In this document: one piece after another, positions 1 to 64,000 of the stretch
How the letters are laid out: the number at the start of each line of letters is the position of its first letter
Position numbering within the stretch: the stretch's first letter is position 1
Assembly (NCBI GenBank): GCA_003971905.1
Contig: RSEE01000117.1
Location: 1-64,000 of the forward strand
Direction: 5' to 3'
Source: Moniliella sp. 'wahieum'
Lineage: Eukaryota
Length of the DNA stretch: 64,000 nt
Position numbers and translations under genes: made by a program
Notes under the pieces: model-generated
Told to the model about the DNA's origin: nothing
Seen by the model: only the letters and a program-made list of their open reading frames with translations
Databases searched by the model: none

Positions 1-1286
1 AAGTAACTGGAGACCATTGGGCCTACGGCCTACGGCCCGGTCTGCTGGGCCACCATCGCCATCTTTTTAGCCACCGTGGCGTCGTCGCTACCGTCTTCTC
101 CAACAGTCATAGAGATAAAAGGAGAGGCTCTATTATAATGGCGTTTTTCGCTGTTTCATGTTACTGATTACCGGTGTCACATGTCACCGATTACCATAGT
201 TACCGATTATAACCGACCGCAGCTACCTCTGCCCCGACGGCCGGCGCCACCGCCAGACTAGGTACGGAGAGTGCTGTGATTCCAATTGTAGGTCGAGGTC
301 GGAGAAATCAAACTTCGATCTCGTCACGCGTCATGCGTCACGCGTCACAGGTATCATGTACACACGGCGGTTATGTCAACAGATGTCACATGTCATGTCA
401 CAACTGTCAAGCATGTCAAACTTGACTGAGGCCTGAAGCTTCAGGCTTAAGATCTGAGAAGCTGAGATATAAGAACTTGAGCGCGTCACCACGGACTCAA
501 CGGTTCAGCGGCTCAGCGTTCAGTAAACGTTCCAACTCTTCCGTACACTCAATGTACTCGATCCTCAGTTTTACAACGTCACACGTCAATATTTACTCAA
601 ATCCGTGGTGATTACTCCTGTACCTGTCGGGTGGCGGCTTGGCATGGCCGAGAATGCATCGATAAAATTTGAAATTGAGTATCGATGAAGATGACAGGGC
701 AAGCAGCAAGAGCTGAGAGCCACTACTGAGCCTGCTGAGCCGGTCGAGAACTGGTCAGCTGGCACGCCCGCCAGGTCGTCGTAGGATAAAAAATGGGAAA
801 CACCCGACGGGACGCAGCGAGGCTGGCTGGTCGTGGCTGCGTCAGCGTCACAGCGTACCGGGCGCGTACCAGGTACCAAGCGGGCAGGGGTAAGTACTAA
901 GTGTGGTCGGAAACCGCTAGGTAGCCAGTACCTAAGGTAAACTAGTAACCGGCAGACTTTGTTGCTGCTTCTAGTGGCGAGAACTACCTCGGGGGCGGCA
1001 GGGGTTGCAGGAGCTGCTGTCTGGTGCCGCACCAAGTGCGCCCGCACGGCGCCCCACTCAGCCCCCGGCGCGGCAGCAGCGACCCTGGCCTGGCGGCCTA
1101 AAAGGCTGCAGGCATGGCGCCTGTGTGTCAGTGGCGGGCGGATCAGAATCGCCTGGTTTTAATGAGCAAAAACGTACTTGAAGCTTCAGTGCAGACGGCA
1201 GCGTCTTCTTTCTTTCATTGCCGTTCCGCCTTTCAACCGCCCTGGCGTGCCACCACACCACCACCACCACCCACCCACCCACCCAC

Positions 1287-2879
<1,593 letters not shown>

Positions 2880-4033
2880 TGTGGCAAACTAGTACAAAGA
2901 CATTGCTATTGTCATGACGACATTCTCAGTAGAATAGATCTAGAGCGACGCATACGGCATGATTGTCGAAACGCCTAGTCTCGGGAAGAGGTGGTGATGG
3001 CGAGGACACGATGGTAGCAGTCCTGGGCTTACGAGGCAAAGATGGCATCTTGGAGCCCCCCCCCCACCACCACAGGCCTACTATAGTCTCAAAATAATTA
3101 ATCGAGATTAGATGTCGTTGCAACAATCTGGCTACAGGAACGCAGGCTTGGAAGCTGTCGCATCAAATGCAAAGATCCATAGAACCGATACCTTGGTACA
3201 TGCCCGCTGAGGATGATAGTCGATCATATTCCCACCCTTGGCAAGGGAGAGTTGGGGATGGGTTGTAGGCTTTATGCAACGTATTGAATGAACTAAGCAT
3301 TCTGGTGCCCTAATGGTATCAAGCTATCGAGAGATCCTTGTTCTGTTGATCCTAATGTCCCCCTTCTGCCCCACAAAAGAGTTCAAGTGCAACGTAAGGG
3401 TTCCAAGAAGCGCTAGTAGGAAGAATTCCAAGATAGAGAGGTCATTTGTTGCCAGTGTTTCCTAGATGCAAGGAAGACACAATAACCTGCTCTATGATGA
3501 TTACAAACTAAAGACCTGATTGCTATCGACTTGGTGAATCAACGCGCGGATCATATGGTTTACATCGTGAGCTTTTCAATAGTGCCGGACGCTCCAGGAA
3601 GCGTCCTCAGCGCTAGAGCCGGCCTCACAACTACACTACTACGCTCTCCGAGATGGAAGCGGTTCTACGAGAATCTCGTGGTTAGTCCTCATCCTGGAGG
3701 CCCATCCAACAATGATTTCGGCATACTGGGATCACTTGTAAGACTTTTGCAGTTCTCTTACAGTAGGGACTATGGCCGACTCAATTATATCGGTATGATG
3801 GCTCAAGCAGCTAGGCGCCGAGGGGGTGTAGGGGAGGGGTAGTGCGGCGCCACAACGAAGGATATAGACAAAAGGCGAGGCATCGCAGGCAAGAACGGAC
3901 GCACTGACTTATATGTGGCAAGGCAGCGGGTCGCTGGCTAAGGAAATATAGCAACATGTCTGTTGATGATTGCACATGGCGCGACGGAGAAGAGTGGCAA
4001 GAGAAGATGGCCGTATACGAGACCTGGAAGAGC

Positions 4034-4110
4034 GACGAGCCGTAAATCGGTTCCTGGTGACGAGCCGTAAATCGATTCCTGGTGACGAGCCGTAAATCGG
4101 TTCCTGGTGA
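4034..4110. repeat. 25-bp tandem repeat x3 (GACGAGCCGTAAATCGGTTCCTGGT)
   Basis: Three adjacent copies, one substitution, no spacers. Confidence 0.9.
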
Positions 4111-5721
4111 TCCAAGGAGAGGAGCCAAGCGAGGGGCCACAAACTGAAAAGGCTACAGAGAGTGAAAAGTCGGAGGATGCATTTAGGAGAAAATGATGTT
4201 GCCTTCATCCGGCTAGTTGAATGAAAATCCTCCGTCATAAGGAAACCTCCATACGGCCACAGAGTTCTAAAAGAACAATAGCGCAAATAGAGAAAGAAAG
4301 GGAGGAAGGGATGGAACCCGAACTTACAGGGGCGAGTTCCTCGTGCAGAAGCCATGAAACAAACAGTCGGGATACTCATAGTTTTTCTCTAGAGGGAAAA
4401 CCGCGCTAGATATGAAAAATGCTAGGGGACACGACGGGTCACACTCTCCTGTTGCCAGGAGGAATACACGAGGTATGTTTTCACACATTGCTCACATCGA
4501 GCAGGGTGCGACTGACGAGGGATGGGCCCGGGTGGCAATCAGGAGTGAATTAATAGTGGGTTTCTTTGGGATCAGGTCTCAGGACAGGAAAGGAATAGGA
4601 GTCATAAAATGGGCAACGACTAGGCAAAAGAGGCATATAGACTTAACCGCCTGGCTAGCCAGTCCATCTCCGTTGTAATAGATGAGGGGACGTAGACAAC
4701 GGGTGTTGCGCTGCTCGCTCAATATATACTGTACATATTTCTTCATGCATACACCATGCACTCCTGGCAGTTGAGTTGAAAATATAATTAAGACTCGCAC
4801 GAGAATGTACGCGTGCGTATGAACCAGCCTTGGTATATCCCAATCGGCAATGAATCCGAAGCCATACCATAGATGCCACATTCTACTACCGCCAAGATTG
4901 TAAACGCTACTAGTACTGGAAAGCGTTTTGGTCAACAGAGGACTGTGGCTGAAAATGAGATACTCGTTGCACAGTTCTCTCATATCATTCACGGTCTCAG
5001 ATGATCGATGATCTGAGATCTGATCGATGTGGGTCATTAATGTCATTCAGCTATACCGCCCACGCCTCCATCCCTTGTTGCGCATCCCAGCCTTCTCTCT
5101 CGTATCCGAGCCATCACATCGTAGGAAGACAGTGCCTGATATTCGGGTCTAAGATCTGAGATCTGATGACTGACATCTCTATCAACGAATTGTGCACACG
5201 TAGTTTGCCATTAAAACTCTCATTTCTGGTGGAACGCCGATACACTCACACAATAACTCCTTAGTATATGGCTTCTCATGTTCTCTTCCGTCGCTCATCG
5301 AGCTCATCAATGCATTGTGTGTGTGGGTGAACATCTGTGCTCGAAACTGTTTAACAGTTCGACGGCAGGCGGGTATACATGTGTACACATCTTCGCTCAC
5401 CCGTTTTCACATCGTGCGTTATGTATACGCCATACTATGTACAAGCGCGTTAAGCGCTTTAGCGCCAAGTACTAGCGAGAGAGTCTTTTGTTTGTTGGGA
5501 CAACAGGGTGATGCCAACTTTGAATGAAATGACGGTTCAAAAATACAGAACAGAGAGGACAGCGGGCCAAGTCGGTATGGCGTAAGAGCTTGGGCCTTTT
5601 GGACACTCCACCCCTAGATCACGTCCATTTCATTGGCAGAGCTTAAGGCTGGGACAGGGGGAACGCTACGTCTAGACCTAACCGTTCATCTTGTGGGGGT
5701 TACTTGGGGGCGCCACTAAGG

Positions 5722-6075
5722 TCAAGGAACCAGGGGGATCGCCAGGATATCAGGACCCTCCTCTCGCCATCCGGTCCCGTACCCTAGGAAGCGCGTGTGG
5801 ACACGGAGGAACGTGGTTGACATCCGAGCGAGGAACCATTTCCACTGAGACTTAGTAGCCAACTCCTTCCAATGCGCAAACAACTTGCCCGCCGTCTTGG
5901 TGCCGTAGTATCCTCGCGTCGTCAAAACCAGGGGGAAAAACGGCTCTTGAGTGCGTCCCTGGTACTTGGCGTTCTTGTCGCATTCTGCTTGTTCAAGCAG
6001 CCGAAGCAGCTCCTTCTCCCGAATATAAACAGAGCTCATAACGAGCGTATACTAACGTACATCGCATGCGGCTCT
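5722..6075 (-). mobile_element. 3' relic of a non-LTR retrotransposon with restriction-like endonuclease domain (CRE/MoTeR/Cnl1-like)
   Basis: ORF 5722-6039 reads LEQAECDKNAKYQ...FFPLVLTTRGYYG...W...WFLARMSTTFLR, matching the K-x2-KY ... F-x-P-x-V-x-[ST]-x2-G pattern of RLE C-termini. No RT domain is visible, so the element is 5'-truncated. Confidence 0.55.
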
Positions 6076-7887
6076 CTCAGGTTCGTTCACCCAGCCATTC
6101 ACGAACCAGTTTGATCGAAGAAGGTCACTTTTTGGTGTATTAGCAGGCGTGACGCGTGACGCCCTCTGTTGGCTTCCCTTTCGCTTGCTTGGACACTTTC
6201 AGATCTTCTGATATCTCACCTCTCACCAATGACCTGCTCTCCCTTCCTCTCCCCAGGGCGGACACCCCCGCTATGCGATTCGTCCTTCTGGATTAACACT
6301 CGTCAGGACGCATGATGCCTGTGAACATACGTCTCTCGTACAGCCTGGGGCTCTGAGAGAACATGGGAACACCTAACCAACGGCCTGAAGCCTGAGACTG
6401 AACAGCCGGAATGAACGGCCGGAATGAACGTTGAACGTTGAACGCCTGGCCGGTCGGTGATCGGTCGGGGGCCGGGGAGCGTTCAAGTTGAACGATGGTA
6501 GACCGAAACCCATAGTAACGCGTTCAAAGAAAGCGAACGAACACGTGACGACCATCAATGCAACCAGCACGATCCTGAGACGATGCTATCGGAGCTTAGA
6601 TGTGAGAATCTGAGACCTGGTTCATGGCCAAAGTTCATATCACACACTGCTCATCACAGTGCATGAGTAGTGTCCGTAGGCCTGCAGTCGTTCTCTGCCT
6701 GGTCCCGGTCAAGCTTGACCCGGTCGAATTGCAGACGTTCGCGTAACGCTTCAACGCGTCCAACGCATCCCCACCTCACCATCTCACACCACGCTGGTGA
6801 GCGCTTACGCGCACCCACGGCATCACCGTCAGCATGGCGGACTTAGCGCTCAGGCCCAGGTGAGGCCGTCTCGGACTGTCAGGCTTAGCGCTAGTCACGC
6901 TCAAGCGCGCTCAACCCGTCAGCTGACGCTAGTGAGTTCGGCACGTCTAAGAGCGTTCACAAACGTTTCACGTTCAACGTTCAGCGTACGTTCAGCGCTC
7001 AGCCAACGTTCAACGCGCACTCGCCTCAAGCTTCAAGTTTCAAGCTTCACTAGTTCACTCCTCCCTCGCTCTAGTTACTAGTTACTAGTTACTTCTGAGC
7101 AGATCTGTTGAGATCTCGCATGTGACATGTATATGACAGCTCGATGTCGATGACATGCTGGCACAGTCTGGCGCTGCGCGACTGAGTACTGGGCGCTGAC
7201 ATCGTGTGGCAACTGTAACGTGGACCATGGAACACAGGTAACACCGGTAACATGCAATAGCGCGCGGCATTTCGTCACCGCCTCCCTGTCCCAGTGAAGC
7301 GGAGACGGTTCGGCGGTCGAGGTCCCGGAGACTTGCCGGGACATGCCTCGGTAACGCGGAGACAGGCGGGTCGCCGGTCGCCGGACACACTGCCGCAGTC
7401 ACTAGTCATTTCTGCAGCGCAGACGCCTCAACCGACTCAACCCGAAGGCAGCCTAACGGCCAACGACCAACGTCCATTGGAGAAATACGGTCGAAAGCAA
7501 ACAAGATCCAGGAATGGGCCGAATATCATGCGCTATGATTCTACCACCATAGGCGATTCGATGCTACGTGTGGAGTATCGAAAGAGGGAGAAGGGGAGCA
7601 ATCGTTCGTGCACGAAATTTTTTATTCCAGTAAAAATAGTGTGTTCGAAAAGAGAGAAGTGAAAGCATGAATGCGGAAAAGCTCCAGCGCAACGAAGGAG
7701 CAGAGTTAATGGTCCGATGAGCGCAATCAAAGGGGGCACGATGAGGAGAGAGAAACATGGACCTGGAGACTAGAGAGAGACCAGGGGGTATAATGGAAAG
7801 AGAACCGTACGCGAGACGGTAAGGACTGAAAGATAAGGCGTGCGAGCTGCGAAGAGAGGAAGGGAGAGGGGTTCAACCCAAAGATGC

Positions 7888-9252
7888 TCAGGAATACGGC
7901 ATACGACTGGAAAACCAGCGTGAACCAAGGTCCAGGCCCTCAACCGAAGCCAGGGTGAGCTTGGACCATGACGAAGACGGATTGACTCCATTTTCGTATT
8001 CGCCCTGCGCCAAAGGGGTGTGCACATACCCCCCCTCGACCAAGGGAGACGAAGAGGCAATGGTCAGAGTGGGCGTTAGTGCACTTTCCTTGCCCGTCAA
8101 GGGAGTATCGCACCGTCTGTGCCATCGATCTGCATCACTTTCCCGTCGGTCAAGGGCAGGTTGCAGAGCGCCTGGGCCTGAGCCAAGGCATGGGCATACA
8201 AGCGCGAGTTGAGGCGAGGCGCGTAGGGTTCGGTGGCAGGCTGGGACACGGACAGGCTGGGCGGGCGAGACGTAACCCCCTCAGGGCGTTGTAGGCGTAG
8301 TGGGGAGGAGGAAGAACGAGTAGAACGAGTACTGTGAGAATGGGAACGGTGCGCGGTGAAGGTTGAACGAGGAGCGGACGGTACGGGAAGAAAAGTAACT
8401 AGACTGATTCTCTGAGGTGCGATTTGGTGGGCAGCCAGAGCGGACGGAGCCACGGGCGGTGCGGATGCGGTCTGTTGGGCGTCGGTATTAGGACCAGGAG
8501 TGGGGATATAGAGGCTTCTTGAACCCGATTTTGCTCAAGCAAGGCAGCAAAGGACAAGAGTGACTCGTGCTGGACGTTGACGCGGTCTCCGAGGAAGCCA
8601 AACAGCTCCTGCTCCATCATGTTGATGTCGCGTAGCGTGAAGAGACCCTGTCCAACGATGGTCCAAGATTTGTTGGAGTAGGTGTCGTCGCAACTGGCCT
8701 TGCTGGCCAGCATGAGAGCCGAAATGAACAGACGATGACCGCTGCTTCCGCGCGAGGCGGGGAAGCGCAGCTTGAGCCGCTTGAGCAAGTAAAGCGCCTG
8801 GTATATGACAATGGTGGGGAGGCGAGTACGGTGGAGAGCATAGGCGATAAATTGGAGCAGCGGTTTGGGCTGACCGCTAGAGGGACTGCTGCTAGAGCGC
8901 GGGCGCCCCGTGGACGTGGGGGGGTGGACGGGGAGGATGCTAGGGCAGGAGAAGAGGGCCATGACAACTTGTTGACACACCTGGGCAATATCTGGGGCGT
9001 GTTAATCAAGAAGATGAGGTGTCAGTCTCTGACGCATGCTCATTAAGCCCATGTGGGCGCGTCAGATCTCAGACCCCGCAGGCGCTGGGGATGATGCAAT
9101 GGCGGGCGGAGGTTGTGAGTCAGAGACGTACCATCAAAGCCGTACAGATTGAGCGAGGAGGCGGGAGGAGCGGAGACGGGGGCGAGGGCCGCGGGGGCGA
9201 TGGACGAGCCGTGGGTGCTGGCGCGCGGCCGTGTGGGTGGGATGGAGAACAT
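7888..9252 (-). CDS. PCL/Pho80-family cyclin (Pcl12/Clg1-like), one intron, frameshifted C-terminus
   Basis: Cyclin box FIAYALHRTRLP...ALYLLKRLK...RGSSGHRLFISALMLASK..CDDTYSNKSW...INMMEQE. Intron 9131-8992 (GTACGT...CTGAC...CCCCAG) joins YGFD|DIAQVCQQVVMALFSCP. The tail continues through ORFs 8097-8453 and 7888-8100. Confidence 0.88.
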
Positions 9253-10674
9253 GTGGGACAGGGACGCGGCAGAAGGTGTGGGGGGTGGTGGGGACGGGAG
9301 CAAAAGCGAGTGGGATCGGAGCTTAACATATACGTTTGCGTCAACGACGGGTGCGTCGGTGAGTCGCAGGACGGAGGAGGGTGCGCTGCTGCGAGTGGCA
9401 GCGTAGTCAGCAAGGCAGCATAGCCACACAGGCCACCTGCCCGCCACTGCCACGCTGCTGCCACGCCGCTGCCGCACCCCAACCGTCGGCGAACGCCGGA
9501 ACGGAGAGAGCGTGGATGCAGGGCCCTAGTGGGACCACATCATCGATCATCCATGGTCGATGATCGATGATCTGCAATTAGTGATCGGTGACTAAGTGAC
9601 TGCTTGCCGGTCACCGATCACCGGTCTTACCTACTGGACTGGTACGAGTCGATGAGAGTGTTCGGGGCAGCGAGGAGGTGGCGTGGACATGTGACACGTG
9701 AGGATGTGCGTAGGATATGCATGATGTGGCCGGGACGGGTGACCACTGCCCGGTCACAGTGACGCCGCCGTGGAGGTTGTGCGGCATGTTGGGACAAGGC
9801 AGCGGGTGGGCAGGGTTCGGTGGGCAGGATGGGACGCCTCTTGTCCCCTGTGCTCCCGGTCCTTGCTCAATCATTAATCAACGACATCAATCATCGACAT
9901 CAACCAGTATCAATCATCATCGATATCGATCATCGGGTTAGGAAGGCTTAGGATCCCTTTGAACCGCCCCCTGCCACCCCTTCATTTTGGCGTCCGGAAA
10001 GGGTTCTGAGAGGGCAGAGACCACAGATGGAATCCGAGAGTGCTCGGCCGCTCAGCCTCAGTGGAACACAGCAGTACACCCGCGTACTCCCGCGGTACAT
10101 CATTATGTGCGCCAACGAGTCTGCCGCCCCGCGTTCCGTCTCGCCATTTTTTTTGCGATGGCATTCCAATGCAACGCCAGATTCGCGACCTGTGGGTCCA
10201 GGAGCTGTGCATAAGCGCCAAGGGTTGGGAAGAGTGCCACGCCTCTCCGGAGATCTAAGGCCGAGGCTGAGGCCCTCAGGCCTGACGCGTGACGCCTAAC
10301 GTCTAATACTCCGGAGCAGCAGTGGCGTACTCGTCACGCGTCACGCGTCACGTGTCACGCTCAATATCCAACGTTCAATTCAGCGTGTGGCTTGCGGAGG
10401 TGCTGGAAACAGGGTTCAGCGAGCGGCGGCTCAGGCTGAGCGCTCTGAAGCCGCTGAGCCCTGGACGTGGGCCCCGAGCGCCCCCTGAGCGCCGGAGCCG
10501 CTGAGCGGTGGCTAAGCGCTCTGATCCTCAGGAACTGAAGACTGCAGGCGACAAGCGCGCGCTGACTGGCTGTACATTCAGCTGAATTGGAACGTTGAAC
10601 GTTGAACAGTTGAATCAGAGGGCAGTCAGGAAGGTGTTGCAGGATGCGGTGGAACGTGGACCCGAGGTTGTTAT

Positions 10675-10822
10675 AGGTACCGTGGCCCGAAGGGCCATGC
10701 ATCCGCACGACAATAGTCGCCCCCCCCATCCAAGTCCAAGGTGGATGGCCAAATAAGGCCATCGAGCTTCCAGTATCGTTGTGACGACTGTCGCCTCTGT
10801 CCCCGTTTCCTTTTCCTTTTCC
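10675..10822 (-). repeat. Dispersed ~145-bp repeat, inverted copy of 31358-31499
   Basis: The reverse complement shares GGAAACGGGGAC, ACTGGAAGCT, TGGCCTTATTT, GGGGGGCGACTATTGTCG and GCATGGCCCTTCGG with 31358-31499. Confidence 0.85.
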
Positions 10823-13258
10823 TCTTCCCGGTTGTGACCGGTAAACCCCAACGGCCACCTAGTATACGGAGCAATTCATCAATGCAAAAGCACATCAATT
10901 CAAAACACAAGTGCAAGTTCAATACCAAGTGCGTGCCCGGAATAACTATAGTGACTAGTAACTAGCCACTTGTAACATGTAACATGTAAACAGTGACTAG
11001 AGTGGCTAGAATAACGATGTACGTAGTGGCACCCTTTTGGGAAACTCGGGGAATAATATTGACAAGTTGGCAAACCTACCACGGGTGCAGTGCTAGCCAA
11101 GTTCAGGATCTCAGGCTAGCTGTGCTGGTGCCGGGGTCCTCCAATCATGTTCTCACTGTCCCCCCCTCCTTCCCCACGTTGTGACGTGTTGCATGTTGCA
11201 TTTGACATGTTAGCATGATAGTATCTCAGATCTTAGCCCACCTGACGGAAAAGGGCGGCACAAAGGATAGGCACGCGCTTCAGGTCCTTCAGGGTTCAAG
11301 AGTTTCTGAGCCCAGGGCCTCAGAACCTCACTCGAGGCTCTGCCAGCTTGAGGCTGCGAGCTTGACGCTTGAAGCTTGAAGCTTGAGACCGAGGCCAGTT
11401 CAAGCTCAAAAGCTTGAAGTTAGTGTCGGGTCTCCCCTTCACACGATCACCTATGCACTCGGGTGCTCTCAACGCGTAAAACATGAAATCGCGTAATCGA
11501 GTTATCGACCTAATCGGCAATCGATGAATCCAATAATCGCCAATCTAGTACTTGATCGATCATCGTTCCATTAAGTTGTAAATTAAAACCCAACAAGTCA
11601 GTCTGAGACTGAGCGAAGCGGTTGAGGACGTTAACCTGTAAAAGCGGTAAGGCCGGTAACCGGTAACAGTAATGGTCACATGGATCGAAAGAAGGGGAGG
11701 AACGAGGCTATATCTTCGAGCCCTCACCGGTTCGCATGACCCGCATGACCCCCAGGCCTCAGGCCTCATGACCGGCGACCTTTCACGCCCACGCCCCACG
11801 CTACCACAACCTGCCACAACAGACCTCTAACATGTAACACAGACCTGAAATCCTAATAAAAGGCCTAATACCTAGTAACTAGTAACTAGTAACTGTCGAC
11901 CTCGCATATTGCTATCACTGCAATGGGTGCGGGCACTGTGGAACATCATATGGACTAGAAGACTCCAGCAACTGAATGTCTCTGCGAGCTCGGATGGACG
12001 GGAAAAAGCTTTTTGAAATATGGCACAGGGTCGCACACAACCTGATGGGACGGATGTCAACACAATAACTGTCGTATCCGCTCGTGCTACATCTGAGCAA
12101 GCGGGGAAGGTCACGGGTCACTAGCCACTAGTCAAAGGGCCCCGAACACTTCCTGGGGTCTCCACATTGTGGTCTCATAGTTCGGTTGGCGCATCGTTAC
12201 AGAGTTTGACGTTGATTCAGTGGGGCAAAGAAGCGCTGCGCTTAGGCGACCTGTAGAGTTACAGTTCTGTAAAATCTAAAGGCCAACAGAACAAGGCTGC
12301 AAAAAGGTTGACGACTCCAACAACAGTTTTATTAAGCTGAGAACGAGAAAGAAGGACCCACATCAACAGGAACCTCTGCAATTAATTAGCCTCTCTGCGC
12401 TCTGAGATATCTCAGCTCAGATCAAAGAGCCTATCATATATCAGCCCGCCGGGGTCGAAGATCGACCCTTGGCAAAGGGGTCGGTCGTCGGCCGAACCAC
12501 TTCTCTTGAAGACGAGCCTCGAACGCTTAACGACTCAGTGTTAACGATTTGAACTCTCAAAAGCCGTGCGAGAGAAGAGACAAAGTGAAGAAGCGAACAC
12601 AGAAGGGGCGCGCCGTCGGCGGCCCGAAGAATCCTCTCAGCCACATCGTGGTGTATGGTATGGATAAACTGGGGAAAGAGTGCGGAGAGAACCCTGAAGC
12701 ACTACCCGTCACCGCATTGTTGTGAGAACCCTTACCGGTTACCGGCTATACCGGTTGCCAACAGTCTTTGTCCAAATGACGAGCTCCAAAAGTCTCATGG
12801 AGAATGTCGAATGCATATACCAGCTGCCCTCTCGTTGGTGGCGCGCTTGCGGGAACGCCTGGGAACGGGTCTACACATTGTTTGCACCCCTGAGGCTCTG
12901 AAACCAAGGCCAGTGATGTGCTTCCTGATAATCGGTAATCGATAATGGATGGTGCATGATGCACCAGACGGGTGACGTATTCAGGTCTTGAGTACCATGG
13001 AATGTCTTTAATCGCTGCAGCCATGTCGACTTGAAATACCCGTGGACCTGTGAACGGTTGTGCACCCGAAGGAAGATCGGTTTCGCATACAGCTGCTATG
13101 CCGCACAGATGGATGGGGGAAGTCTTAGGCCTTAGGCCCCTTGGGGCTTAGGCGCTTAAGCCTAGGTCTTAGGCCTTTTTGACCACTTATAAGCCCTGAA
13201 GACTCTAAAATAAGCTTGACGGAGAGCTTCGGCCGGCGCTTAGCGCTTACTACGGCTT

Positions 13259-13319
13259 CAGTGTTGTTACAAATATTGTTACAAAACTCTCTTATACAAG
13301 TCACTCTGTCACACCACTG
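13259..13319. mobile_element. Putative 61-bp hAT-like MITE relic
   Basis: Termini CAGTGTTGTTACAAA and revcomp CAGTGGTGTGACAGA match 12/15. Flanks TACGGCTT and TACAGCCT resemble a decayed 8-bp TSD (6/8, both differences transitions). Confidence 0.4.
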
Positions 13320-14289
13320 TACAGCCTGCAGATCAGCCCTCTCGGTACACGTATTCCATAATAGTCTGCTAGTGATTACTAGTTCAGGTACCCAGGTGCT
13401 TATAGGACTCATTAGTTGAGTGACTTTCTCAGTACTGATACTCGGCATACTCAGTTGAGTTCACGCGTTCACACGACTTTCAAAGCAATCATGCATCATG
13501 TTCCTTCAACACGTTCAACAATTTTCAACACGTATACGTCCAATATCCAAGCTTCAAGCTTCAAGGCAAAACCTTCAAGCTTCAAGCTTCAAGCTTCAAC
13601 ACGTCAACGTTCAGATCGATCGTAGAGACGCTGTGGCTTGTCGTTGTTGCTTGCGTCCAGTATAGTTGTGGCAGGCGAGGAGCTGATCGCTTGTCGTGAC
13701 CGAAAGCCTTTCGCCGTCTAAAACTGTTGGTCACGCTCACTAGCCCCCACAAAGACCAGGTCCGGTAGAGGGTCCACGAATGCAAAGCGTTGGAACAATA
13801 ACGTTGTTCGGTGAAATGCGCCCTCTCAGCATCCATAAGGCGAGTATCAATAGCAACACCCTTAATATGAGCCAACTAGACTGCTTTACAAGTTCCAATA
13901 CGCGTCTGTCCACAGTCCCGACTGTATCCGTATGATGTCTGGTCAAAAAGACCACAGACACAACAAGAGTGGCCGGGGCTACGCGACGCCAGATAGGTAC
14001 TACATCAAAGCTGCACCCACCATCAGGAATCCAGTAGCCAAGGGAGTCCAGCAACTTTCCGCGAACTGTGCTGAAGTCAGTCCCGCAGGGGTGGTGAGCA
14101 AAGTGCAAGACTTGCTCCACTACCGCGGTGGCATATCGCCGATAAAGTGAGCAAACCCTGAGTGACAGACAACCGTGCGCCAGCCCAAACTTGGTTCAGG
14201 GTTCGCACGGCCGTATGGAGCGGTGACTCAAGGGTGGCTAATAGAAAGTTGAACGCCCTCACCACCGGGAGGGGCACCCGACTCGTTAC

Positions 14290-14760
14290 TCATGTTCCTG
14301 CGAATCTCGCGGGCCCATTGGGACCAACAGACGAGAAGCAGGAAGGCGAGCATAGCACACCAGGCCCTGTCTTCTGACGACGGGTCGCGGGTTCAGGGTG
14401 AAAACCGGGTCGCGTCCCTCATGTGTCGGCAGGGTGGCGTGGAGCGCGGCCTGAACGGGGAGCGCGGCCCGGAAGAGAATCCTGGCTTGGGTGGACGGGG
14501 CGCCAATGTGGGCGGGTGGCGCGGGGGATACCGTATTCCCGGAAGTCGGAGCTGAATCAGACCATGTTCCATCTGGGTGAGGCGCTCGTGGAACGCGTTC
14601 CGCATCTCGGTCTCTGATAGGTAGGGACGGTCTCCGCCTAGGAAGCTCGCAACCCCATCACAGTCACACCAGCCATTTTCCATTCGGATTCTCTTTATTC
14701 TACTATCCGTTGAGGTTGTGTGGATGCGTACACACATCTCGGCATACAATAATCAGGAAA
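14290..14760 (-). mobile_element. Possible degenerate LTR-retrotransposon gag relic
   Basis: ORF 14393-14749 (VASFLGGDRPYLSETEMRNAFHERL) is followed by a Pro-rich spacer and SEDRAWC..., loosely like fungal Ty3 gag C-termini. No intact CCHC knuckle. Confidence 0.2.
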
Positions 14761-17396
14761 CAATCCCCTGCCCCACACAGTGAAACAAGCCAGCCCAGTC
14801 TTGACGTAGTACCTAAGGTAAGGAAGACGAAAAGGGGGGGCGTAATGATGGGATCAGCCGGGCTCTCGTTATTCTCCAGCCCTCTCGCCCCGGGGAGGGA
14901 TACCCTGACTCGGCCTATCAACGTCTCCTTTTTACTGTAGGCTAAAGCTTAGACCATGTCGATAAACGCAGTTGTAGGGAAGATGGATGAGATCCCTCGG
15001 TTCAATCTTCTCGCAGCAATTCTTACCAGCCCGGACACTCCATCTGCTCCCTGTTGGTGCCCTCTGCTAATATATATAAAAGGCTTCTCATAGCCTCCTG
15101 TACCTCATCTCCTCTCAGAACCACCTCCACATCATCTTTCTCTCGCTTCCCTTATTGGCATATGCTTCCACTCGCATGTCGCGGTTCAAAACACGTTATC
15201 AACATTGAACACCAGTACCTATTCTGGCCTCTATATATACCTCAACTTGAGACAAGCACTGTACCTTCGGCAGATGCACTAGGGGACGACATTCACGAAT
15301 TCATCCAGCCAATCAAACTCGACTGAGGGATACAAACAAATCACACCTGTGTATTAGTATTTCGCATTTCCACTAATGTGGACATGGGCTGCATACGCTA
15401 CTAATACGGCCATCATATCGAGCTTGACGAGCAGGCACACGAATCTGGCTATCCAATGTTGTATATATACCAAGTGAGCACAACGGTTACAGCATAATAA
15501 TGCAGGTCGTAGGTGCAGAAGAGACATCCTTCTCGAAGACGACTCGGGCACTTTCCGTGTGCTTGTTAAACGGTCTTGAAGGGCACCAGAAAACTTACTG
15601 GCATTGTTGACTCTGGAGTAAAGCAATACTTGTACCCCCCCTCTCCCCCCGCTTCCTGGTGCACTTCTTGCCATTCCTAGGGCCCCTGCCGCTCATGGTA
15701 GGGCTGGATGTGCTCTGGGCGAGAGGGAAACTGGTCGTAATAATACCACTTGGTTTTCCTTCTTTCTACGAATGGTCTTTTCTCCAGTCCCTCTCCTCTC
15801 CTGCAGCACTGCTCAGTGCCAACATGGGGTAACCTACTTTGTTGTAGCCCGCTAGAGCAGGTGGGGTTCCTTCCATTAGTAGTGTGATATATAGCAAGTC
15901 CAATCTATTTTTTCTCCTGGGCTTACGTCCAAAGGAGGCGGCTAAGATGACCCGGGGAATGAGAATAAGCAGGGGAGTGCAGCCTTTACCACAAGCCCCA
16001 TATGGACCTTGGCCACATAGTCAAATGGTTGCATCAGCCCTTATATTCTGTTGTCGGGTCCAGCTATTAGGGACATGATATGGACGCAAAAAGGTCCTGG
16101 GAATATGGCCAACCTTGGGAATGCAGCTTCCGGTGGGTTTCAATGTATCGTTCTAGGAATTGTGCTGCTCTCGAGTATGGGTCGCAATCTCGCGCTTGCA
16201 CACGATTGAGGTGGAGCAGAAAAAGAGATGCCTTGTTTTTCCGACATTAACTTAAAGAGCCATGATCGTTGGCAATATACTAGGTCTAGTGAGTGTGCCT
16301 GTTCGCAGCCGAGCCCGTTGCTACTCTCTTCATCCATGCTTCTTCGGCAGGGATGACATCGTCGAGAGGCGAGATCAAAAGCTAGGACCAAAAAAGAGAC
16401 TGTCACCAGGCGTGTGCATATGAGAGGTGTACCTGCTGTGATCAGACTCTTGCCATGGCCACCGGGCTGCTCAGTGGGAAGGCATGACTATAATCTCTCT
16501 TCTGCCTTTTCCCTTGTGCGGTGTGGAGTGTGTGGGGTGGACGTGTGGCGCGGTAAGCGTCGCATTGAACGTTGATGAGGGGGCGTCGACGCCGTGGGAT
16601 GCGAAACAGTGAGGCAGGCATAGAGGCCAGCCCATACTGACCTGTCGGTGCCCGAGGCGTCAGCTTGGTGCTGAATGGCCCGACCATTTCTCTTCCAATG
16701 GGGCAAATGCGGGGAGACCAAGGAAACATCAAAGCTATAAAAGTTTTTGATCAGTCAGCTCTGGCCCAATTTCACACGCCCAAGTTACTCTCTCTTCCCA
16801 GATCTCTCAGATCTCAACCTGATCTCAGCCCTCATCATCATCCCCTGATGCTTATTATCAGCTCTCATCCTCAGCTCCCATCCTCAATAGGGCGGACCAG
16901 CGTACGGAAGTTCAAGCTACCACGCTTCAAACAGCTCCGAGGCACAAACAGGTCCAGGTTAGGGGACTGTCCGGCTATCCTATCGCTGTTCTATGGCCGC
17001 GCCTCAGTGTTGAGCCTCAGCGTTGAGCAGTCTACCGACCTTGGAGAATAATGTATCTCTCCAGGTGGGTAGCTCTCTTCCTGTGCCCAAGGGCTTCACG
17101 CACCAACGCCTCAACACACATCCAAACGCAACAGCATGGGGGCACATGAATTAACGCAGCCAAGAAACCCCGAGGTAAATGTAGATGCGGAGCATGGGCA
17201 GTCGGGCTCGCCACGAGTGATTGATTGGCGCTCGACCAAAGCCTTGTGGTACACCAGTCCGGGGAAGAGTGGGAACTGGGACGCAGCGGAAGGACCGGAA
17301 GGGCTGGAAGGAGGGTGAGGTTGTAGTTGTTCCGGCCCATGTGGCGATCCAAGGCTGGATGCAACAAAACAAGGGAGCACACAGCTCGTCCGGGGC

Positions 17397-18562
17397 TTAC
17401 TCGCGTTTGAACGCAATCTTCTTGGCTTGGGCGCGGTCCATGCCCTTGTCCATGAGCTTGCGCATCTCCTTCTGGTTCTCCCGGGCTTGGTGGTACGTTC
17501 CTTCGGTGTCCATCACGTAGTCCCACCACCGGAAGGAGGAAGCGTAGCAGCCAATGAACGCTTGGTGGTGGTGGTCGTGGTGGTCCGCCCCCGCCCAGAA
17601 GGGCAGGATGTGGCGAAGACTAAAGGGGAAGTCATAGCCGCTGTGCGAGTCGATGGCTTGGAACAGGCGGCAAACGATCCAGAGGTAGACTGTGACAAGG
17701 TGCACGTTGCCCGCCACTACAGCGAGGAGTAGGGGTCCTCCAATGGTACCCGTGCCCAAGATCAGCGTCTCGGCGGGGTGCGCGTACTCGGCAGCCAAAC
17801 CAAAGGGAGCTGGGAAAAAGTTAGCATGAGAAGCAAAGCAAGCAGAAAGGAAAGGAAAGGAAGGAAGGAAAGGAAAGGAAGGAAGGAAAGGAAAGGAAAG
17901 GAAAGGAAAGGGAAAAGGAAAGGAAAGGAAAGGAAAGGAAAGAAAGGAAAGGAAAGGAAGGAAAGGAAAGGAAAGGAAAGGAAAGGAAAGGAAGAAAAAA
18001 AGTGGGAGGATGACGTACCAGCGTACTCGTGATGCTTCTTGTGAATGTGGCGGGTAAAAGGGTCCCCAGTGGAAAAGACGGTGGGCCCAGTAATGCACGT
18101 GTCCTCGACGACAAAGAAGAGAGCGATCTGCCAGGCAATGGTCCAGATGGAGGGGAACGGGACTTGGTACGTGGCCAGGCCAAGATACTGGCACATGGGA
18201 TGGAACCCCCAAATCTGGGGCAGCTCAACAGTAAAGTGACTGATCAAGACGTATTTGGTGCACTCCCACTGGTCCTTCCACGACGGCACCTTCTCGTCCT
18301 GGATCTTGTACTTGCGCAAGGCCGGGATGTGGTCGATGACGACCCAGGGAGCTGCACGGCCAAAGTACAGGAGCTCGTGGGAACAAAGCTCATAATGCCG
18401 GTAGCGATGATGGGATTGTCCCACCAAGACGTACCAGTTCATCCACCCTTTCTCGAGGAAGTTGAGGCTGGCATAGTCGACGCCCTGGTACAGCTCGGCG
18501 CCGTGGACGTCGACGTGGGGGTTGAGGATGCCCTCGAGGAGCGTGGTGGCGTTGAGCGACAT
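17397..18562 (-). CDS. ERG25: C-4 methylsterol oxidase (sterol desaturase/fatty acid hydroxylase family)
   Basis: His boxes [14 protein letters not shown] and [33 protein letters not shown]. Intron 18018-17810 (GTACGT...GCTAAC...CAG). Frameshifts in exon 1. Confidence 0.95.
17845..17995. repeat. Intronic (GGAAA/GAAG)n purine microsatellite
   Basis: About 150 bp of pure A/G repeat inside the ERG25 intron. Confidence 0.95.
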
Positions 18563-18612
18563 GGCGGCAGCGACGGACCAGCTGGCGGGACAAACAGGCG
18601 GGTGGTGGGGGC

Positions 18613-18627
18613 TTTATACGAGGTGAT
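18613..18627 (-). promoter_or_regulatory. Candidate TATA box overlapping a sterol-response-element-like motif upstream of ERG25
   Basis: The minus strand reads ATCACCTCGTATAAA about 50 bp before the ATG. It contains TCGTATA (Upc2-type SRE) and ATCACCTCGT (SREBP-like). Confidence 0.3.
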
Positions 18628-19785
18628 GCGATATGCGCCCGCGTGCGTCGCTTCCGGGGTTAAAAAGAGGCGAGGCCGTGTGGCAGCTGGAGGCGCCCAA
18701 GCCCCAGCCGGCGGCAGGCGAAGAACGGGGGGGATTATCGATGAGCGCTGAGGTGACCGGTGATGGTGCTGGGCATTTGACCTTGGGCAGCGCCCGCCGG
18801 CCCGATCTGATGCCAGGCAGCCGCACGGGGCCAGTGTGGGGCGCGGCCAACCAAATGACCTGAGCAGGCCCCTCTGCCCCCGTGCCCCAGCGCACGCGCG
18901 CGCCAGAGCGCCGCCTGTGTCTTGGGTTATTAGTTACTTAACCTTGTTCGCGCCTCTGCGGCCTGCTGCCTTGGCCCACCCGACACTGGCCCCCGGCGGA
19001 GCGTCCCACGCCGGTTCCACGCGGCACGTGATGCATTGATGTGCGTAAGCGCGTAAGGCCTAAGGCCTACGGCGCCGGGCGGCACAAATGAATAAGGAGC
19101 CCGGGATGATTGGTTTGATCTAGCCGCATGAAAACGTTCAACCCAAGCCCCGCGCTGGTCGCTCCCAGCACCAACCAGATCCCATCGATCTTTGATTGTG
19201 TCACTTGCTTGCGGGCCGCGCCTTGGTTGCCATACGGCAACCAGGTCGCCGTTAAGGAGGGGAGCGACGGCAGAGCCACTCTGCCACCCTGCTCGGGGAT
19301 TGAAAAGATATACTGATACCTCGTGTCCGGTGGCTGCTGCAGTGATCCTGGCATCGCACCAGCGGCCAGCGCAACACACTACGCAACCGTCCATATGGCG
19401 CATGCCCACCGTACCGATCGTATCAGCGCCCCAATGCAGTTACCAGGATGCCAGCCGAAACCAGTTCCCGTCTGCATCCGAAAACTCGATGTGCCCACAA
19501 CTCAAAATGCAGGGGCCGGCATCAAGTACCAACGTTCGCCGTTCAACGTATCAACCCCCCTCCCACAACAAAGTAACTACGACTTTAGATACCCCACCCG
19601 CTTGTCACAAAACGTAGAGAGAAAGGCCGACGGCCCCAGATGATGCGATTTTGGGGTGGGACAAGCTGCCTATCGCGGTCAGGGCGTAGCAGAACCCTAA
19701 CAGAGGAGCGCAACCACATGCGCGGGGACAAGAGAAGCACGCAGGACGGCCAAGCACCCAGAACGCCGAGGGAAGCGGAAGCATC

Positions 19786-20287
19786 TTAAACCACCGTGCC
19801 AGCGTTGGAAGCAATACGGGGCCAAAGGTCCGCGCACTCCTTGGCCACGGGGCCCGTGATGGCCGACCCCTTCATTTCACCCTTGGGGTTAACAATCACA
19901 CCAGCGTTGTCCTCAAAGTAGAGGAACACGCCGTCCTTCCTCCGCCACGTCTTGCGCTGGCGAATGACAATGGCCGGCATGACTGTCGCGAGAGCAAATA
20001 AGATAGGTCAGTACGAACTCTTCTTTCTTTTTTCCTCTGAGTTCCAAAAGGGTAAAGTGGGAACAACCAACGCACCCTTCTTGCGCAGTTCCGGCTTGCC
20101 CTTCTTGACCGAAGCGACAAACATGTCACCGGCCGAAGCGGCGGGCAGACGGTTGAGGCGTGCGCCCGTACCGTGCACAGCAATGACAAAGAGGTTCTTG
20201 GCCCCGTGTTGTCGGCGCAGTTCATCACGGCGCCGACGGGCAGACCGGGGTCATGCGGTACTTGGTTCCCTGCGCTCCCTTGGGCAT
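19786..20287 (-). CDS. RPL23: 60S ribosomal protein L23 (uL14)
   Basis: [13 protein letters not shown]...[11 protein letters not shown]...[75 protein letters not shown]. Coding intron at about 20075-19984, plus a 5'-UTR intron 20435-20298. Confidence 0.97.
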
Positions 20288-21316
20288 GATTACGAGTCTG
20301 GACACAATGGAAAAGCGGTCAGCTGGCTGTCCAGCACATGTGTCGTCGATGCGACAACAAAATGAGAGGAAAGGGGGCTAGCGTCGCTGCGCTGGCGCGG
20401 ACGCAAGGCCACCCTACAGGGGACGATCGGCTTACCTTGCTGGTTGGCGAGCGAAAGGGGACGGCCACTGCAACCCACGAAGCTGGGATGGGGGGGGAGG
20501 GCGCTGGCGACAACCCTATCTGCACCCTCCTTGTTCTCCTCGGCAACGGGAGGGACCTAGGGCTGGTCGACTGGGCGCAGCGCCCAGGCAGCTTACGCCT
20601 TGCTGCGGTAGCTTCCTCCCGTGCAACCCTAGGTCGATCAAACGGAACCCAGTACTCACGACGTACTCACGGGTCACCGGAACGATCACCCTGCTTTGTG
20701 AAACTTTCCTCCCAGTCGATACTGCAAGCGGAATGCTTTGGCACCGGTGAACTGCCGTTCCGTCCATCGGTCAGAGTTACGACGGAATGGAACCAGGGGG
20801 CGAGATCGGTGCAACGTGTCCCCGCCCGCGGCGACATGAGGCATGTGAATGTGACATGCATGTGATGTATGGCGTGTGATGTGGGACGCATGATGCATGA
20901 CGCATGATGGCTGTGTCACTGGGCCCGTGCGGGGTGCTTGGAAAGGGGAAGAGGGAAGCAGGAGGGGCCACGGGGGGAGTGTGCGTGTTGCGCCCGAGCG
21001 ACGGCGGGGCACCAGCGCACTCTGGTCCTGGCGCCCAGCAGCGCCCAGCAGCGCCCAGCGCCCACGTCCGACCAAGGGAGCGTGTGGTGGCGCGTGGTGG
21101 CGCCCTCGGGGCCTCAGCCCCAGGGTGGGCCTCAAAGGCCTCAAACTCAATCGTAGCTTACCGGTTAGTTAGCTAGCTTACCCGCCCGCCGCTCCCCTCC
21201 GGATTAGCCCCGTGGCTCCTGGTTTTGCTGCTGCTCTTCCATCTCTTTTTCTCCTCTCTCCTCCCCGCCCTCACCGTCAGCCCCCCAGCCTCTCACCCCC
21301 CAGCTTCCAGGACAAA

Positions 21317-22452
21317 ATGGACTCGTGGAAGACATTCACCAGCAGCCTGTCCGACGCGGCCGCGAGTGCAGCGGCGAGTGCAGCGCCCGTGGGCACGCGG
21401 CTGAGCAAACAATTTGGGCACTTATCGCAGCAAGCGGGGAGCGGTTGGGTGCGGTGGACCCGTCGGACCTAACGGAACTTCCGAGCGAGTACCGGGCTCT
21501 GGAAGCGCGCGTCGATGGACTACGATCGGCCCATGCGACCTTGGTACGCGTGCTCAAAGTGTACCAGACGGAAGGGTACGATTGTCCCGTTAGCATCCAA
21601 GACTCGGTGAGCGATGCGTCGCGCTCGGTGGTGCAGACTGTTGGCGTTGGACTGCCCAAGCGCGCGGGGTAGCTGCGCCCACGCCTTCCTCTGACCCGGC
21701 TGTCCGACGTACGTTGGCCCATACGCTTTCGCGCGCCATGGCCAGTGCGGCGGTGGAGGTGGAGCCCAAGTCCCAGTCGACGGGTGCGAGTGGGGTGCCA
21801 AGTGATCCAAGTGACCAGGGGGAAACGGGATCGGCGTTGGCGGCAGCGTTGCGTTCGGTGAGCGTGGCGAGCAACAGCGTGGGTCAAGCACGGTTGCACC
21901 AAGATGGGGAGATTCAGGAGAAAGTCAGTGCGCCGTGGGTGGCGTTTGGCAAGCAGATTCAGTTGGCTGTCCAGGCACGTGGGGAGGTGCAGGAGGCACG
22001 GTTGACGTTGGATGCGGTCAAGCAGGCGCTGAAGAGTGTCGAAGTGCAAGCGGGACAGAGAGGCGGAGGGGGACAAGGTGCAGCATGCGCGAGCGGAGGT
22101 GGAACGCGCGGAGGATGTGTTGGTCGCTGCGACCGAGCAAGCGATTGGACTGATGAAGAATGTGTTGGAAAACCCCGAGCCGATCCGGATGCTGGCGTTG
22201 TTGGTTAAGACGTACGTTTGGTTCCTGGTTTGGCTGGTTTGCTACGGAGCAAAGCGCGATGGAGGGCAGGTACTGATATGATCTTTCTCTTTCTTCTCTT
22301 TCTTCTCTTCTCTCCTCTTCTCTTCTCTTCTCTTCGACTGCAGCCAAGCCGAGTACCACCGCACCGCAGCCGAGGCGCTCGACACGGCGTTCACCCAAGT
22401 TTCGGCGGATGCGCGGGGGGTGGAGGAGACGTTCCGTGCGAGTCGGGTGTGA
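21317..22452 (+). CDS. GVP36: Gvp36-like BAR-domain protein
   Basis: MDSWKTFTSSL...ERLGAVDPSDLTELPSEYRALEARVDGLRSAH...VYQTEGYDCP...TLAHTLSRA...ARLTLDAVK...VERAEDVLVAATEQAIGLMKNVLENPEP; intron at about 22211-22343; QAEYHRTAAEAL...RASRV*. Confidence 0.85.
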
Positions 22453-22772
22453 AGCTTGAAGCTTGAAGTTGATAGCAGGATGCATGAAACGTGAAACGTG
22501 AAGCTCTTGAAGCTTGAAGCTTGAAGCTTGAAGATTCAAGGTAAGAGGGCTTGGTCGACTCGACAGAGACCGTATCAGTTGCCTCGCCAGAGGAGTGGGG
22601 AGGAGGGAGGAGGAATCTGTGTCATCTGTGTAGAGAGGAGGAGCGCAAGATGGACTATAGCTTTGTGTTGTGTCATGTCTACCCACATCGACCGCATCCT
22701 TCCACGCGCCCGTACCGGTTACCGACTCTTTCCCTACATATCCAATTCAATTCAACCCTTGGCACAAGGGAA

Positions 22773-22863
22773 TGGACAGGTGCGATCTCCCTAGCCAAGG
22801 GGACTGGACAGGTGCAATCTCGCTAGCCAATGTGACTGGACAGGTGCGATCTCCCTAGCCAAG
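22773..22863. repeat. 32-bp tandem repeat x~2.8 (TGGACAGGTGCRATCTCSCTAGCCAA...)
   Basis: Units start at 22773, 22805 and 22837. Confidence 0.9.
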
Positions 22864-22868
22864 AAACC

Positions 22869-25800
22869 CTACCGCGTACCGCCACTCCCGTCGCCCCTTA
22901 TGCTCTCAAGTGTGTCGCGGGGGGTTGTGGTGGGAGGACGAACCAGCCGAACCGGGCGTTTGGTGGTAGTGTGTAAACCCACGAGGCTTTCCACGAGGTT
23001 TGGGTGTACGCTTAGCCTCCGACGGAGACAGGGACTGAGACTGAGACTTAGACGGAGACTGAGACTTAGACGGAGACTGAGACTTAGACGGAGACTGAGA
23101 CTGAGAGTGAGAGTAAGACGGATCGTTAAGGCCAGAGCTAGGCAACGACGGAGACGGGGTCCTCCTTGATCCTGATCCCTCGGGCTCGTCACGTTTGTTC
23201 CTGTTTGTGGTGTAGGAGACGTAGGGTACGGAGCAGGAAGGATGTTTGGGTAGAAAGCACATCGCGCTTCGTTTCACCTCCTTGGACTCTGCAACGGAAA
23301 GGTACGTCCATCCTCGTGCTCGGGGGCAAGGTAAGCGCGCGGGGAGGAGCAGAGGGGCCAGGATCAAGATCACGGTCAGGATCAAGGTCAAGGTCAGGAT
23401 CAAGGGCGGTAGGACTAGGCTCCTCCTGCTGCGGACGCTTGTCGGCTCGACTCGGGGTGGATGGGGTCCGAGGAGAGGGTAGCGTGTGCCTGTTCCTGGG
23501 CAAGGGCAAGGGCAGGAGCAGGAGCAGGGGGTGCTGTTTGAGCAACAGATTATTGTAAGTGAGCATGAGCTGGTCGAGTCGGACAGCAAAATGGTCGGTA
23601 TCGTGCGCAGCATCGGCACATTGAGTCAAGGCGGAAATGATACCTCGAACCTCATCGTTTCTTCCACCTCCTACCAGGCGCGCACCGGCATGGAAAAAGC
23701 CCGCGCGCATCAAGCCCGGGTCCACTTGTAGGTACCGTTGGGCGGCCATGGTTTGGGCCACCATCGCGATGCGTCCGGCCAACTCGATGGCAGCACGACG
23801 GATGAGCGCACGCAGTTCGTCCGCCCGTTCGCTCTGCTCGGGCACGGCGGGAGGGTTTAGGCCAGCAGGACCGGACGCTAAACCCGCCGGACCCGGGCGG
23901 GTTGGACCCAGCGTGTCCCCCGCCACGGCGATCCCATGTTCGTTCACTACGCAGCTCAACGCGATCCAGGTAGCGGCATAGACCACTTCGATAAAGCACG
24001 CTTGGAACACGGTGGTCAAATCCCAGGACGAGGGCCAAGCTGGGGGCACGCCTACGGCGGCCAAGTGAGCCGCTTTCCATCCATGTACCGCCGCGACGGC
24101 CGTTTCGAGCGCACTGAGTTGGACACCTTGTTCATTGCGCGAGGGGACCAAATGGTAGTGTAGAGCGTAGCGCGTACCTCGGCCAAATCCAGCACGGCCG
24201 CCACCCAGGCACCCCAGCGTCGAACGGCAGGTAAATCGATAGGTACAGGTGCGGGGGACGGGGCGGAGGCTAAATCGGTCCAGACGACACCCGGGACGGG
24301 TGGGGCAAGTACATTGTAATCTTCTCTTCGAATCGCAGGGGCGGTGCGGAACATCAGGCCGTCGACTGTATCGACCAACAAGCAGTGCCACCAGCACAGA
24401 ACGGCCATTGCGTGTCGTGTGGCGGGTAGGCGATCGACAACATGAGCTTGGTGGAGACCCAAGGTGTGCAAGTGTTCGATCGAGGCGAGGAGAAAGGTAC
24501 GTGTGTATCCATCGACATGAGCCGACACAAGCGCGCGTGACGCCGCCGTTCGTTCAGCGACCAAGCCCTGTCTGTCGCCGGGACTCAGGAGCAACTGATC
24601 GCGGGGTACGTCGATTGTGTCCCAGGAACGAGTGCGCCATTGCGGGGTATAAATGTGCATCAAGAGGCACGCCGCTGCGTGTTCCGGGGTGGCAACGACC
24701 AACGCACGACGAATGTCAAACAGTGCCACCGTCCGAGCATGGAGCCAATGGACAATCCGGCTGGCCCCGGCCCGCCGAAGGCGAAAGAGATCGGCTTGGG
24801 TAGGCGTCAAAGTCTCGCCTCGTTCTTTCAGTCGGGTATGCTCGGCGCGGAGAAACGTGGCGCACTCCTTCCGGTCCGAGTCGAGCAACGGCGCATCGGA
24901 AAAGCGAGCGCCCCAGAGAAGCACGATGGCCATCAACGCGTCCGCCTTGCCCTCGGAACTAGAACGGAAAATGCGTTCGAGCTCGGCCCGACTAAACAGC
25001 GGCCAATGCGGGTGGACGTTGGCAAAGAAACTATCGATCGCAGCATTGGCAATCTCGTGCTTGACCCGCGCCGAGGACAGGAAACTGGCCAAGCCAGGGG
25101 ATAGTTCGGGGAGGTGCAGCAAAAGAGGAACGGCCGCGGCGGCACTGGGCCCAACAGCGGGCCAGTCGTTCGAACCTTGCTGTTCGCCATGGTGGTGTCT
25201 AGGCCGGTCAGGCAGCGGAGACCAATCCTCTGCACCACTATCATGGTCCTGGGGGGCCAAGGGGGAGGGAGGGGTGCTAAAGAGGTAGTCGACCAGCTGA
25301 CTGAATCGGTGCTCGTTGGCCTCCACTTGTACGGGGGCGACAGAGGCCGAGGAGAGGGGAGGAGAGGGAGAATGGACGCGTCTCCTTTGGGCCGGAGGGG
25401 TCGGGGAATGCCTTGAACCTAAGGGCAAAGGCAACGACGAGAGAGGGGAGATGTAGAGGTAGAGGTGGTGGGCAGGGCAGCTGTCTGAGCAGGCGGGGAG
25501 GCTGTGCCCCCCCTTCTACTGACCTCTGCCGGGCTAGCAGGCTCTGGCCCGGGACCACGCGATGCGCTACTGGACCGAGGAAGTTTGGCAGGTTTTCTGA
25601 AAGGACGACGAGACACGTTAGTTTGGGGCATACAACATGAGCCAGGAAAATGGTGTGGTGACAACGGGGTATGGTTCCTACCACAGCCAACGTACATGCA
25701 GGGGATCCGTCGTGCTGAACAAAGTGTACACTTGGCTTTACCGGGGGTACGACAGCAGCGCACCTTGCGCCGCCGACAAGCATCGCACGCCGAGTTTTGT

Positions 25801-26799
25801 TTGCGAGCTGTCTGAGTGGGAACAGACGGTTCACGAACGGCGCGGTCGGGGGGCAGTTCGGAACCGAAAAATGGTGGTTCAACAGGAGCAGAAGCGGGAG
25901 GAGCAGGAGCAGGAGTGGGAGCAGGAGCCGGAGCCGGAGCCGGAGCAGGAGTAGGAGTGGGAGCCGGAGCAGGAGCAGAAATAGGAGCAGCAGCAGCAGC
26001 AGCAGCAGCAGGGGGTGCATAAGAGCCGGTGTTCACTCCAGTGGGCCGGGGTGGGCCAGGGGCATCGAATTGGGTGGGCCGGGAGGCGGGGCGATGGAGG
26101 GACGGGTAGGGGCCAGGATAAGAGGGAGGGTAACGTAATCGTAGGCTTGCCGTACGTGCTCATGCTCATGGCTGCCGAGGGGGCGTGGGGCGAGTGGGCC
26201 GGGGGGAACCGGGGCATAGTCGTACTGGTACGCTTCGTACCGCTCGGGCGGGGTGGCCGTCGTAGATATCGTGGACGGACCGCTTGCGCAGGTACGGATG
26301 GGAGGTCGGAGGGGGTGCGGGCGCGGGGGGGCCGGGTACGGGGAGACGAGAACGATAGTAAGCGCCCTCGACGGCGTCCCACTGCAAGGGGTAGGCATAG
26401 CCGTCGTGTGGCTCGTCGTTCCAGGGGCGGTGGGGGTGGGGGTGGTGAGAGGAGGGGGGGAGGGGGATAGTACGGGGCGGAAGGGGGGGCGCGCGCGGAT
26501 GCGAGTGCGAGTGCGGGGCGGGTGAGGGTGCGCAGGAGCGGCAGCAGAGGTAGCAGAGGTAGCGGCCATGGGCGCCCCGGACGGGGCGGGTAGCAGTGCG
26601 GATGAAGCAGGGTCGATGCGGCCGGGGGGCGGAAGGTCGCCGTCGGGGTAGGGATGGCGGTATTGGTAGGCAGGGTGCCAGCGCCCGCTCGGCGCTGGAG
26701 GAGCGGTGTCTGGGTGGGGGGGTATGGGTAAGCATGTTGGGTGGGGTCCCAGCTGCGGCGGGGTGGGTGCGGTGGGGGCTGGGGGCTGGGGTGGTCCAT
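22869..26799 (-). CDS. Zn(II)2Cys6 fungal transcription factor with fungal-specific TF middle domain (frameshifted; ends approximate)
   Basis: SACDACRRRKVRC...CTLCSARRIPC at about 25788-25698; middle homology region IDSFFANVHPHWPLFSR...LLWGARFSD in ORF 24052-25434; Pro-rich N-terminus from MDHPSPQ (26799); low-complexity C-terminus. Confidence 0.9.
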
Positions 26800-26867
26800 G
26801 GTGCGGGGGGGACGGGCGGCGGCAATGGAAATGGAAATGGAGATGGAACAGGGGGATGGATGAGAGG

Positions 26868-26945
26868 GATGGGATGGGATGCAAAAGGGAAGCGAATGGG
26901 ATGGGATGGGATGGGATGGGATGGGATGGGATGGGATGGGATGGA
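26868..26945. repeat. (GATGG)n pentanucleotide microsatellite
   Basis: Read directly, just upstream of the Zn2Cys6 gene. Confidence 0.9.
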
Positions 26946-29713
26946 GCGACTAGGCGGAAGGCTGGCGCATAGGCGAGCGGTGGAGTGGGGCGGAGTGGGG
27001 CGGAGTGACGGAGGCAGAGTGGTGTCGAGGCAGAAGAAGAGGGCTTGGGCTGCTCGGCTGGGGGAAGAAGGTGGGCCGTCCAACAAGACAGGGAAGCTCG
27101 CTTGAGGCACTAGGTCTTGGGGGTTGGGTGACGTCAAGTTAGGCCGTAGGCCGTACGGCAGTAGAAGGGTGCCTTGTGCCACCGCTCTGCAAGCCCAGAG
27201 AGCAGTACGCCACGGTGTCTCTCACTCCTCAGAGTCTCAGATCTCAAATCACCCCTCTCACACATCCAAGCTCTTCCCCGATCGGCCCTCGGCATCATCT
27301 AGACCATCATCACCCATCCCACGTGGCACACAGTGGCTGGCGCCCGCCCCATCGAGTACGCCTATAACATCGACCCTAGTACACTCAGGATACAGGACGT
27401 ACTCAGTTGAGTACTCACAGGGTTACTAGTTACTATTAGCTGGTTACTGGTGGTACTATAGAGTGCTAGCTGCTCACCATGACGTGCATGATGAGTGATA
27501 ATCGTTAATCGTTAATTCACGCTGCCGCACGGAGGGAGAGTTGGACGTTGATCGTGACGGAGTGATCAAGATCGGAGGGTGTGGATGGAGAGATGGAGGG
27601 AACCCTGGGAGCTTGGTCGGAGCTTAGTTAGCGCTTGTTTTGCAGCCTGGAATTGCAGCGTTCCCCCATTCAAAATGGTCCCTTTTTGGGAAGCTTGAAG
27701 TTTGATGGAGCAAGGGAGCGTGGAGCCACACTACGCCAGGCCATGCCTGGGCGTGCTGCCTGCGCCCACTAGGCCCTGTTAGGCCTGGGATCTAAAAGAT
27801 CAATAGGACGGCCCCTCCGATCGGCCGTCCGTCGACACAGCAGGGACGTCGATCTCCAGTCTTCTTCAGCCGCTCCAGGGAGGCAATCACATGTCACACT
27901 CATCACCAGGGACTTGCGCCTGTCACATGTCAGTGCACCCGTGCCGCACCCAGCCGTATGTGCCCTCTTGAGTGAGTTCAACGTTGTACATTTTACGTTA
28001 CCGGTTACCGCGTTACCGGTTACCGGTTACCCATTTTCCCGTTGAATTTCTTGCAAGCATATGGGATCTCGCATCCCAGTCAGACAGCTCCAGGGCCTGT
28101 GTCCAGCTCCACTCGCCCCTCGCCACTCGCCACTCGCCACAACGCCACAACGCATCGCTCTCGTGCGCTCTCCAGTCTCCGCTTTCGTTTCCGTATCGAT
28201 CGCGCACCGCCCCACCGCCACCCGCTCTGTGGCAGAAAAAAGGGTCAAACGGGGTCACAAGGGTCGTCGGTGCCAAGGGGGGTCACCCATCACGTGTCAC
28301 CCGTCATCGATATCCACGACCCAGGGTGGCCCAGAGGACTCGTACGCAGTACGCAGGGCTCAGTACCTCAGTACGTCCAACGAACCGTCAGCGCCTCAGT
28401 ACCAGTACTGCGACTCAGTGCGCAGCACCAGTACTTGCATTTGTACACAACACTCTCCTCAGTACATGCCCAGTGCCCAATCCTCAAAGAAGTACTGGAA
28501 CGTACTCAACGTACTCAACGTACTCAACGTAACGTTCAATTGAATATTGAACGCCACCCGAGACCCTCCCCTTTCTTCGGCAGCGCCTTCCGCTGCCCTG
28601 GAGGAGCGGGAAGAAGCCTCTCGGCGGCAGGGCAGACCGACTGCTACGTATACTCTGCCTGCAGCAAGTCCTCAGGCCTCCGTACCTCCAGCACCTCCAC
28701 AACCTCCAGCTCCCCATCCTTCACCAAGGCCGATGGGCGCATCAAGCTGCACACGGGTGCTTAGCCAAAGCAGGCCAAAGCCTGAGCCAAAGGCTGCCTA
28801 CACGCCAAGCGTTTACTAACTTAGTAGCAAAGCTTAACAGCGCTTACTGGATCATATACTTGTGCCCGCAGCGGGCACAGTGCTGTGTGGTGGGGGGGAC
28901 CGTCGGCTCCTGGACCTGCCTGGACCCATGCGCCGGTGCACGCGTGCCGTGACGCCAGGGCCCAGACCCCAGCGACCCTATAACATGTAACGGCGAACCG
29001 GAAAACGTTAAAACTTGTTCCACCGTACGACACGTTGACGAGATTCAGCAGTTCGCACATTAACCCCCGTTTGTTAACCCTCCGTCACATGTCACAGCCT
29101 GTATAACACGTTTCTACTACGGTCCGATAATCGATAACCCAACGCTCAATACGTTCAACGACCCAACGTCCAGCGTCCAATAACGTCCAAAACGTTCAAC
29201 TAGGGGAACGCGCAACCCGGTGCTGCCAATTTCCAACCGAGCTCCGTTTTTTTTAATGTATTTTGAACGTGTATCCAACGCAAACCACCGAGATGGTGGT
29301 TGCGGCACACACAAAAGGGCATAACGCGCAGCGCGTAAGCGCTGCTCAGCTTGAAGGTTGATCGAGGATCCGAGTCTGAAGGACGTCGGTGCTTCAGCGC
29401 TTGGGTTATCCGGGTTTTCCATTGTGAAGCTTGAACCCTCCTCAGCACCTTTGGACCTTATATTAGCGTTGCACACGAAGCGCGTCAGCTGAGATGCTGC
29501 GTCGGTTTTTTTCCCTGTGGAAACATGTGCAAGCGCAAGTGTCGGTTAGCGGCTGTAGTGGATTCAATATTCACCATGCTCCATTGGTGCATGCATGATG
29601 TATGATGTGTGATGTATGGTGTCTTCTGTGTAAGAATGGGCAAGGCACGAGAGGTACGTGCGGAGCGGTCGATGGGTGAGGACGAGGAGTCGATCACCGG
29701 AGAGCGCTCAGAA

Positions 29714-29823
29714 AGCTGTCGTCCGTTAACGCCGGGATAGCTACGAGCTTCCAATGGGTTAAGGACTGAGAGCTGTCGTCCGTTGGACCGGGATAGCTAC
29801 GAGCTTCCAATGGGCCAAGGACT
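29714..29823. repeat. ~57-bp tandem duplication
   Basis: AGCTGTCGTCCGTT...CCGGGATAGCTACGAGCTTCCAATGGG..AAGGACT at 29714 and 29771. Confidence 0.9.
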
Positions 29824-30871
29824 AGTGCAACAGAGTAAACTGTGCACGAAAGAGAAGGGAACAGTCAGAGTAGCTTCTTGTAAGCTCCTGACGCTAGTCC
29901 AATCTTGAGTGCAACAACGGGAAAAAGGAAAGGGAAAGGGGACGCGAACGCAGCTAATGCTGCCGCGCTCAGGAGGCGGAAAGTCGAGATAGCTTCCGCT
30001 TACCAGTGGCGTGACCGACAAAGTCGATGATTTGTAATAGAGAGTATCACACATCCGCTAACATTCTGAATCCTTTTGGGCTTCCAGCTTTAAATTTGAG
30101 CGCACGTTTAAGGTTTGCCCCAATCACGGATTCAGACAGGGTGTGCATGGGTCCTTTTAGGGGCCTTAGTCTGCCTTCGTTCAGCGCTCAGCTCAGCCAG
30201 GCGCAGCCTTTGTAGGCCTTATTGTAGCCTAGGGCGCTTATTAGGGTTCTACGATCCTAATATCTCAACCCAGATCTCGAGCTTCTCAACACGCCAAAAA
30301 TCTTATGATCGTGACGCGTAATCCCATTGTGCATCTGCATCATGCATCAGCGTTGAGTACGTTTACCGGTTACCGGTTACCGTTTGCCAATCCCAAGCAC
30401 AACTCTATTTCCTACGTGCGAATTGCTTTGTTGGACCCCTCACGCTGAGGCCCAGGCTCAGGGCTTCAGGGTCCTCATGACCTCAGGCCTCATGTTTTTC
30501 AAGCTCCGCGTCGGAAATCATCGATCATCGATCACTAGCACTAGCGATCTATTGCACTGCATCATGCATCAAGCTTCAAGCTTCAAGCTTCCAGCTTCGC
30601 ATGCCCCCATGTCACATGTCGCACTGGCGGCGCATCTGTGCCACAGGTATGTACGTACTTCGTACACCCTTCGGCCGAACAAGGCCGACAACTGAAGCCG
30701 AGAGCCTACCACTTAATATACTGTTGGGCTCACACAAGAGGGTAAAAGGACACTGTCACGGGCGGGCGCCGCCAGGGGCCTGCCTGGGGTTTTTGGGGTA
30801 CAATCCTTAGGCGACGGTAGGTCGACTCACGGTAGTTTCGGGCTTAGGCTGGTTGGTGTGTCCGAGCGGAG

Positions 30872-32375
30872 CTAGGGACGAGGAGAGGCCTTTGGTGGGG
30901 CTGCACGTGTGGCAAGGCTGCGTCTGCACCGGCTTGGGCCGTAGTAACGTGTCTGAAGCCTCCGGGACTTAGGGACGGGAGGAGGAGACAGCGGCCAAAA
31001 CACTGCCTCAACTGAGACTGGATAGGACTGGGAATCGACGCGGCCAGAGGAGGGCTCGCGCGACTGGACTGACGAATGGCTGGGGGACGAGTCGGAGGAG
31101 ATGTCGGACGCTAACAAGAGTAGGCTGCCTGTACTGGATCAATTGGCTGGAAAACGGGCAGGAGTCGGACAGGATAGGCGAGAGGGTAGACGAGGGGGTT
31201 GAGACGAGAGTGAGGACGAGAGATGACGAGAATGGAAGGTGGGGGAAAAGATCGCCATCAACAGGGGTACAGGCAGGATCAAAAGGAAACGGATACAAGA
31301 GGGGTGTAGAAAGGAAGACATGTCAAAAGCGGGGTTGGTCGCCATAGGCGCGACCAAGAAAGGAAACGGAAACGGGGACGGGACGGCAGATGCCGCCACG
31401 GCACTGGAAGCTTGGTGGCCTTATTTAGGCCGGCCGACTTGGGCTTGGGCGGGGGGCGACTATTGTCGCGCGGAGCATGGCCCTTCGGCCACGATACTTA
31501 ATTTAGCCAACCATCATCACACTTGGTTGGCCTGCGGTGCACGCTCTACTGGGCATGTGCGGAGCAGGCGGGCCTTAGCATGGGTCGGACCATCTCGTGT
31601 CCGCCGCAGCCCGTGACAGACACGGCCTTGTCCCGTACAAGAAGACCCGTTGGGCTTGCAGAGAGGACCTGAGGGACGTGTGCGAGGCGGCCCGTTCCGC
31701 CTCTGTTCCGCTCCTTCCTGTTGCGCCTCCGGGCTGCCTTCCCCTGATTGCACCAGACCATCTCCCCTTTGCCTTGCTCGCCTCCCCACAGGACGTTGGA
31801 GGCGGGCAATGTGATCCGGAGCAAGGGAAAACCCATGGTGGCCGCTCCCTCTTGCACATCAAACACGTGCACCGCCCCGTTCGCATACCCTGCATACAGA
31901 TGGTTCCCATTCGAGCTGATACTAAGCACCGATCCCACCTCGGACGACGGAGGTAGGAGATCGTGGAAGAAACGTGTGGCTCACCTGCTGTGTGCGCCAA
32001 GAGCACAACGCGACCATCGTCCGTGCCAAGGGCCAGGCGGGCAGGAGCATCAGCGAGGGTTGACGTGCTGGAACGTCGTATTGATGGGGCGTGTGGGGGC
32101 GCGGGGGGCAGGCCTGGAGCGAGGCCAGCGTACACGCACGTCTGTAAGCTCCAAGTCAAGAGTGGGCCGTGTGGCCCGACGCGATAGTAAGGCCAGAGGC
32201 AGGTGGGGAAAAGAGGGAGAAGGCTCGTACCGGGTCCTTGCTCGTATGGGCCTTGGGGCAAGTAGCCAACAGGCTCATGTCGGGTGCAACTGCAAGTAAC
32301 GCGGTGTGCCTTTGATTTCCCGGGCGGACTGGGACGGTCGTCGTACTTCGGGCGCCGCTGTGGACTTTTGGCCAT
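30872..32375 (-). CDS. WD40-like beta-propeller fragment protein (possibly truncated or decaying)
   Basis: Blade-like segments LLAVAPDMSLLAT, RLALGTDDGRVVLL and VLSISSNGNHLYAGYANGAVHVFDV lie in three frames. The 3' half is unclear, with stops near 31500. Confidence 0.5.
31358..31499 (+). repeat. Dispersed ~145-bp repeat, partner of 10675-10822
   Basis: See the 10675-10822 entry. Confidence 0.85.
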
Positions 32376-32791
32376 GTGGTAGTTGGGTTGAAGCGACGAG
32401 GATGCGGAAGAGGGGGCAGCAAGCGCAGCCCAGCACGCAAGAAAGCAAGCAACTAGCAACGCAATCGGACAGCTGGGTCTGTGTTATAGCCGCTGTGATG
32501 GGGTGGGTGTGGCACTGGGGTGGCCGACGGGCTGGGGGTGGGTCCATCATTTGGGGCTTCAAAAAGAAAAACAGGCAGGCCCCGTGCCGGTGCGCCTTGG
32601 TCGGCTGGTATCGCCAACTTGAATGTTCTCCTTTGCACGCACATCGTAAAGTACCCCCCGGCCGAAAACATTGCAAAAACCAACGCTGGGTTTTGCCCAG
32701 CCTCCCCGCTGCATTAGGTAAGCAGACCAGCAGCGCGTCGCGTTGGCGGCCCAGAGCAGAGAGAGGGTCAACTCGCCACGCGCCACCACCC

Positions 32792-34388
32792 ATGTCGTCC
32801 AACCCGCGCCCAAGTTCTGGCCCTGCGTCCGAGCGGTCTTCGCGTCGCAGCTCTGCCCACGCATCTCGCGCAGCAAGTGCGGCGGAGCGTGCCCGGCTGC
32901 AGGCTTCGTTGGATCAGTTGCGAGAGGCCAATGACGCGTTGCGGTCCGAGGTGGAGCAGTTGCGCAGGGAGCAACAGCCTCCCCTTGCTGCTCCACCAGC
33001 AGGGGACGAGATGGTATCCGACGACCAGATTGAGAAGCTTCTGTCCCAGTTGGATGACAATGCCTTGTTCGTGCCTTGCCCTGCCTTGCCTTGCCTTGCA
33101 TTTTTTGTTTTGCGAGGGCGCTGACCCTTTGGCAGGACGGCGTTGCTCTCCCACAACGACCAGGTCATGCTCCACCAACTCCTTGGTTCCGAGCCTGCGA
33201 CAACCGAAGATCCCTCCCTGGCATCAACAGCTGCAAAGGCATTCGCCGCCATCCCCGCTCCAGCCCTGAGCGCAGGAATTGAAGGTGTGGGCTCAGGGCT
33301 GGAAATTGACTATCGCTTGGCGACAGGAGAGGCGGATGGCGAGGGCCATGTGCTCAAGAGGAGGAAATTAAGTGAAAAGCCCAGTGAGGCCTGGATGGAG
33401 GAATGGCTTACCGCTCGCCGGAGAAGGGGAGAAAAGTTGCTGTCGACCTTGGAAAGCTATACCGGACTCACCATTGATGCGGTACAACAGTCCCCAATCG
33501 CGCCCTCTTCCCAACAGGCCTCTTCCTCCTCCGTCTCGGTCCGCGGTACGGTTGCCCATGTTGGCCCTGTTGAAGTGTCGTTTGATGTGCTTCGTTTTGG
33601 TGCTGGAATGGCGCCTCGTGTGGAGCGGGTGGAAATTGGTTTGCCTACGGCTGTGCGAACAGCCATCGAGCAAGACGGCCATTTGGAAAGGTGCGCCCTT
33701 ATGGCCCATGGGCTTCGACTGGTTATCCCGTGCTAACTTTTTTCTGATTCAGGCTTGTGAGCGAGACCAACCTACCCTCGATCTTTATGACGCTTTCCTC
33801 GCTTGTGGAGGGGGCTGCAGCGCGGCGCAAGGTGTTTGCCGCGATCCGGTCCAGGGTGCAGCTCAGCGCTCCCGATGCTCACGTGGCCAACGACACTGAG
33901 CTGGGGTTGGACAACGAGACGCTGGATCTGACGGACGAGCAAGACGTGCAGAGGTGGTATGACCCTGCCACGGCCGAGACCTTGGTCTTGCGCAACGCTC
34001 GGTGCGTCCATCCCCATTTTCGGCCGTTGATAGTAAGCTAACACGAACCTGCTAAACCTGGACAGAGGCACCGAACTTCGCTTCCACTATCGTTTGACGT
34101 TTGACTACTTTGGTCGTGGTTTACGGAGCGTGACACTGGAGCCCTGGCTTCCACCAGCTAGTATGTGTGTATTCGAGTGTGCTTGCGACCGTGCTGACCT
34201 GTTTCTCGCCAGTGCGCAATACTCAGACGGCCGAGATTCTGGGGCCTATGCCCGAGGCGTTTGCCAAACTGGCCAGGGAGAAGCCGGGGATTGAGGGGTG
34301 CCAGACACAGCTGTTCTGGCCGACATTGTGCTCAACTTCGCGACACACTTTTTCGGGGCAACCTGACCGCCTGCCCAACGGCAGCTAG
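32792..34388 (+). CDS. CENP-P/Ctf19-like inner kinetochore protein (coiled coil + tandem RWD-like region), multi-intron
   Basis: N-terminal coiled coil (ARLQASLDQLREANDALRSEVEQLRRE), then LESYTGLTI...VEVSFDV, ETNLPSIFMTLSSLVEGAAARRKVFAAI, ELRFHYRLTFDYFGRGLRSVTLEPWLP and LGPMPEAFAKL..GIEG. These segments parallel the CENP-P pattern as I recall it. GT..AG introns at about 33071, 33691, 34002 and 34160. Confidence 0.6.
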
Positions 34389-34735
34389 CACCTGGAATGG
34401 TTCATGACGAGTGATGGCGTGTCCCATTCGGTCGGTGCACGAGCTGGTCTCCACCTTGTATAACGAAAGTCAAGCAAGTCTCGGCAGGGCAGAGGGAAAA
34501 GCGAAGGCTAGGGTTGTCTCCGGCCGCTATGCATTACCATTGCCCATTAGTAATAAATGAAATGTAAGGGCTCCGACACTGCCCGGTGCCTGTGTTGGGC
34601 GCTGGGACCGGCTGGGCAGCGGCAGGCTTTGGCTTTGCGATCCAACCTCCTCGCCGCTTCCTGTCGCTCTGCCCGCCATCCCCATATCCCTATCCCGCTG
34701 CCCCGACCCTAGTCCCCCCCGAGGCGCTGCCCGTC

Positions 34736-37102
34736 ATGCTGCGCCCCTCGATCGCCACCACGGGACGTCTGTCCCTGTGCCGCCCCCGTGTGTGCGCACG
34801 CACCTCTGCCGCGGCCCCCCGCCTCCTCTCCACCTCGGCCCGCGCCGCGCAGGCCACCCCGGCCGACATCAAGATGGTCAAGCTCACCGTCGATGGCAAG
34901 GACGTCGAAGTGCCACAAGGGTACGGTTTCTCTTTCATGTTCACCTTTCTCCCCCTCCCCCCCCCCCCTCTGCGCACCTAACCCTCCCCTTCCCGCCTGT
35001 TTGCCGTTACTAACTGCCTGTGCAGGACGGCGCTGATCCAAGCGTGCGAGCAGGCCGGTGCCCAGATCCCGCGGTTCTGCTACCACGAGCGCCTCAACGT
35101 CGCTGGCAATTGCCGTATGTGCCTTGTAGAGAGCAAGGGTGCGCCCAAACCGTTGGCTTCCTGTGCATTTCCCGCCATGCCGGGGCAGGTGATCAGCACC
35201 ACCTCCTCGGCCAAGGTCAACTCGTGGCGAGAAGGGGTGATGGAGTTCCTCTTGTCCAACCACCCGCTTGACTGTCCCATTTGCGATTGGGGTGGGGAAT
35301 GTGACCTGCAGGACCAGTCGATGCGCTACGGTGCGGACCGTGGCCGGTTCCACGAAGTCAAGGGGAAGCGAGCGGTTGAGGACAAGTACATGGGACCGTT
35401 GGTCAAGACGGTGATGACGCGGTGCATTCACTGTACCCGTTGTGTGCGTTTCTCCAACGAGATTGCGGGTGTGCAGGAGATGGGGACGACGGGACGAGGG
35501 AACGATTTGCAGATTGGCATGTATGTGGAACAGGTGCTCAACTCGGAACTATCGGGCAACGTGATTGATCTGTGTCCGGTGGGTGCGCTGACGAGCAAAC
35601 CGGGTGCGTTCCATTCGCGTCCATGGGAATTGAAGAACACGGAATCGATTGATGTGCTTGACGCGGTTGGGTCGAACATTCGTGTGGATTCGCGTGGCGT
35701 GCAGGTCATGCGCGTCTTGCCGCGCACCAATGACGATGTGAACGAGGAATGGATCAATGACAAGACGCGCTTTGCCGTCGATGGTCTCAAGTACCAGCGC
35801 CTTACCGCCCCGCTCATTAAACAGGGCGACCGTTTCGTCCCAGCCACCTGGCCCGAGGCACTAGCGTCCATTGCTGCTGGGTTGATCTCGACCCAGGCGG
35901 AGGGAAATGAGATCAAGGCGGTGGCAGGTGCGTTGGCGGACACCGAGTCGCTCGCTGCGCTCAAGGACCTGGTGAACCGTCTTGGTTCCGACAACACTGT
36001 TGTTGACCTGCCCGGCGGCGACAAGCCGAGCATCAACGGTGTCGATATTCGTTCCAACTACTCGTTCAACGCTGGCATTGCTGGTATTGAGGACGCGGAT
36101 GTGGTTCTGTTGGTCGGAACCAGTCCGCGGCACGAAGGCACGTTGGTCAATGCCCGACTGCGCAAGGCCTTCCTCCGTCTGGGTCAGGACTTGGGCTTGG
36201 TAGGCGAGCCAGAAGACTTGACGTACGACTATGCTCATGTGGGCACGGACGCGACGGCGCTGCAGGAGGTTCTGACGGGCTCTTCGGAGTTTGCTCAAAA
36301 ATTCCAGGCGGCCAAGAAGCCCATGATCATTGTTGGCAGTGCCGTGTTGGAAAACCCGGATGGGAAGCACATTCTCAGTGGCATTGCCAGCACATTAAGG
36401 ATCATCAAGACCAGTTCCTCACGCCCGATTGGAACGGATTGAGCCTTCTGCAACGCACGGCCTCCCGCAACGGTGCGAACGAGCTTGGCTTTGCTCCTTC
36501 TCAGGAAGCCGAGAAGACGGAACCCAAGTTCATTTACCTGCTCAACGCAGACGACTTTGACCCTACTTCGATCCCCGAGGAGGCGTTTGTAGTGTACCAA
36601 GGCCACCACGGCGATGTGGGTGCGCAGTATGCGGACGTGGTCCTGCCCGGTGCGGCGTACACCGAGAAGAGCGTGACGTACGTCAACACTGAGGGCCGCA
36701 CTCAGCTTACCCGTGCCGCTGTGCCACCGCCCGGGGCGAGCCGGGAGGACTGGAAGATTGTACGGGCGCTGTCCGAGGTGCTGGGTGTAACGCTACCGTA
36801 CGACAGTACGCTGGAGCTGCGGGACCGGCTGTTTGACCTGTCTCCGACGCTGGTGCGGTACGATGTTGCGGAAACCACTGGTCCTGCCACTGCGCGTGTT
36901 GGGTCTGGACCAGCTGATTGCCTGTGGCAGCCTGGCCGAGGCCAAGGGTGTGCCGCTGGTCAATCCGATCAAGAACTTTTACCAGACCGACCCGATCAGC
37001 CGTGCGTCGCCAACGATGGTCAAGTGCGTCAAGGCCTTTATTGAGAAACTGCCGCAGGAGCAGATTGAGGATCCGCTGCCACCCCATGCGCGTCTTGGGT
37101 AA
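34736..37102 (+). CDS. NDUFS1: NADH:ubiquinone oxidoreductase 75-kDa Fe-S subunit (complex I)
   Basis: Mitochondrial presequence, IPRFCYHERLNVAGNCRMCLVE, NHPLDCPICDWGGECDLQDQ, MTRCIHCTRCVRF, GNVIDLCPVGAL and YVNTEGRTQ; intron 34921-35025. Confidence 0.97.
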
Positions 37103-37754
37103 GGCCAAGGCTGGCTGGCCCGTGGTTTGTGCCACGCCTCTCGTGCCCCACGGCACTCTCACGAAGCTGGTGGTACTATGTGCATTGCATGTGACTCGTG
37201 ACTCGACTGGACAGCCCTCTGGCGCGGTCGCATTGGCGCGTGGGGAGGGAGCGTGAGAGACACGGAGGGAGGTGTGCGCGAAGGGCAGGGGGGACGGAGG
37301 ATGTAGACTCTGGCGCTCTGCACAACACAGAGGGAGGGCGTGCGGGGCAGAGGTGGAGCGGCGGCAGGCAGCGGATGGGAACGGAAGCAGGCGGCGTGCT
37401 GGGCAGACAAAGACAGGGGGGTGGCGGCGTAGCTGGTGGGACGTGCGTCAAGAGCTAGCTTCGCTTCATGTGAGATCGAGAGAGGAGTAATGATGGACCC
37501 CCAGGCGGCAGGACAGTCGTCTCTGCGATGCGCCATCGATAATCGATAACCATCGTCATCATCAATCAATGGGTTAGGGCGCGGGTGTCCCATGGGTTAA
37601 AGCATTAAGCACGTGCGATTCGATCCAAGTCCGTCGGCCTGCCCCCCGCACAGGGCCAGTCTCCGCGTCGTCAGCGGCTGATTTGGATTGCCGGCTGGAC
37701 GTGTTGCATCCGCCAGGCCATCTCCTACTACTTGTCGCTTCGCTTGCCGCTTGC

Positions 37755-37814
37755 CGCTTTGACCTTGACGCTTTGACCTTGACGCTTTGACCTTGACGCT
37801 TTGACCTTGACGCT
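37755..37814. repeat. 14-bp tandem repeat (CGCTTTGACCTTGA)x4
   Basis: Read directly in the MET2 5' region. Confidence 0.9.
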
Positions 37815-37863
37815 TGCCCCCCCCTCCCCTCCTCCTCTTGCCATCGCCACCGATCCGATCAGC

Positions 37864-39448
37864 ATGTCTGCCGAGCAGCCGTGGAACCTGTACGAGGACC
37901 ACGGCGTCCCCGCCGAGCTGCTTCCGCCCCATCCCCGGTCCCACCTCGGTCCAATCCAGCCTGCTTGCCAGCGGCCAGTCGTACCTCCTCTTCCCGCGCT
38001 TCCGCCTCGACACAGGCACCGTCCTGACCAATGCAGTGCTGGCATACAAGACGTGGGGCGAGCTGGATCCGTCCACAAGGCGAATGCGCTGGTGGTCACG
38101 CATGCCCTGACGGGCAGTGCGGATGTGGAAGATTGGTGGGGCCCGCTACTGGGTCCAGGCAAGGTGTTTGATCCGACCCGCTACTTTATCGTTTGTGCCA
38201 ACGTACTTGGTTCCCCCTACGGCTCTTCCTCGCCCACGACCCACAAGGCAGGCGAGTTGACCCACGGTCCCTCGCCCCGGCCAAGGACGGGTCTGGGTGG
38301 TGGGGCCCCGACTTCCCCGAGACAGTGGTGTGGGACGATGTGCGGATTCAAAAGGCGCTGTTGGACTACCTTGGTGTACGGCACGTTGCCGCTGTGATTG
38401 GGGGTTCGATGGGCGGCATGGCCGTGCTGGAATGGCCGCTGTGCTTCCCCGTACGCTACTTTGTTCCCGGGTCCAAGGAGGAACAAGAACAAGAACAAGA
38501 ACGGTACATTGACGCGATTGTGCCGATCGCTACGGCCGCTTCGCATTCCGCATGGGGAATCAGTTGGGCCGAAACGCAGCGACAAGCCATCGCGTCCGAC
38601 CCGGCGTACCATGATGGGCATTACGATCCTTCCACCCCCCGCAATCGGGACTGGCCGCGGCTCGTATGGCCGCTCTGCTCACCTACCGTAGTCGGGAGAG
38701 CTTCGAATCTCGCTTTGGTCGGCGGACAGGCAACAAAAAGCTCGCCCCTTCTCCCGCCAAGGAAATTGCCCAGCGAGAGGGAACCGTCCCGGGCGAACTG
38801 GCCGGCGAACCGCCGGCCAAAAGCGTGTTTAGCGCCCAGTCGTACCTGCGTTATCAGGGTGACAAGTTTGTCAAGCGCTTTGACGCCAACTGCTACCCAC
38901 TTAGTCACAAGATGGATGCGCACGACGTGGCCCGCGGCCGTCTACTTGGGGGTCCCAGGGTGGCCAGGACCAAGAGTGGGCGGGGTTCTTGATTTCCGAT
39001 GACCAGTTGACCACGGTGGGAACTGCGCATGCGAGCGATACCTTTGGATCGGACGACGAGCATGCAGCTGCGGTGCAGTCCGTTTGGGGGTACTTTCGGT
39101 GGGAAGTACGCGGTTTGGTGCTTCGTCACCTGCTGTGCAGGTGGTGTCGATTGAATCTGATGGTCTGTTTGCCCGCCTGAACAAAGACTGTTGGCCAACA
39201 GCATCAAGGGCAGTGAATTTGACTCGGTTCACAGTTCGGATGGCCACGATGGATTCTTACTTGAGTTTGAGCAGATGGACGAGTACGTCCAACGGTTTCT
39301 CCAAGCCCATTTGGCTTCCATTTACGCCCCCGCCCAGGGCGCAGGCTGGGCCAAGTGGCACGATTGGCCCCACACCATCGAGGCGGGTCCGAATCATAAG
39401 GTCAAAGAATCTACTTTTGGCGAGGTGGAAGACCCAACGCGATGGTAA
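37864..39448 (+). CDS. MET2: Homoserine O-acetyltransferase
   Basis: LAYKTWG, HALTGSADVEDWWGPLLG, CANVLGSPYGSSSP, GGSMGGM nucleophile elbow, AQSYLRYQGDKFVKRFDANCY, SDGHDGFLLEFEQ and ESTFGEVEDPTRW*. Confidence 0.95.
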
Positions 39449-39942
39449 GGTGTACCCTTATTCGGCAGTAGATCACTGCCACTTTTTGGAAGTGTCTCCT
39501 TTGCCCGTGCGCTTCCACCCCATTTCCTGCTCCCCCCCCCCCCCCATTTTTAGCTCTGAACGCCTGAGCCCCTATGAGCCGCACGCTCTTGGGACGACGC
39601 CCAACCGTTCGGCCGTACTCTCTTTGTGTATCCAACATTGCATCCTGTACTTTGCGCATGTATCATGTATCAACTACCATGTCGGCGCGACCCGCGTGTA
39701 TCCAACTACATGGACCCCTCCTCCCCCCCCTCCTGCGCCGCCTCGCCCAATCACCATCACGATATCCCCATCGCTACAACTAGGTAGTTAGCAACCCCAC
39801 GAGTCGGCTCAAGCTATACATGTACAAAAATAGAACCATCCAATCTGTGGAGCCAAGCAAGCCAGCAAGCCATGGGCTGCCGCTTGCCACGCCACATGAC
39901 AAGCCACGACGCGGCGCCCAACCAACATCCGCCGGATCGAGG

Positions 39943-40047
39943 AGCATCAGCATCAGCATCAGCATCAGCATCAGCATCAGCATCAGCATCAGCATCAGCA
40001 TCAGGACCAGGATCAGGATCAGGATCATCAGGATCAGGATCAGGATC
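39943..40047. repeat. Compound (AGCATC)n-(AGGATC)n hexamer repeat
   Basis: Abuts the VPS24 stop codon, in its 3' UTR. Confidence 0.9.
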
Positions 40048-40951
40048 AACCGCGAATGAGACCTTCGAGGGCCGCTTTCATCCTCTCCATATCCTCTGGC
40101 TCCTCTGGCTCCTGCGCCAGTTCCGGGCCCTCGAGCGAGCCGAGCTCGGCGGTGGATTTAGCCTGGCCGAGCTTGCCATCGGTGATTTCGTACATGATCT
40201 TGTCCACCTCTTCGTCCGCCTCGGCTTCCAGCTCCTCCTCATCTTCCCCAGCGGACCACTTTCCAGCGTGTCCTCCATCATCTCCTCCAAAATGCCAGCC
40301 TGGGAACGAACATCTAGCGCGTTAGTACACTGCATTGTCTTCCTGCTTTGGGGATCGGAACCAGGTCCAGATTGCAGATTGCAGAATGCACATTGCAGGT
40401 TGCAGGTGCAGTGGGCAGTTCTGTTCCGTCCTGGGTCCAGGCCTGTTCTGTACGATCCTGTTCTTCGTTGTTCTGGCGCGGGACGTACCTTCATCATCTC
40501 CTGGCTCATCAAGCGCATGGACTGTTGCAGCTGGGGCAAGCGGAGGAGCTGGTTGGACAATTTCATCACCTCAGCCGACTTTTGCATGGCACCAGTGACT
40601 TTGAACATGGCCATTTGTTGTTGGAGCTGGAGCTGGATCGAGTTCATGCGTGCCTTACCTACGACCAGGCGTTGGCGGCGGTGGCGTGCCAAGGCAATTT
40701 CCTTGGCGAGCATGCGCGCATTCTTCACGTCGCCCTTTTTGGCGAGCCGCTTAGCTTCGGCCTTGGTCTTGGCGCTGGATTGGTCCAGGGAGCGGATTTC
40801 GCGGTCGAGTGCGCGTTGCTCCGACCGCAGTTGGGACTGCACGCCACGCACCCTCTCTGTAGCACGCGACGGGTTAGCTGGGGCTCGGGCGGGGGGGGAC
40901 GTACGCACCCTCTTGGGTAGGGCCAAAGAGGAAGCGCTGGACGGATTGCAT
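40046..40951 (-). CDS. VPS24: ESCRT-III subunit Vps24/CHMP3 (Snf7 family)
   Basis: MQSVQRFLFGPTQE|...LRSEQRALDREIRSL...KKGDVKNARMLAKEI...KARMNSIQLQLQQQMAMFKVTGAMQKSAEVMKLSNQLLRLP...MSQEMMK|AGILEEMMEDTL...MERMKAALEGLIRG*; two introns. Confidence 0.93.
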
Positions 40952-41411
40952 GGCAGCAGCGCGATGCGATGGGGCGGCCGGGGGGGGCGGGATGTGGCGG
41001 TGGCGGCGGTGGGGTGGGTGGGGCTACGCCAGGCGGAGGCCAGTTGGTCGCTCTGCTGGTGGCTGCCGCCGTCCACGTTCAACCGTTGAACGTTGAACGT
41101 TGATTATCGATTGGGCTTCGAGCTTGAATGTTGAAGCTGCATGTCGATAGCAGGTGCCACCCGCGGTAGGGTTGGCTCTGGGCGCTAGGGCTGCGTGTCG
41201 CAGCTGACGTAGTATTACGTCACACCCACCCGCGCGTGTGTCGGCGGCACTGCGAATGTGATGGGGCTGCGTCATGCCATTGTCATAACCTGCCGCCTGG
41301 AAGCTGCCCTGGGCTAACCTAACCCATCCACAGCTGCCCATCGGCCCCCATCGACCATCGACCATCGCTGCCGGGCTGCTGCCACCACGCCCGCTGCCTG
41401 TGCTGCGCCCC

Positions 41412-43392
41412 ATGCGCCTCTTCTTCCAGCCGGGCGCCGCGCGCTGCCTGCCGCTGCCCTTGCTGCCGCCCATCCGCCGCGGCCCTTGCGCCTGCCCCCC
41501 ACCTTCCCCGCCCGCTCCCCCGCACTGCCGCCGCCGCCCCCCCGCCCCCGCGCCCAAGCGGCACCGGGGCCTCCGTCTTCTGCTCGGCCTGGGCGTGGCG
41601 CTGGGCTTGGGGTGGCAAGCCGACCAGACGTGGAACTGCACGCTCGAACGCACCATCCGCGTCCTGTACATGGGCCTTGTGCTGGCTGCCGACTACAAGC
41701 TCAACTTTGACCCCGACTCGCTCCCCGCGATCGAAGCGTTGCACGAGCGCAGTGCGCGCATACTTGCCATGTGCGAGCGCAACGGGGGCTTGTACGTCAA
41801 GCTCGGCCAGGCCATTGGGAGCAACGCGGTCATCCTCCCGCCGCCGTACAAGCGCCTAGCCAAGCTCTTTGACGATGCGGAGAAAATGCCGTTTGAGACG
41901 GTGCGCAAGGTGGTGGGGCAAGAGCTAGGACGCGCATTGGAAGAAGTGTTTGTCGAATTTGATCGAGAACCCGTGGGTGCAGCATCGATTGCACAGGTCC
42001 ACGTCGCTCGTCTGCACCCGTTGCCAGGACAGGAACAAGGCCAAGTCGTCGCGGTCAAAGTGCAACGACCTGAGATTCGCAAACAGGCCAAGGCGGATCT
42101 GTGGTGCTTCCGTGTCCTGGTTCATCTGTACGAGCGAATATTCGAGCTGCCCCAGTCGCCGGCTGCGCAGTACAGTCATCAGTGACCAGATTGAAGTACG
42201 TTGGGCCCTGTCTCCTCTTCGTTTCACCCTTGGGGCTGGTGCGTAGCCCAACTGCAACTGACCCCACCCACCCTTGCCTCCTTTTTTTTAGAAAGAGACG
42301 CGATTTGACCTCGAGGCTGCTAATGCCCGCCTGGCACGGGAGGGCGTCCAGCACAGTCCTACCCCCATTGTGCGCAACACGTGCTACGTGCCCTGGGTAT
42401 CCGAGCAGTGGACCACGCCGCGCATGTTGGTCGAGGAGTACATTGGTGATTCGTGCAATCTGATCGATCGGGAGGCGATGGGTCGCATGGGTGTATCCAA
42501 CAAGGCCGTCGCTCAAAGTGTGATGGAGGTCTTTGCGGACCAAATCTTTCAGAGCGGGTTTGTCCAGGCTGACGGCCATCCAGCCAACATTTTGGTCCGG
42601 CAACATCCGCACTGGCGACCACGCTGGTGGCACAGGTGGGGGCGGGGGTACGTGCCGCACCAAGTCGTGCTGATTGACCATGGGTTGTATGTCCGTCTCT
42701 CGCCGCAGTTCCGCAGGGAATACGCAGAACTCTGGCGCGCGATTTGGGAGGTGGACATTCCTGTCCTGGAGCGCATCACGACCGAGTGGGGCATGGACCC
42801 TTCCTCGGCCGATCTGTTTGCGTCGGTGACCCTGATGCGTCCCTGGAGCCGGGGGAAATCCAAAGAGCCCGCCCGGCCCAGGACGAGCGAACTAGAGCGC
42901 GCTCGGAGGATGAAAGAGACGCTGAAATCGTTTCTGGTCAACGTAGACCTGGTCCCAATGGAACTCATCTTTGTCAGTCGCGCCCTGCGCATCGTTCAAG
43001 CCAACAACCAAGCTCTGGGATCGCCCGTCAACCGACTCAACATTCTTGCCCGCCATGCGGCCGATGCGCTGATCCAAGAGCGCACAGCCACCCTCTGGCG
43101 CGTGCTGTTTGCCCCGCCGGGGTCAGAACGCCTTAGCGCCCGGTTGGCCGAATGGGCACACAACCGCCAGGCGTACTTGACGTTCCATTTCGTGCTGGTG
43201 CTGGTGGGTGTGGCGTTCCAGGTGTCGCGAATAACGCACTGGTTCCGCTGGGTGTTTGCTCTGCCGCTCGCGTACATCGGCGCAGCGAACCCAGCCAAGC
43301 AGGGTGGGTTTGAGGATGACCTCGAGATCCAGATGCGGGAGCTGGCCCGCAGCGAGTTTGGGGTGGAGCTGGACGAAGACTCGTTTGTGTAA
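41412..43392 (+). CDS. ABC1/UbiB/ADCK atypical kinase (ADCK1/Mcp2-like, probably mitochondrial)
   Basis: NGGLYVKLGQ (KxGQ), GAASIAQVH, VAVKVQ, ADGHPANILV and LIDHGLY; intron at about 42196-42290. Confidence 0.92.
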
Positions 43393-43919
43393 GCGATGGC
43401 CATCGCCCCGCCGCGGTCTTTCGTCGTCCCGAACATCGCCGCCTCGACCCGGAGCGATGCTGCTCCGGCTGTGCATGGCAATACCCCGCCCCGCTCACCA
43501 CCACCGCCTACATTGCCATCTGCTGCTCTCTCTTGATCGCATCGCTTGCATTCCTGCGGCCCACATGTCATTGTCTGTGTTGTCCGCAGCACACAGAAGC
43601 GACGGTTTTAAGTAGACGCGGCCGCCACCCCCGCCCCCAGACAGCCCCCGTGCCACGTGGACGCAGCGCCATACAGTGGGGTGTCTTATGTCAGCAGAGC
43701 GGGGCCGCCGTTCCCGCGTTACCGGTTACCCACCGCTTCCGTTGGGCCAGCCCGCGCGGGGCACCTGCCCAGTGTGCCGCGGCTGGGGCTCAGCCAGGCA
43801 CCGCCCCCACCCCCATCCCCATCCCATCCACATCCACCCCGCGTCTTCTTCTTCTTCTTCTCTTCTTCTTCTCTTCTTCTCTTCTTCTTCTGCCCCCCCA
43901 CCCCCCCCCCCCCCCCCCC

Positions 43920-45947
43920 ATGGACGCCCCCCAAACATTCGCCGCCCCCCCCATCGGCCCCGCCCCCGAGCCCGCCGACACGGATCTGGCGGCGGAGATC
44001 AAGGCGCTCGTCAACAGCCCCACCGAAAAGTACCGCATTGCCTTCATCCACCCCGACCTCGGCATTGGTGCGTGTGTCTGCCTGTCTCTGCTGTGCCCTG
44101 CCTCTTCTCGCCTGCGCGTGCTCACCACCCTCGTTTCCTTTCTCCAGGCGGCGCCGAGCGGCTCATGGTCGATGCTGCGCTCGGTCTCCAAAAGCTCGGG
44201 CACGAGGTGACCATGTACACCTCCTACCACGACCCCACCCACTCCTTTGAGCCCACCCGACGGCACGCTGGACGTGCGCGTGGCCAAGACGTGGATTCCG
44301 CGCAGCTTTCTCGGAGCCTTTCATCTGCCGCTTGCGTTGATGCAGTCGCTTTCGTTGGTGTTTCAATTGCTCGTGGCCCACTTGGCATTCAGCTATCCGG
44401 GCACGTTCCCCTTTCGCTTTGTATACGACCTGTATTCCAGTCTGTCGCCTGTCGAGGCGTACGACATGATCTTCATTGACCAGATCCCTGCTGGCATCCC
44501 CTTTCTCCGTCACCTGAGTGGCGCGAGAGTGGTGTACTACTGTCACTTCCCCGACAAGGAGATTGGGAATAGCATTGCGTTGCAGCGCGCGCGGGACCGC
44601 GGACAGAGTGGACCGAGTGTGCTGCGCAAGGTGTACCGCATCCCATTTGACTTTTACGAGGAAATGACGACCGATTCAGCCGACAAGATTTGGTAAACTC
44701 GGGCTTTACTCAACGTCAGTTCATCACCAGCTTTTACCGGCTGCGTCGGCTGCCGCGCGTGCTGTACCCTGGGATTGACGTGAAGCCTACACGGCTGCTG
44801 CCGTCGCTAAGGGCGTCGCATCTCTCTCTGTTACCAACGAGATGCAAAAGAGAATTGTCCGCCTGGCCACCACGACGGTGGGACGACCGAGTTTCCTTTC
44901 GATCAACCGGTTTGAAGCCAAGAAGAATGTGGTGTTGGCGGTGGATGCGTTTGCGATTCTGTACAGCAATGTGGAGGAGACGCAAGGCGAAAGTGAGGCA
45001 CGCAAACTACGTCTGATCTTGGCTGGCGGGTACGACCATCGGGTGCAAGACAATCTGTTGACGCTGGAGGAACTGCAAAAGCAATGCGACAAGCTCAAAC
45101 TGAGCTTTGTCACACTACGCTACTCGTACCAGCAAGGCGAAGTGACGCCCTTAATCGCCTTGCCCAACGACGACCAAGTGGACCATGCACAAGTTATCTT
45201 CCTTCCCAGCTTGCCTGGACCGCTACTTCCCGCGCTCTTACGCCAGGGGGACATGAAAGCGCTTCTCTACACTCCGACCAACGAGCACTTTGGCATTGTG
45301 CCCGTCGAGGCCATGGCCGCTGGCCTGCCTGTCGTGGCGACCAACACGGGCGGACCAGTGGAAAGCATTGTAGATGCGACCGAGTACGTCAATTCCTTCA
45401 TCGCCGCGTCGGACGATCCGTTTGAACGCATGAAAGCGCTCTCGGCGCGCACGCACGTTGGTACAGGCCTGCTGCGCGCAGCCAACAAAGTGTCCTGGGC
45501 CGCAGCGGCGCAGCAGCTACTTGACCTTCCGCCGGAACCTCGTAAGGCCATTGCTGCTGCCGGAGCACGCCGCGCTCATCTCATCTTCTCCGACGAGAGG
45601 ATGACGCTTTCCCTCGACACGGTGATGCGCGAGTGCGCAGCCATGGGCCGCGTACGCGGAGATGAAGGCTTGATCCCCCTGGCAGCTACAGCATTGCGTA
45701 TGTCTAATCCCTTCCTTCCTTCCTTTCCCTTCCCTCCATTTTGTTCCGATGGGAACAGAGACGCTGACGAACACACTGCCATCACTACCATACCTACCAC
45801 AACTACCACCACTTGACGGACTTGGGGGTGCAAGTGGGTGCGATGGCCTACGCTGCCTTTTTCACCCTGGCCTTGAAGAATGGCCGGCTGGACTTTGTCC
45901 CGTTTGCGCCCGTGCTGCGGGAGTACTTTTTCCCTCAAGCGTAACTT
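43920..45947 (+). CDS. ALG2: Alpha-1,3/1,6-mannosyltransferase (GT4), N-glycan precursor synthesis
   Basis: RIAFIHPDLGIG|GAERLMVDAALGLQ, YYCHFPDK, FLSINRFEAKKN, LAGGYDHRV and LLYTPTNEHFGIVPVEAM. 3' end approximate. Confidence 0.95.
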
Positions 45948-46426
45948 AGCCCGAGGCTGGAGGTGCGAACGAAATGAGTGGATAAGCTAGCTTCAACAAG
46001 GAGATGGGGGGGGCTTGGTGCGAAGGAGAGGAGCGGTAGGAGGTAGAGGTAGAGGTAAAGATAAAAAAGGTAAAGGTAGGAGTTGAGGAGAGGTAGATAG
46101 AAACAAAAAAGGGAGCAACAGAGGGAAGCAAGGGAAGCAAGGGAGGAAGGAAGGGAGGAAGGAAGGAAAGGAGGAAGGAGGGAGGAGGAAAGGAGGAAGG
46201 GACCCCAAATCCGGCGCAGCCCAGCACGGCCACCGACTTCACCAGGGAATTGGTCGCAAAGGGGTGGGCACGAAAGACGAGGGTGAGGTATGGAGGCGAT
46301 TCAAGGGAGAGATAGGTCGTGCACAAGCCGGGAGGGGAGGGCGGGGGCGAGGGTGCGCAACCGTCCCATCCCATGTCATGCCATGTCATCTCATGCAATC
46401 GCCCCTCCGTTCCGCCCCGAGGCGCA

Positions 46427-49400
46427 TTACAGGTTGGCATCTTCGATCGACTCGACCGGGTCGTAGCCGGGCAAGCGGTTCTTGTCCAAACGGGTCGGTG
46501 CCCGCGCTGGTAGTGGAGGAATGAGAGGCATGCGTAGGTGCGCCGAGTGGGATCTCGGCTGGGTTCCAAAACGAGCCGGAGGAGGAAGCGGAAGCCGAAG
46601 CTGAAGCCGAAGCCGAAACTGAACCTGAACCTGAACCTGAACCTGAAGCTGAAGCTGAATGGCCCGGTTCATCCGAGGGAAAGAAGTTCGGACCTGCGTC
46701 GGCTGCTGCGTGAACTAGCGCGTAAGGTCAAGCTAGTTCGTTTGGATTCCAATTGGACCAAAGTTTGTTCGAGTTGGTGTTGGATGCGAGCGATTTGATC
46801 AGCGACGACGGCGGTCGTACGTTTTGGACTTCGGATTGGATGCGGCCTTCGTCTGTGGACGCATGGCCCTGGCCCGATCCCACATCTTCATCTAACAGTG
46901 CAAGACTCATTCTCGATACGCCAGCGTCGGCATGGCTGTCGAAGGAACTACTTCCGATCGCGCCGCGTGCGGAGAGGGAGTCGGCAGACGATGGCCTTGG
47001 CCTCGCGGGAGAGATTCCTCCAGCCCGCCAGGGAGGGGAAGAAGTGTGTCCGTGTTGGGACGAAGGGCCGAGGGAAGACGCTGGGGAGGGCAGCACGTCC
47101 TGTGCGCCATCCATCAACGAGCGCATTTCCACCACCATTTGTTCTCGTTCGGAGCTGAGGGCGCGCATGGCTTCTTGCATCTGAGTGAGTTGGGCTTGAG
47201 CTTGTTCGCGTGCGGCCTCAGTTTCCTTCAACTGAGTTTGGAGGGCAAAATGTGCACGTCGCGCTGGTGAGCGCACGAGAGAGACTAATGCTCTCCTTAC
47301 GTTGTCGATCAAGACGTGCACGTAAACCCGTGGCTTCCTGGGTCAAACGAGCGACCAAGGACTGAATTTCGTCCACGCGTTCCCGCCACGTTTCCGATTC
47401 AGTCAACAAAAATACCAGCCGCTTGTGCAGTCGTCCAATCCTACTCTCCAGCCGATCCCTCGTATCGACAAACTCATCAATCCGCGTTCGTACCGTCACC
47501 TCTGCCTCGGTCGGCGCAGCAGGCAAGACCATCTTTTCTTTTTGCGTGTCAAGCCGGCTTTTTCCAACACGCTACGCAACGTGCCTGATCGCGGCGCTTC
47601 TCCCAACGCGCGGTCCAACGCACCAAACACCGCACACGCGTCCCACCACGTAGGCGGGGCGAGCGGGTCGTAGGGACTGTCTTCCGTTTTGCTTAGCGGA
47701 CGGAACGCGCCCGAGGGAAAGGCGACAGTCAATTCCTTCGCTGGCGTTTGCCGGTTCCACGTTTTCATGCTTTCGTTCGGGAAAACGGCATAGAGATGGC
47801 GCATACGACGAGCGCGCAGTGCGCCAGTGGAAGGGAGGTGCGCAGGGAAGCGTTTGGCTTCAACACTGGTTGCGATCTAGATTGACAATGCACACTTCGG
47901 GACCCAAGGTGAGCGAAGGCAAAATGTACGTTGCAACACCGATGAGCCAACTGCCTGGATCGGCACAGTGGAAGCGCGCGTCACGCGCATGACAGGTAAA
48001 GTGCACTGCGCCTTGCCAGCTGCGCAGCCCGACCAACGTCTCGGCCGTGACGACGGCCAAGCTGACCAAAGATTCGTACTGTGACGTGAAGAGGACTTTG
48101 CCGCCCGGGCTCAGGGCACTTCGCACAGGGTCAAATGTGGTCCAGGGCCAAGGTTTTAAACAGGGGCCAAATGGCAAAATCGCAATTGGCTGCCAACTGG
48201 GCGGGCGAAGCGCCTTGTTCGCCCCAACAGTTGGCAGGCGGCAGAGGAAAAGGCATGGTGGCCTGTAGTGCCATCTCGCTCTCTGGACCGGGAAGCACAA
48301 TGGGCCAACCGGAAGGCGGGGCGGGCTGCTCCAACAGACGCAGCATGAGCGCTTGGTGCTTGTCCATCTGACGACTGTACAAACAACCAGGCGAGCTTGT
48401 TGAGATCGCCAAGTAAGTTGAACAGCGGGTGGATGGAGAGGAGGCAGAGTGCATAGGGAATGTACAGTGGTGCACCATCGTCATTGGCCAGCGGGGAGGA
48501 GGAGAGGTCTGCTGGCCAGCTCGGTTCGAATGCTCTCTCTCCGCTGTGCATCAGCGGCTGACCAGACAGTCAAGACGACGCCATAAAAGCGCACGGTCCG
48601 CTGGGCGGCAGTGAGGCTGCGCAAAGCCTTGCCAGGCTGGTTGGCGCTTCGATGGGTGCCTGGCAGTTGAAGAGGTGCAGACGAGCTTGAGGTTTGGGGC
48701 CAGCCATAACCTCGACTTCGCGGGTAAAGGACAACTGAGCGCTTTGGCCATCAACTTGGACGTCAGTACCCGATCTGTGCCCCCGGCACATTGGGGATCT
48801 CGATCAGCTTGGCGGCCTTGTCGGGCTCGGTGGTGGAGGTGTGGACAGAGGAGGCAGAGCACCCAAGTACCTCGGGCCGCAAGAAGCGCGGGATGGCGCC
48901 GGGGGTGTGGGTCGTGCCCTGCACCGAGTCGGACTCGGTCATGGTCCACATCGAAGGAGCCTTGGGTAGCTAGAAGAATGGTGGCGCAACAGGCATGCCG
49001 GGTCAGATCTCAGAAGAAGGTGAGGAGGGAAGGGATGGGATGGGAGGCAGACAGGACGTACGCCAAAGATAACGAGAGCTGGGCCAAGGTGCTGGGTTTG
49101 TGGGCGGTGGCCAGGACCTGGTTTTCGACGCGGATGCGCGCCTCGAGGCCGAGATGGGCGGGGTGGGGAGGTGGGCGGAGGAGGGCAGGGGGCCCGAGTA
49201 GGGCGACAGGGGCTTGGCGGGGAACGCATTCACGTCGGCCGAGAGACGGAGGGGGGAGGGGACGGGCACGGCCGAGGGTGGGTCGGCGGGGGCGGGGGCG
49301 GGGTTGTGGGGGCCGGGGATGGGGATGGGCATTTGGATTTGGATTTGGACTTGGATTGGCAGGGGCAGGGGCGGGGGGCGGCGTGGGGAGGGGCTTGTTG

Positions 49401-49502
49401 ATGCGGGTGGGGGGGGCTGGCCTGGGCCCCTGTCGGGCTCGAGGGAGGGCACGACGAGGGCATGAGCGCCGACGACGACAGAAGCGACGGCGACGACGGC
49501 AT
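46427..49502 (-). CDS. DENN-domain protein with C-terminal coiled coil (putative Rab GEF; frameshifted, ends approximate)
   Basis: FYGVVLTVWSAAD (uDENN), YIPYALCLLSIHPLFNLLGD, DFAIWPLFKTLALDHI, KVLFTSQYESLV, WQG, PGSWLIGV and VCIVNLDRN (cDENN), followed by coiled-coil ORFs 47218-47532 and 46728-47321; intron 49061-48970. Confidence 0.8.
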
Positions 49503-51343
49503 GGCCGGCCAGGCAGGCAGGCGAGTGGGCTGCGGTGAATATTCAGTTGAATGCTGCTGAGGCTCAAGGCAGCTCTGCTCTTTTGGCGCTCTCAGATCAG
49601 CATCTCAGGCGCAGCACCGACCGCCACCGCAGCGCCGATCATGTCCATCTCACTGGTCACCCTGCCACCCACCTCGTGCATGCCCCCTGCCCCCTGCCGC
49701 CGCCTCTGTCAGGCGCAAGCCACGGCGCCCACTCCGCCCACATCCACCGCCGCAGCTGTGCTCGCCTGCGCCGTGCCGCGCCGCTGCTCCCCCGTCTCAG
49801 CCATCAGCCGTCCCATGCATCATCCGTCATCCACCGTACTCCTCTCGCATCCATCTCCCGTCTCGCCCTGTGCGCCACGCGCGCTTCGCGCTTACCTTGG
49901 CGCTCAGCCGTAGCCCCGCCGCCAGCCCCCCGCCCACACACAGCCCCCCCGCCAGCGAGCGATCGGCACCAAGTCAGAGCAGGCACAGGGGCGCTGTGCG
50001 TGGGTGCCAGGCACACAGCGCACACCAGGCACACGTCTGGAGCGAGCACCGAGCAACGAGCAACCCTATCGACGATCCCTCTCCCTCCCCCCCTTTAAAA
50101 TTCAAATGAAAACGACGGTGGTAGTGTTACAGTCTTCCCGCCGCAGCAACTGCCAGGGTGTGGGGGGAGGATCGTCCAACCCCCCGACCAGCAACCTCCT
50201 GAAGAGGATACAGCGAGAGATGGTGTGCCCGCGGCCGCCGTTCCGCCTCTGTTCCGCCCACCTGACTCTTGGCGCCTCTCCAGGAGCTGTCCCCTGATTG
50301 CGTCCCCCACCACTTGTTGCCCTGCCTTGCTCGCCCCCACAGAATGGTGAGCGTTGATCCACCGGGTATCTGGCGTGTGTTTGGTCTACGTCCCTTCAGA
50401 CCCTCCTCAGGCCTGCGAATTCCGGTGTTCTCTGCTGCTGCTGGTTTCCTGCTCCGCAGCGTAGCCCTGGTGGCGGCTAGCTGCTTGATGTTCCTCTGGA
50501 GGCATTGCTGGTTGTTGGTTTAGACCGCCGCCGCCACCGGTGCGATTGCATCATCCTCGAGGTCCAGCAGGACTCCACGTCTCAGATCTCACCCGAGATC
50601 GAGTCACTAGTCAGAGAGTAGTCTCAACTAAGGTCAGTCCTGAGGCTCAGGACCGAGGGGGGTCTCCTGCTATATCTATTGTGCTCCTGCTGGTTCATAT
50701 CATGATACGTACTGCAGATGCCCCCCACGTAACCGGGTAACCCTTGCGCATCGTCTTTGTCTGGAGAAGAAGGACAAACAAGAAGCTGGCCAGAAAAGGA
50801 AAGAAGCCGATTGCGGCCCGCTGCCGCGAGAAAAATATATAGGAGGGGACGTGCGCCCTCCGCACCCGCCCGCTGATCGAGGCTTCGCCCAGCGCAGACA
50901 GGTGCAGTGCCTGGCCGCCGCCCAGCCCCCACCCAGCCCGCCCACCCTCCTTCGGCTGAAGTGGGGGCGGGTGGGCCAGAGCGTATGCGTGCCTGTTCAT
51001 GACGTTCATGCCATATGAATGGGTGCGAGCGTCGCCTAGCTGTGGCCCCACAGCCTCCCAAGCTCTCAAGCATCGCTTCCATCCTCTCTTCATTAGTACT
51101 TAGTCGCGATCGCATCGCATGATAATAATGCTTCAATTGCATCATACGCCCCTCCCCTCCACCGGAAGACAGAAGCTTATGCACCCCCATTCGCCACCGG
51201 CAGCCTCTCCAGCCCGCGTTCGCCGGTTAGCCTCCTCCGCCCCCACTGTACTGTACTCATTCCTGTTGTGGATATACCGTTGATGACGTTGATGGGATGG
51301 GTTGCGATGGGATGCATCGGCTACTGTGCTTCGCTCGGTGGGC

Positions 51344-51350
51344 TATAAAA
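51344..51350 (+). promoter_or_regulatory. TATA box candidate (TATAAAA)
   Basis: About 145 bp upstream of ATG 51489 and followed by a pyrimidine-rich leader. Confidence 0.45.
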
Positions 51351-51488
51351 GCCCATCCACCCTTCGTCCCGCCGACCCTGCCTCCCTGACCCGCCTCCGT
51401 TTCCCACCCTTCGCGCGCAACCTCCTTGTGACGACCCACCAGGCACCCTCACCACACGTCCCGTACCAACTCGTATTGTCTACCCGCA

Positions 51489-53689
51489 ATGTCTTCGTCC
51501 AGCATCTCCCTCTCCATCACTTCCTCCACCGCGACAGCGACGGTGAGTGAGGCGCTGAAAGCTTTGATTGCCAGCGCGCTAGCCCGGCTCAACGGCGCCG
51601 AGATACTCGAGTCGGCTCGGGCCCAAGTGGCACGGTACATCATCACGACGGCCGAAGCGCACCATGGTCTGTTCTGGCACTTTGTCATGGGCAGTGACTG
51701 GGTGTATGCGTCGCATGAACAAGTGCCTACCGGTCCGCGCCTCGAGGGTATCCTGCACTACCGTGGGGAAAACATCAAGTTCACTCTGTGGCAAACCAAA
51801 TGGAACGTGCGTGGCGTCACTTCCCTCGTGGGACCGCCACAGATCACCGCCTCCACCCTCCCGTCCCACATCCAGTCCCGCCTCCTCCTCCTGATCCAGG
51901 AACTGTACAGCGTGCATGGAGCCCAAGCCTCCGCTGTCGCACCGGTCTTTCTGGCCGATAGCCTCAATGCTACCTTTGGGCCCGGCTGGGTCGTCGCGGT
52001 GGGTACCACGGCCGTGTCGGTCTCGGCAAGTGCGTATGCTACATTTCGTACGTCTTCTTCGTCTTCCTCTTCTTCTTCGTCTTCCTTGCTTGTGGCGTAG
52101 ATATCCCCTGGTGGTGCACCACACCCATGCTAATCTGTCCTGATTGTCCAAACAGAGATTGGGAAGGACGTGTTCACCATCTGGAACGTCCCGGGCAGTT
52201 CGACGGGCCCCGAGAGTGACCAGAGCACTTCGCTCTACCTGACAGGAACCACCTTGACCAAACCTTCCGCCACTGGCACGCCCGTGGTGTCGCCCTCGCC
52301 TGCCCTGCCGCTCGGTCCGGAGCAGCCTCGCGGGTTGGAGCAGCCTCGTGGCTTGGAGCCGCACCGTCACCAGCCGAACCAGCAGACTGCTCCCCAGCCT
52401 AACTGGCAACCTGCTCTCCGCCACGTGTGGGGATAGTTGAGTTGGGCCCTCTTAAGACCACTGTGCAGCCCGAGCCTGTTATCGTGACCCCGCACCAAGA
52501 ACCGGTGGTTGATCTGCCTGTTGCGTTTCCGCAGCCCAACCAGCCGTCGGTGCCCGTGCCCAAGTTTAGTGGGTTGCGTAGCGAGCCTTTGGCTGCGCAG
52601 CTTAGTCCCCAGGAACATCCCTATACTGTTGCGCCTTCCCCGCAGACGATTGTTGATCTTGTGCCTCAGCCCGGGCACCATTCCCGCTCCCACTCTGACA
52701 CCTTCCAGCCGCAGGAGCCTGCCTCGCTCCCTCTTCCCCCGCCCCCTCTGGCCCGGAAGCAGGTGCGCTTCTGACCGCGCCTTCGAGCCAAGCTGTGACG
52801 CAAACGCAGCAGGCAGAATGGTCCGAGCTGCACGCGTCAAAAAACTCGCTGGTCGTGTCGGAGGCGTCGTTGGACAAACTGCGTTCGTCAATCGTAGTGG
52901 AGCGGACTAGTTTGGCGTCGGCCGAGCAGACGAAGGTGATCAATGTGGTCATCACTGTTCTGCTTCGTCACATCTCTGATGCCAAGTCCACCTCTTCGTC
53001 CGACTTGGAGGACCTCAAGCAAGCCATCTCGGCGCAGCTGGATGGGTGGCAAGTGCTGGTTGGACCGTACGGCTGCCACGTGAAAAGTGATGCCAAGAAC
53101 ATCATTGCGTTCTGTACGTCTCTACGTCTCTTTGTCTTGTCTGGCGGGGTACCATGCCATTTTGTGTCTGATCCCTCCTGGGTTGTCGGGTACTAACGTG
53201 TGTGGTTGTTTGTGGGTTCGTTCTTTGAATCTTGTAGCGATCGCGGGCTACTACATCGCCCTTGTTCGTCCCTCGCGGAGTACCATCAAGGTATCTCTAA
53301 CGAGTACGACTGCGAGTGGGAAGCACGTGGAGCAGACGGGGATTGTGGACCAGCTGGTGGATGGGCAGCACACTGGGCAAATCAAAGTGGTTGCATCGGA
53401 CTGGCACACTGGCAGTGACCAACTATCTGCGCGCCTCTACGGGATTATTGGGGGGGCCCTGCTTTCGTTGGAGAAGGATGGTCTGTCACTTGAACAGACG
53501 GCCGAGTATGTTAGTAAACGCGCTACGGCGATCGGAAACGGACGTTGGAAGTCCCTCATCTCCGAGACGCCGTTTGGCGAGTCGATCAAGTCGCTGTTTA
53601 CTGCGAGTTATGTCCTCGCTTCTGCCCGCCTGGGAGCCAAGACGTTCCATGTGGCGCTCTACCAGACCGGTCCGGCGTCCCACCTGTGA
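51489..53689 (+). CDS. Protein with four divergent dynein light chain LC8-like domains (2+2) and a Pro/Gln-rich linker
   Basis: Introns 52048-52155, 52763-52809/52812 and 53114-53237 all join in frame, with one frameshift near 52427. Each repeat follows the LC8 order strand-helix-helix-W-x-hydrophobic-G-strand-strand. Confidence 0.7.
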
Positions 53690-55327
53690 GTAGGTCAAAG
53701 TAGGTCAACGTACCGGATCAGCGCTTAGCACTGTGAGCACAGCACAGGCAGGCGGGCGACCGTGCATGCCGCCACTTCTCTCTTCCAAGTTCATTTCTCT
53801 ATGATTCATGAGTTCCCTCTCTGGCTGGGGGGTTTTGGCCTTGTACATTTTGACGGTCCGCGTTTGCTAGATTTTTACGGCCAGCATGCAACCAACCGCC
53901 GAGTACTCCCTCGTACAAGTACCATTTTTCGCTTCTCTTATGCCGGTGTGGGGGCGCGTAGGGAGGGATGTAGTTCAACAGATGAGACAAAAGCATCTAT
54001 ACGAGCCGTTAGGAAGGTGTATAGTGGGGCCGTACCTATAGGTCAGCCGTCGATCGCGTCAATATTCAATACTCAGTGTGCTACGCGAAGGAATGAAGCA
54101 CTCCGAGCGAGTCGGGAGAGCGAGCGACACAGGCGTTGGAAGAGACTGGCATATAAGATCTAAGAGTTGAACGTGTGATGGACAGCGAACGCGCAGGCCC
54201 GACGAGAGGCTGAAGATTGCTGACAGGAGATGTGCTACAGCCATGTCAGTGGCACGTGCACTCGTGCTGCGCCCCAATACTCGCCCAAGCCCGATGCGTC
54301 TTGCGAAAGACCCTCCCCAAAAATATCCAATGCCCCACGGCTCCGCCTCGCTCTAAAAATCAATCTAATCGCCGGCAAGCTCCGGGTGAAGCTAGTGACC
54401 TAGTGACCCAGCCTGGAGATAGTGTTGTGAGACGTTCGCGTACGCCTCTCCACGCCGATCGAGCCCACGCATTCGGATCCGCTGTCAAGCTGTATAACCT
54501 TCAAGCTTCCGCAGGGTTTACCGTTCGGCCCGGGTCCCTGAGTGAAACTGATACTGAGTGAGTGTACTGCGCAGCAGTGACTAGCAAATGACTGGAGACT
54601 AGGGTGATTCGTGACTCATCACCTGATGGATCCATCATCTGAGGCTACCGAGCGCTACGAATACCAACGCGCAGTAACTCGTAACGACCTACGACCATCT
54701 ATTACTAGTAGGCTGGTGTCCTTCTAACTCCGACTGGCTGCGGTTTTTTTCTCATCCCCCGGGTTGTCGGTGGTCCGGTCACCATGTTCATCGGTAATCC
54801 TAGGGCCGAAAAGAGCGCCAGCTGCGATCCGAACCCGTTCGCACATACAGCGTAGAATGCAGGCCTCAGGCAGGCCCTCAGGCCTTCGGGCCTCGGCCTC
54901 ACTAGTCACTCGCACCGAAAATATGTAGCATGCGCGGTGCACCTCCAACAGTGAGTTCCCACAACCTTGAACGTTCAAGCTTCAAGGCAACTGCGAACCA
55001 ACGGGGGTGTGTGGCTCTGGACGGGGGCAATGCACCGCAGGGGCCGGAAGGGGCCGGCAAGGCACGTGGCCCCTGGGTGCCAACAGGTGGAGTTGCGAGT
55101 GGAGGTGGAGTACCGTGTGGACCACAGTGGAGCTGAGCGTGGAGATTCACCGGCCATTCACCACTGACCGTATTTCCGACGTATGCTTGCTTTGTCTAGC
55201 TCTTGAAAATTGTACGTAACGCGGTCCCGGCGTCTCACCCAGTCAAAATTCAATTCGATTATCGATGAGTCCTTTTTAACAACGCCGCACGAGCGACAAC
55301 CACGCGGCCATTGACGCCATCACAGAT

Positions 55328-55381
55328 GGCTGCGTCAGGACCGCGCTGCTCTGAGGCTGCGTCAGGACCGCGCTGCTCAGA
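55328..55381. repeat. 27-bp tandem duplication
   Basis: GGCTGCGTCAGGACCGCGCTGCTCWGA x2. Confidence 0.9.
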
Positions 55382-55517
55382 GGTTCCGATCCGACATGCC
55401 TTGTGCTTTTCCCTGCCTCGCTAGCTGGGCCGCGGTCTTGCTATTTGAAGGGCTGCAATCGAACCGCTGCTCCACTTCTCCATCCACCCCCCCATCCCAT
55501 CCACCCCTCGCCCTACG

Positions 55518-56867
55518 ATGCGCTTCCTCTCTCTCGCCAGTCTTCTGAGCGTGGGCCTGGCCTCTTCACCTTGGCTGCACCCTTGGGCTGGCCCGTGGAG
55601 CGGTCCAATGGGTACCCGGAGCCGTCCCAGGACCCATTCTATGCGGCCCCAAGCAACTTGAGTGCCTACAGCCGTGGGCAAATTATTCGTCGTCGGCCCA
55701 TCACCTCGCCTCTGGTCACTACCGCGAGCAAAGCCGAACAAATCGTGTACCGCACGACCAACACGCAAAACAAGCCTCCTGGACCGTCTCGACGCTGTTC
55801 ACTCCCTCCCAGCCTGCCGAGAACAAGGGGTTGTACGTGTGGCTTGCGTATGAGGATGCAGCGAACCTAAAGTGCTCCCCAAGCTACAGTTTGGCCGTTG
55901 GCTCGGCATTCCCAGCTTACCAAAGTACCGTGGACAACTTGACGGTAATCTCGTTGGAGTGGGCGCTGGGACGTGGGTTGTACGTCACAGTTCCGGATCA
56001 TGAGGGTCCTCACTCGGGCTTCCTGTCCGGGTACGAGGAGGGCTACGCGACGCTTGATGCGGCGCGTGCGTCTCTTTCGGCATTGGAGTTGGACCCCAAG
56101 ACACCCATTGCCCTGCACGGGTACAGTGGTGGTGGTCATGCCACGGTCTGGGCCGCGAACTTGGTCCCGTCGTACGGTTGGGATTTGAATGTGCTTGCCG
56201 CTGCGCATGGTGGTACGCCGATTGACATTCAGGCCACGGCGGAGATGGATGATAACACACCCACTGCCGGATCGATCCCATCGGCCTTGGCGGGCATCTT
56301 GGCTACGTACCCTAAGAAGTACCTCAAGGCATTTGAGAAGCACTGCAGCAAGAAGTTCCTGGATGCCTTGGCCTTTACTCAAAAGGATGGGGAATGCTCA
56401 ACGGCTGACGTGGTCACGTTAGCCAACACGAGCTGGATTGGAGAGTGCCACTTTACGCCTTCGTTCTGGACCTCGTCGACAATCAGTACCTGGCGCATCG
56501 GGAGTCGTTGTTGGCCAACCAAAGTTCCAGCGCGATTGGCGTGCCTCAGTTCCCACGCTTCATCTACCACGGTAGTGAGGACACTCGTATCCCCATCACG
56601 CCCGTCAAGTCCTATGTGCACCAACAGTGCGTTGCTGGTGGTGGGCCTATCCAGTTTGGCATTCTCAATGGCACCACACCACGGTGGGGCTGTTGGGTGC
56701 GCCGCAGGCCTTGCGCTTCCTCCAAGACGCGTTTGCGGGCAACACGTCTACCCCCGCGTGTGGTGAGGGGGCGATATCTTGACCCTTCAATCCCCGACCT
56801 GGCGCAGGTTCTCGGAGCTCCGACGGCCAAGGCGCTGTTGGAGCTGGCCGAGGCAGCTTCCAGCTAA
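55518..56867 (+). CDS. Secreted lipase (LIP / CAL-A-like family)
   Basis: Signal-peptide-like MRFLSLASLLSVGLA, PSQDPFY, QIVYRTTNTQ, YEDAANLKCSPSY, VPDHEG, ATLDAARA, GYSGG nucleophile motif and PRFIYHGSED. Confidence 0.92.
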
Positions 56868-58278
56868 GTTCAGGGCCACTCGCCCCGTTTACACTGTGGT
56901 CTCGCTACATTTTCTTTCTCCATACGCACACTCTCTGCCCGTGCATGTTACTGTGATATGATGTCTCTGGTATTGTGGGCAAATCCTAAGGAGGCATGAG
57001 TTACTCTCCCCATCAGATTCGACCAAACCCATTCTTTACCGCGACTGCACCTGGAACGTGATCGATGTCAATTTTTTCGTTTTGTATAGCTCTCCTTGTG
57101 TCTGAACGCACTTGTCCTCCATCTCGCACTTGCGATACCGTAGAAGCCTTTGAGGAGAGATAAGACAACGAGCTACTCTTTTTATTGTCGACATGTATAT
57201 GCATGGTGACGAAGGTGGGCAGAGGGAGGAAGAGGAAGAGGGGAAACAGTTATCGAGCCATCATGGGGTTACTCGTGCTCTTGATGATCAAGGTCGCTTC
57301 GGGCCCTCTTACTTAGGCTAGCTTCAGGCCGAGTCTAGGAGCTCCAGTCTTGTGTCGCTTCTGCTGTTGTCGTTGTTGCGCAGCCAGATGCGGTAGTCAC
57401 TACGGCGTCTGACTGATTTGGATGTGATGTGCTGTTGTGTGTGGTTTTGGTTGGCTACTGGCACCCGCACTACAGTCGCCGGCGGGTCTAGCTGTGATTT
57501 GGATGTGCTCTTGTCGTTTTGGTTGGCTACGCCCCCAACACTACACTCGTCGGATGTGGGATATGGGCGCTGGCGTGGACTCTTGCGCTTGGGCACACGC
57601 TGATGGTGGCACCATCAGGACCATGGGTGGTTCGAATGCATGCATGCATCGACGCTTGGGGCGTCGAGTTCAGTTCAACGTTCAACGTTCAAGCGGCCCC
57701 TGCAAGCGGAAGCTGAAAGCTGCAAGCGGGAATGGGGCAAAGGCCGTTGGGCGTACGTAAGCCTACCGAGCAAACCGAGCAATCTGCAGGGGCGCAGGCA
57801 GGCAGCGCGCGGCAGGAGCCCCGGGAGCAGCGCGTGCGCGGGCGGGGCCAACGCCTGGCACAACAGCGGTGATGTCATGCATGGAGCCCATGCGGTCGAT
57901 CGCAGATCATCGACCAACACGCCCAACGCTGACCGCGCACCGCTGAGGGATGGGTGATGATCGATGCGTGGTTGCTGGCCTCCGCCCGCGCTCGCACCAC
58001 ACCACTGTGCCGGCCAGTTGGGGTAGTAGCATGTGTGTGACCGGTGACCGGCTGGCCGCCCCCGCGCAACACCGCCCCCCCAGCGCATCACGTGAGCACA
58101 CACTGGGCGTGTGCCGCCGAGCGGAGCGGAGGGGCTTGCAGTTGCACTCTACGCTGCAGCTGGCGCTGGGCTGCTGCCCCTGCTGCCTGCTGGCCCTGCC
58201 CGCTTCTTGTCCCCGCTTTTTGGAGCGCTCTGCTCCTGCCCCACCACCACCGCCGCTGCCTCCCCTCCTGTGGGCGCC

Positions 58279-59765
58279 ATGGGCTTTCCCGAGCGCTATG
58301 CGCTCGACACACCCGCCATAGACGTCCACCGTCTCCCGCGGGCAATCAACCCCGTCGTCATCTGGGTCACACGCATGCTGCTCACCCTGTGCATTTGCGG
58401 TCTCTCGCTCGCCGTCCTGGTCGTCAGCTGCCTCACCGTCAAGGTAGGTCCCCCCCCCCCATGCACGACCTGCGTTTCTTTTGCCCCGTCCCTCCTTACT
58501 GACCCTCCTTGCAGTGGTACAACGACAATGATCCTATCGTCAAGCCCTCCTGGGGCTCCCTCATTCCTCATCATCCTCGGTGTCTGCACCCCCCTCATCT
58601 ACTTTGGGTACGACGTCGCCCTCCCTCTCGCGCCCTTTGTCCATCCGGGCGACATCCTTTACTGCCTGCTCGACGTAAAGGTCGAGATTGTGCTCCAGTT
58701 CTCCATGTGTGTCTTGTGGGTATCCGGCACCTTGGCCTACTTTGAAGATCTGGGCGGCAGGAGGCCTGTACCTTTGACTCGTACTACCACTATGCCAAGC
58801 CGAACGACTTTAACCATGTGTGTTCCTTCGCGACCTGGTATGGAAGTTGTCGTGGGCCACGTTTGCCATCCAGGTTTTCCTCTTCTTTTTCGAAGTGCTC
58901 GCCGCTGCCTACATCTTTTTTTTCTCGATCAGGAGGTCCTCAACGAACCTCACTATACTGGGGCAGGAGGGTACGACTTTCAAAAGGGCCGTCGCGCTTC
59001 GAAACAAGCATCACGCGCCACGCGTGCTAGTCGTACCCCTCCCCAATTTGCCTACAAGGATCACCCTCCTGCTTCCTATCGCCGTGCCGCCCCATACCGC
59101 GATTCTTCGCGAGACTACGACCGGCGGGACTACGACCAACGGGACTACGACCAGCGGGATTACGATGAGCGAGACTACGATGAGCGAGACTACGATCCTC
59201 AGGACTACGATTCCGAGGAGTATGATGCTCGGGACTACGATCCGCAAGACGTTGAGGATGCTCATGAGCATGCTGGCTCGGTCGTGTCCCGCTCGACGAC
59301 CCGGCACTCGCGTACGTCGGCCCGGCGTGGCGGCGGGTACAATGTAGGTACTCCAGCGGAGCCTACGCCATTTGAGGAGGAGATGCACGAAGCCGGACCC
59401 TATGTCGGTGAGGACGAGTGGGTTGGACGGTCGAGTTTTGCGAGAACCGCACCGAACGTGGGTACGAGACGACGCGGGTCTCCACTCGACCCCTTCGCTC
59501 CGGCTCGAGCGCGATCGCAAGCTCGTCGCGGGTCTGCCTATTACCGTGGCGGCTCGCAAGCTGCCACGTCGCGACGCGGGTCGTACTCGGACCTGACTTT
59601 GCGCTCAGCGCCTCGTCGACAAGCCAGCGGCGCGTCTCACACCGGGGAGCGTCGTATGCGTCGGAGCCACCTGCTGTGGACGAAGAGAGTGAGGTGGAAG
59701 ATGATTTACCTGCGCTCGGTACGCGCGGTCGACGGGCGTACCTTTCTGATTCAGATGAGGAGTGA
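58279..59765 (+). CDS. MARVEL-like four-TM membrane protein with RDYDx-repeat cytosolic tail
   Basis: Four hydrophobic segments after removing intron 58444-58514 and correcting frames; charged low-complexity tail ending AYLSDSDEE*. Confidence 0.65.
59109..59245 (+). repeat. 15-bp coding repeat (RDYDx)x~9
   Basis: CGRGAYTAYGAY-NNN units. Confidence 0.85.
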
Positions 59766-61057
59766 ACATGGGCCCGTTCCGTTTGCCCTCTCTCTCCTTT
59801 GTTACCCTCTTTTGCTCGAACCTATTCTTCTGCATTTCGCTTGTTCGTTATCGTACTTTGCATGACGCGCATTTGTGTACAGCTCGTCTCGAGATAAGAA
59901 GGGAGAAGGTAAATGCTAAGACGGCAGACATAAGGAATCGGTCTGGCAAAAACAAGGCTAGAGGCGGTGGCACGTTACCGCGCGGAAAAGGGCTCAACAA
60001 GTAGACGGGATCAAGTACAGGCCTAAGCGCTCCCAGCGAGGGGTGCATGCGTCCAACTGGTGCACCATCCCATTGTCCCTGGATGCTGAGCAGTACAGAG
60101 CCTTGGGGGACAAGTGGCCTCGCTGAAATACAGTCTTTCAGGGTAAAGCCGACAATTGCACGGCGGGCCAACGCTTGTTGTTTGCCGAATCCAATATTCA
60201 TGTGGATGGAGTGGGAAGAGATTCGCATGCCCAGGCTCAAATGTTTCAGCTTTCAGCTGCGATGAAGGAATTGGAGGCGCAGCGCACATCCTGTACGCCA
60301 CACATCATGTGCTGCGAGGAAACTTTTAGTACTTACGCGCCCATCTGCTCGTCACCATGTTCACGCCTGAGAAGCAGGCACCGTCACGCATGCAGACGAG
60401 CCGTTCCTGAGGCCTGATGCAAGCGATTGCAAGCTTGGTGCCTGAAAGCAACTGAGTAGCTAGTGGCGGTGCCATTCGATTACATTTTGTCAATGGTTCG
60501 TCTGCAACTGTTGTGAGCGGTACTGCCTGCTCCGCCCTTGTGGGATACATACCGTTGTCCTGCTCTCCTGAGGCGCCGTGCTGGCGGAGTACTGAGTACT
60601 CGTTGAGTTCAGCAGGATCAGGATGTGGTTGAGTTGAGTATTAGAGTACGGCTGATACTACTGCATTTCCCGGGTACCCGTCTCCCAGTACAACAACAAC
60701 AGTAACTCGATCTCACTGAAATGCTCATCTTTTGGGGGCTACTGTAGTACGACCTCGTCTACCTATTGGAACCGTGCCGCCCGTAATGCAAGCGAAGTGC
60801 AAATTAAAGTACAGAGAGAGCCGGAGGCCCATCCTTAGCTTTCTCTTTGTACACCAGGTCTGCGCCGATTGGTGTGGTCTTCTTTGGCAAAGGAGGAACA
60901 AAGCAGATATATCCTTGTGTCATTAGTAGGAATGCTATATTTCGGCGCCGCGGGTGGTCGTGCCATCGTCTCCCAAAGTACGTTCAACGATTTCTCTGTT
61001 GGTACGCACAATCCCCAATTATTCCCCAAGACAATGTGCCCAAGGGAATGTGCCCAA

Positions 61058-61152
61058 GGCAATGTGCCCGAGCGGTTAAGGGGATTGATTCGAATGCCTT
61101 TCGAAGTATCAATTAGGCTTTGCCTGCACAGGTTCGAGTCCTGTCATTGTCG
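61058..61152 (+). tRNA. tRNA-Ser(CGA) with ~13-nt intron
   Basis: Acceptor stem GGCAATG/CATTGTC with G73; D-arm TGCCCGAGCGGTTAAGGG; anticodon stem ATTGA/TCAAT with loop TT-CGA-A|intron|A; long variable arm AGGC-TTT-GCCT; T-arm ACAGG-TTCGAGT-CCTGT; T-run terminator at about 61157. Confidence 0.93.
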
Positions 61153-61619
61153 ATCATTTTTGACCAATATTTTTCACGTTTCCGCTTCTCGTGCGTGTTT
61201 CTTCACTTCTGAGCCCACATGCGACCACGGTAGGCCGCGGATGGTGACCGCAGCGTGGATAAGGTGTCCGCTCTCTCTCTCTCTTGCTAGTCTAACGGGA
61301 CTGACGCGTGTTTCGATGAGATGTGTACGACATGCGGGGCTCAGAGATAACCGTAGCGCCCTGGAACAATTCTCATCTCAATCCGTATCCATTCGCGCTA
61401 CATCATGCGCCATTGGCCTCGTATTCTTTTTTTGGGGAGCGCGAGCTGCGGCAAACGCCGGAATAGCTTGCTAAGTGTGGTCCAAGTGTGTTCTCTATAT
61501 CCCCCGGCTGAAATTTTGGAAGAGTCGAACACATAGTTTCAGTCAGGGGATGCTGATCAGGAGAAAGGCGGGGCTAGAGCAGTGGTATGGTATCGGTGCC
61601 AAAGAGAGGGCACATGCAT

Positions 61620-63456
61620 CTAGTCCAAGACCTTGAGTACGTCAAACCGCTCAGCGTCAATCGCTTGGCGCACAATAGCCATCGGGTCCATCTTGGGCTT
61701 CTGGGGCTCGTCCACCTTCACTCCCTCTTCTTTCTCCTGCCCAGCATCCACCTTGGCATCGTCTTCGGACACAGTCTCGACCATTACCCAATCCTGAGGC
61801 GATTTACCCTCAAGAAACAGTTTAGCATGTTGGCACTGAAACCCGAAACCAGGGCTGTGCCATCGTCGTTGATCGTCACGGGTGCCTGCTTGTCTAGATC
61901 CCATCGTTGCGCAAATTCCAAAAGACGAGTTGAGGTCGCTCATACCCAGCCTGTTTGTACATCTCCTCGATCTCTTCAAAATGAGTCAGAACATTGTCGC
62001 CCCCGGCTTGGTCAAACTGCATGTCGCTAAAGACAAACGAGTCTTGGGCATGTCAGCAGCAGGCACCTTCTTTGCCGTGGCCCGGCCAAGAATGGTAGTG
62101 AACACGGCGAGAAAATCAGTGTTCCAGCCCCAGTCCATGTCTTGGATGGAGGCTACCCGTTCCGTCAGATTCTTGCCCTCAATGTGGAAAAACTGGGGGT
62201 GTTCACTGAAGGTGAAACGTGGTTATGCCATGGCTCGGCGGTGATCTCAGCAAGAAGAAGCCCGAGCGCACAAGCGACATGCATAGGCTCCCCGGACATG
62301 CTCCCCGAAACATCCACCACAGCCAGTGCCGAAGGGAGTGTGCCCGCTGACTTGATGTGCTGAACAAAGGCGTCCCATTGCAGGTTGCACACCATACTCC
62401 TTAGCAGGTTTTTGCCAACAGAGCCGCGGACACGCTCAGCCTCGTCGACAATGGTATGGGGCTTGAGCACGGCCGCATTCACCTTGGCTTTCCCGCCAGC
62501 AACATCCATTAGATAGGTCTCAAACGCTTGGGGTCGTGCGTCGCAAACGAATCGGAATTACGCTGCATCGAGAGTGAGGGAACGGCATTGTAGTTGATGG
62601 CCCCCCATTTTTGGGCTGACATGCTGACCTCGACGACATGCAGGCAAGCGCGGAGCGGGCTGAGATACGTTCGGCGGAGATGATTGCGTGCCTTGATTAA
62701 ACAAGACGGCAGGACATCCCCCTTGTCGTCTCGCTCCACACCACTTGGTTGTAGAGCTTAAGTGCCACCGCATCGTATAGCCCCGTTTGCTTGTCCAAAC
62801 TCTTGTCCTGCGAAGGCATCCACTTGGCCGCTAAGCTGACTTGGCCCGACTCAGCGACCATACAGGCCAAGTCCTCGGCCAACTGGGTGGCAAACAAGTT
62901 CACTACTACCGCCTCCATCACGGGGGTTGGGATAGGCTTGAGGCGCATCTGAGCATACATATCCTTATACTTGACGGTCAATTGGGAATCATAAGGGGCG
63001 CACGTCGGTGTTGATCCCGATGGCGCCTGCGCCCAAACGCGGCCCTGTTCGCCGAGGCGAGACCGTCCATTTCGACTTGGTCCTCGTCAGTCTGTCGAAA
63101 CAAGGAAAGGAACGTGGCCAGGTCCCCCAGCATCCAAACTCGGGCACCCACTTGAGTGCCGTCAGAACCGTACTGGGATGCGCTGGCCATAATGCCTGCA
63201 AAGCGTAGAGCGCCACCCTGTTGATCGCCTTGCCCTCGCGTACGTCCAAAGCGTAGAAAATGAGCTTGAGCGTGTCCAGGGGGGACACCTGCCAAGAGGC
63301 CAAAGTGAGCTCCTGCGCGGCTGGACGTCGAGTGGTGTCCTTCAGACCGTAGAACAAGTCCACACGGGCATCCCGGGACGAAGCCTGAGTCAGGCCGCCG
63401 TTTTCGGTGTACGTGACAGACAAGGCCTCAACGAGAGCGTTGGGTGCGGTGGTCAT
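61620..63456 (-). CDS. DUF2828 family protein with C-terminal vWA-like domain (frameshifted, no introns seen)
   Basis: TYTENGGLTQASSRDARVDLFY, SWQVSPLDTLKLIFYALDVREGK, VPEFGCWG, VSLAAKWMPS, YLSPLR, KWGAINYNAVPSLSM, KVNAAVLKPH, NLQW, LAVVDVSGSMSGEPMHVACALGLLLAE and FDVLKVLD*. Confidence 0.9.
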
Positions 63457-64000
63457 GGCTAATGTGCTGTGGCGATAGCAGTCGCAGTAGCAATAGCGGC
63501 GGTGGCGTTGGGTGGTGGACCAGGGGTCGTGGGGTGGGGGCGGATCGCGTGGGCCCAGGTTAAAATACGTGTTGTGTATAGCCCCTGGAGCAAGTCTAGG
63601 GCCCCTCCATAACCCAACAATCACGCGTCATGACCGATGAGAGCCGGTGGCTCAAATCATGAATGACTTTAATGACTCGAATGCGGGCAGAGCAGTGGCA
63701 GTACCAGTGTGGCGCAGCGGCTGCCACACCGTCCCACCCGGGAACACTGTTCCCACACCGGGGGGACACTCGTCGTCGGTGCCCTGCGCCTGTGCCTAAA
63801 CGATCCGGTGGGGAAACACCGGGCAACGTCTTTATAGCCTCTTTTGTCGGTGGCTAGCCTGCTCTGCCCCGTTCCGACGCTCACTTGGGCCGATCCCTTA
63901 GCCCCTGCGGCCTCTTGTCATATGCAATGCACGTATCTGCCTTCTTGACCCTTGCCCGATGTACATTATATTGCCCGCGATGTACATTATAGCAGTCTTG

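Follow-up and report, generated by a model that had tools for sequence, protein, structure and literature searches.

Within the 64-kb window, by which we mean the whole stretch of DNA analysed here, TNA trinucleotides stand in lattices with a 7-bp step, a pattern that is confirmed to be far from chance. The unit event behind these lattices is a +7-bp insertion at a TNA, made up of a direct copy of five bases and an inverted copy of two; that bases were gained rather than lost is what the structure, taken by itself, suggests. In our estimate there is about an even chance (a probability of roughly 0.5) that the lattices are scars of a cut-and-paste transposon with a 7-bp, TNA-centred target duplication, left through hairpin opening, chained, and later altered by substitutions. 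The mechanism would most likely be of a known kind, that of P-nucleotide excision scars, in an unusually uniform, dense, 7-bp and TNA-centred form; a literature search turned up no account of lattices like these.

The window is eukaryotic, with a G+C content of about 58%, and Pfam matches on its ORFs identify genes for a GATA factor, a cyclin, a Zn2Cys6/Fungal_trans regulator, NDUFS1 and a LIP lipase, among others. The two proteins closest to NDUFS1 are 92% and 89% identical to it, and its best named relatives belong to Ustilaginomycotina (Testicularia cyperi, 76% identity; Tilletiaria and Ustilago, 75%). The source fungus is of a smut-related lineage.

A seven-base TNA lattice in non-coding DNA

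At a period of 7 bp, the window contains 38 runs of at least three TNA, 15 of at least four and three of at least five, against 5.2±2.1, 0.34 and 0, respectively, in 50 dinucleotide-preserving shuffles. Periods of 4, 5 and 8 to 11 bp give four to eight runs of at least three TNA and none of at least four. Periods of 6 and 12 bp give 15 and 17 runs of at least three, many of which are explained by long hexamer arrays such as those at 1977-2241 and 23021-23112:

1977-2241, hexamer/dodecamer array of the GCTCAG type, 44 copies, within an ORF carrying a GATA zinc finger
23021-23112 and 23359-23405, hexamer arrays GACTGA and TCAAGG with TNA 6 bp apart, in an ORF-rich stretch without Pfam match

The array at 1977-2241, probably a coding low-complexity repeat, raises the TNA counts at period 6. 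Among the 16 XNY patterns TNA is the sole standout, with a normalised count of 9.3 versus 1.0-3.9 for the others. Seven-base periodicity is present in most non-coding tracts, for example 1-750, 6000-7250, 10000-13750 and 27000-30750, and tracts with three-base periodicity are free of it.

Nearly half of the links in which two TNA enclose four bases carry a palindromic spacer (124 of 259, 48%), as opposed to 4.2-7.9% for the other 15 XNY patterns and 6.3% of all 4-mers in the window. Of the palindromic links, 69 come from the 165 links in runs of just two TNA and the remaining 55 from runs of at least three; where a neighbouring spacer is identical, 34 of 38 links are palindromic. The preliminary description had drawn attention to mixed arrays, in which the tetramer changes while the TNA register is kept, and had asked whether their spacers are more palindromic than chance would make them. 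They are: palindromes make up 21 of the 56 spacers that lie in a run of at least three TNA and are unlike both of their neighbours (binomial p = 8e-10 versus 8%). Spacers of 4 nt are the dominant length; longer ones are minor variants. Spacers of 5 nt are palindromic around an extra central base in 15 of 123 cases and spacers of 6 nt in 8 of 147, an enrichment of only about two- to three-fold. Perfect heptamer tandems consist of a TNA plus a 4-bp palindrome in 37 of 69 cases, poly-C runs making up two of the 69, and every one of the 37 heptamer tandems that bear a 6-bp palindrome is of the A....T type. Palindromes of at least 10 bp are barely enriched, with 77 found versus 67±8 in shuffles.

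The unit event

The event takes two mirror-image forms. In form L, ab-TNA-xy would become ab-TNA-xy-y'x'-TNA-xy, and in form R it would become ab-TNA-b'a'ab-TNA-xy. Clean minimal examples are as follows:

891-902, form L, TAAGT AC TAAGT, with five bases direct and two inverted
9062-9073, form L, TCAGA TC TCAGA
54899-54910, form L, TCACT AG TCACT
7397-7408, form R (the mirror), AGTCA CT AGTCA
16805-16816, form R, TCTCA GA TCTCA, with an identical product at 27235 and at 50580

Identity runs of length 5 at period 7 have either their first base exactly at the T or their last exactly at the A. Of 70 TNAxy..TNAxy repeats with a 2-nt junction, 55 carry the reverse complement of xy as that junction (20 of 29 for non-tandem repeats), whereas in control repeats without TNA this holds for 17 of 153, about the chance level. 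Scored on both strands, 143 junctions of 2 nt comprise 99 with left P2 and right P0, ten with P1 on each side, nine with P0 and P2, and 25 others, and plain 5-bp duplications without a junction number 13 (both strands). A 5-nt direct copy lies on at least one side of 101 of the 124 palindromic links and of 53 of the 69 isolated ones; the latter divide into 22 that fit form L only, 25 that fit form R only, six that fit both and 16 that fit neither, the mirror forms being equally common. Isolated non-palindromic links obey the flank rule in 26 of 96 cases. By eye, about half of the palindromic 5-nt spacers obey it as well.

In 100 of 124 links the central N is a direct copy, and in nine it is the complement; in a complement-N test for long inverted tracts, the 24 unequal N resolve into nine complements, ten transitions and five others, with no clear signal. 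All 16 kinds of palindromic tetramer occur as spacers, C or G occupies the N in 71% of scars versus 73% of all TNA in the window, and 40 inferred ancestral sites display no further target preference beyond a mild C/G excess just after the TNA. The product is almost always exactly +7 bp. Scar density is 124 per 64 kb, with a maximum of 19 per 2 kb, and the long intergenic tracts beside regulator genes are where the scars cluster; although 24% of the window lies in Pfam-supported ORFs, these hold only three of the 124 palindromic links, each at an ORF edge.

Mixed lattices and their probable growth

The lattice at 427-457, from which this analysis set out, reads as it was first described, with five TNA exactly 7 bp apart and palindromes in three of its four spacers. 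The perfect palindrome noticed within it is indeed present and measures 16 bp (431-446), not 14 bp. The lattice and its surroundings comprise:

427-457, mixed lattice of TGA, TGA, TCA, TAA and TGA with spacers GGCC, AGCT, GGCT and GATC
431-446, 16-bp perfect palindrome inside this lattice, the longest perfect one in the window
322-348, neighbouring TCA CGCG array with one TGCG variant, a single-base decay
458-520, TNA grammar continuing in 8-bp steps
497-517, 8-bp scar variants TCA ACGGT TCA (497) and TCA GCGGC TCA (505), with an extra base at the palindrome centre

The 16-bp palindrome is a by-product of TGA-AGCT-TCA standing between GGCC and GGCT, and the region, taken as single-stranded DNA, folds no better than its shuffles (z = -0.83). 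Further lattices, among them the four other arrays that had been cited at the outset and whose sequences were found as written, are:

10276-10306, mixed lattice TCA GGCC TGA CGCG TGA CGCC TAA CGTC TAA, four events plus five substitutions
10952-10996, lattice with CTAG and CATG spacers and one broken TNA (CCA)
7026-7053, TCA AGCT array with one AGTT variant, a single-base decay
30558-30591, two-type lattice with TGCA spacers to the left and AGCT spacers to the right of one TCA
18735-18751, two-type lattice TTA TCGA TGA GCGC TGA, two events plus two substitutions
54968-54984, two-type lattice TGA ACGT TCA AGCT TCA, two events plus two substitutions

The replacement of a TNA by a single CCA within 10952-10989 is likewise as first reported. 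At 10276-10306 the left spacer ends in CC, the left flank, and a clean TGACG CG TGACG makes up the CGCG link.

Such lattices could be built by repetition of the unit event. Each scar would recreate TNA sites, so that further hits would add 7 bp in register. A hit within a palindromic lattice would reproduce the unit of that lattice and lead to uniform arrays, and a hit at the left or right edge would mirror the left or right flank, respectively, and lead to two-type lattices. From one seed, at most two palindrome types would be expected, the left type followed by the right type, and mixed lattices would reflect two-way growth from a seed together with about 10% later substitution. The lattice at 30558-30591 fits a seed CA-TCA-AG grown in both directions. 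Among 56 neighbouring spacer pairs, 18 are identical palindromes and 36 are non-identical. Five pairs join two different palindromes, and all five differ by a symmetric change at two positions, a kind of change rarely expected from independent decay, beside 14 single-base differences. Of the five lattices in which two different palindromes adjoin, those at 10276, 18735, 30562 and 54968 fit the seed model, and in these four six of eight flank predictions are borne out on hand reading.

The lattice at 427-457 holds three palindrome types and is most likely an old chain of several insertions, blurred later by point mutations. Its history under the event model, reconstructed by reverse parsimony, takes four insertion events and at least five substitutions, and by hand count about seven substitutions would be needed to derive it from a decayed uniform array. 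This lattice alone does not tell the models apart, whereas the statistics for the whole window do. Later divergence is about 9-10% per site and is alike at N and xy sites. Non-palindromic links that lie one mismatch from a palindrome number 76, whereas random tetramers would be expected to give about 54 (6/16 of n = 135), an excess that fits decay by later substitution.

A candidate mechanism

A cut-and-paste element inserting at ab-TNA-xy would generate a 7-bp target duplication centred on the TNA. At excision, the transposase would leave hairpins exactly at the ends of the flanks, each of which host enzymes would then open at a distance of 2 nt from the tip. Nicks in that position would fall precisely at the TNA borders and yield 4-nt self-complementary overhangs, from which ligation of the top strand would give form L and ligation of the bottom strand form R. 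The predicted product is as long as the kept 7-bp duplication, the inverted end of the other copy taking the place of 2 nt. Since a single strand would be ligated, and either strand could be, both mirror forms are expected, matching the equal numbers observed.

We infer the agent itself, as a transposon or transposase is absent from the window. A scan for inverted-repeat elements with a TNA-centred duplication, covering duplications of 5-9 bp, found none in the window, and its output consisted only of lattice-to-lattice matches and two weak, chance-like pairs (14985/26864 and 51200/52347). A transposase domain was found by Pfam in none of the 233 stop-to-stop ORFs of at least 110 aa in the 64-kb window. 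Also speaking against a transposon, the density is very high if the scars stem from excision, the uniformity of the product far exceeds that of known footprints, and palindromic links in runs of at least three TNA are more numerous than random re-hitting would give, according to a rough estimate; the arrays probably gain copies by slippage or local hopping.

A more specific proposal is that the agent belongs to a new family of hairpin transposons with a 7-bp duplication and near-obligatory excision, or is a domesticated nuclease derived from such a family, which repeatedly writes TNA-palindrome units into promoters. We regard this as unlikely, and if it were correct, one stereotyped mutation would be a main source of intergenic growth and turnover and would seed most heptamer tandems.

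Comparison with known systems

Several features of the scars have counterparts among elements that form hairpins on their flanks, a chemistry established for hAT, Transib, RAG1 and a MULE (PMC5499845). Footprints of Ac/Ds (hAT) in fungi involve flank hairpins, P-nucleotides and remnants of the target duplication (PMC5873905); the same paper lists 28 footprint types among 128 revertants in Candida albicans and describes palindromes that have at their centre the complement of the base adjoining the element. Basidiomycete cut-and-paste elements with 7-bp duplications include hAT7 of rust fungi and Kyakuja of Laccaria, and Harbinger is given a 3-bp duplication (PMC12730594).

The scars resemble the hAT footprints of plants, budding yeast and Candida albicans in combining duplication remnants with short inverted P-nucleotides. 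The remnant has its equivalent here in the 5-nt copy of 101 of the 124 palindromic links, and the P-nucleotides in the inverted xy junction (55 of 70, versus 17 of 153 in controls). However, canonical hAT elements duplicate 8 bp, whereas the step here is 7 bp, a length fitting hAT7 only; Ac/Ds palindromes are odd, whereas those described here are even (xy|y'x'), with odd 5-nt spacers as a minor class (15 of 123); and hAT footprints are heterogeneous, whereas here one product dominates, and no element is present in the window. Both hAT7 and Kyakuja are basidiomycete elements with the 7-bp duplication length that the transposon model needs, but they are described from Pucciniomycotina and Agaricomycotina rather than from smut relatives, and the window holds no copy of either.

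V(D)J coding joints and Transib share with the scars hairpins placed exactly at the flank end and even P-nucleotide palindromes. The target duplication of Transib is 5 bp, equal to the 5 nt directly copied here. A joint of the Transib/RAG type nevertheless differs from what is observed, in that the P-nucleotides derive from one flank (99 left-only junctions versus nine right-only and ten one-plus-one), and after a Transib-like 5-bp duplication, symmetric opening would destroy the second TNA, which here is intact. The 3-bp duplication of PIF/Harbinger elements is of the TNA/TWA type, and we know of no flank-hairpin chemistry for PIF/Harbinger or IS5-type elements; a 3-bp duplication does not fit, as the copied stretch also takes in the 2 nt after the TNA in 53 of 69 isolated events. 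Heptamer microsatellites are alike in being tandem 7-bp units of non-coding DNA, but differ in that the unit here is limited to a TNA plus a palindrome and that the minimal events are not simple duplications.

A scan of metagenomes for three copies of the commonest unit gave at least 121 loci, nearly all of which lack the wider grammar. Among the matches listed, only two short contigs show several different TNA-palindrome units, and their source organisms may share the same process:

L067, 1-1370, units GGCC, AGCT and CGCG
L097, 1-621, units AGCT, AATT and GATC

Alternative explanations

The lattices could also have arisen without any mobile element, if a host nuclease such as a domesticated transposase cut TNA with a 7-bp stagger and formed hairpin ends, repair then writing the scar. 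The absence of both an element and a transposase from the 64 kb, the very high density and uniformity of the scars, and their concentration in long intergenic tracts next to regulator genes are all in keeping with such an origin. No candidate gene for the nuclease is seen in the window either, which is a small sample of the genome, and we know of no host process that yields a 7-bp TNA scar, the literature search having likewise returned none. We judge a host nuclease unlikely. Replicative fold-back copying of the local flank at each step, by template switching, was the mechanism put forward in the preliminary description. The inverted copying that it called for is real, the second half of the tetramer in minimal events being the reverse complement of the 2 nt after the TNA, which reappear behind the next TNA, so that the inverted bases do mirror the local flank, and the 16-bp perfect palindrome at 431-446 would suit it too. 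The extent of the copying is another matter, as only 2 nt are inverted while five are direct, N is mostly copied directly and seldom as its complement, palindromes of at least 10 bp are barely enriched, and a 2-nt fold-back would lack a stable primer. With 2 nt inverted and 5 nt direct, hairpin opening with P-nucleotides at a duplicated target is the best fit, and replicative fold-back seems to us quite improbable.

Another reading takes the lattices for heptamer microsatellites, in which slippage expands the units and point mutations give the mixed look. It draws on the 18 identical palindromes and 14 one-base differences among the 56 neighbouring spacer pairs, on runs that are commoner than random re-hitting predicts, and on the derivation of the lattice at 427-457 from a decayed uniform array by about seven substitutions. 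The earlier argument that mixed arrays exclude slippage went too far, since a single base separates the two spacers in 14 of the 36 non-identical neighbouring pairs, a difference that fits decay. Slippage nevertheless leaves unexplained why 37 of 69 heptamer tandems consist of a TNA plus a palindrome, why 5 nt are direct and 2 nt inverted in 47 of 69 isolated events, why five neighbouring pairs join different palindromes, and why the effect is absent at other periods and in other XNY patterns. Moreover, a whole-unit tandem duplication would match both sides, whereas isolated links are mostly one-sided, so slippage is already contradicted as the origin of the units; it may have lengthened arrays, and as the full explanation we consider it very unlikely. 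Least probable, to the point that we would be surprised to see it upheld, is that the motifs are selected cis-regulatory sites of a dimeric factor (A-palindrome-T type) rather than mutational scars. Their position in intergenic tracts adjoining transcription-factor genes would suit regulatory sites, but all 16 tetramers and all four N occur at background frequency, and a one-sided direct copy of 5 nt has no rationale in a binding site. Selection could act on the retention of scars.

Implications

If excision scarring by a cut-and-paste element is the correct reading, one mutational process would account for no fewer than 124 recognisable scars within the 64 kb, which take up about 1.4% of the window, almost all in non-coding DNA, and the same process would explain the peculiar single form that heptamer tandem repeats take in this genome. 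The scars would then preserve a legible record of what a transposon or nuclease has done in DNA where no element is left, and their roughly 10% of later substitution would provide a rough internal clock. They would also offer a route by which promoters acquire palindromic hexamers and stop codons in several frames, and what was first described as a phase-locked lattice would become a testable history of repeated hits.

Other features of the window

Features outside the lattices include a tRNA gene whose anticodon could not be named by ARAGORN, several tandem repeats and the NDUFS1 gene:

61058-61152, + strand, tRNA gene with an intron, 95 nt (Rfam, 45.6 bits)
37750-37815, 22768-22863, 29714-29823 and 4034-4110, tandem repeats with periods of 14, 32, 56 and 25 bp, respectively, in non-coding tracts
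17845-17993, (GAAAG) pentamer array of about 30 copies, overlapping a stop-to-stop ORF with a fatty-acid hydroxylase match
34982-37041, + strand, NDUFS1 in two overlapping frames (34982-36439 and 36091-37041)

The tandem repeats with periods of 14, 32, 56 and 25 bp are not of the TNA-palindrome type. Between its two frames, NDUFS1 has an intron or a frame shift.

Follow-up and report, generated by a model that had tools for sequence, protein, structure and literature searches.

Organization of the Locus

The gene described here is located on the forward strand of a contig from the fungus Moniliella sp. 'wahieum' (assembly GCA_003971905.1, contig RSEE01000117.1), the first 64,000 nt of which were analyzed as a whole and are referred to below as the window. 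Its open frames (Table 1) hold four segments, D1 to D4, which had been predicted to be divergent domains of the LC8/dynein-light-chain (DLC) type carried by a single polypeptide. All four peptide segments quoted in the original prediction were found, in the frames and in the order it had given. The five-exon splice encodes 625 aa, somewhat short of the expected length of about 640 aa, and the anticipated Pro/Gln-rich linker of ca. 200 aa is represented by 194 aa rich in Pro, Ser, and Gln (20%, 11%, and 10%, respectively, as calculated for this splice). No Pfam match was found for the exons encoding the linker.

Table 1. Positions of the features of the LC8-like gene and its surroundings in the window.
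Feature	Position	Strand	Characteristics
Gene with LC8-like segments	51489..53689	+	ATG at 51489, TGA at 53687-53689
TATA-like box TATAAAAG	51344..51351	+	138 nt 5' of the ATG; found in the sequence, presumed function
Exon 1	51489..52047	+	Start codon, D1, and the larger part of D2; phase-1 end following ..YATF; open frame
D1, LC8-like domain 1	51489..51806	+	FWHFVMGSDWVYASHE core; Dynein_light is the top Pfam family
D2, LC8-like domain 2	51822..52196	+	Split by intron 1; exon-1 part matches Dynein_light
Intron 1	52048..52155	+	108 nt; GTACGT donor, CTAAT branch site, CAG acceptor, phase 1
Pro/Ser/Gln-rich linker, presumably disordered	52197..52869	+	Three successive frames; assigned by composition
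First -1 frame switch	52403..52436	+	Overlapping frames; GGGG run at 52429-52432
Second -1 frame switch	52699..52774	+	Overlapping frames; CCCCC runs at 52735-52739 and 52741-52745
TQT tripeptide in the context SQAVTQTQ	52798..52806	+	Translated only if 52763-52809 stays unspliced
D3, LC8-like domain 3	52870..53275	+	Split by intron 4; exon-4 part matches Dynein_light
Intron 4	53114..53237	+	124 nt; GTACGT donor, CTAAC branch site, TAG acceptor, phase 1
D4, putative LC8-like domain 4, unproven	53378..53686	+	GRWKSLISETPFGESIKS core; pattern recognized by eye only
Stop codon TGA	53687..53689	+	Sequence, open frames

Intron 1 restores the reading frame as well as the final strand of D2; when the repeats are aligned, the position of intron 4 in D3 coincides with that of intron 1 in D2. 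The GC content of introns 1 and 4 is 0.50 and 0.49, respectively, vs. ca. 0.6 in the exons. An alternative donor of intron 1, GTGCGT at 52030, keeps the phase but was not preferred, since it would cost D2 six codons for which D3 has equivalents. In the central part of the gene, three open frames follow one another (52134-52436, 52403-52774, and 52699-53196), and an in-frame TAG occurs at 52434-52436, where a possible split of the locus (near 52436) had been pointed out.

Similarity of the Repeats to Dynein Light Chains

The search against 24,736 Pfam families converged on a single one, Dynein_light (PF01221, gathering cut-off of 29.1 bits). Queried alone, D1 had it as the top family (E 0.029, 15.2 bits, profile positions 33-67), as did the exon-4 part of D3 (E 0.048, 14.5 bits, positions 2-74), and it was the sole family matched by the exon-1 part of D2 (E 0.032, 15.0 bits, positions 2-58). 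The whole of exon 1, comprising D1 and most of D2, matched the profile in two stretches with E 8.2e-6; its 26.5 bits represent the best score obtained, and the gathering score was reached by no segment. The family ranks first and matches in register for D1, D2, and D3 but not for D4.

The profiles built from the repeats behaved similarly when run against 177,635 PDB sequences. The four-repeat profile gave three matches at E <= 10, the best two of which are dynein light chains (9y6s_6E, E 0.083, and 7jtk_a, E 1.3), with the ADMS-helix-helix-W..VG pattern in register, Trp falling on Trp and VG on VG. The profile of D1-D3 gave just two matches (5fwz_A, E 0.35; 5fx0_A, E 0.64), so that LC8 or DLC-like domains account for four of the five PDB matches pooled from both profiles. 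All four repeats share the Trp, which is followed five residues on by Gly in D1-D3 and by Ser in D4; in the LC8 numbering, the conserved pair is W54, at the start of strand 2, and G59.

A likeness arising by chance or from composition, with the gene encoding an orphan alpha/beta protein whose fold is a different and perhaps a new one, is quite improbable, given that three non-overlapping segments each select the same family in register, that Dynein_light was not matched at E <= 0.1 by any of 100 further ORFs of the window (>=110 aa; 17 of them had some Pfam match), and that the two repeat profiles drew only or mainly chains with the DLC fold from the PDB. This reading draws on the position of every match below the curated thresholds and on the single-sequence phmmer searches of the PDB with exons 1, 4, and 5, which returned no LC8. 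It is also in line with the mutual similarity of the repeats, barely above that of shuffled sequences: z was 2.8 for D2-D3 (9/500 shuffles) and 1.8 for D1-D3, and in the leave-one-out HMM tests, 80 to 634 of 2000 shuffles equaled or beat the real domain. The structure models and the fold searches (see below) likewise gave no LC8, but the models are too poor to weigh against the DLC fold. Overall, the sequence comparisons suggest that the LC8 likeness of D1-D3 exceeds chance, the matches being sub-threshold but consistent.

The Fourth Repeat and the Predicted Structures

For D4, there was no Pfam match at E <= 10, and phmmer against the PDB found no LC8. The hhalign comparison of D1-D3 with D4 returned P 0.07; in the leave-one-out test, the score of the real D4 was attained by 634 of the 2000 shuffles, and for all pairs including D4, z vs. 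shuffles was at most 1.05. At the level of sequence, D4 is a putative LC8-like domain, unproven and without statistical support. Thus, the expectation that each of the four segments would match PF01221 held for D1-D3, where it is the top family, though below threshold, and failed for D4; likewise, the proposed single polypeptide, in which several divergent LC8-like domains accompany a long disordered linker, is retained with three such domains, backed by the Pfam and PDB-profile matches, and with D4 set apart.

In LC8, two helices are followed by four strands; the DLC (LC8-like) fold comprises a strand, two helices, and four strands. The AlphaFold2 models had a low mean pLDDT, 42.6 for D4 (single sequence) and 42.1 for exon 1 (three-row alignment of the gene's own repeats). 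Within the latter, D1 was modeled with helices at 18-35 and 41-57 and strands at 62-67, 71-78, 84-91, and 94-101, i.e., two helices and then four strands, at a pLDDT of only ca. 51-55. With these low-confidence models, neither Foldseek against the PDB nor the wide VIA-align search had LC8 among the best matches listed, and no match stood out in either search; because the models are poor, the fold searches say nothing on the fold.

ESMFold2 runs with the N-terminal part of D3 and exon 5 gave ipSAE values of 0.39, 0.40, and 0.51 (0.00 for the best control), with the pLDDT of the partners at 64-70 and at least 78% of the contacts in agreement among the runs. These models hint, if weakly, that D3 and D4 may constitute one folded unit. 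Since the two partners are halves of one gene, the result is to be understood as a sign of a common fold and not of a pseudo-dimer.

Frame Changes in the Central Part and Integrity of the Gene

Both central frame switches are of the -1 type, each next to G4 or C5 homopolymers. Initially, they were bridged by introns in a four-intron splice model, the outer introns of which (108 and 124 nt, GTACGT donors) look real, whereas the central pair (44 and 47 nt) is better read as -1 switches beside homopolymers. Two other genes of the same window are instructive in this regard: NDUFS1 has a -1 frame change between 36380 and 36421 within a gapless alignment to solved homologues, and the LIP lipase gene has a -1 frame change where 77 nt of DNA correspond to 24 profile positions. 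Since an intron would not fit at the -1 switch of these genes, the central switches were also read as probable assembly deletions. Most likely, the two central frame changes represent 1-nt deletions in the assembly and the central exon is continuous, introns 1 and 4 most likely being the only real ones. In a broader sense, apparent very short introns in this window can be 1-nt assembly deletions.

The same domain content could also be encoded by five exons with two real short introns at 52425-52468 and 52763-52809, which would yield the 625-aa product and remove the TQT stretch; we regard this as rather unlikely. Each candidate is bounded by GT..AG and brings back an open frame, and the 98-codon exon 3 between them is open only in the frame required; candidate intron 3 (47 nt, GTGCGC..CTGAC..CAG) is also favored by its GTGCGC donor and CTGAC branch site, but its GC content of 0.64 is exon-like, and candidate intron 2 (GTGTGG..CAG) is only 44 nt long, with a poor donor and no CTRAY branch site. 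The well-supported introns of this gene are 108 and 124 nt long with GTACGT donors, and the ABC1 gene features a 96-nt intron candidate of the form GTACGT..TAG. Furthermore, the downstream frames are already open 66 and 111 nt ahead of the acceptors, an overlap which is needed by a frameshift but not by an intron, and NDUFS1 and LIP carry the same type of switch with no space for an intron. A single long intron connecting exon 2 to exon 4 was rejected as well: 65 frame-keeping GT-AG solutions exist, none with a consensus-like donor.

The frames 52403-52774 and 52699-53196, which cover the second part of the linker and D3, contain no Met. As there is no in-frame ATG ahead of D3, D3-D4 cannot start independently; two separate genes were rejected on this ground, and D1-D4 likely belong to a single gene, as had been proposed. 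The GC content at the third codon position (GC3) of exons 1, 2, 4, and 5 is 0.73, 0.76, 0.73, and 0.68, respectively (0.71 in NDUFS1), and in these exons the GC phase tracks the frames of the model. In the stretch 52469-52762, the codon position richest in GC is the first one (GC1 0.76, GC3 0.66); the neighboring frame, favored by the GC-phase windows, has a GC3 of 0.75 and one stop. In our reading, this phase is produced by Pro and Gln codons; the model frame is supported here solely as the only stop-free one.

If the frame changes were real, the gene could be decaying or truncated, with a 279-aa D1-D2 protein ending at the TAG at 52434 and D3-D4 being an untranslated relic or, in a variant of this reading, a second gene. 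The in-frame TAG would fit such a scenario, as would the failure to find, in the collections searched, relatives showing full-length use. However, little probability is assigned to it: the frames of D3-D4 are still open over 101 and 149 codons with the GC3 values given above for exons 4 and 5, they lack an in-frame ATG, which speaks against the variant, and essential or conserved genes of the window share this type of frame change, which implicates the assembly rather than decay.

Distribution and Relation to Known Systems

No homologue of exon 1 was found among longer proteins or among proteins of similar length, and none of the four-repeat profile among longer proteins. The full HMMER search with exon 5 against 1.84 billion representatives returned zero matches, and the metagenome scans with exons 1 and 4 returned none. 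The self-match was absent, too; apparently, the proteome of the source organism is outside the collections, which makes the "orphan" status weak evidence. In the literature, as far as the sources covered extend, a natural chain with several LC8 domains was not encountered, the term "tandem LC8" referring there to tandem binding motifs. Within these limits, the statement that no characterized fungal protein has this architecture agrees with both the protein and metagenome collections and the literature search.

LC8/DYNLL is a free-standing, extremely conserved homodimer with a subunit of ca. 89 aa, and its two identical grooves dimerize clients. The repeats of the Moniliella gene resemble it in the ADMS-like strand, two helices, W-x4-G, and later strands, which align with Chlamydomonas LC8 (7jtk_a), and in the W-H and ..Y.SHE stretch kept in D1. 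In contrast to LC8/DYNLL, three to four copies reside in one chain of ca. 640 aa, each with a score of only ca. 15 bits, and the His after the Trp is retained in D1 alone. In the towers of axonemal dynein light chains, divergent LC8-like paralogues pair as heterodimers. Pairing of this kind would be required for a pseudo-dimer of D1-D2 or D3-D4, but the axonemal partners are separate polypeptides of ciliated organisms.

A precedent for a divergent DLC-like domain within a larger, lineage-restricted protein is provided by the trematode tegumental FhCaBP/TAL proteins (PDB 5FX0, 5FWZ), the sole PDB matches of the D1-D3 profile. They combine EF-hands with a DLC-like domain, through which they dimerize (PMC12347358). 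These proteins have one DLC-like domain per chain along with EF-hands and are known only from trematodes, whereas the present gene has several such domains, no EF-hand, and a fungal origin.

Possible Architecture of the Protein and Its Significance

The fold of canonical LC8 becomes complete only upon strand-swapped dimerization. Analogously, the product of the gene, presumably a cytosolic protein of ca. 625-656 aa made of very divergent copies of the LC8/DLC domain, may fold by pairing of neighbors. The D1-D2 tandem would be situated at the N-terminus and D3, probably with D4, at the C-terminus, the two ends being joined by the Pro/Ser/Gln-rich and presumably disordered linker of ca. 195-225 aa. 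Pairing of D1 with D2 and of D3 with D4 would give rise to tethered asymmetric pseudo-dimers, each potentially offering non-identical grooves for linear motifs that form a beta-strand, so the whole protein might work as an adaptor or scaffold with two heads. The analysis demonstrates the gene, its frames, and the sub-threshold DLC likeness of D1-D3; the fold of D4, the pairing, the binding of ligands, and the role in the cell are inferred. On balance, we lean slightly toward the reading in which this is a lineage-restricted fungal gene with very divergent DLC copies, two introns, and tethered pseudo-dimers operating as a two-headed scaffold.

Linear motifs of the TQT type are bound in the groove of LC8. 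A TQT in the linker (SQAVTQTQ), if 52763-52809 is translated, would admit a self-contained LC8 system within one chain, in which the two pseudo-dimers could bind the linker in cis or in trans, making the protein an adaptor under auto-inhibition or else a self-assembling chain or a scaffold for condensates. This is improbable, and a TQT is expected by chance with a frequency of about 15% (an estimate). If true, it would mean that gene fusion has turned the obligate LC8 homodimer into heterobifunctional modules in a fungus.

The practical value of the two-headed scaffold reading is currently limited, as it concerns an orphan gene from an assembly with indel errors, with all matches below the family threshold. 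Still, a natural polypeptide bearing three or four LC8-like domains that have diverged, if real, would represent a rare fusion of the LC8 hub into asymmetric modules, for which only the trematode EF-hand/DLC proteins were found as comparable documented fusions. A natural single-chain pseudo-dimer of LC8, if it exists, would also make it possible to test how the asymmetry of the grooves alters the choice of clients.

Repeats resembling dynein light chains

In the gene for the putative protein, hallmarked by repeated LC8-like (dynein light chain, DLC) segments and a Pro/Ser/Gln-rich linker, exon 1 (51489-52047) carries D1 and most of D2. It matched the Pfam family Dynein_light (PF01221) in two stretches with an E-value of 8.2e-6 and 26.5 bits, just below the 29.1-bit cut-off of the family; exon 4, carrying most of D3, matched it at E 0.1, and the linker exons and exon 5 gave no Pfam match. 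The results for individual segments are collected in the table. None of 100 other translated open reading frames (ORFs) of the window (at least 110 aa) matched Dynein_light at E <= 0.1; 17 had some Pfam match, scattered across other families.

Searches of the PDB with profiles built from the repeats pointed in the same direction. The four-repeat profile retrieved three entries at E <= 10, the best two being dynein light chains aligned in register, 9y6s_6E (E 0.083) and 7jtk_a (E 1.3). The D1-D3 profile retrieved only 5fwz_A (E 0.35) and 5fx0_A (E 0.64), and the 5FX0 entry is reported as the DLC-like domain of Fasciola FhCaBP2 (PMC12347358). Weak singly, combined in support, these Pfam and PDB matches render it likely that D1-D3 share a DLC-type fold. 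Of the four LC8-like domains in the original prediction, these three are retained. D4 showed no Pfam match and an hhalign P of 0.07, and its putative assignment follows a pattern recognized by eye: an IKVVASDW strand, two helices and GRW..LIS, with PFGESIKS recalling PYGCHVKS of D3 and FHVALYQT recalling KFTLWQT of D1.

Several tests gave no clear support. Single-sequence phmmer searches of the PDB with exons 1, 4 and 5 found no LC8. Similarity between the repeats was marginal (D2-D3 z 2.8, 9/500 shuffles; D1-D3 z 1.8; no more than about 1 for the remaining pairs), and in leave-one-out HMM comparisons 357, 80, 517 and 634 of 2000 shuffles scored at least as high as the real D1, D2, D3 and D4, respectively. 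The order of elements in LC8 is helix, helix, four strands, and D1 adopted this order in the AlphaFold2 model of exon 1 at a mean pLDDT of 42.1 (D4, 42.6); when these low-confidence models were used as queries, Foldseek and VIA-align revealed nothing clear, which at such model quality does not count against the fold. Co-folding of the D3 N-terminal part with exon 5, which comprises the final D3 strand, a linker and D4, in ESMFold2 gave ipSAE values of 0.39, 0.40 and 0.51 (best control 0.00), pLDDT of 64-70 for the partner and 61-82 for the other chain, and at least 78% of contacts common between runs. It was graded as "weak support": in the calibration of the tool, the mark was reached by 51/78 solved complexes and 2/108 mismatched pairs, yet scores <= 0.60 comprised just 5/78 solved complexes and all four passing mismatches. 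These parts being halves of one gene, a pass would mean co-folding only. Overall, the matches behind the LC8 likeness stay sub-threshold, and the assembly containing the locus is prone to errors.

Gene structure

The locus is a single gene on either reading of its middle, since no Met occurs in the frames that encode D3 and the distal part of the linker, and the GC3 of exons 1, 2, 4 and 5 (0.73, 0.76, 0.73 and 0.68) is close to that of NDUFS1 (0.71). GC phase agrees with the model frames in the same exons. At 52469-52762, the simple GC-phase test favours another frame, which was attributed to the many Pro and Gln codons there; in this stretch, only the model frame is free of stops. All four peptide stretches named in the original prediction are present in the order claimed.

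Features of the LC8-like gene and its candidate introns
Feature	Position	Strand	Details
TATAAAAG box	51344-51351	+	read from sequence
ATG	51489	+	read from sequence
D1	51489-51806	+	Dynein_light E 0.029; 15.2 bits; profile 33-67; top family
D2	51822-52196	+	exon-1 part: Dynein_light E 0.032; 15.0 bits; profile 2-58; only family
Intron 1	52048-52155	+	108 nt; GTACGT, CTAAT, CAG signals; phase 1
Candidate intron 2	52425-52468	+	44 nt; GTGTGG donor, no CTRAY branch site; originally predicted bridge, as placed here
Candidate intron 3	52763-52809	+	47 nt; GTGCGC donor, CTGAC branch site; originally predicted bridge, as placed here
D3	52870-53275	+	exon-4 part: Dynein_light E 0.048; 14.5 bits; profile 2-74; top family
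Intron 4	53114-53237	+	124 nt; GTACGT, CTAAC, TAG signals; phase 1
D4	53378-53686	+	no Dynein_light match
TGA stop	53687-53689	+	read from sequence

The two convincing introns, 1 and 4, have a GC content of ~0.50 vs ~0.6 in the exons, share the start GTACGTCT and interrupt the same aligned residue (YATF-Q-IG in D2, IIAF-S-IA in D3). This match in position, phase and start suggests the descent of D2 and D3 from one intron-bearing unit. An alternative donor of equal phase, GTGCGT at 52030, precedes the preferred GTACGT by 18 nt; its use would deprive D2 of six codons (the SAYATF region). Alternative splicing is conceivable. The 5' part of intron 1 (52050-52088) is a TCT/TCG-rich run which, if retained, would yield a poly-Ser tail ending at a stop at 52098-52100.

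Frame changes in the middle of the gene

Three frames follow one another across the central part (52134-52436, then 52403-52774, then 52699-53196). They were originally bridged by two short introns, giving a five-exon model of 625 aa. Both switches are -1, with the frames overlapping by 33 and 75 nt at G4 or C5 runs, and -1 switches occur in NDUFS1 and LIP as well; hence 1-nt deletions in the assembly are more likely than introns, and the repaired protein would comprise about 656 aa. In NDUFS1, the frame changes between about 36380 and 36421, leaving no room for an intron, and alignments to solved homologues cross the switch without a gap (7zm7_A residue 503 up to 36379, residue 508 from 36391 in the next frame), so the cause is likely a 1-nt assembly deletion. 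In LIP, the switch within 56443-56519 leads from ORF 55549-56763 (profile 15-181) to ORF 56409-56864 (profile 206-251); the 77 nt between the matches span 24 profile positions, and an intron is not involved. It is improbable that the frameshifts are real and that the locus is a pseudogene or yields only a truncated protein of 279 aa. Among 65 frame-keeping GT-AG solutions for one long central intron, none had a consensus-like donor.

The ABC1 kinase region 42146-42201 may contain another frame error, this one +1. The ABC1 ORF stops at TGA 42183-42185, 10 nt before a GTACGT donor at 42196. A different frame reaches this donor with the peptide TVISDQIE and is compatible with the exon that follows (KETRFDLEAANA).

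The linker harbors SQAVTQTQ, with the TQT tripeptide at 52798-52806, ~25 residues before D3, present in the protein only if 52763-52809 is translated. TQT is a motif of LC8 clients, which this stretch recalls, with an estimated ~15% chance of random origin. An 18-nt tandem duplication at 52320-52355, GAGCAGCCTCG(C/T)GG(G/C)TTG twice, encodes EQPRGL twice in the linker.

Genomic context and possible function

The DNA of the window is fungal. Among the genes nearby are those for a Fungal_trans factor, the secretory lipase LIP, the NDUFS1 75-kDa subunit, Snf7, ABC1 kinase, a GT4 glycosyltransferase, CENP-Q, DUF2828, a GATA factor, a cyclin and a BAR_2 protein; these being unrelated housekeeping genes, there is no hint of a functional cluster. 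Two long + strand open frames flank the gene, 58096-59862 (589 codons) and 48615-49535 (307 codons), neither with a Pfam match at E <= 0.1.

No relatives were found in the protein and metagenome collections searched; the self-match was absent too, so the proteome of the organism is evidently missing from them and the orphan status is provisional. Among known families, two come closest: canonical LC8, although this gene falls short of its Pfam cut-off, and the trematode EF-hand/DLC fusions; a natural chain with several LC8 domains was not found in the literature searched.

The LC8 sheet is complete only in a strand-swapped dimer. The trematode DLC-like domains are reported to dimerise likewise (PMC12347358). 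Given tethers of ~10 residues between D1 and D2 and ~35 residues between D3 and D4, neighbours would most simply pair together, forming two asymmetric pseudo-dimers connected by ~200 aa of flexible linker. Such an assembly may represent a putative two-headed adaptor for strand-forming linear motifs.
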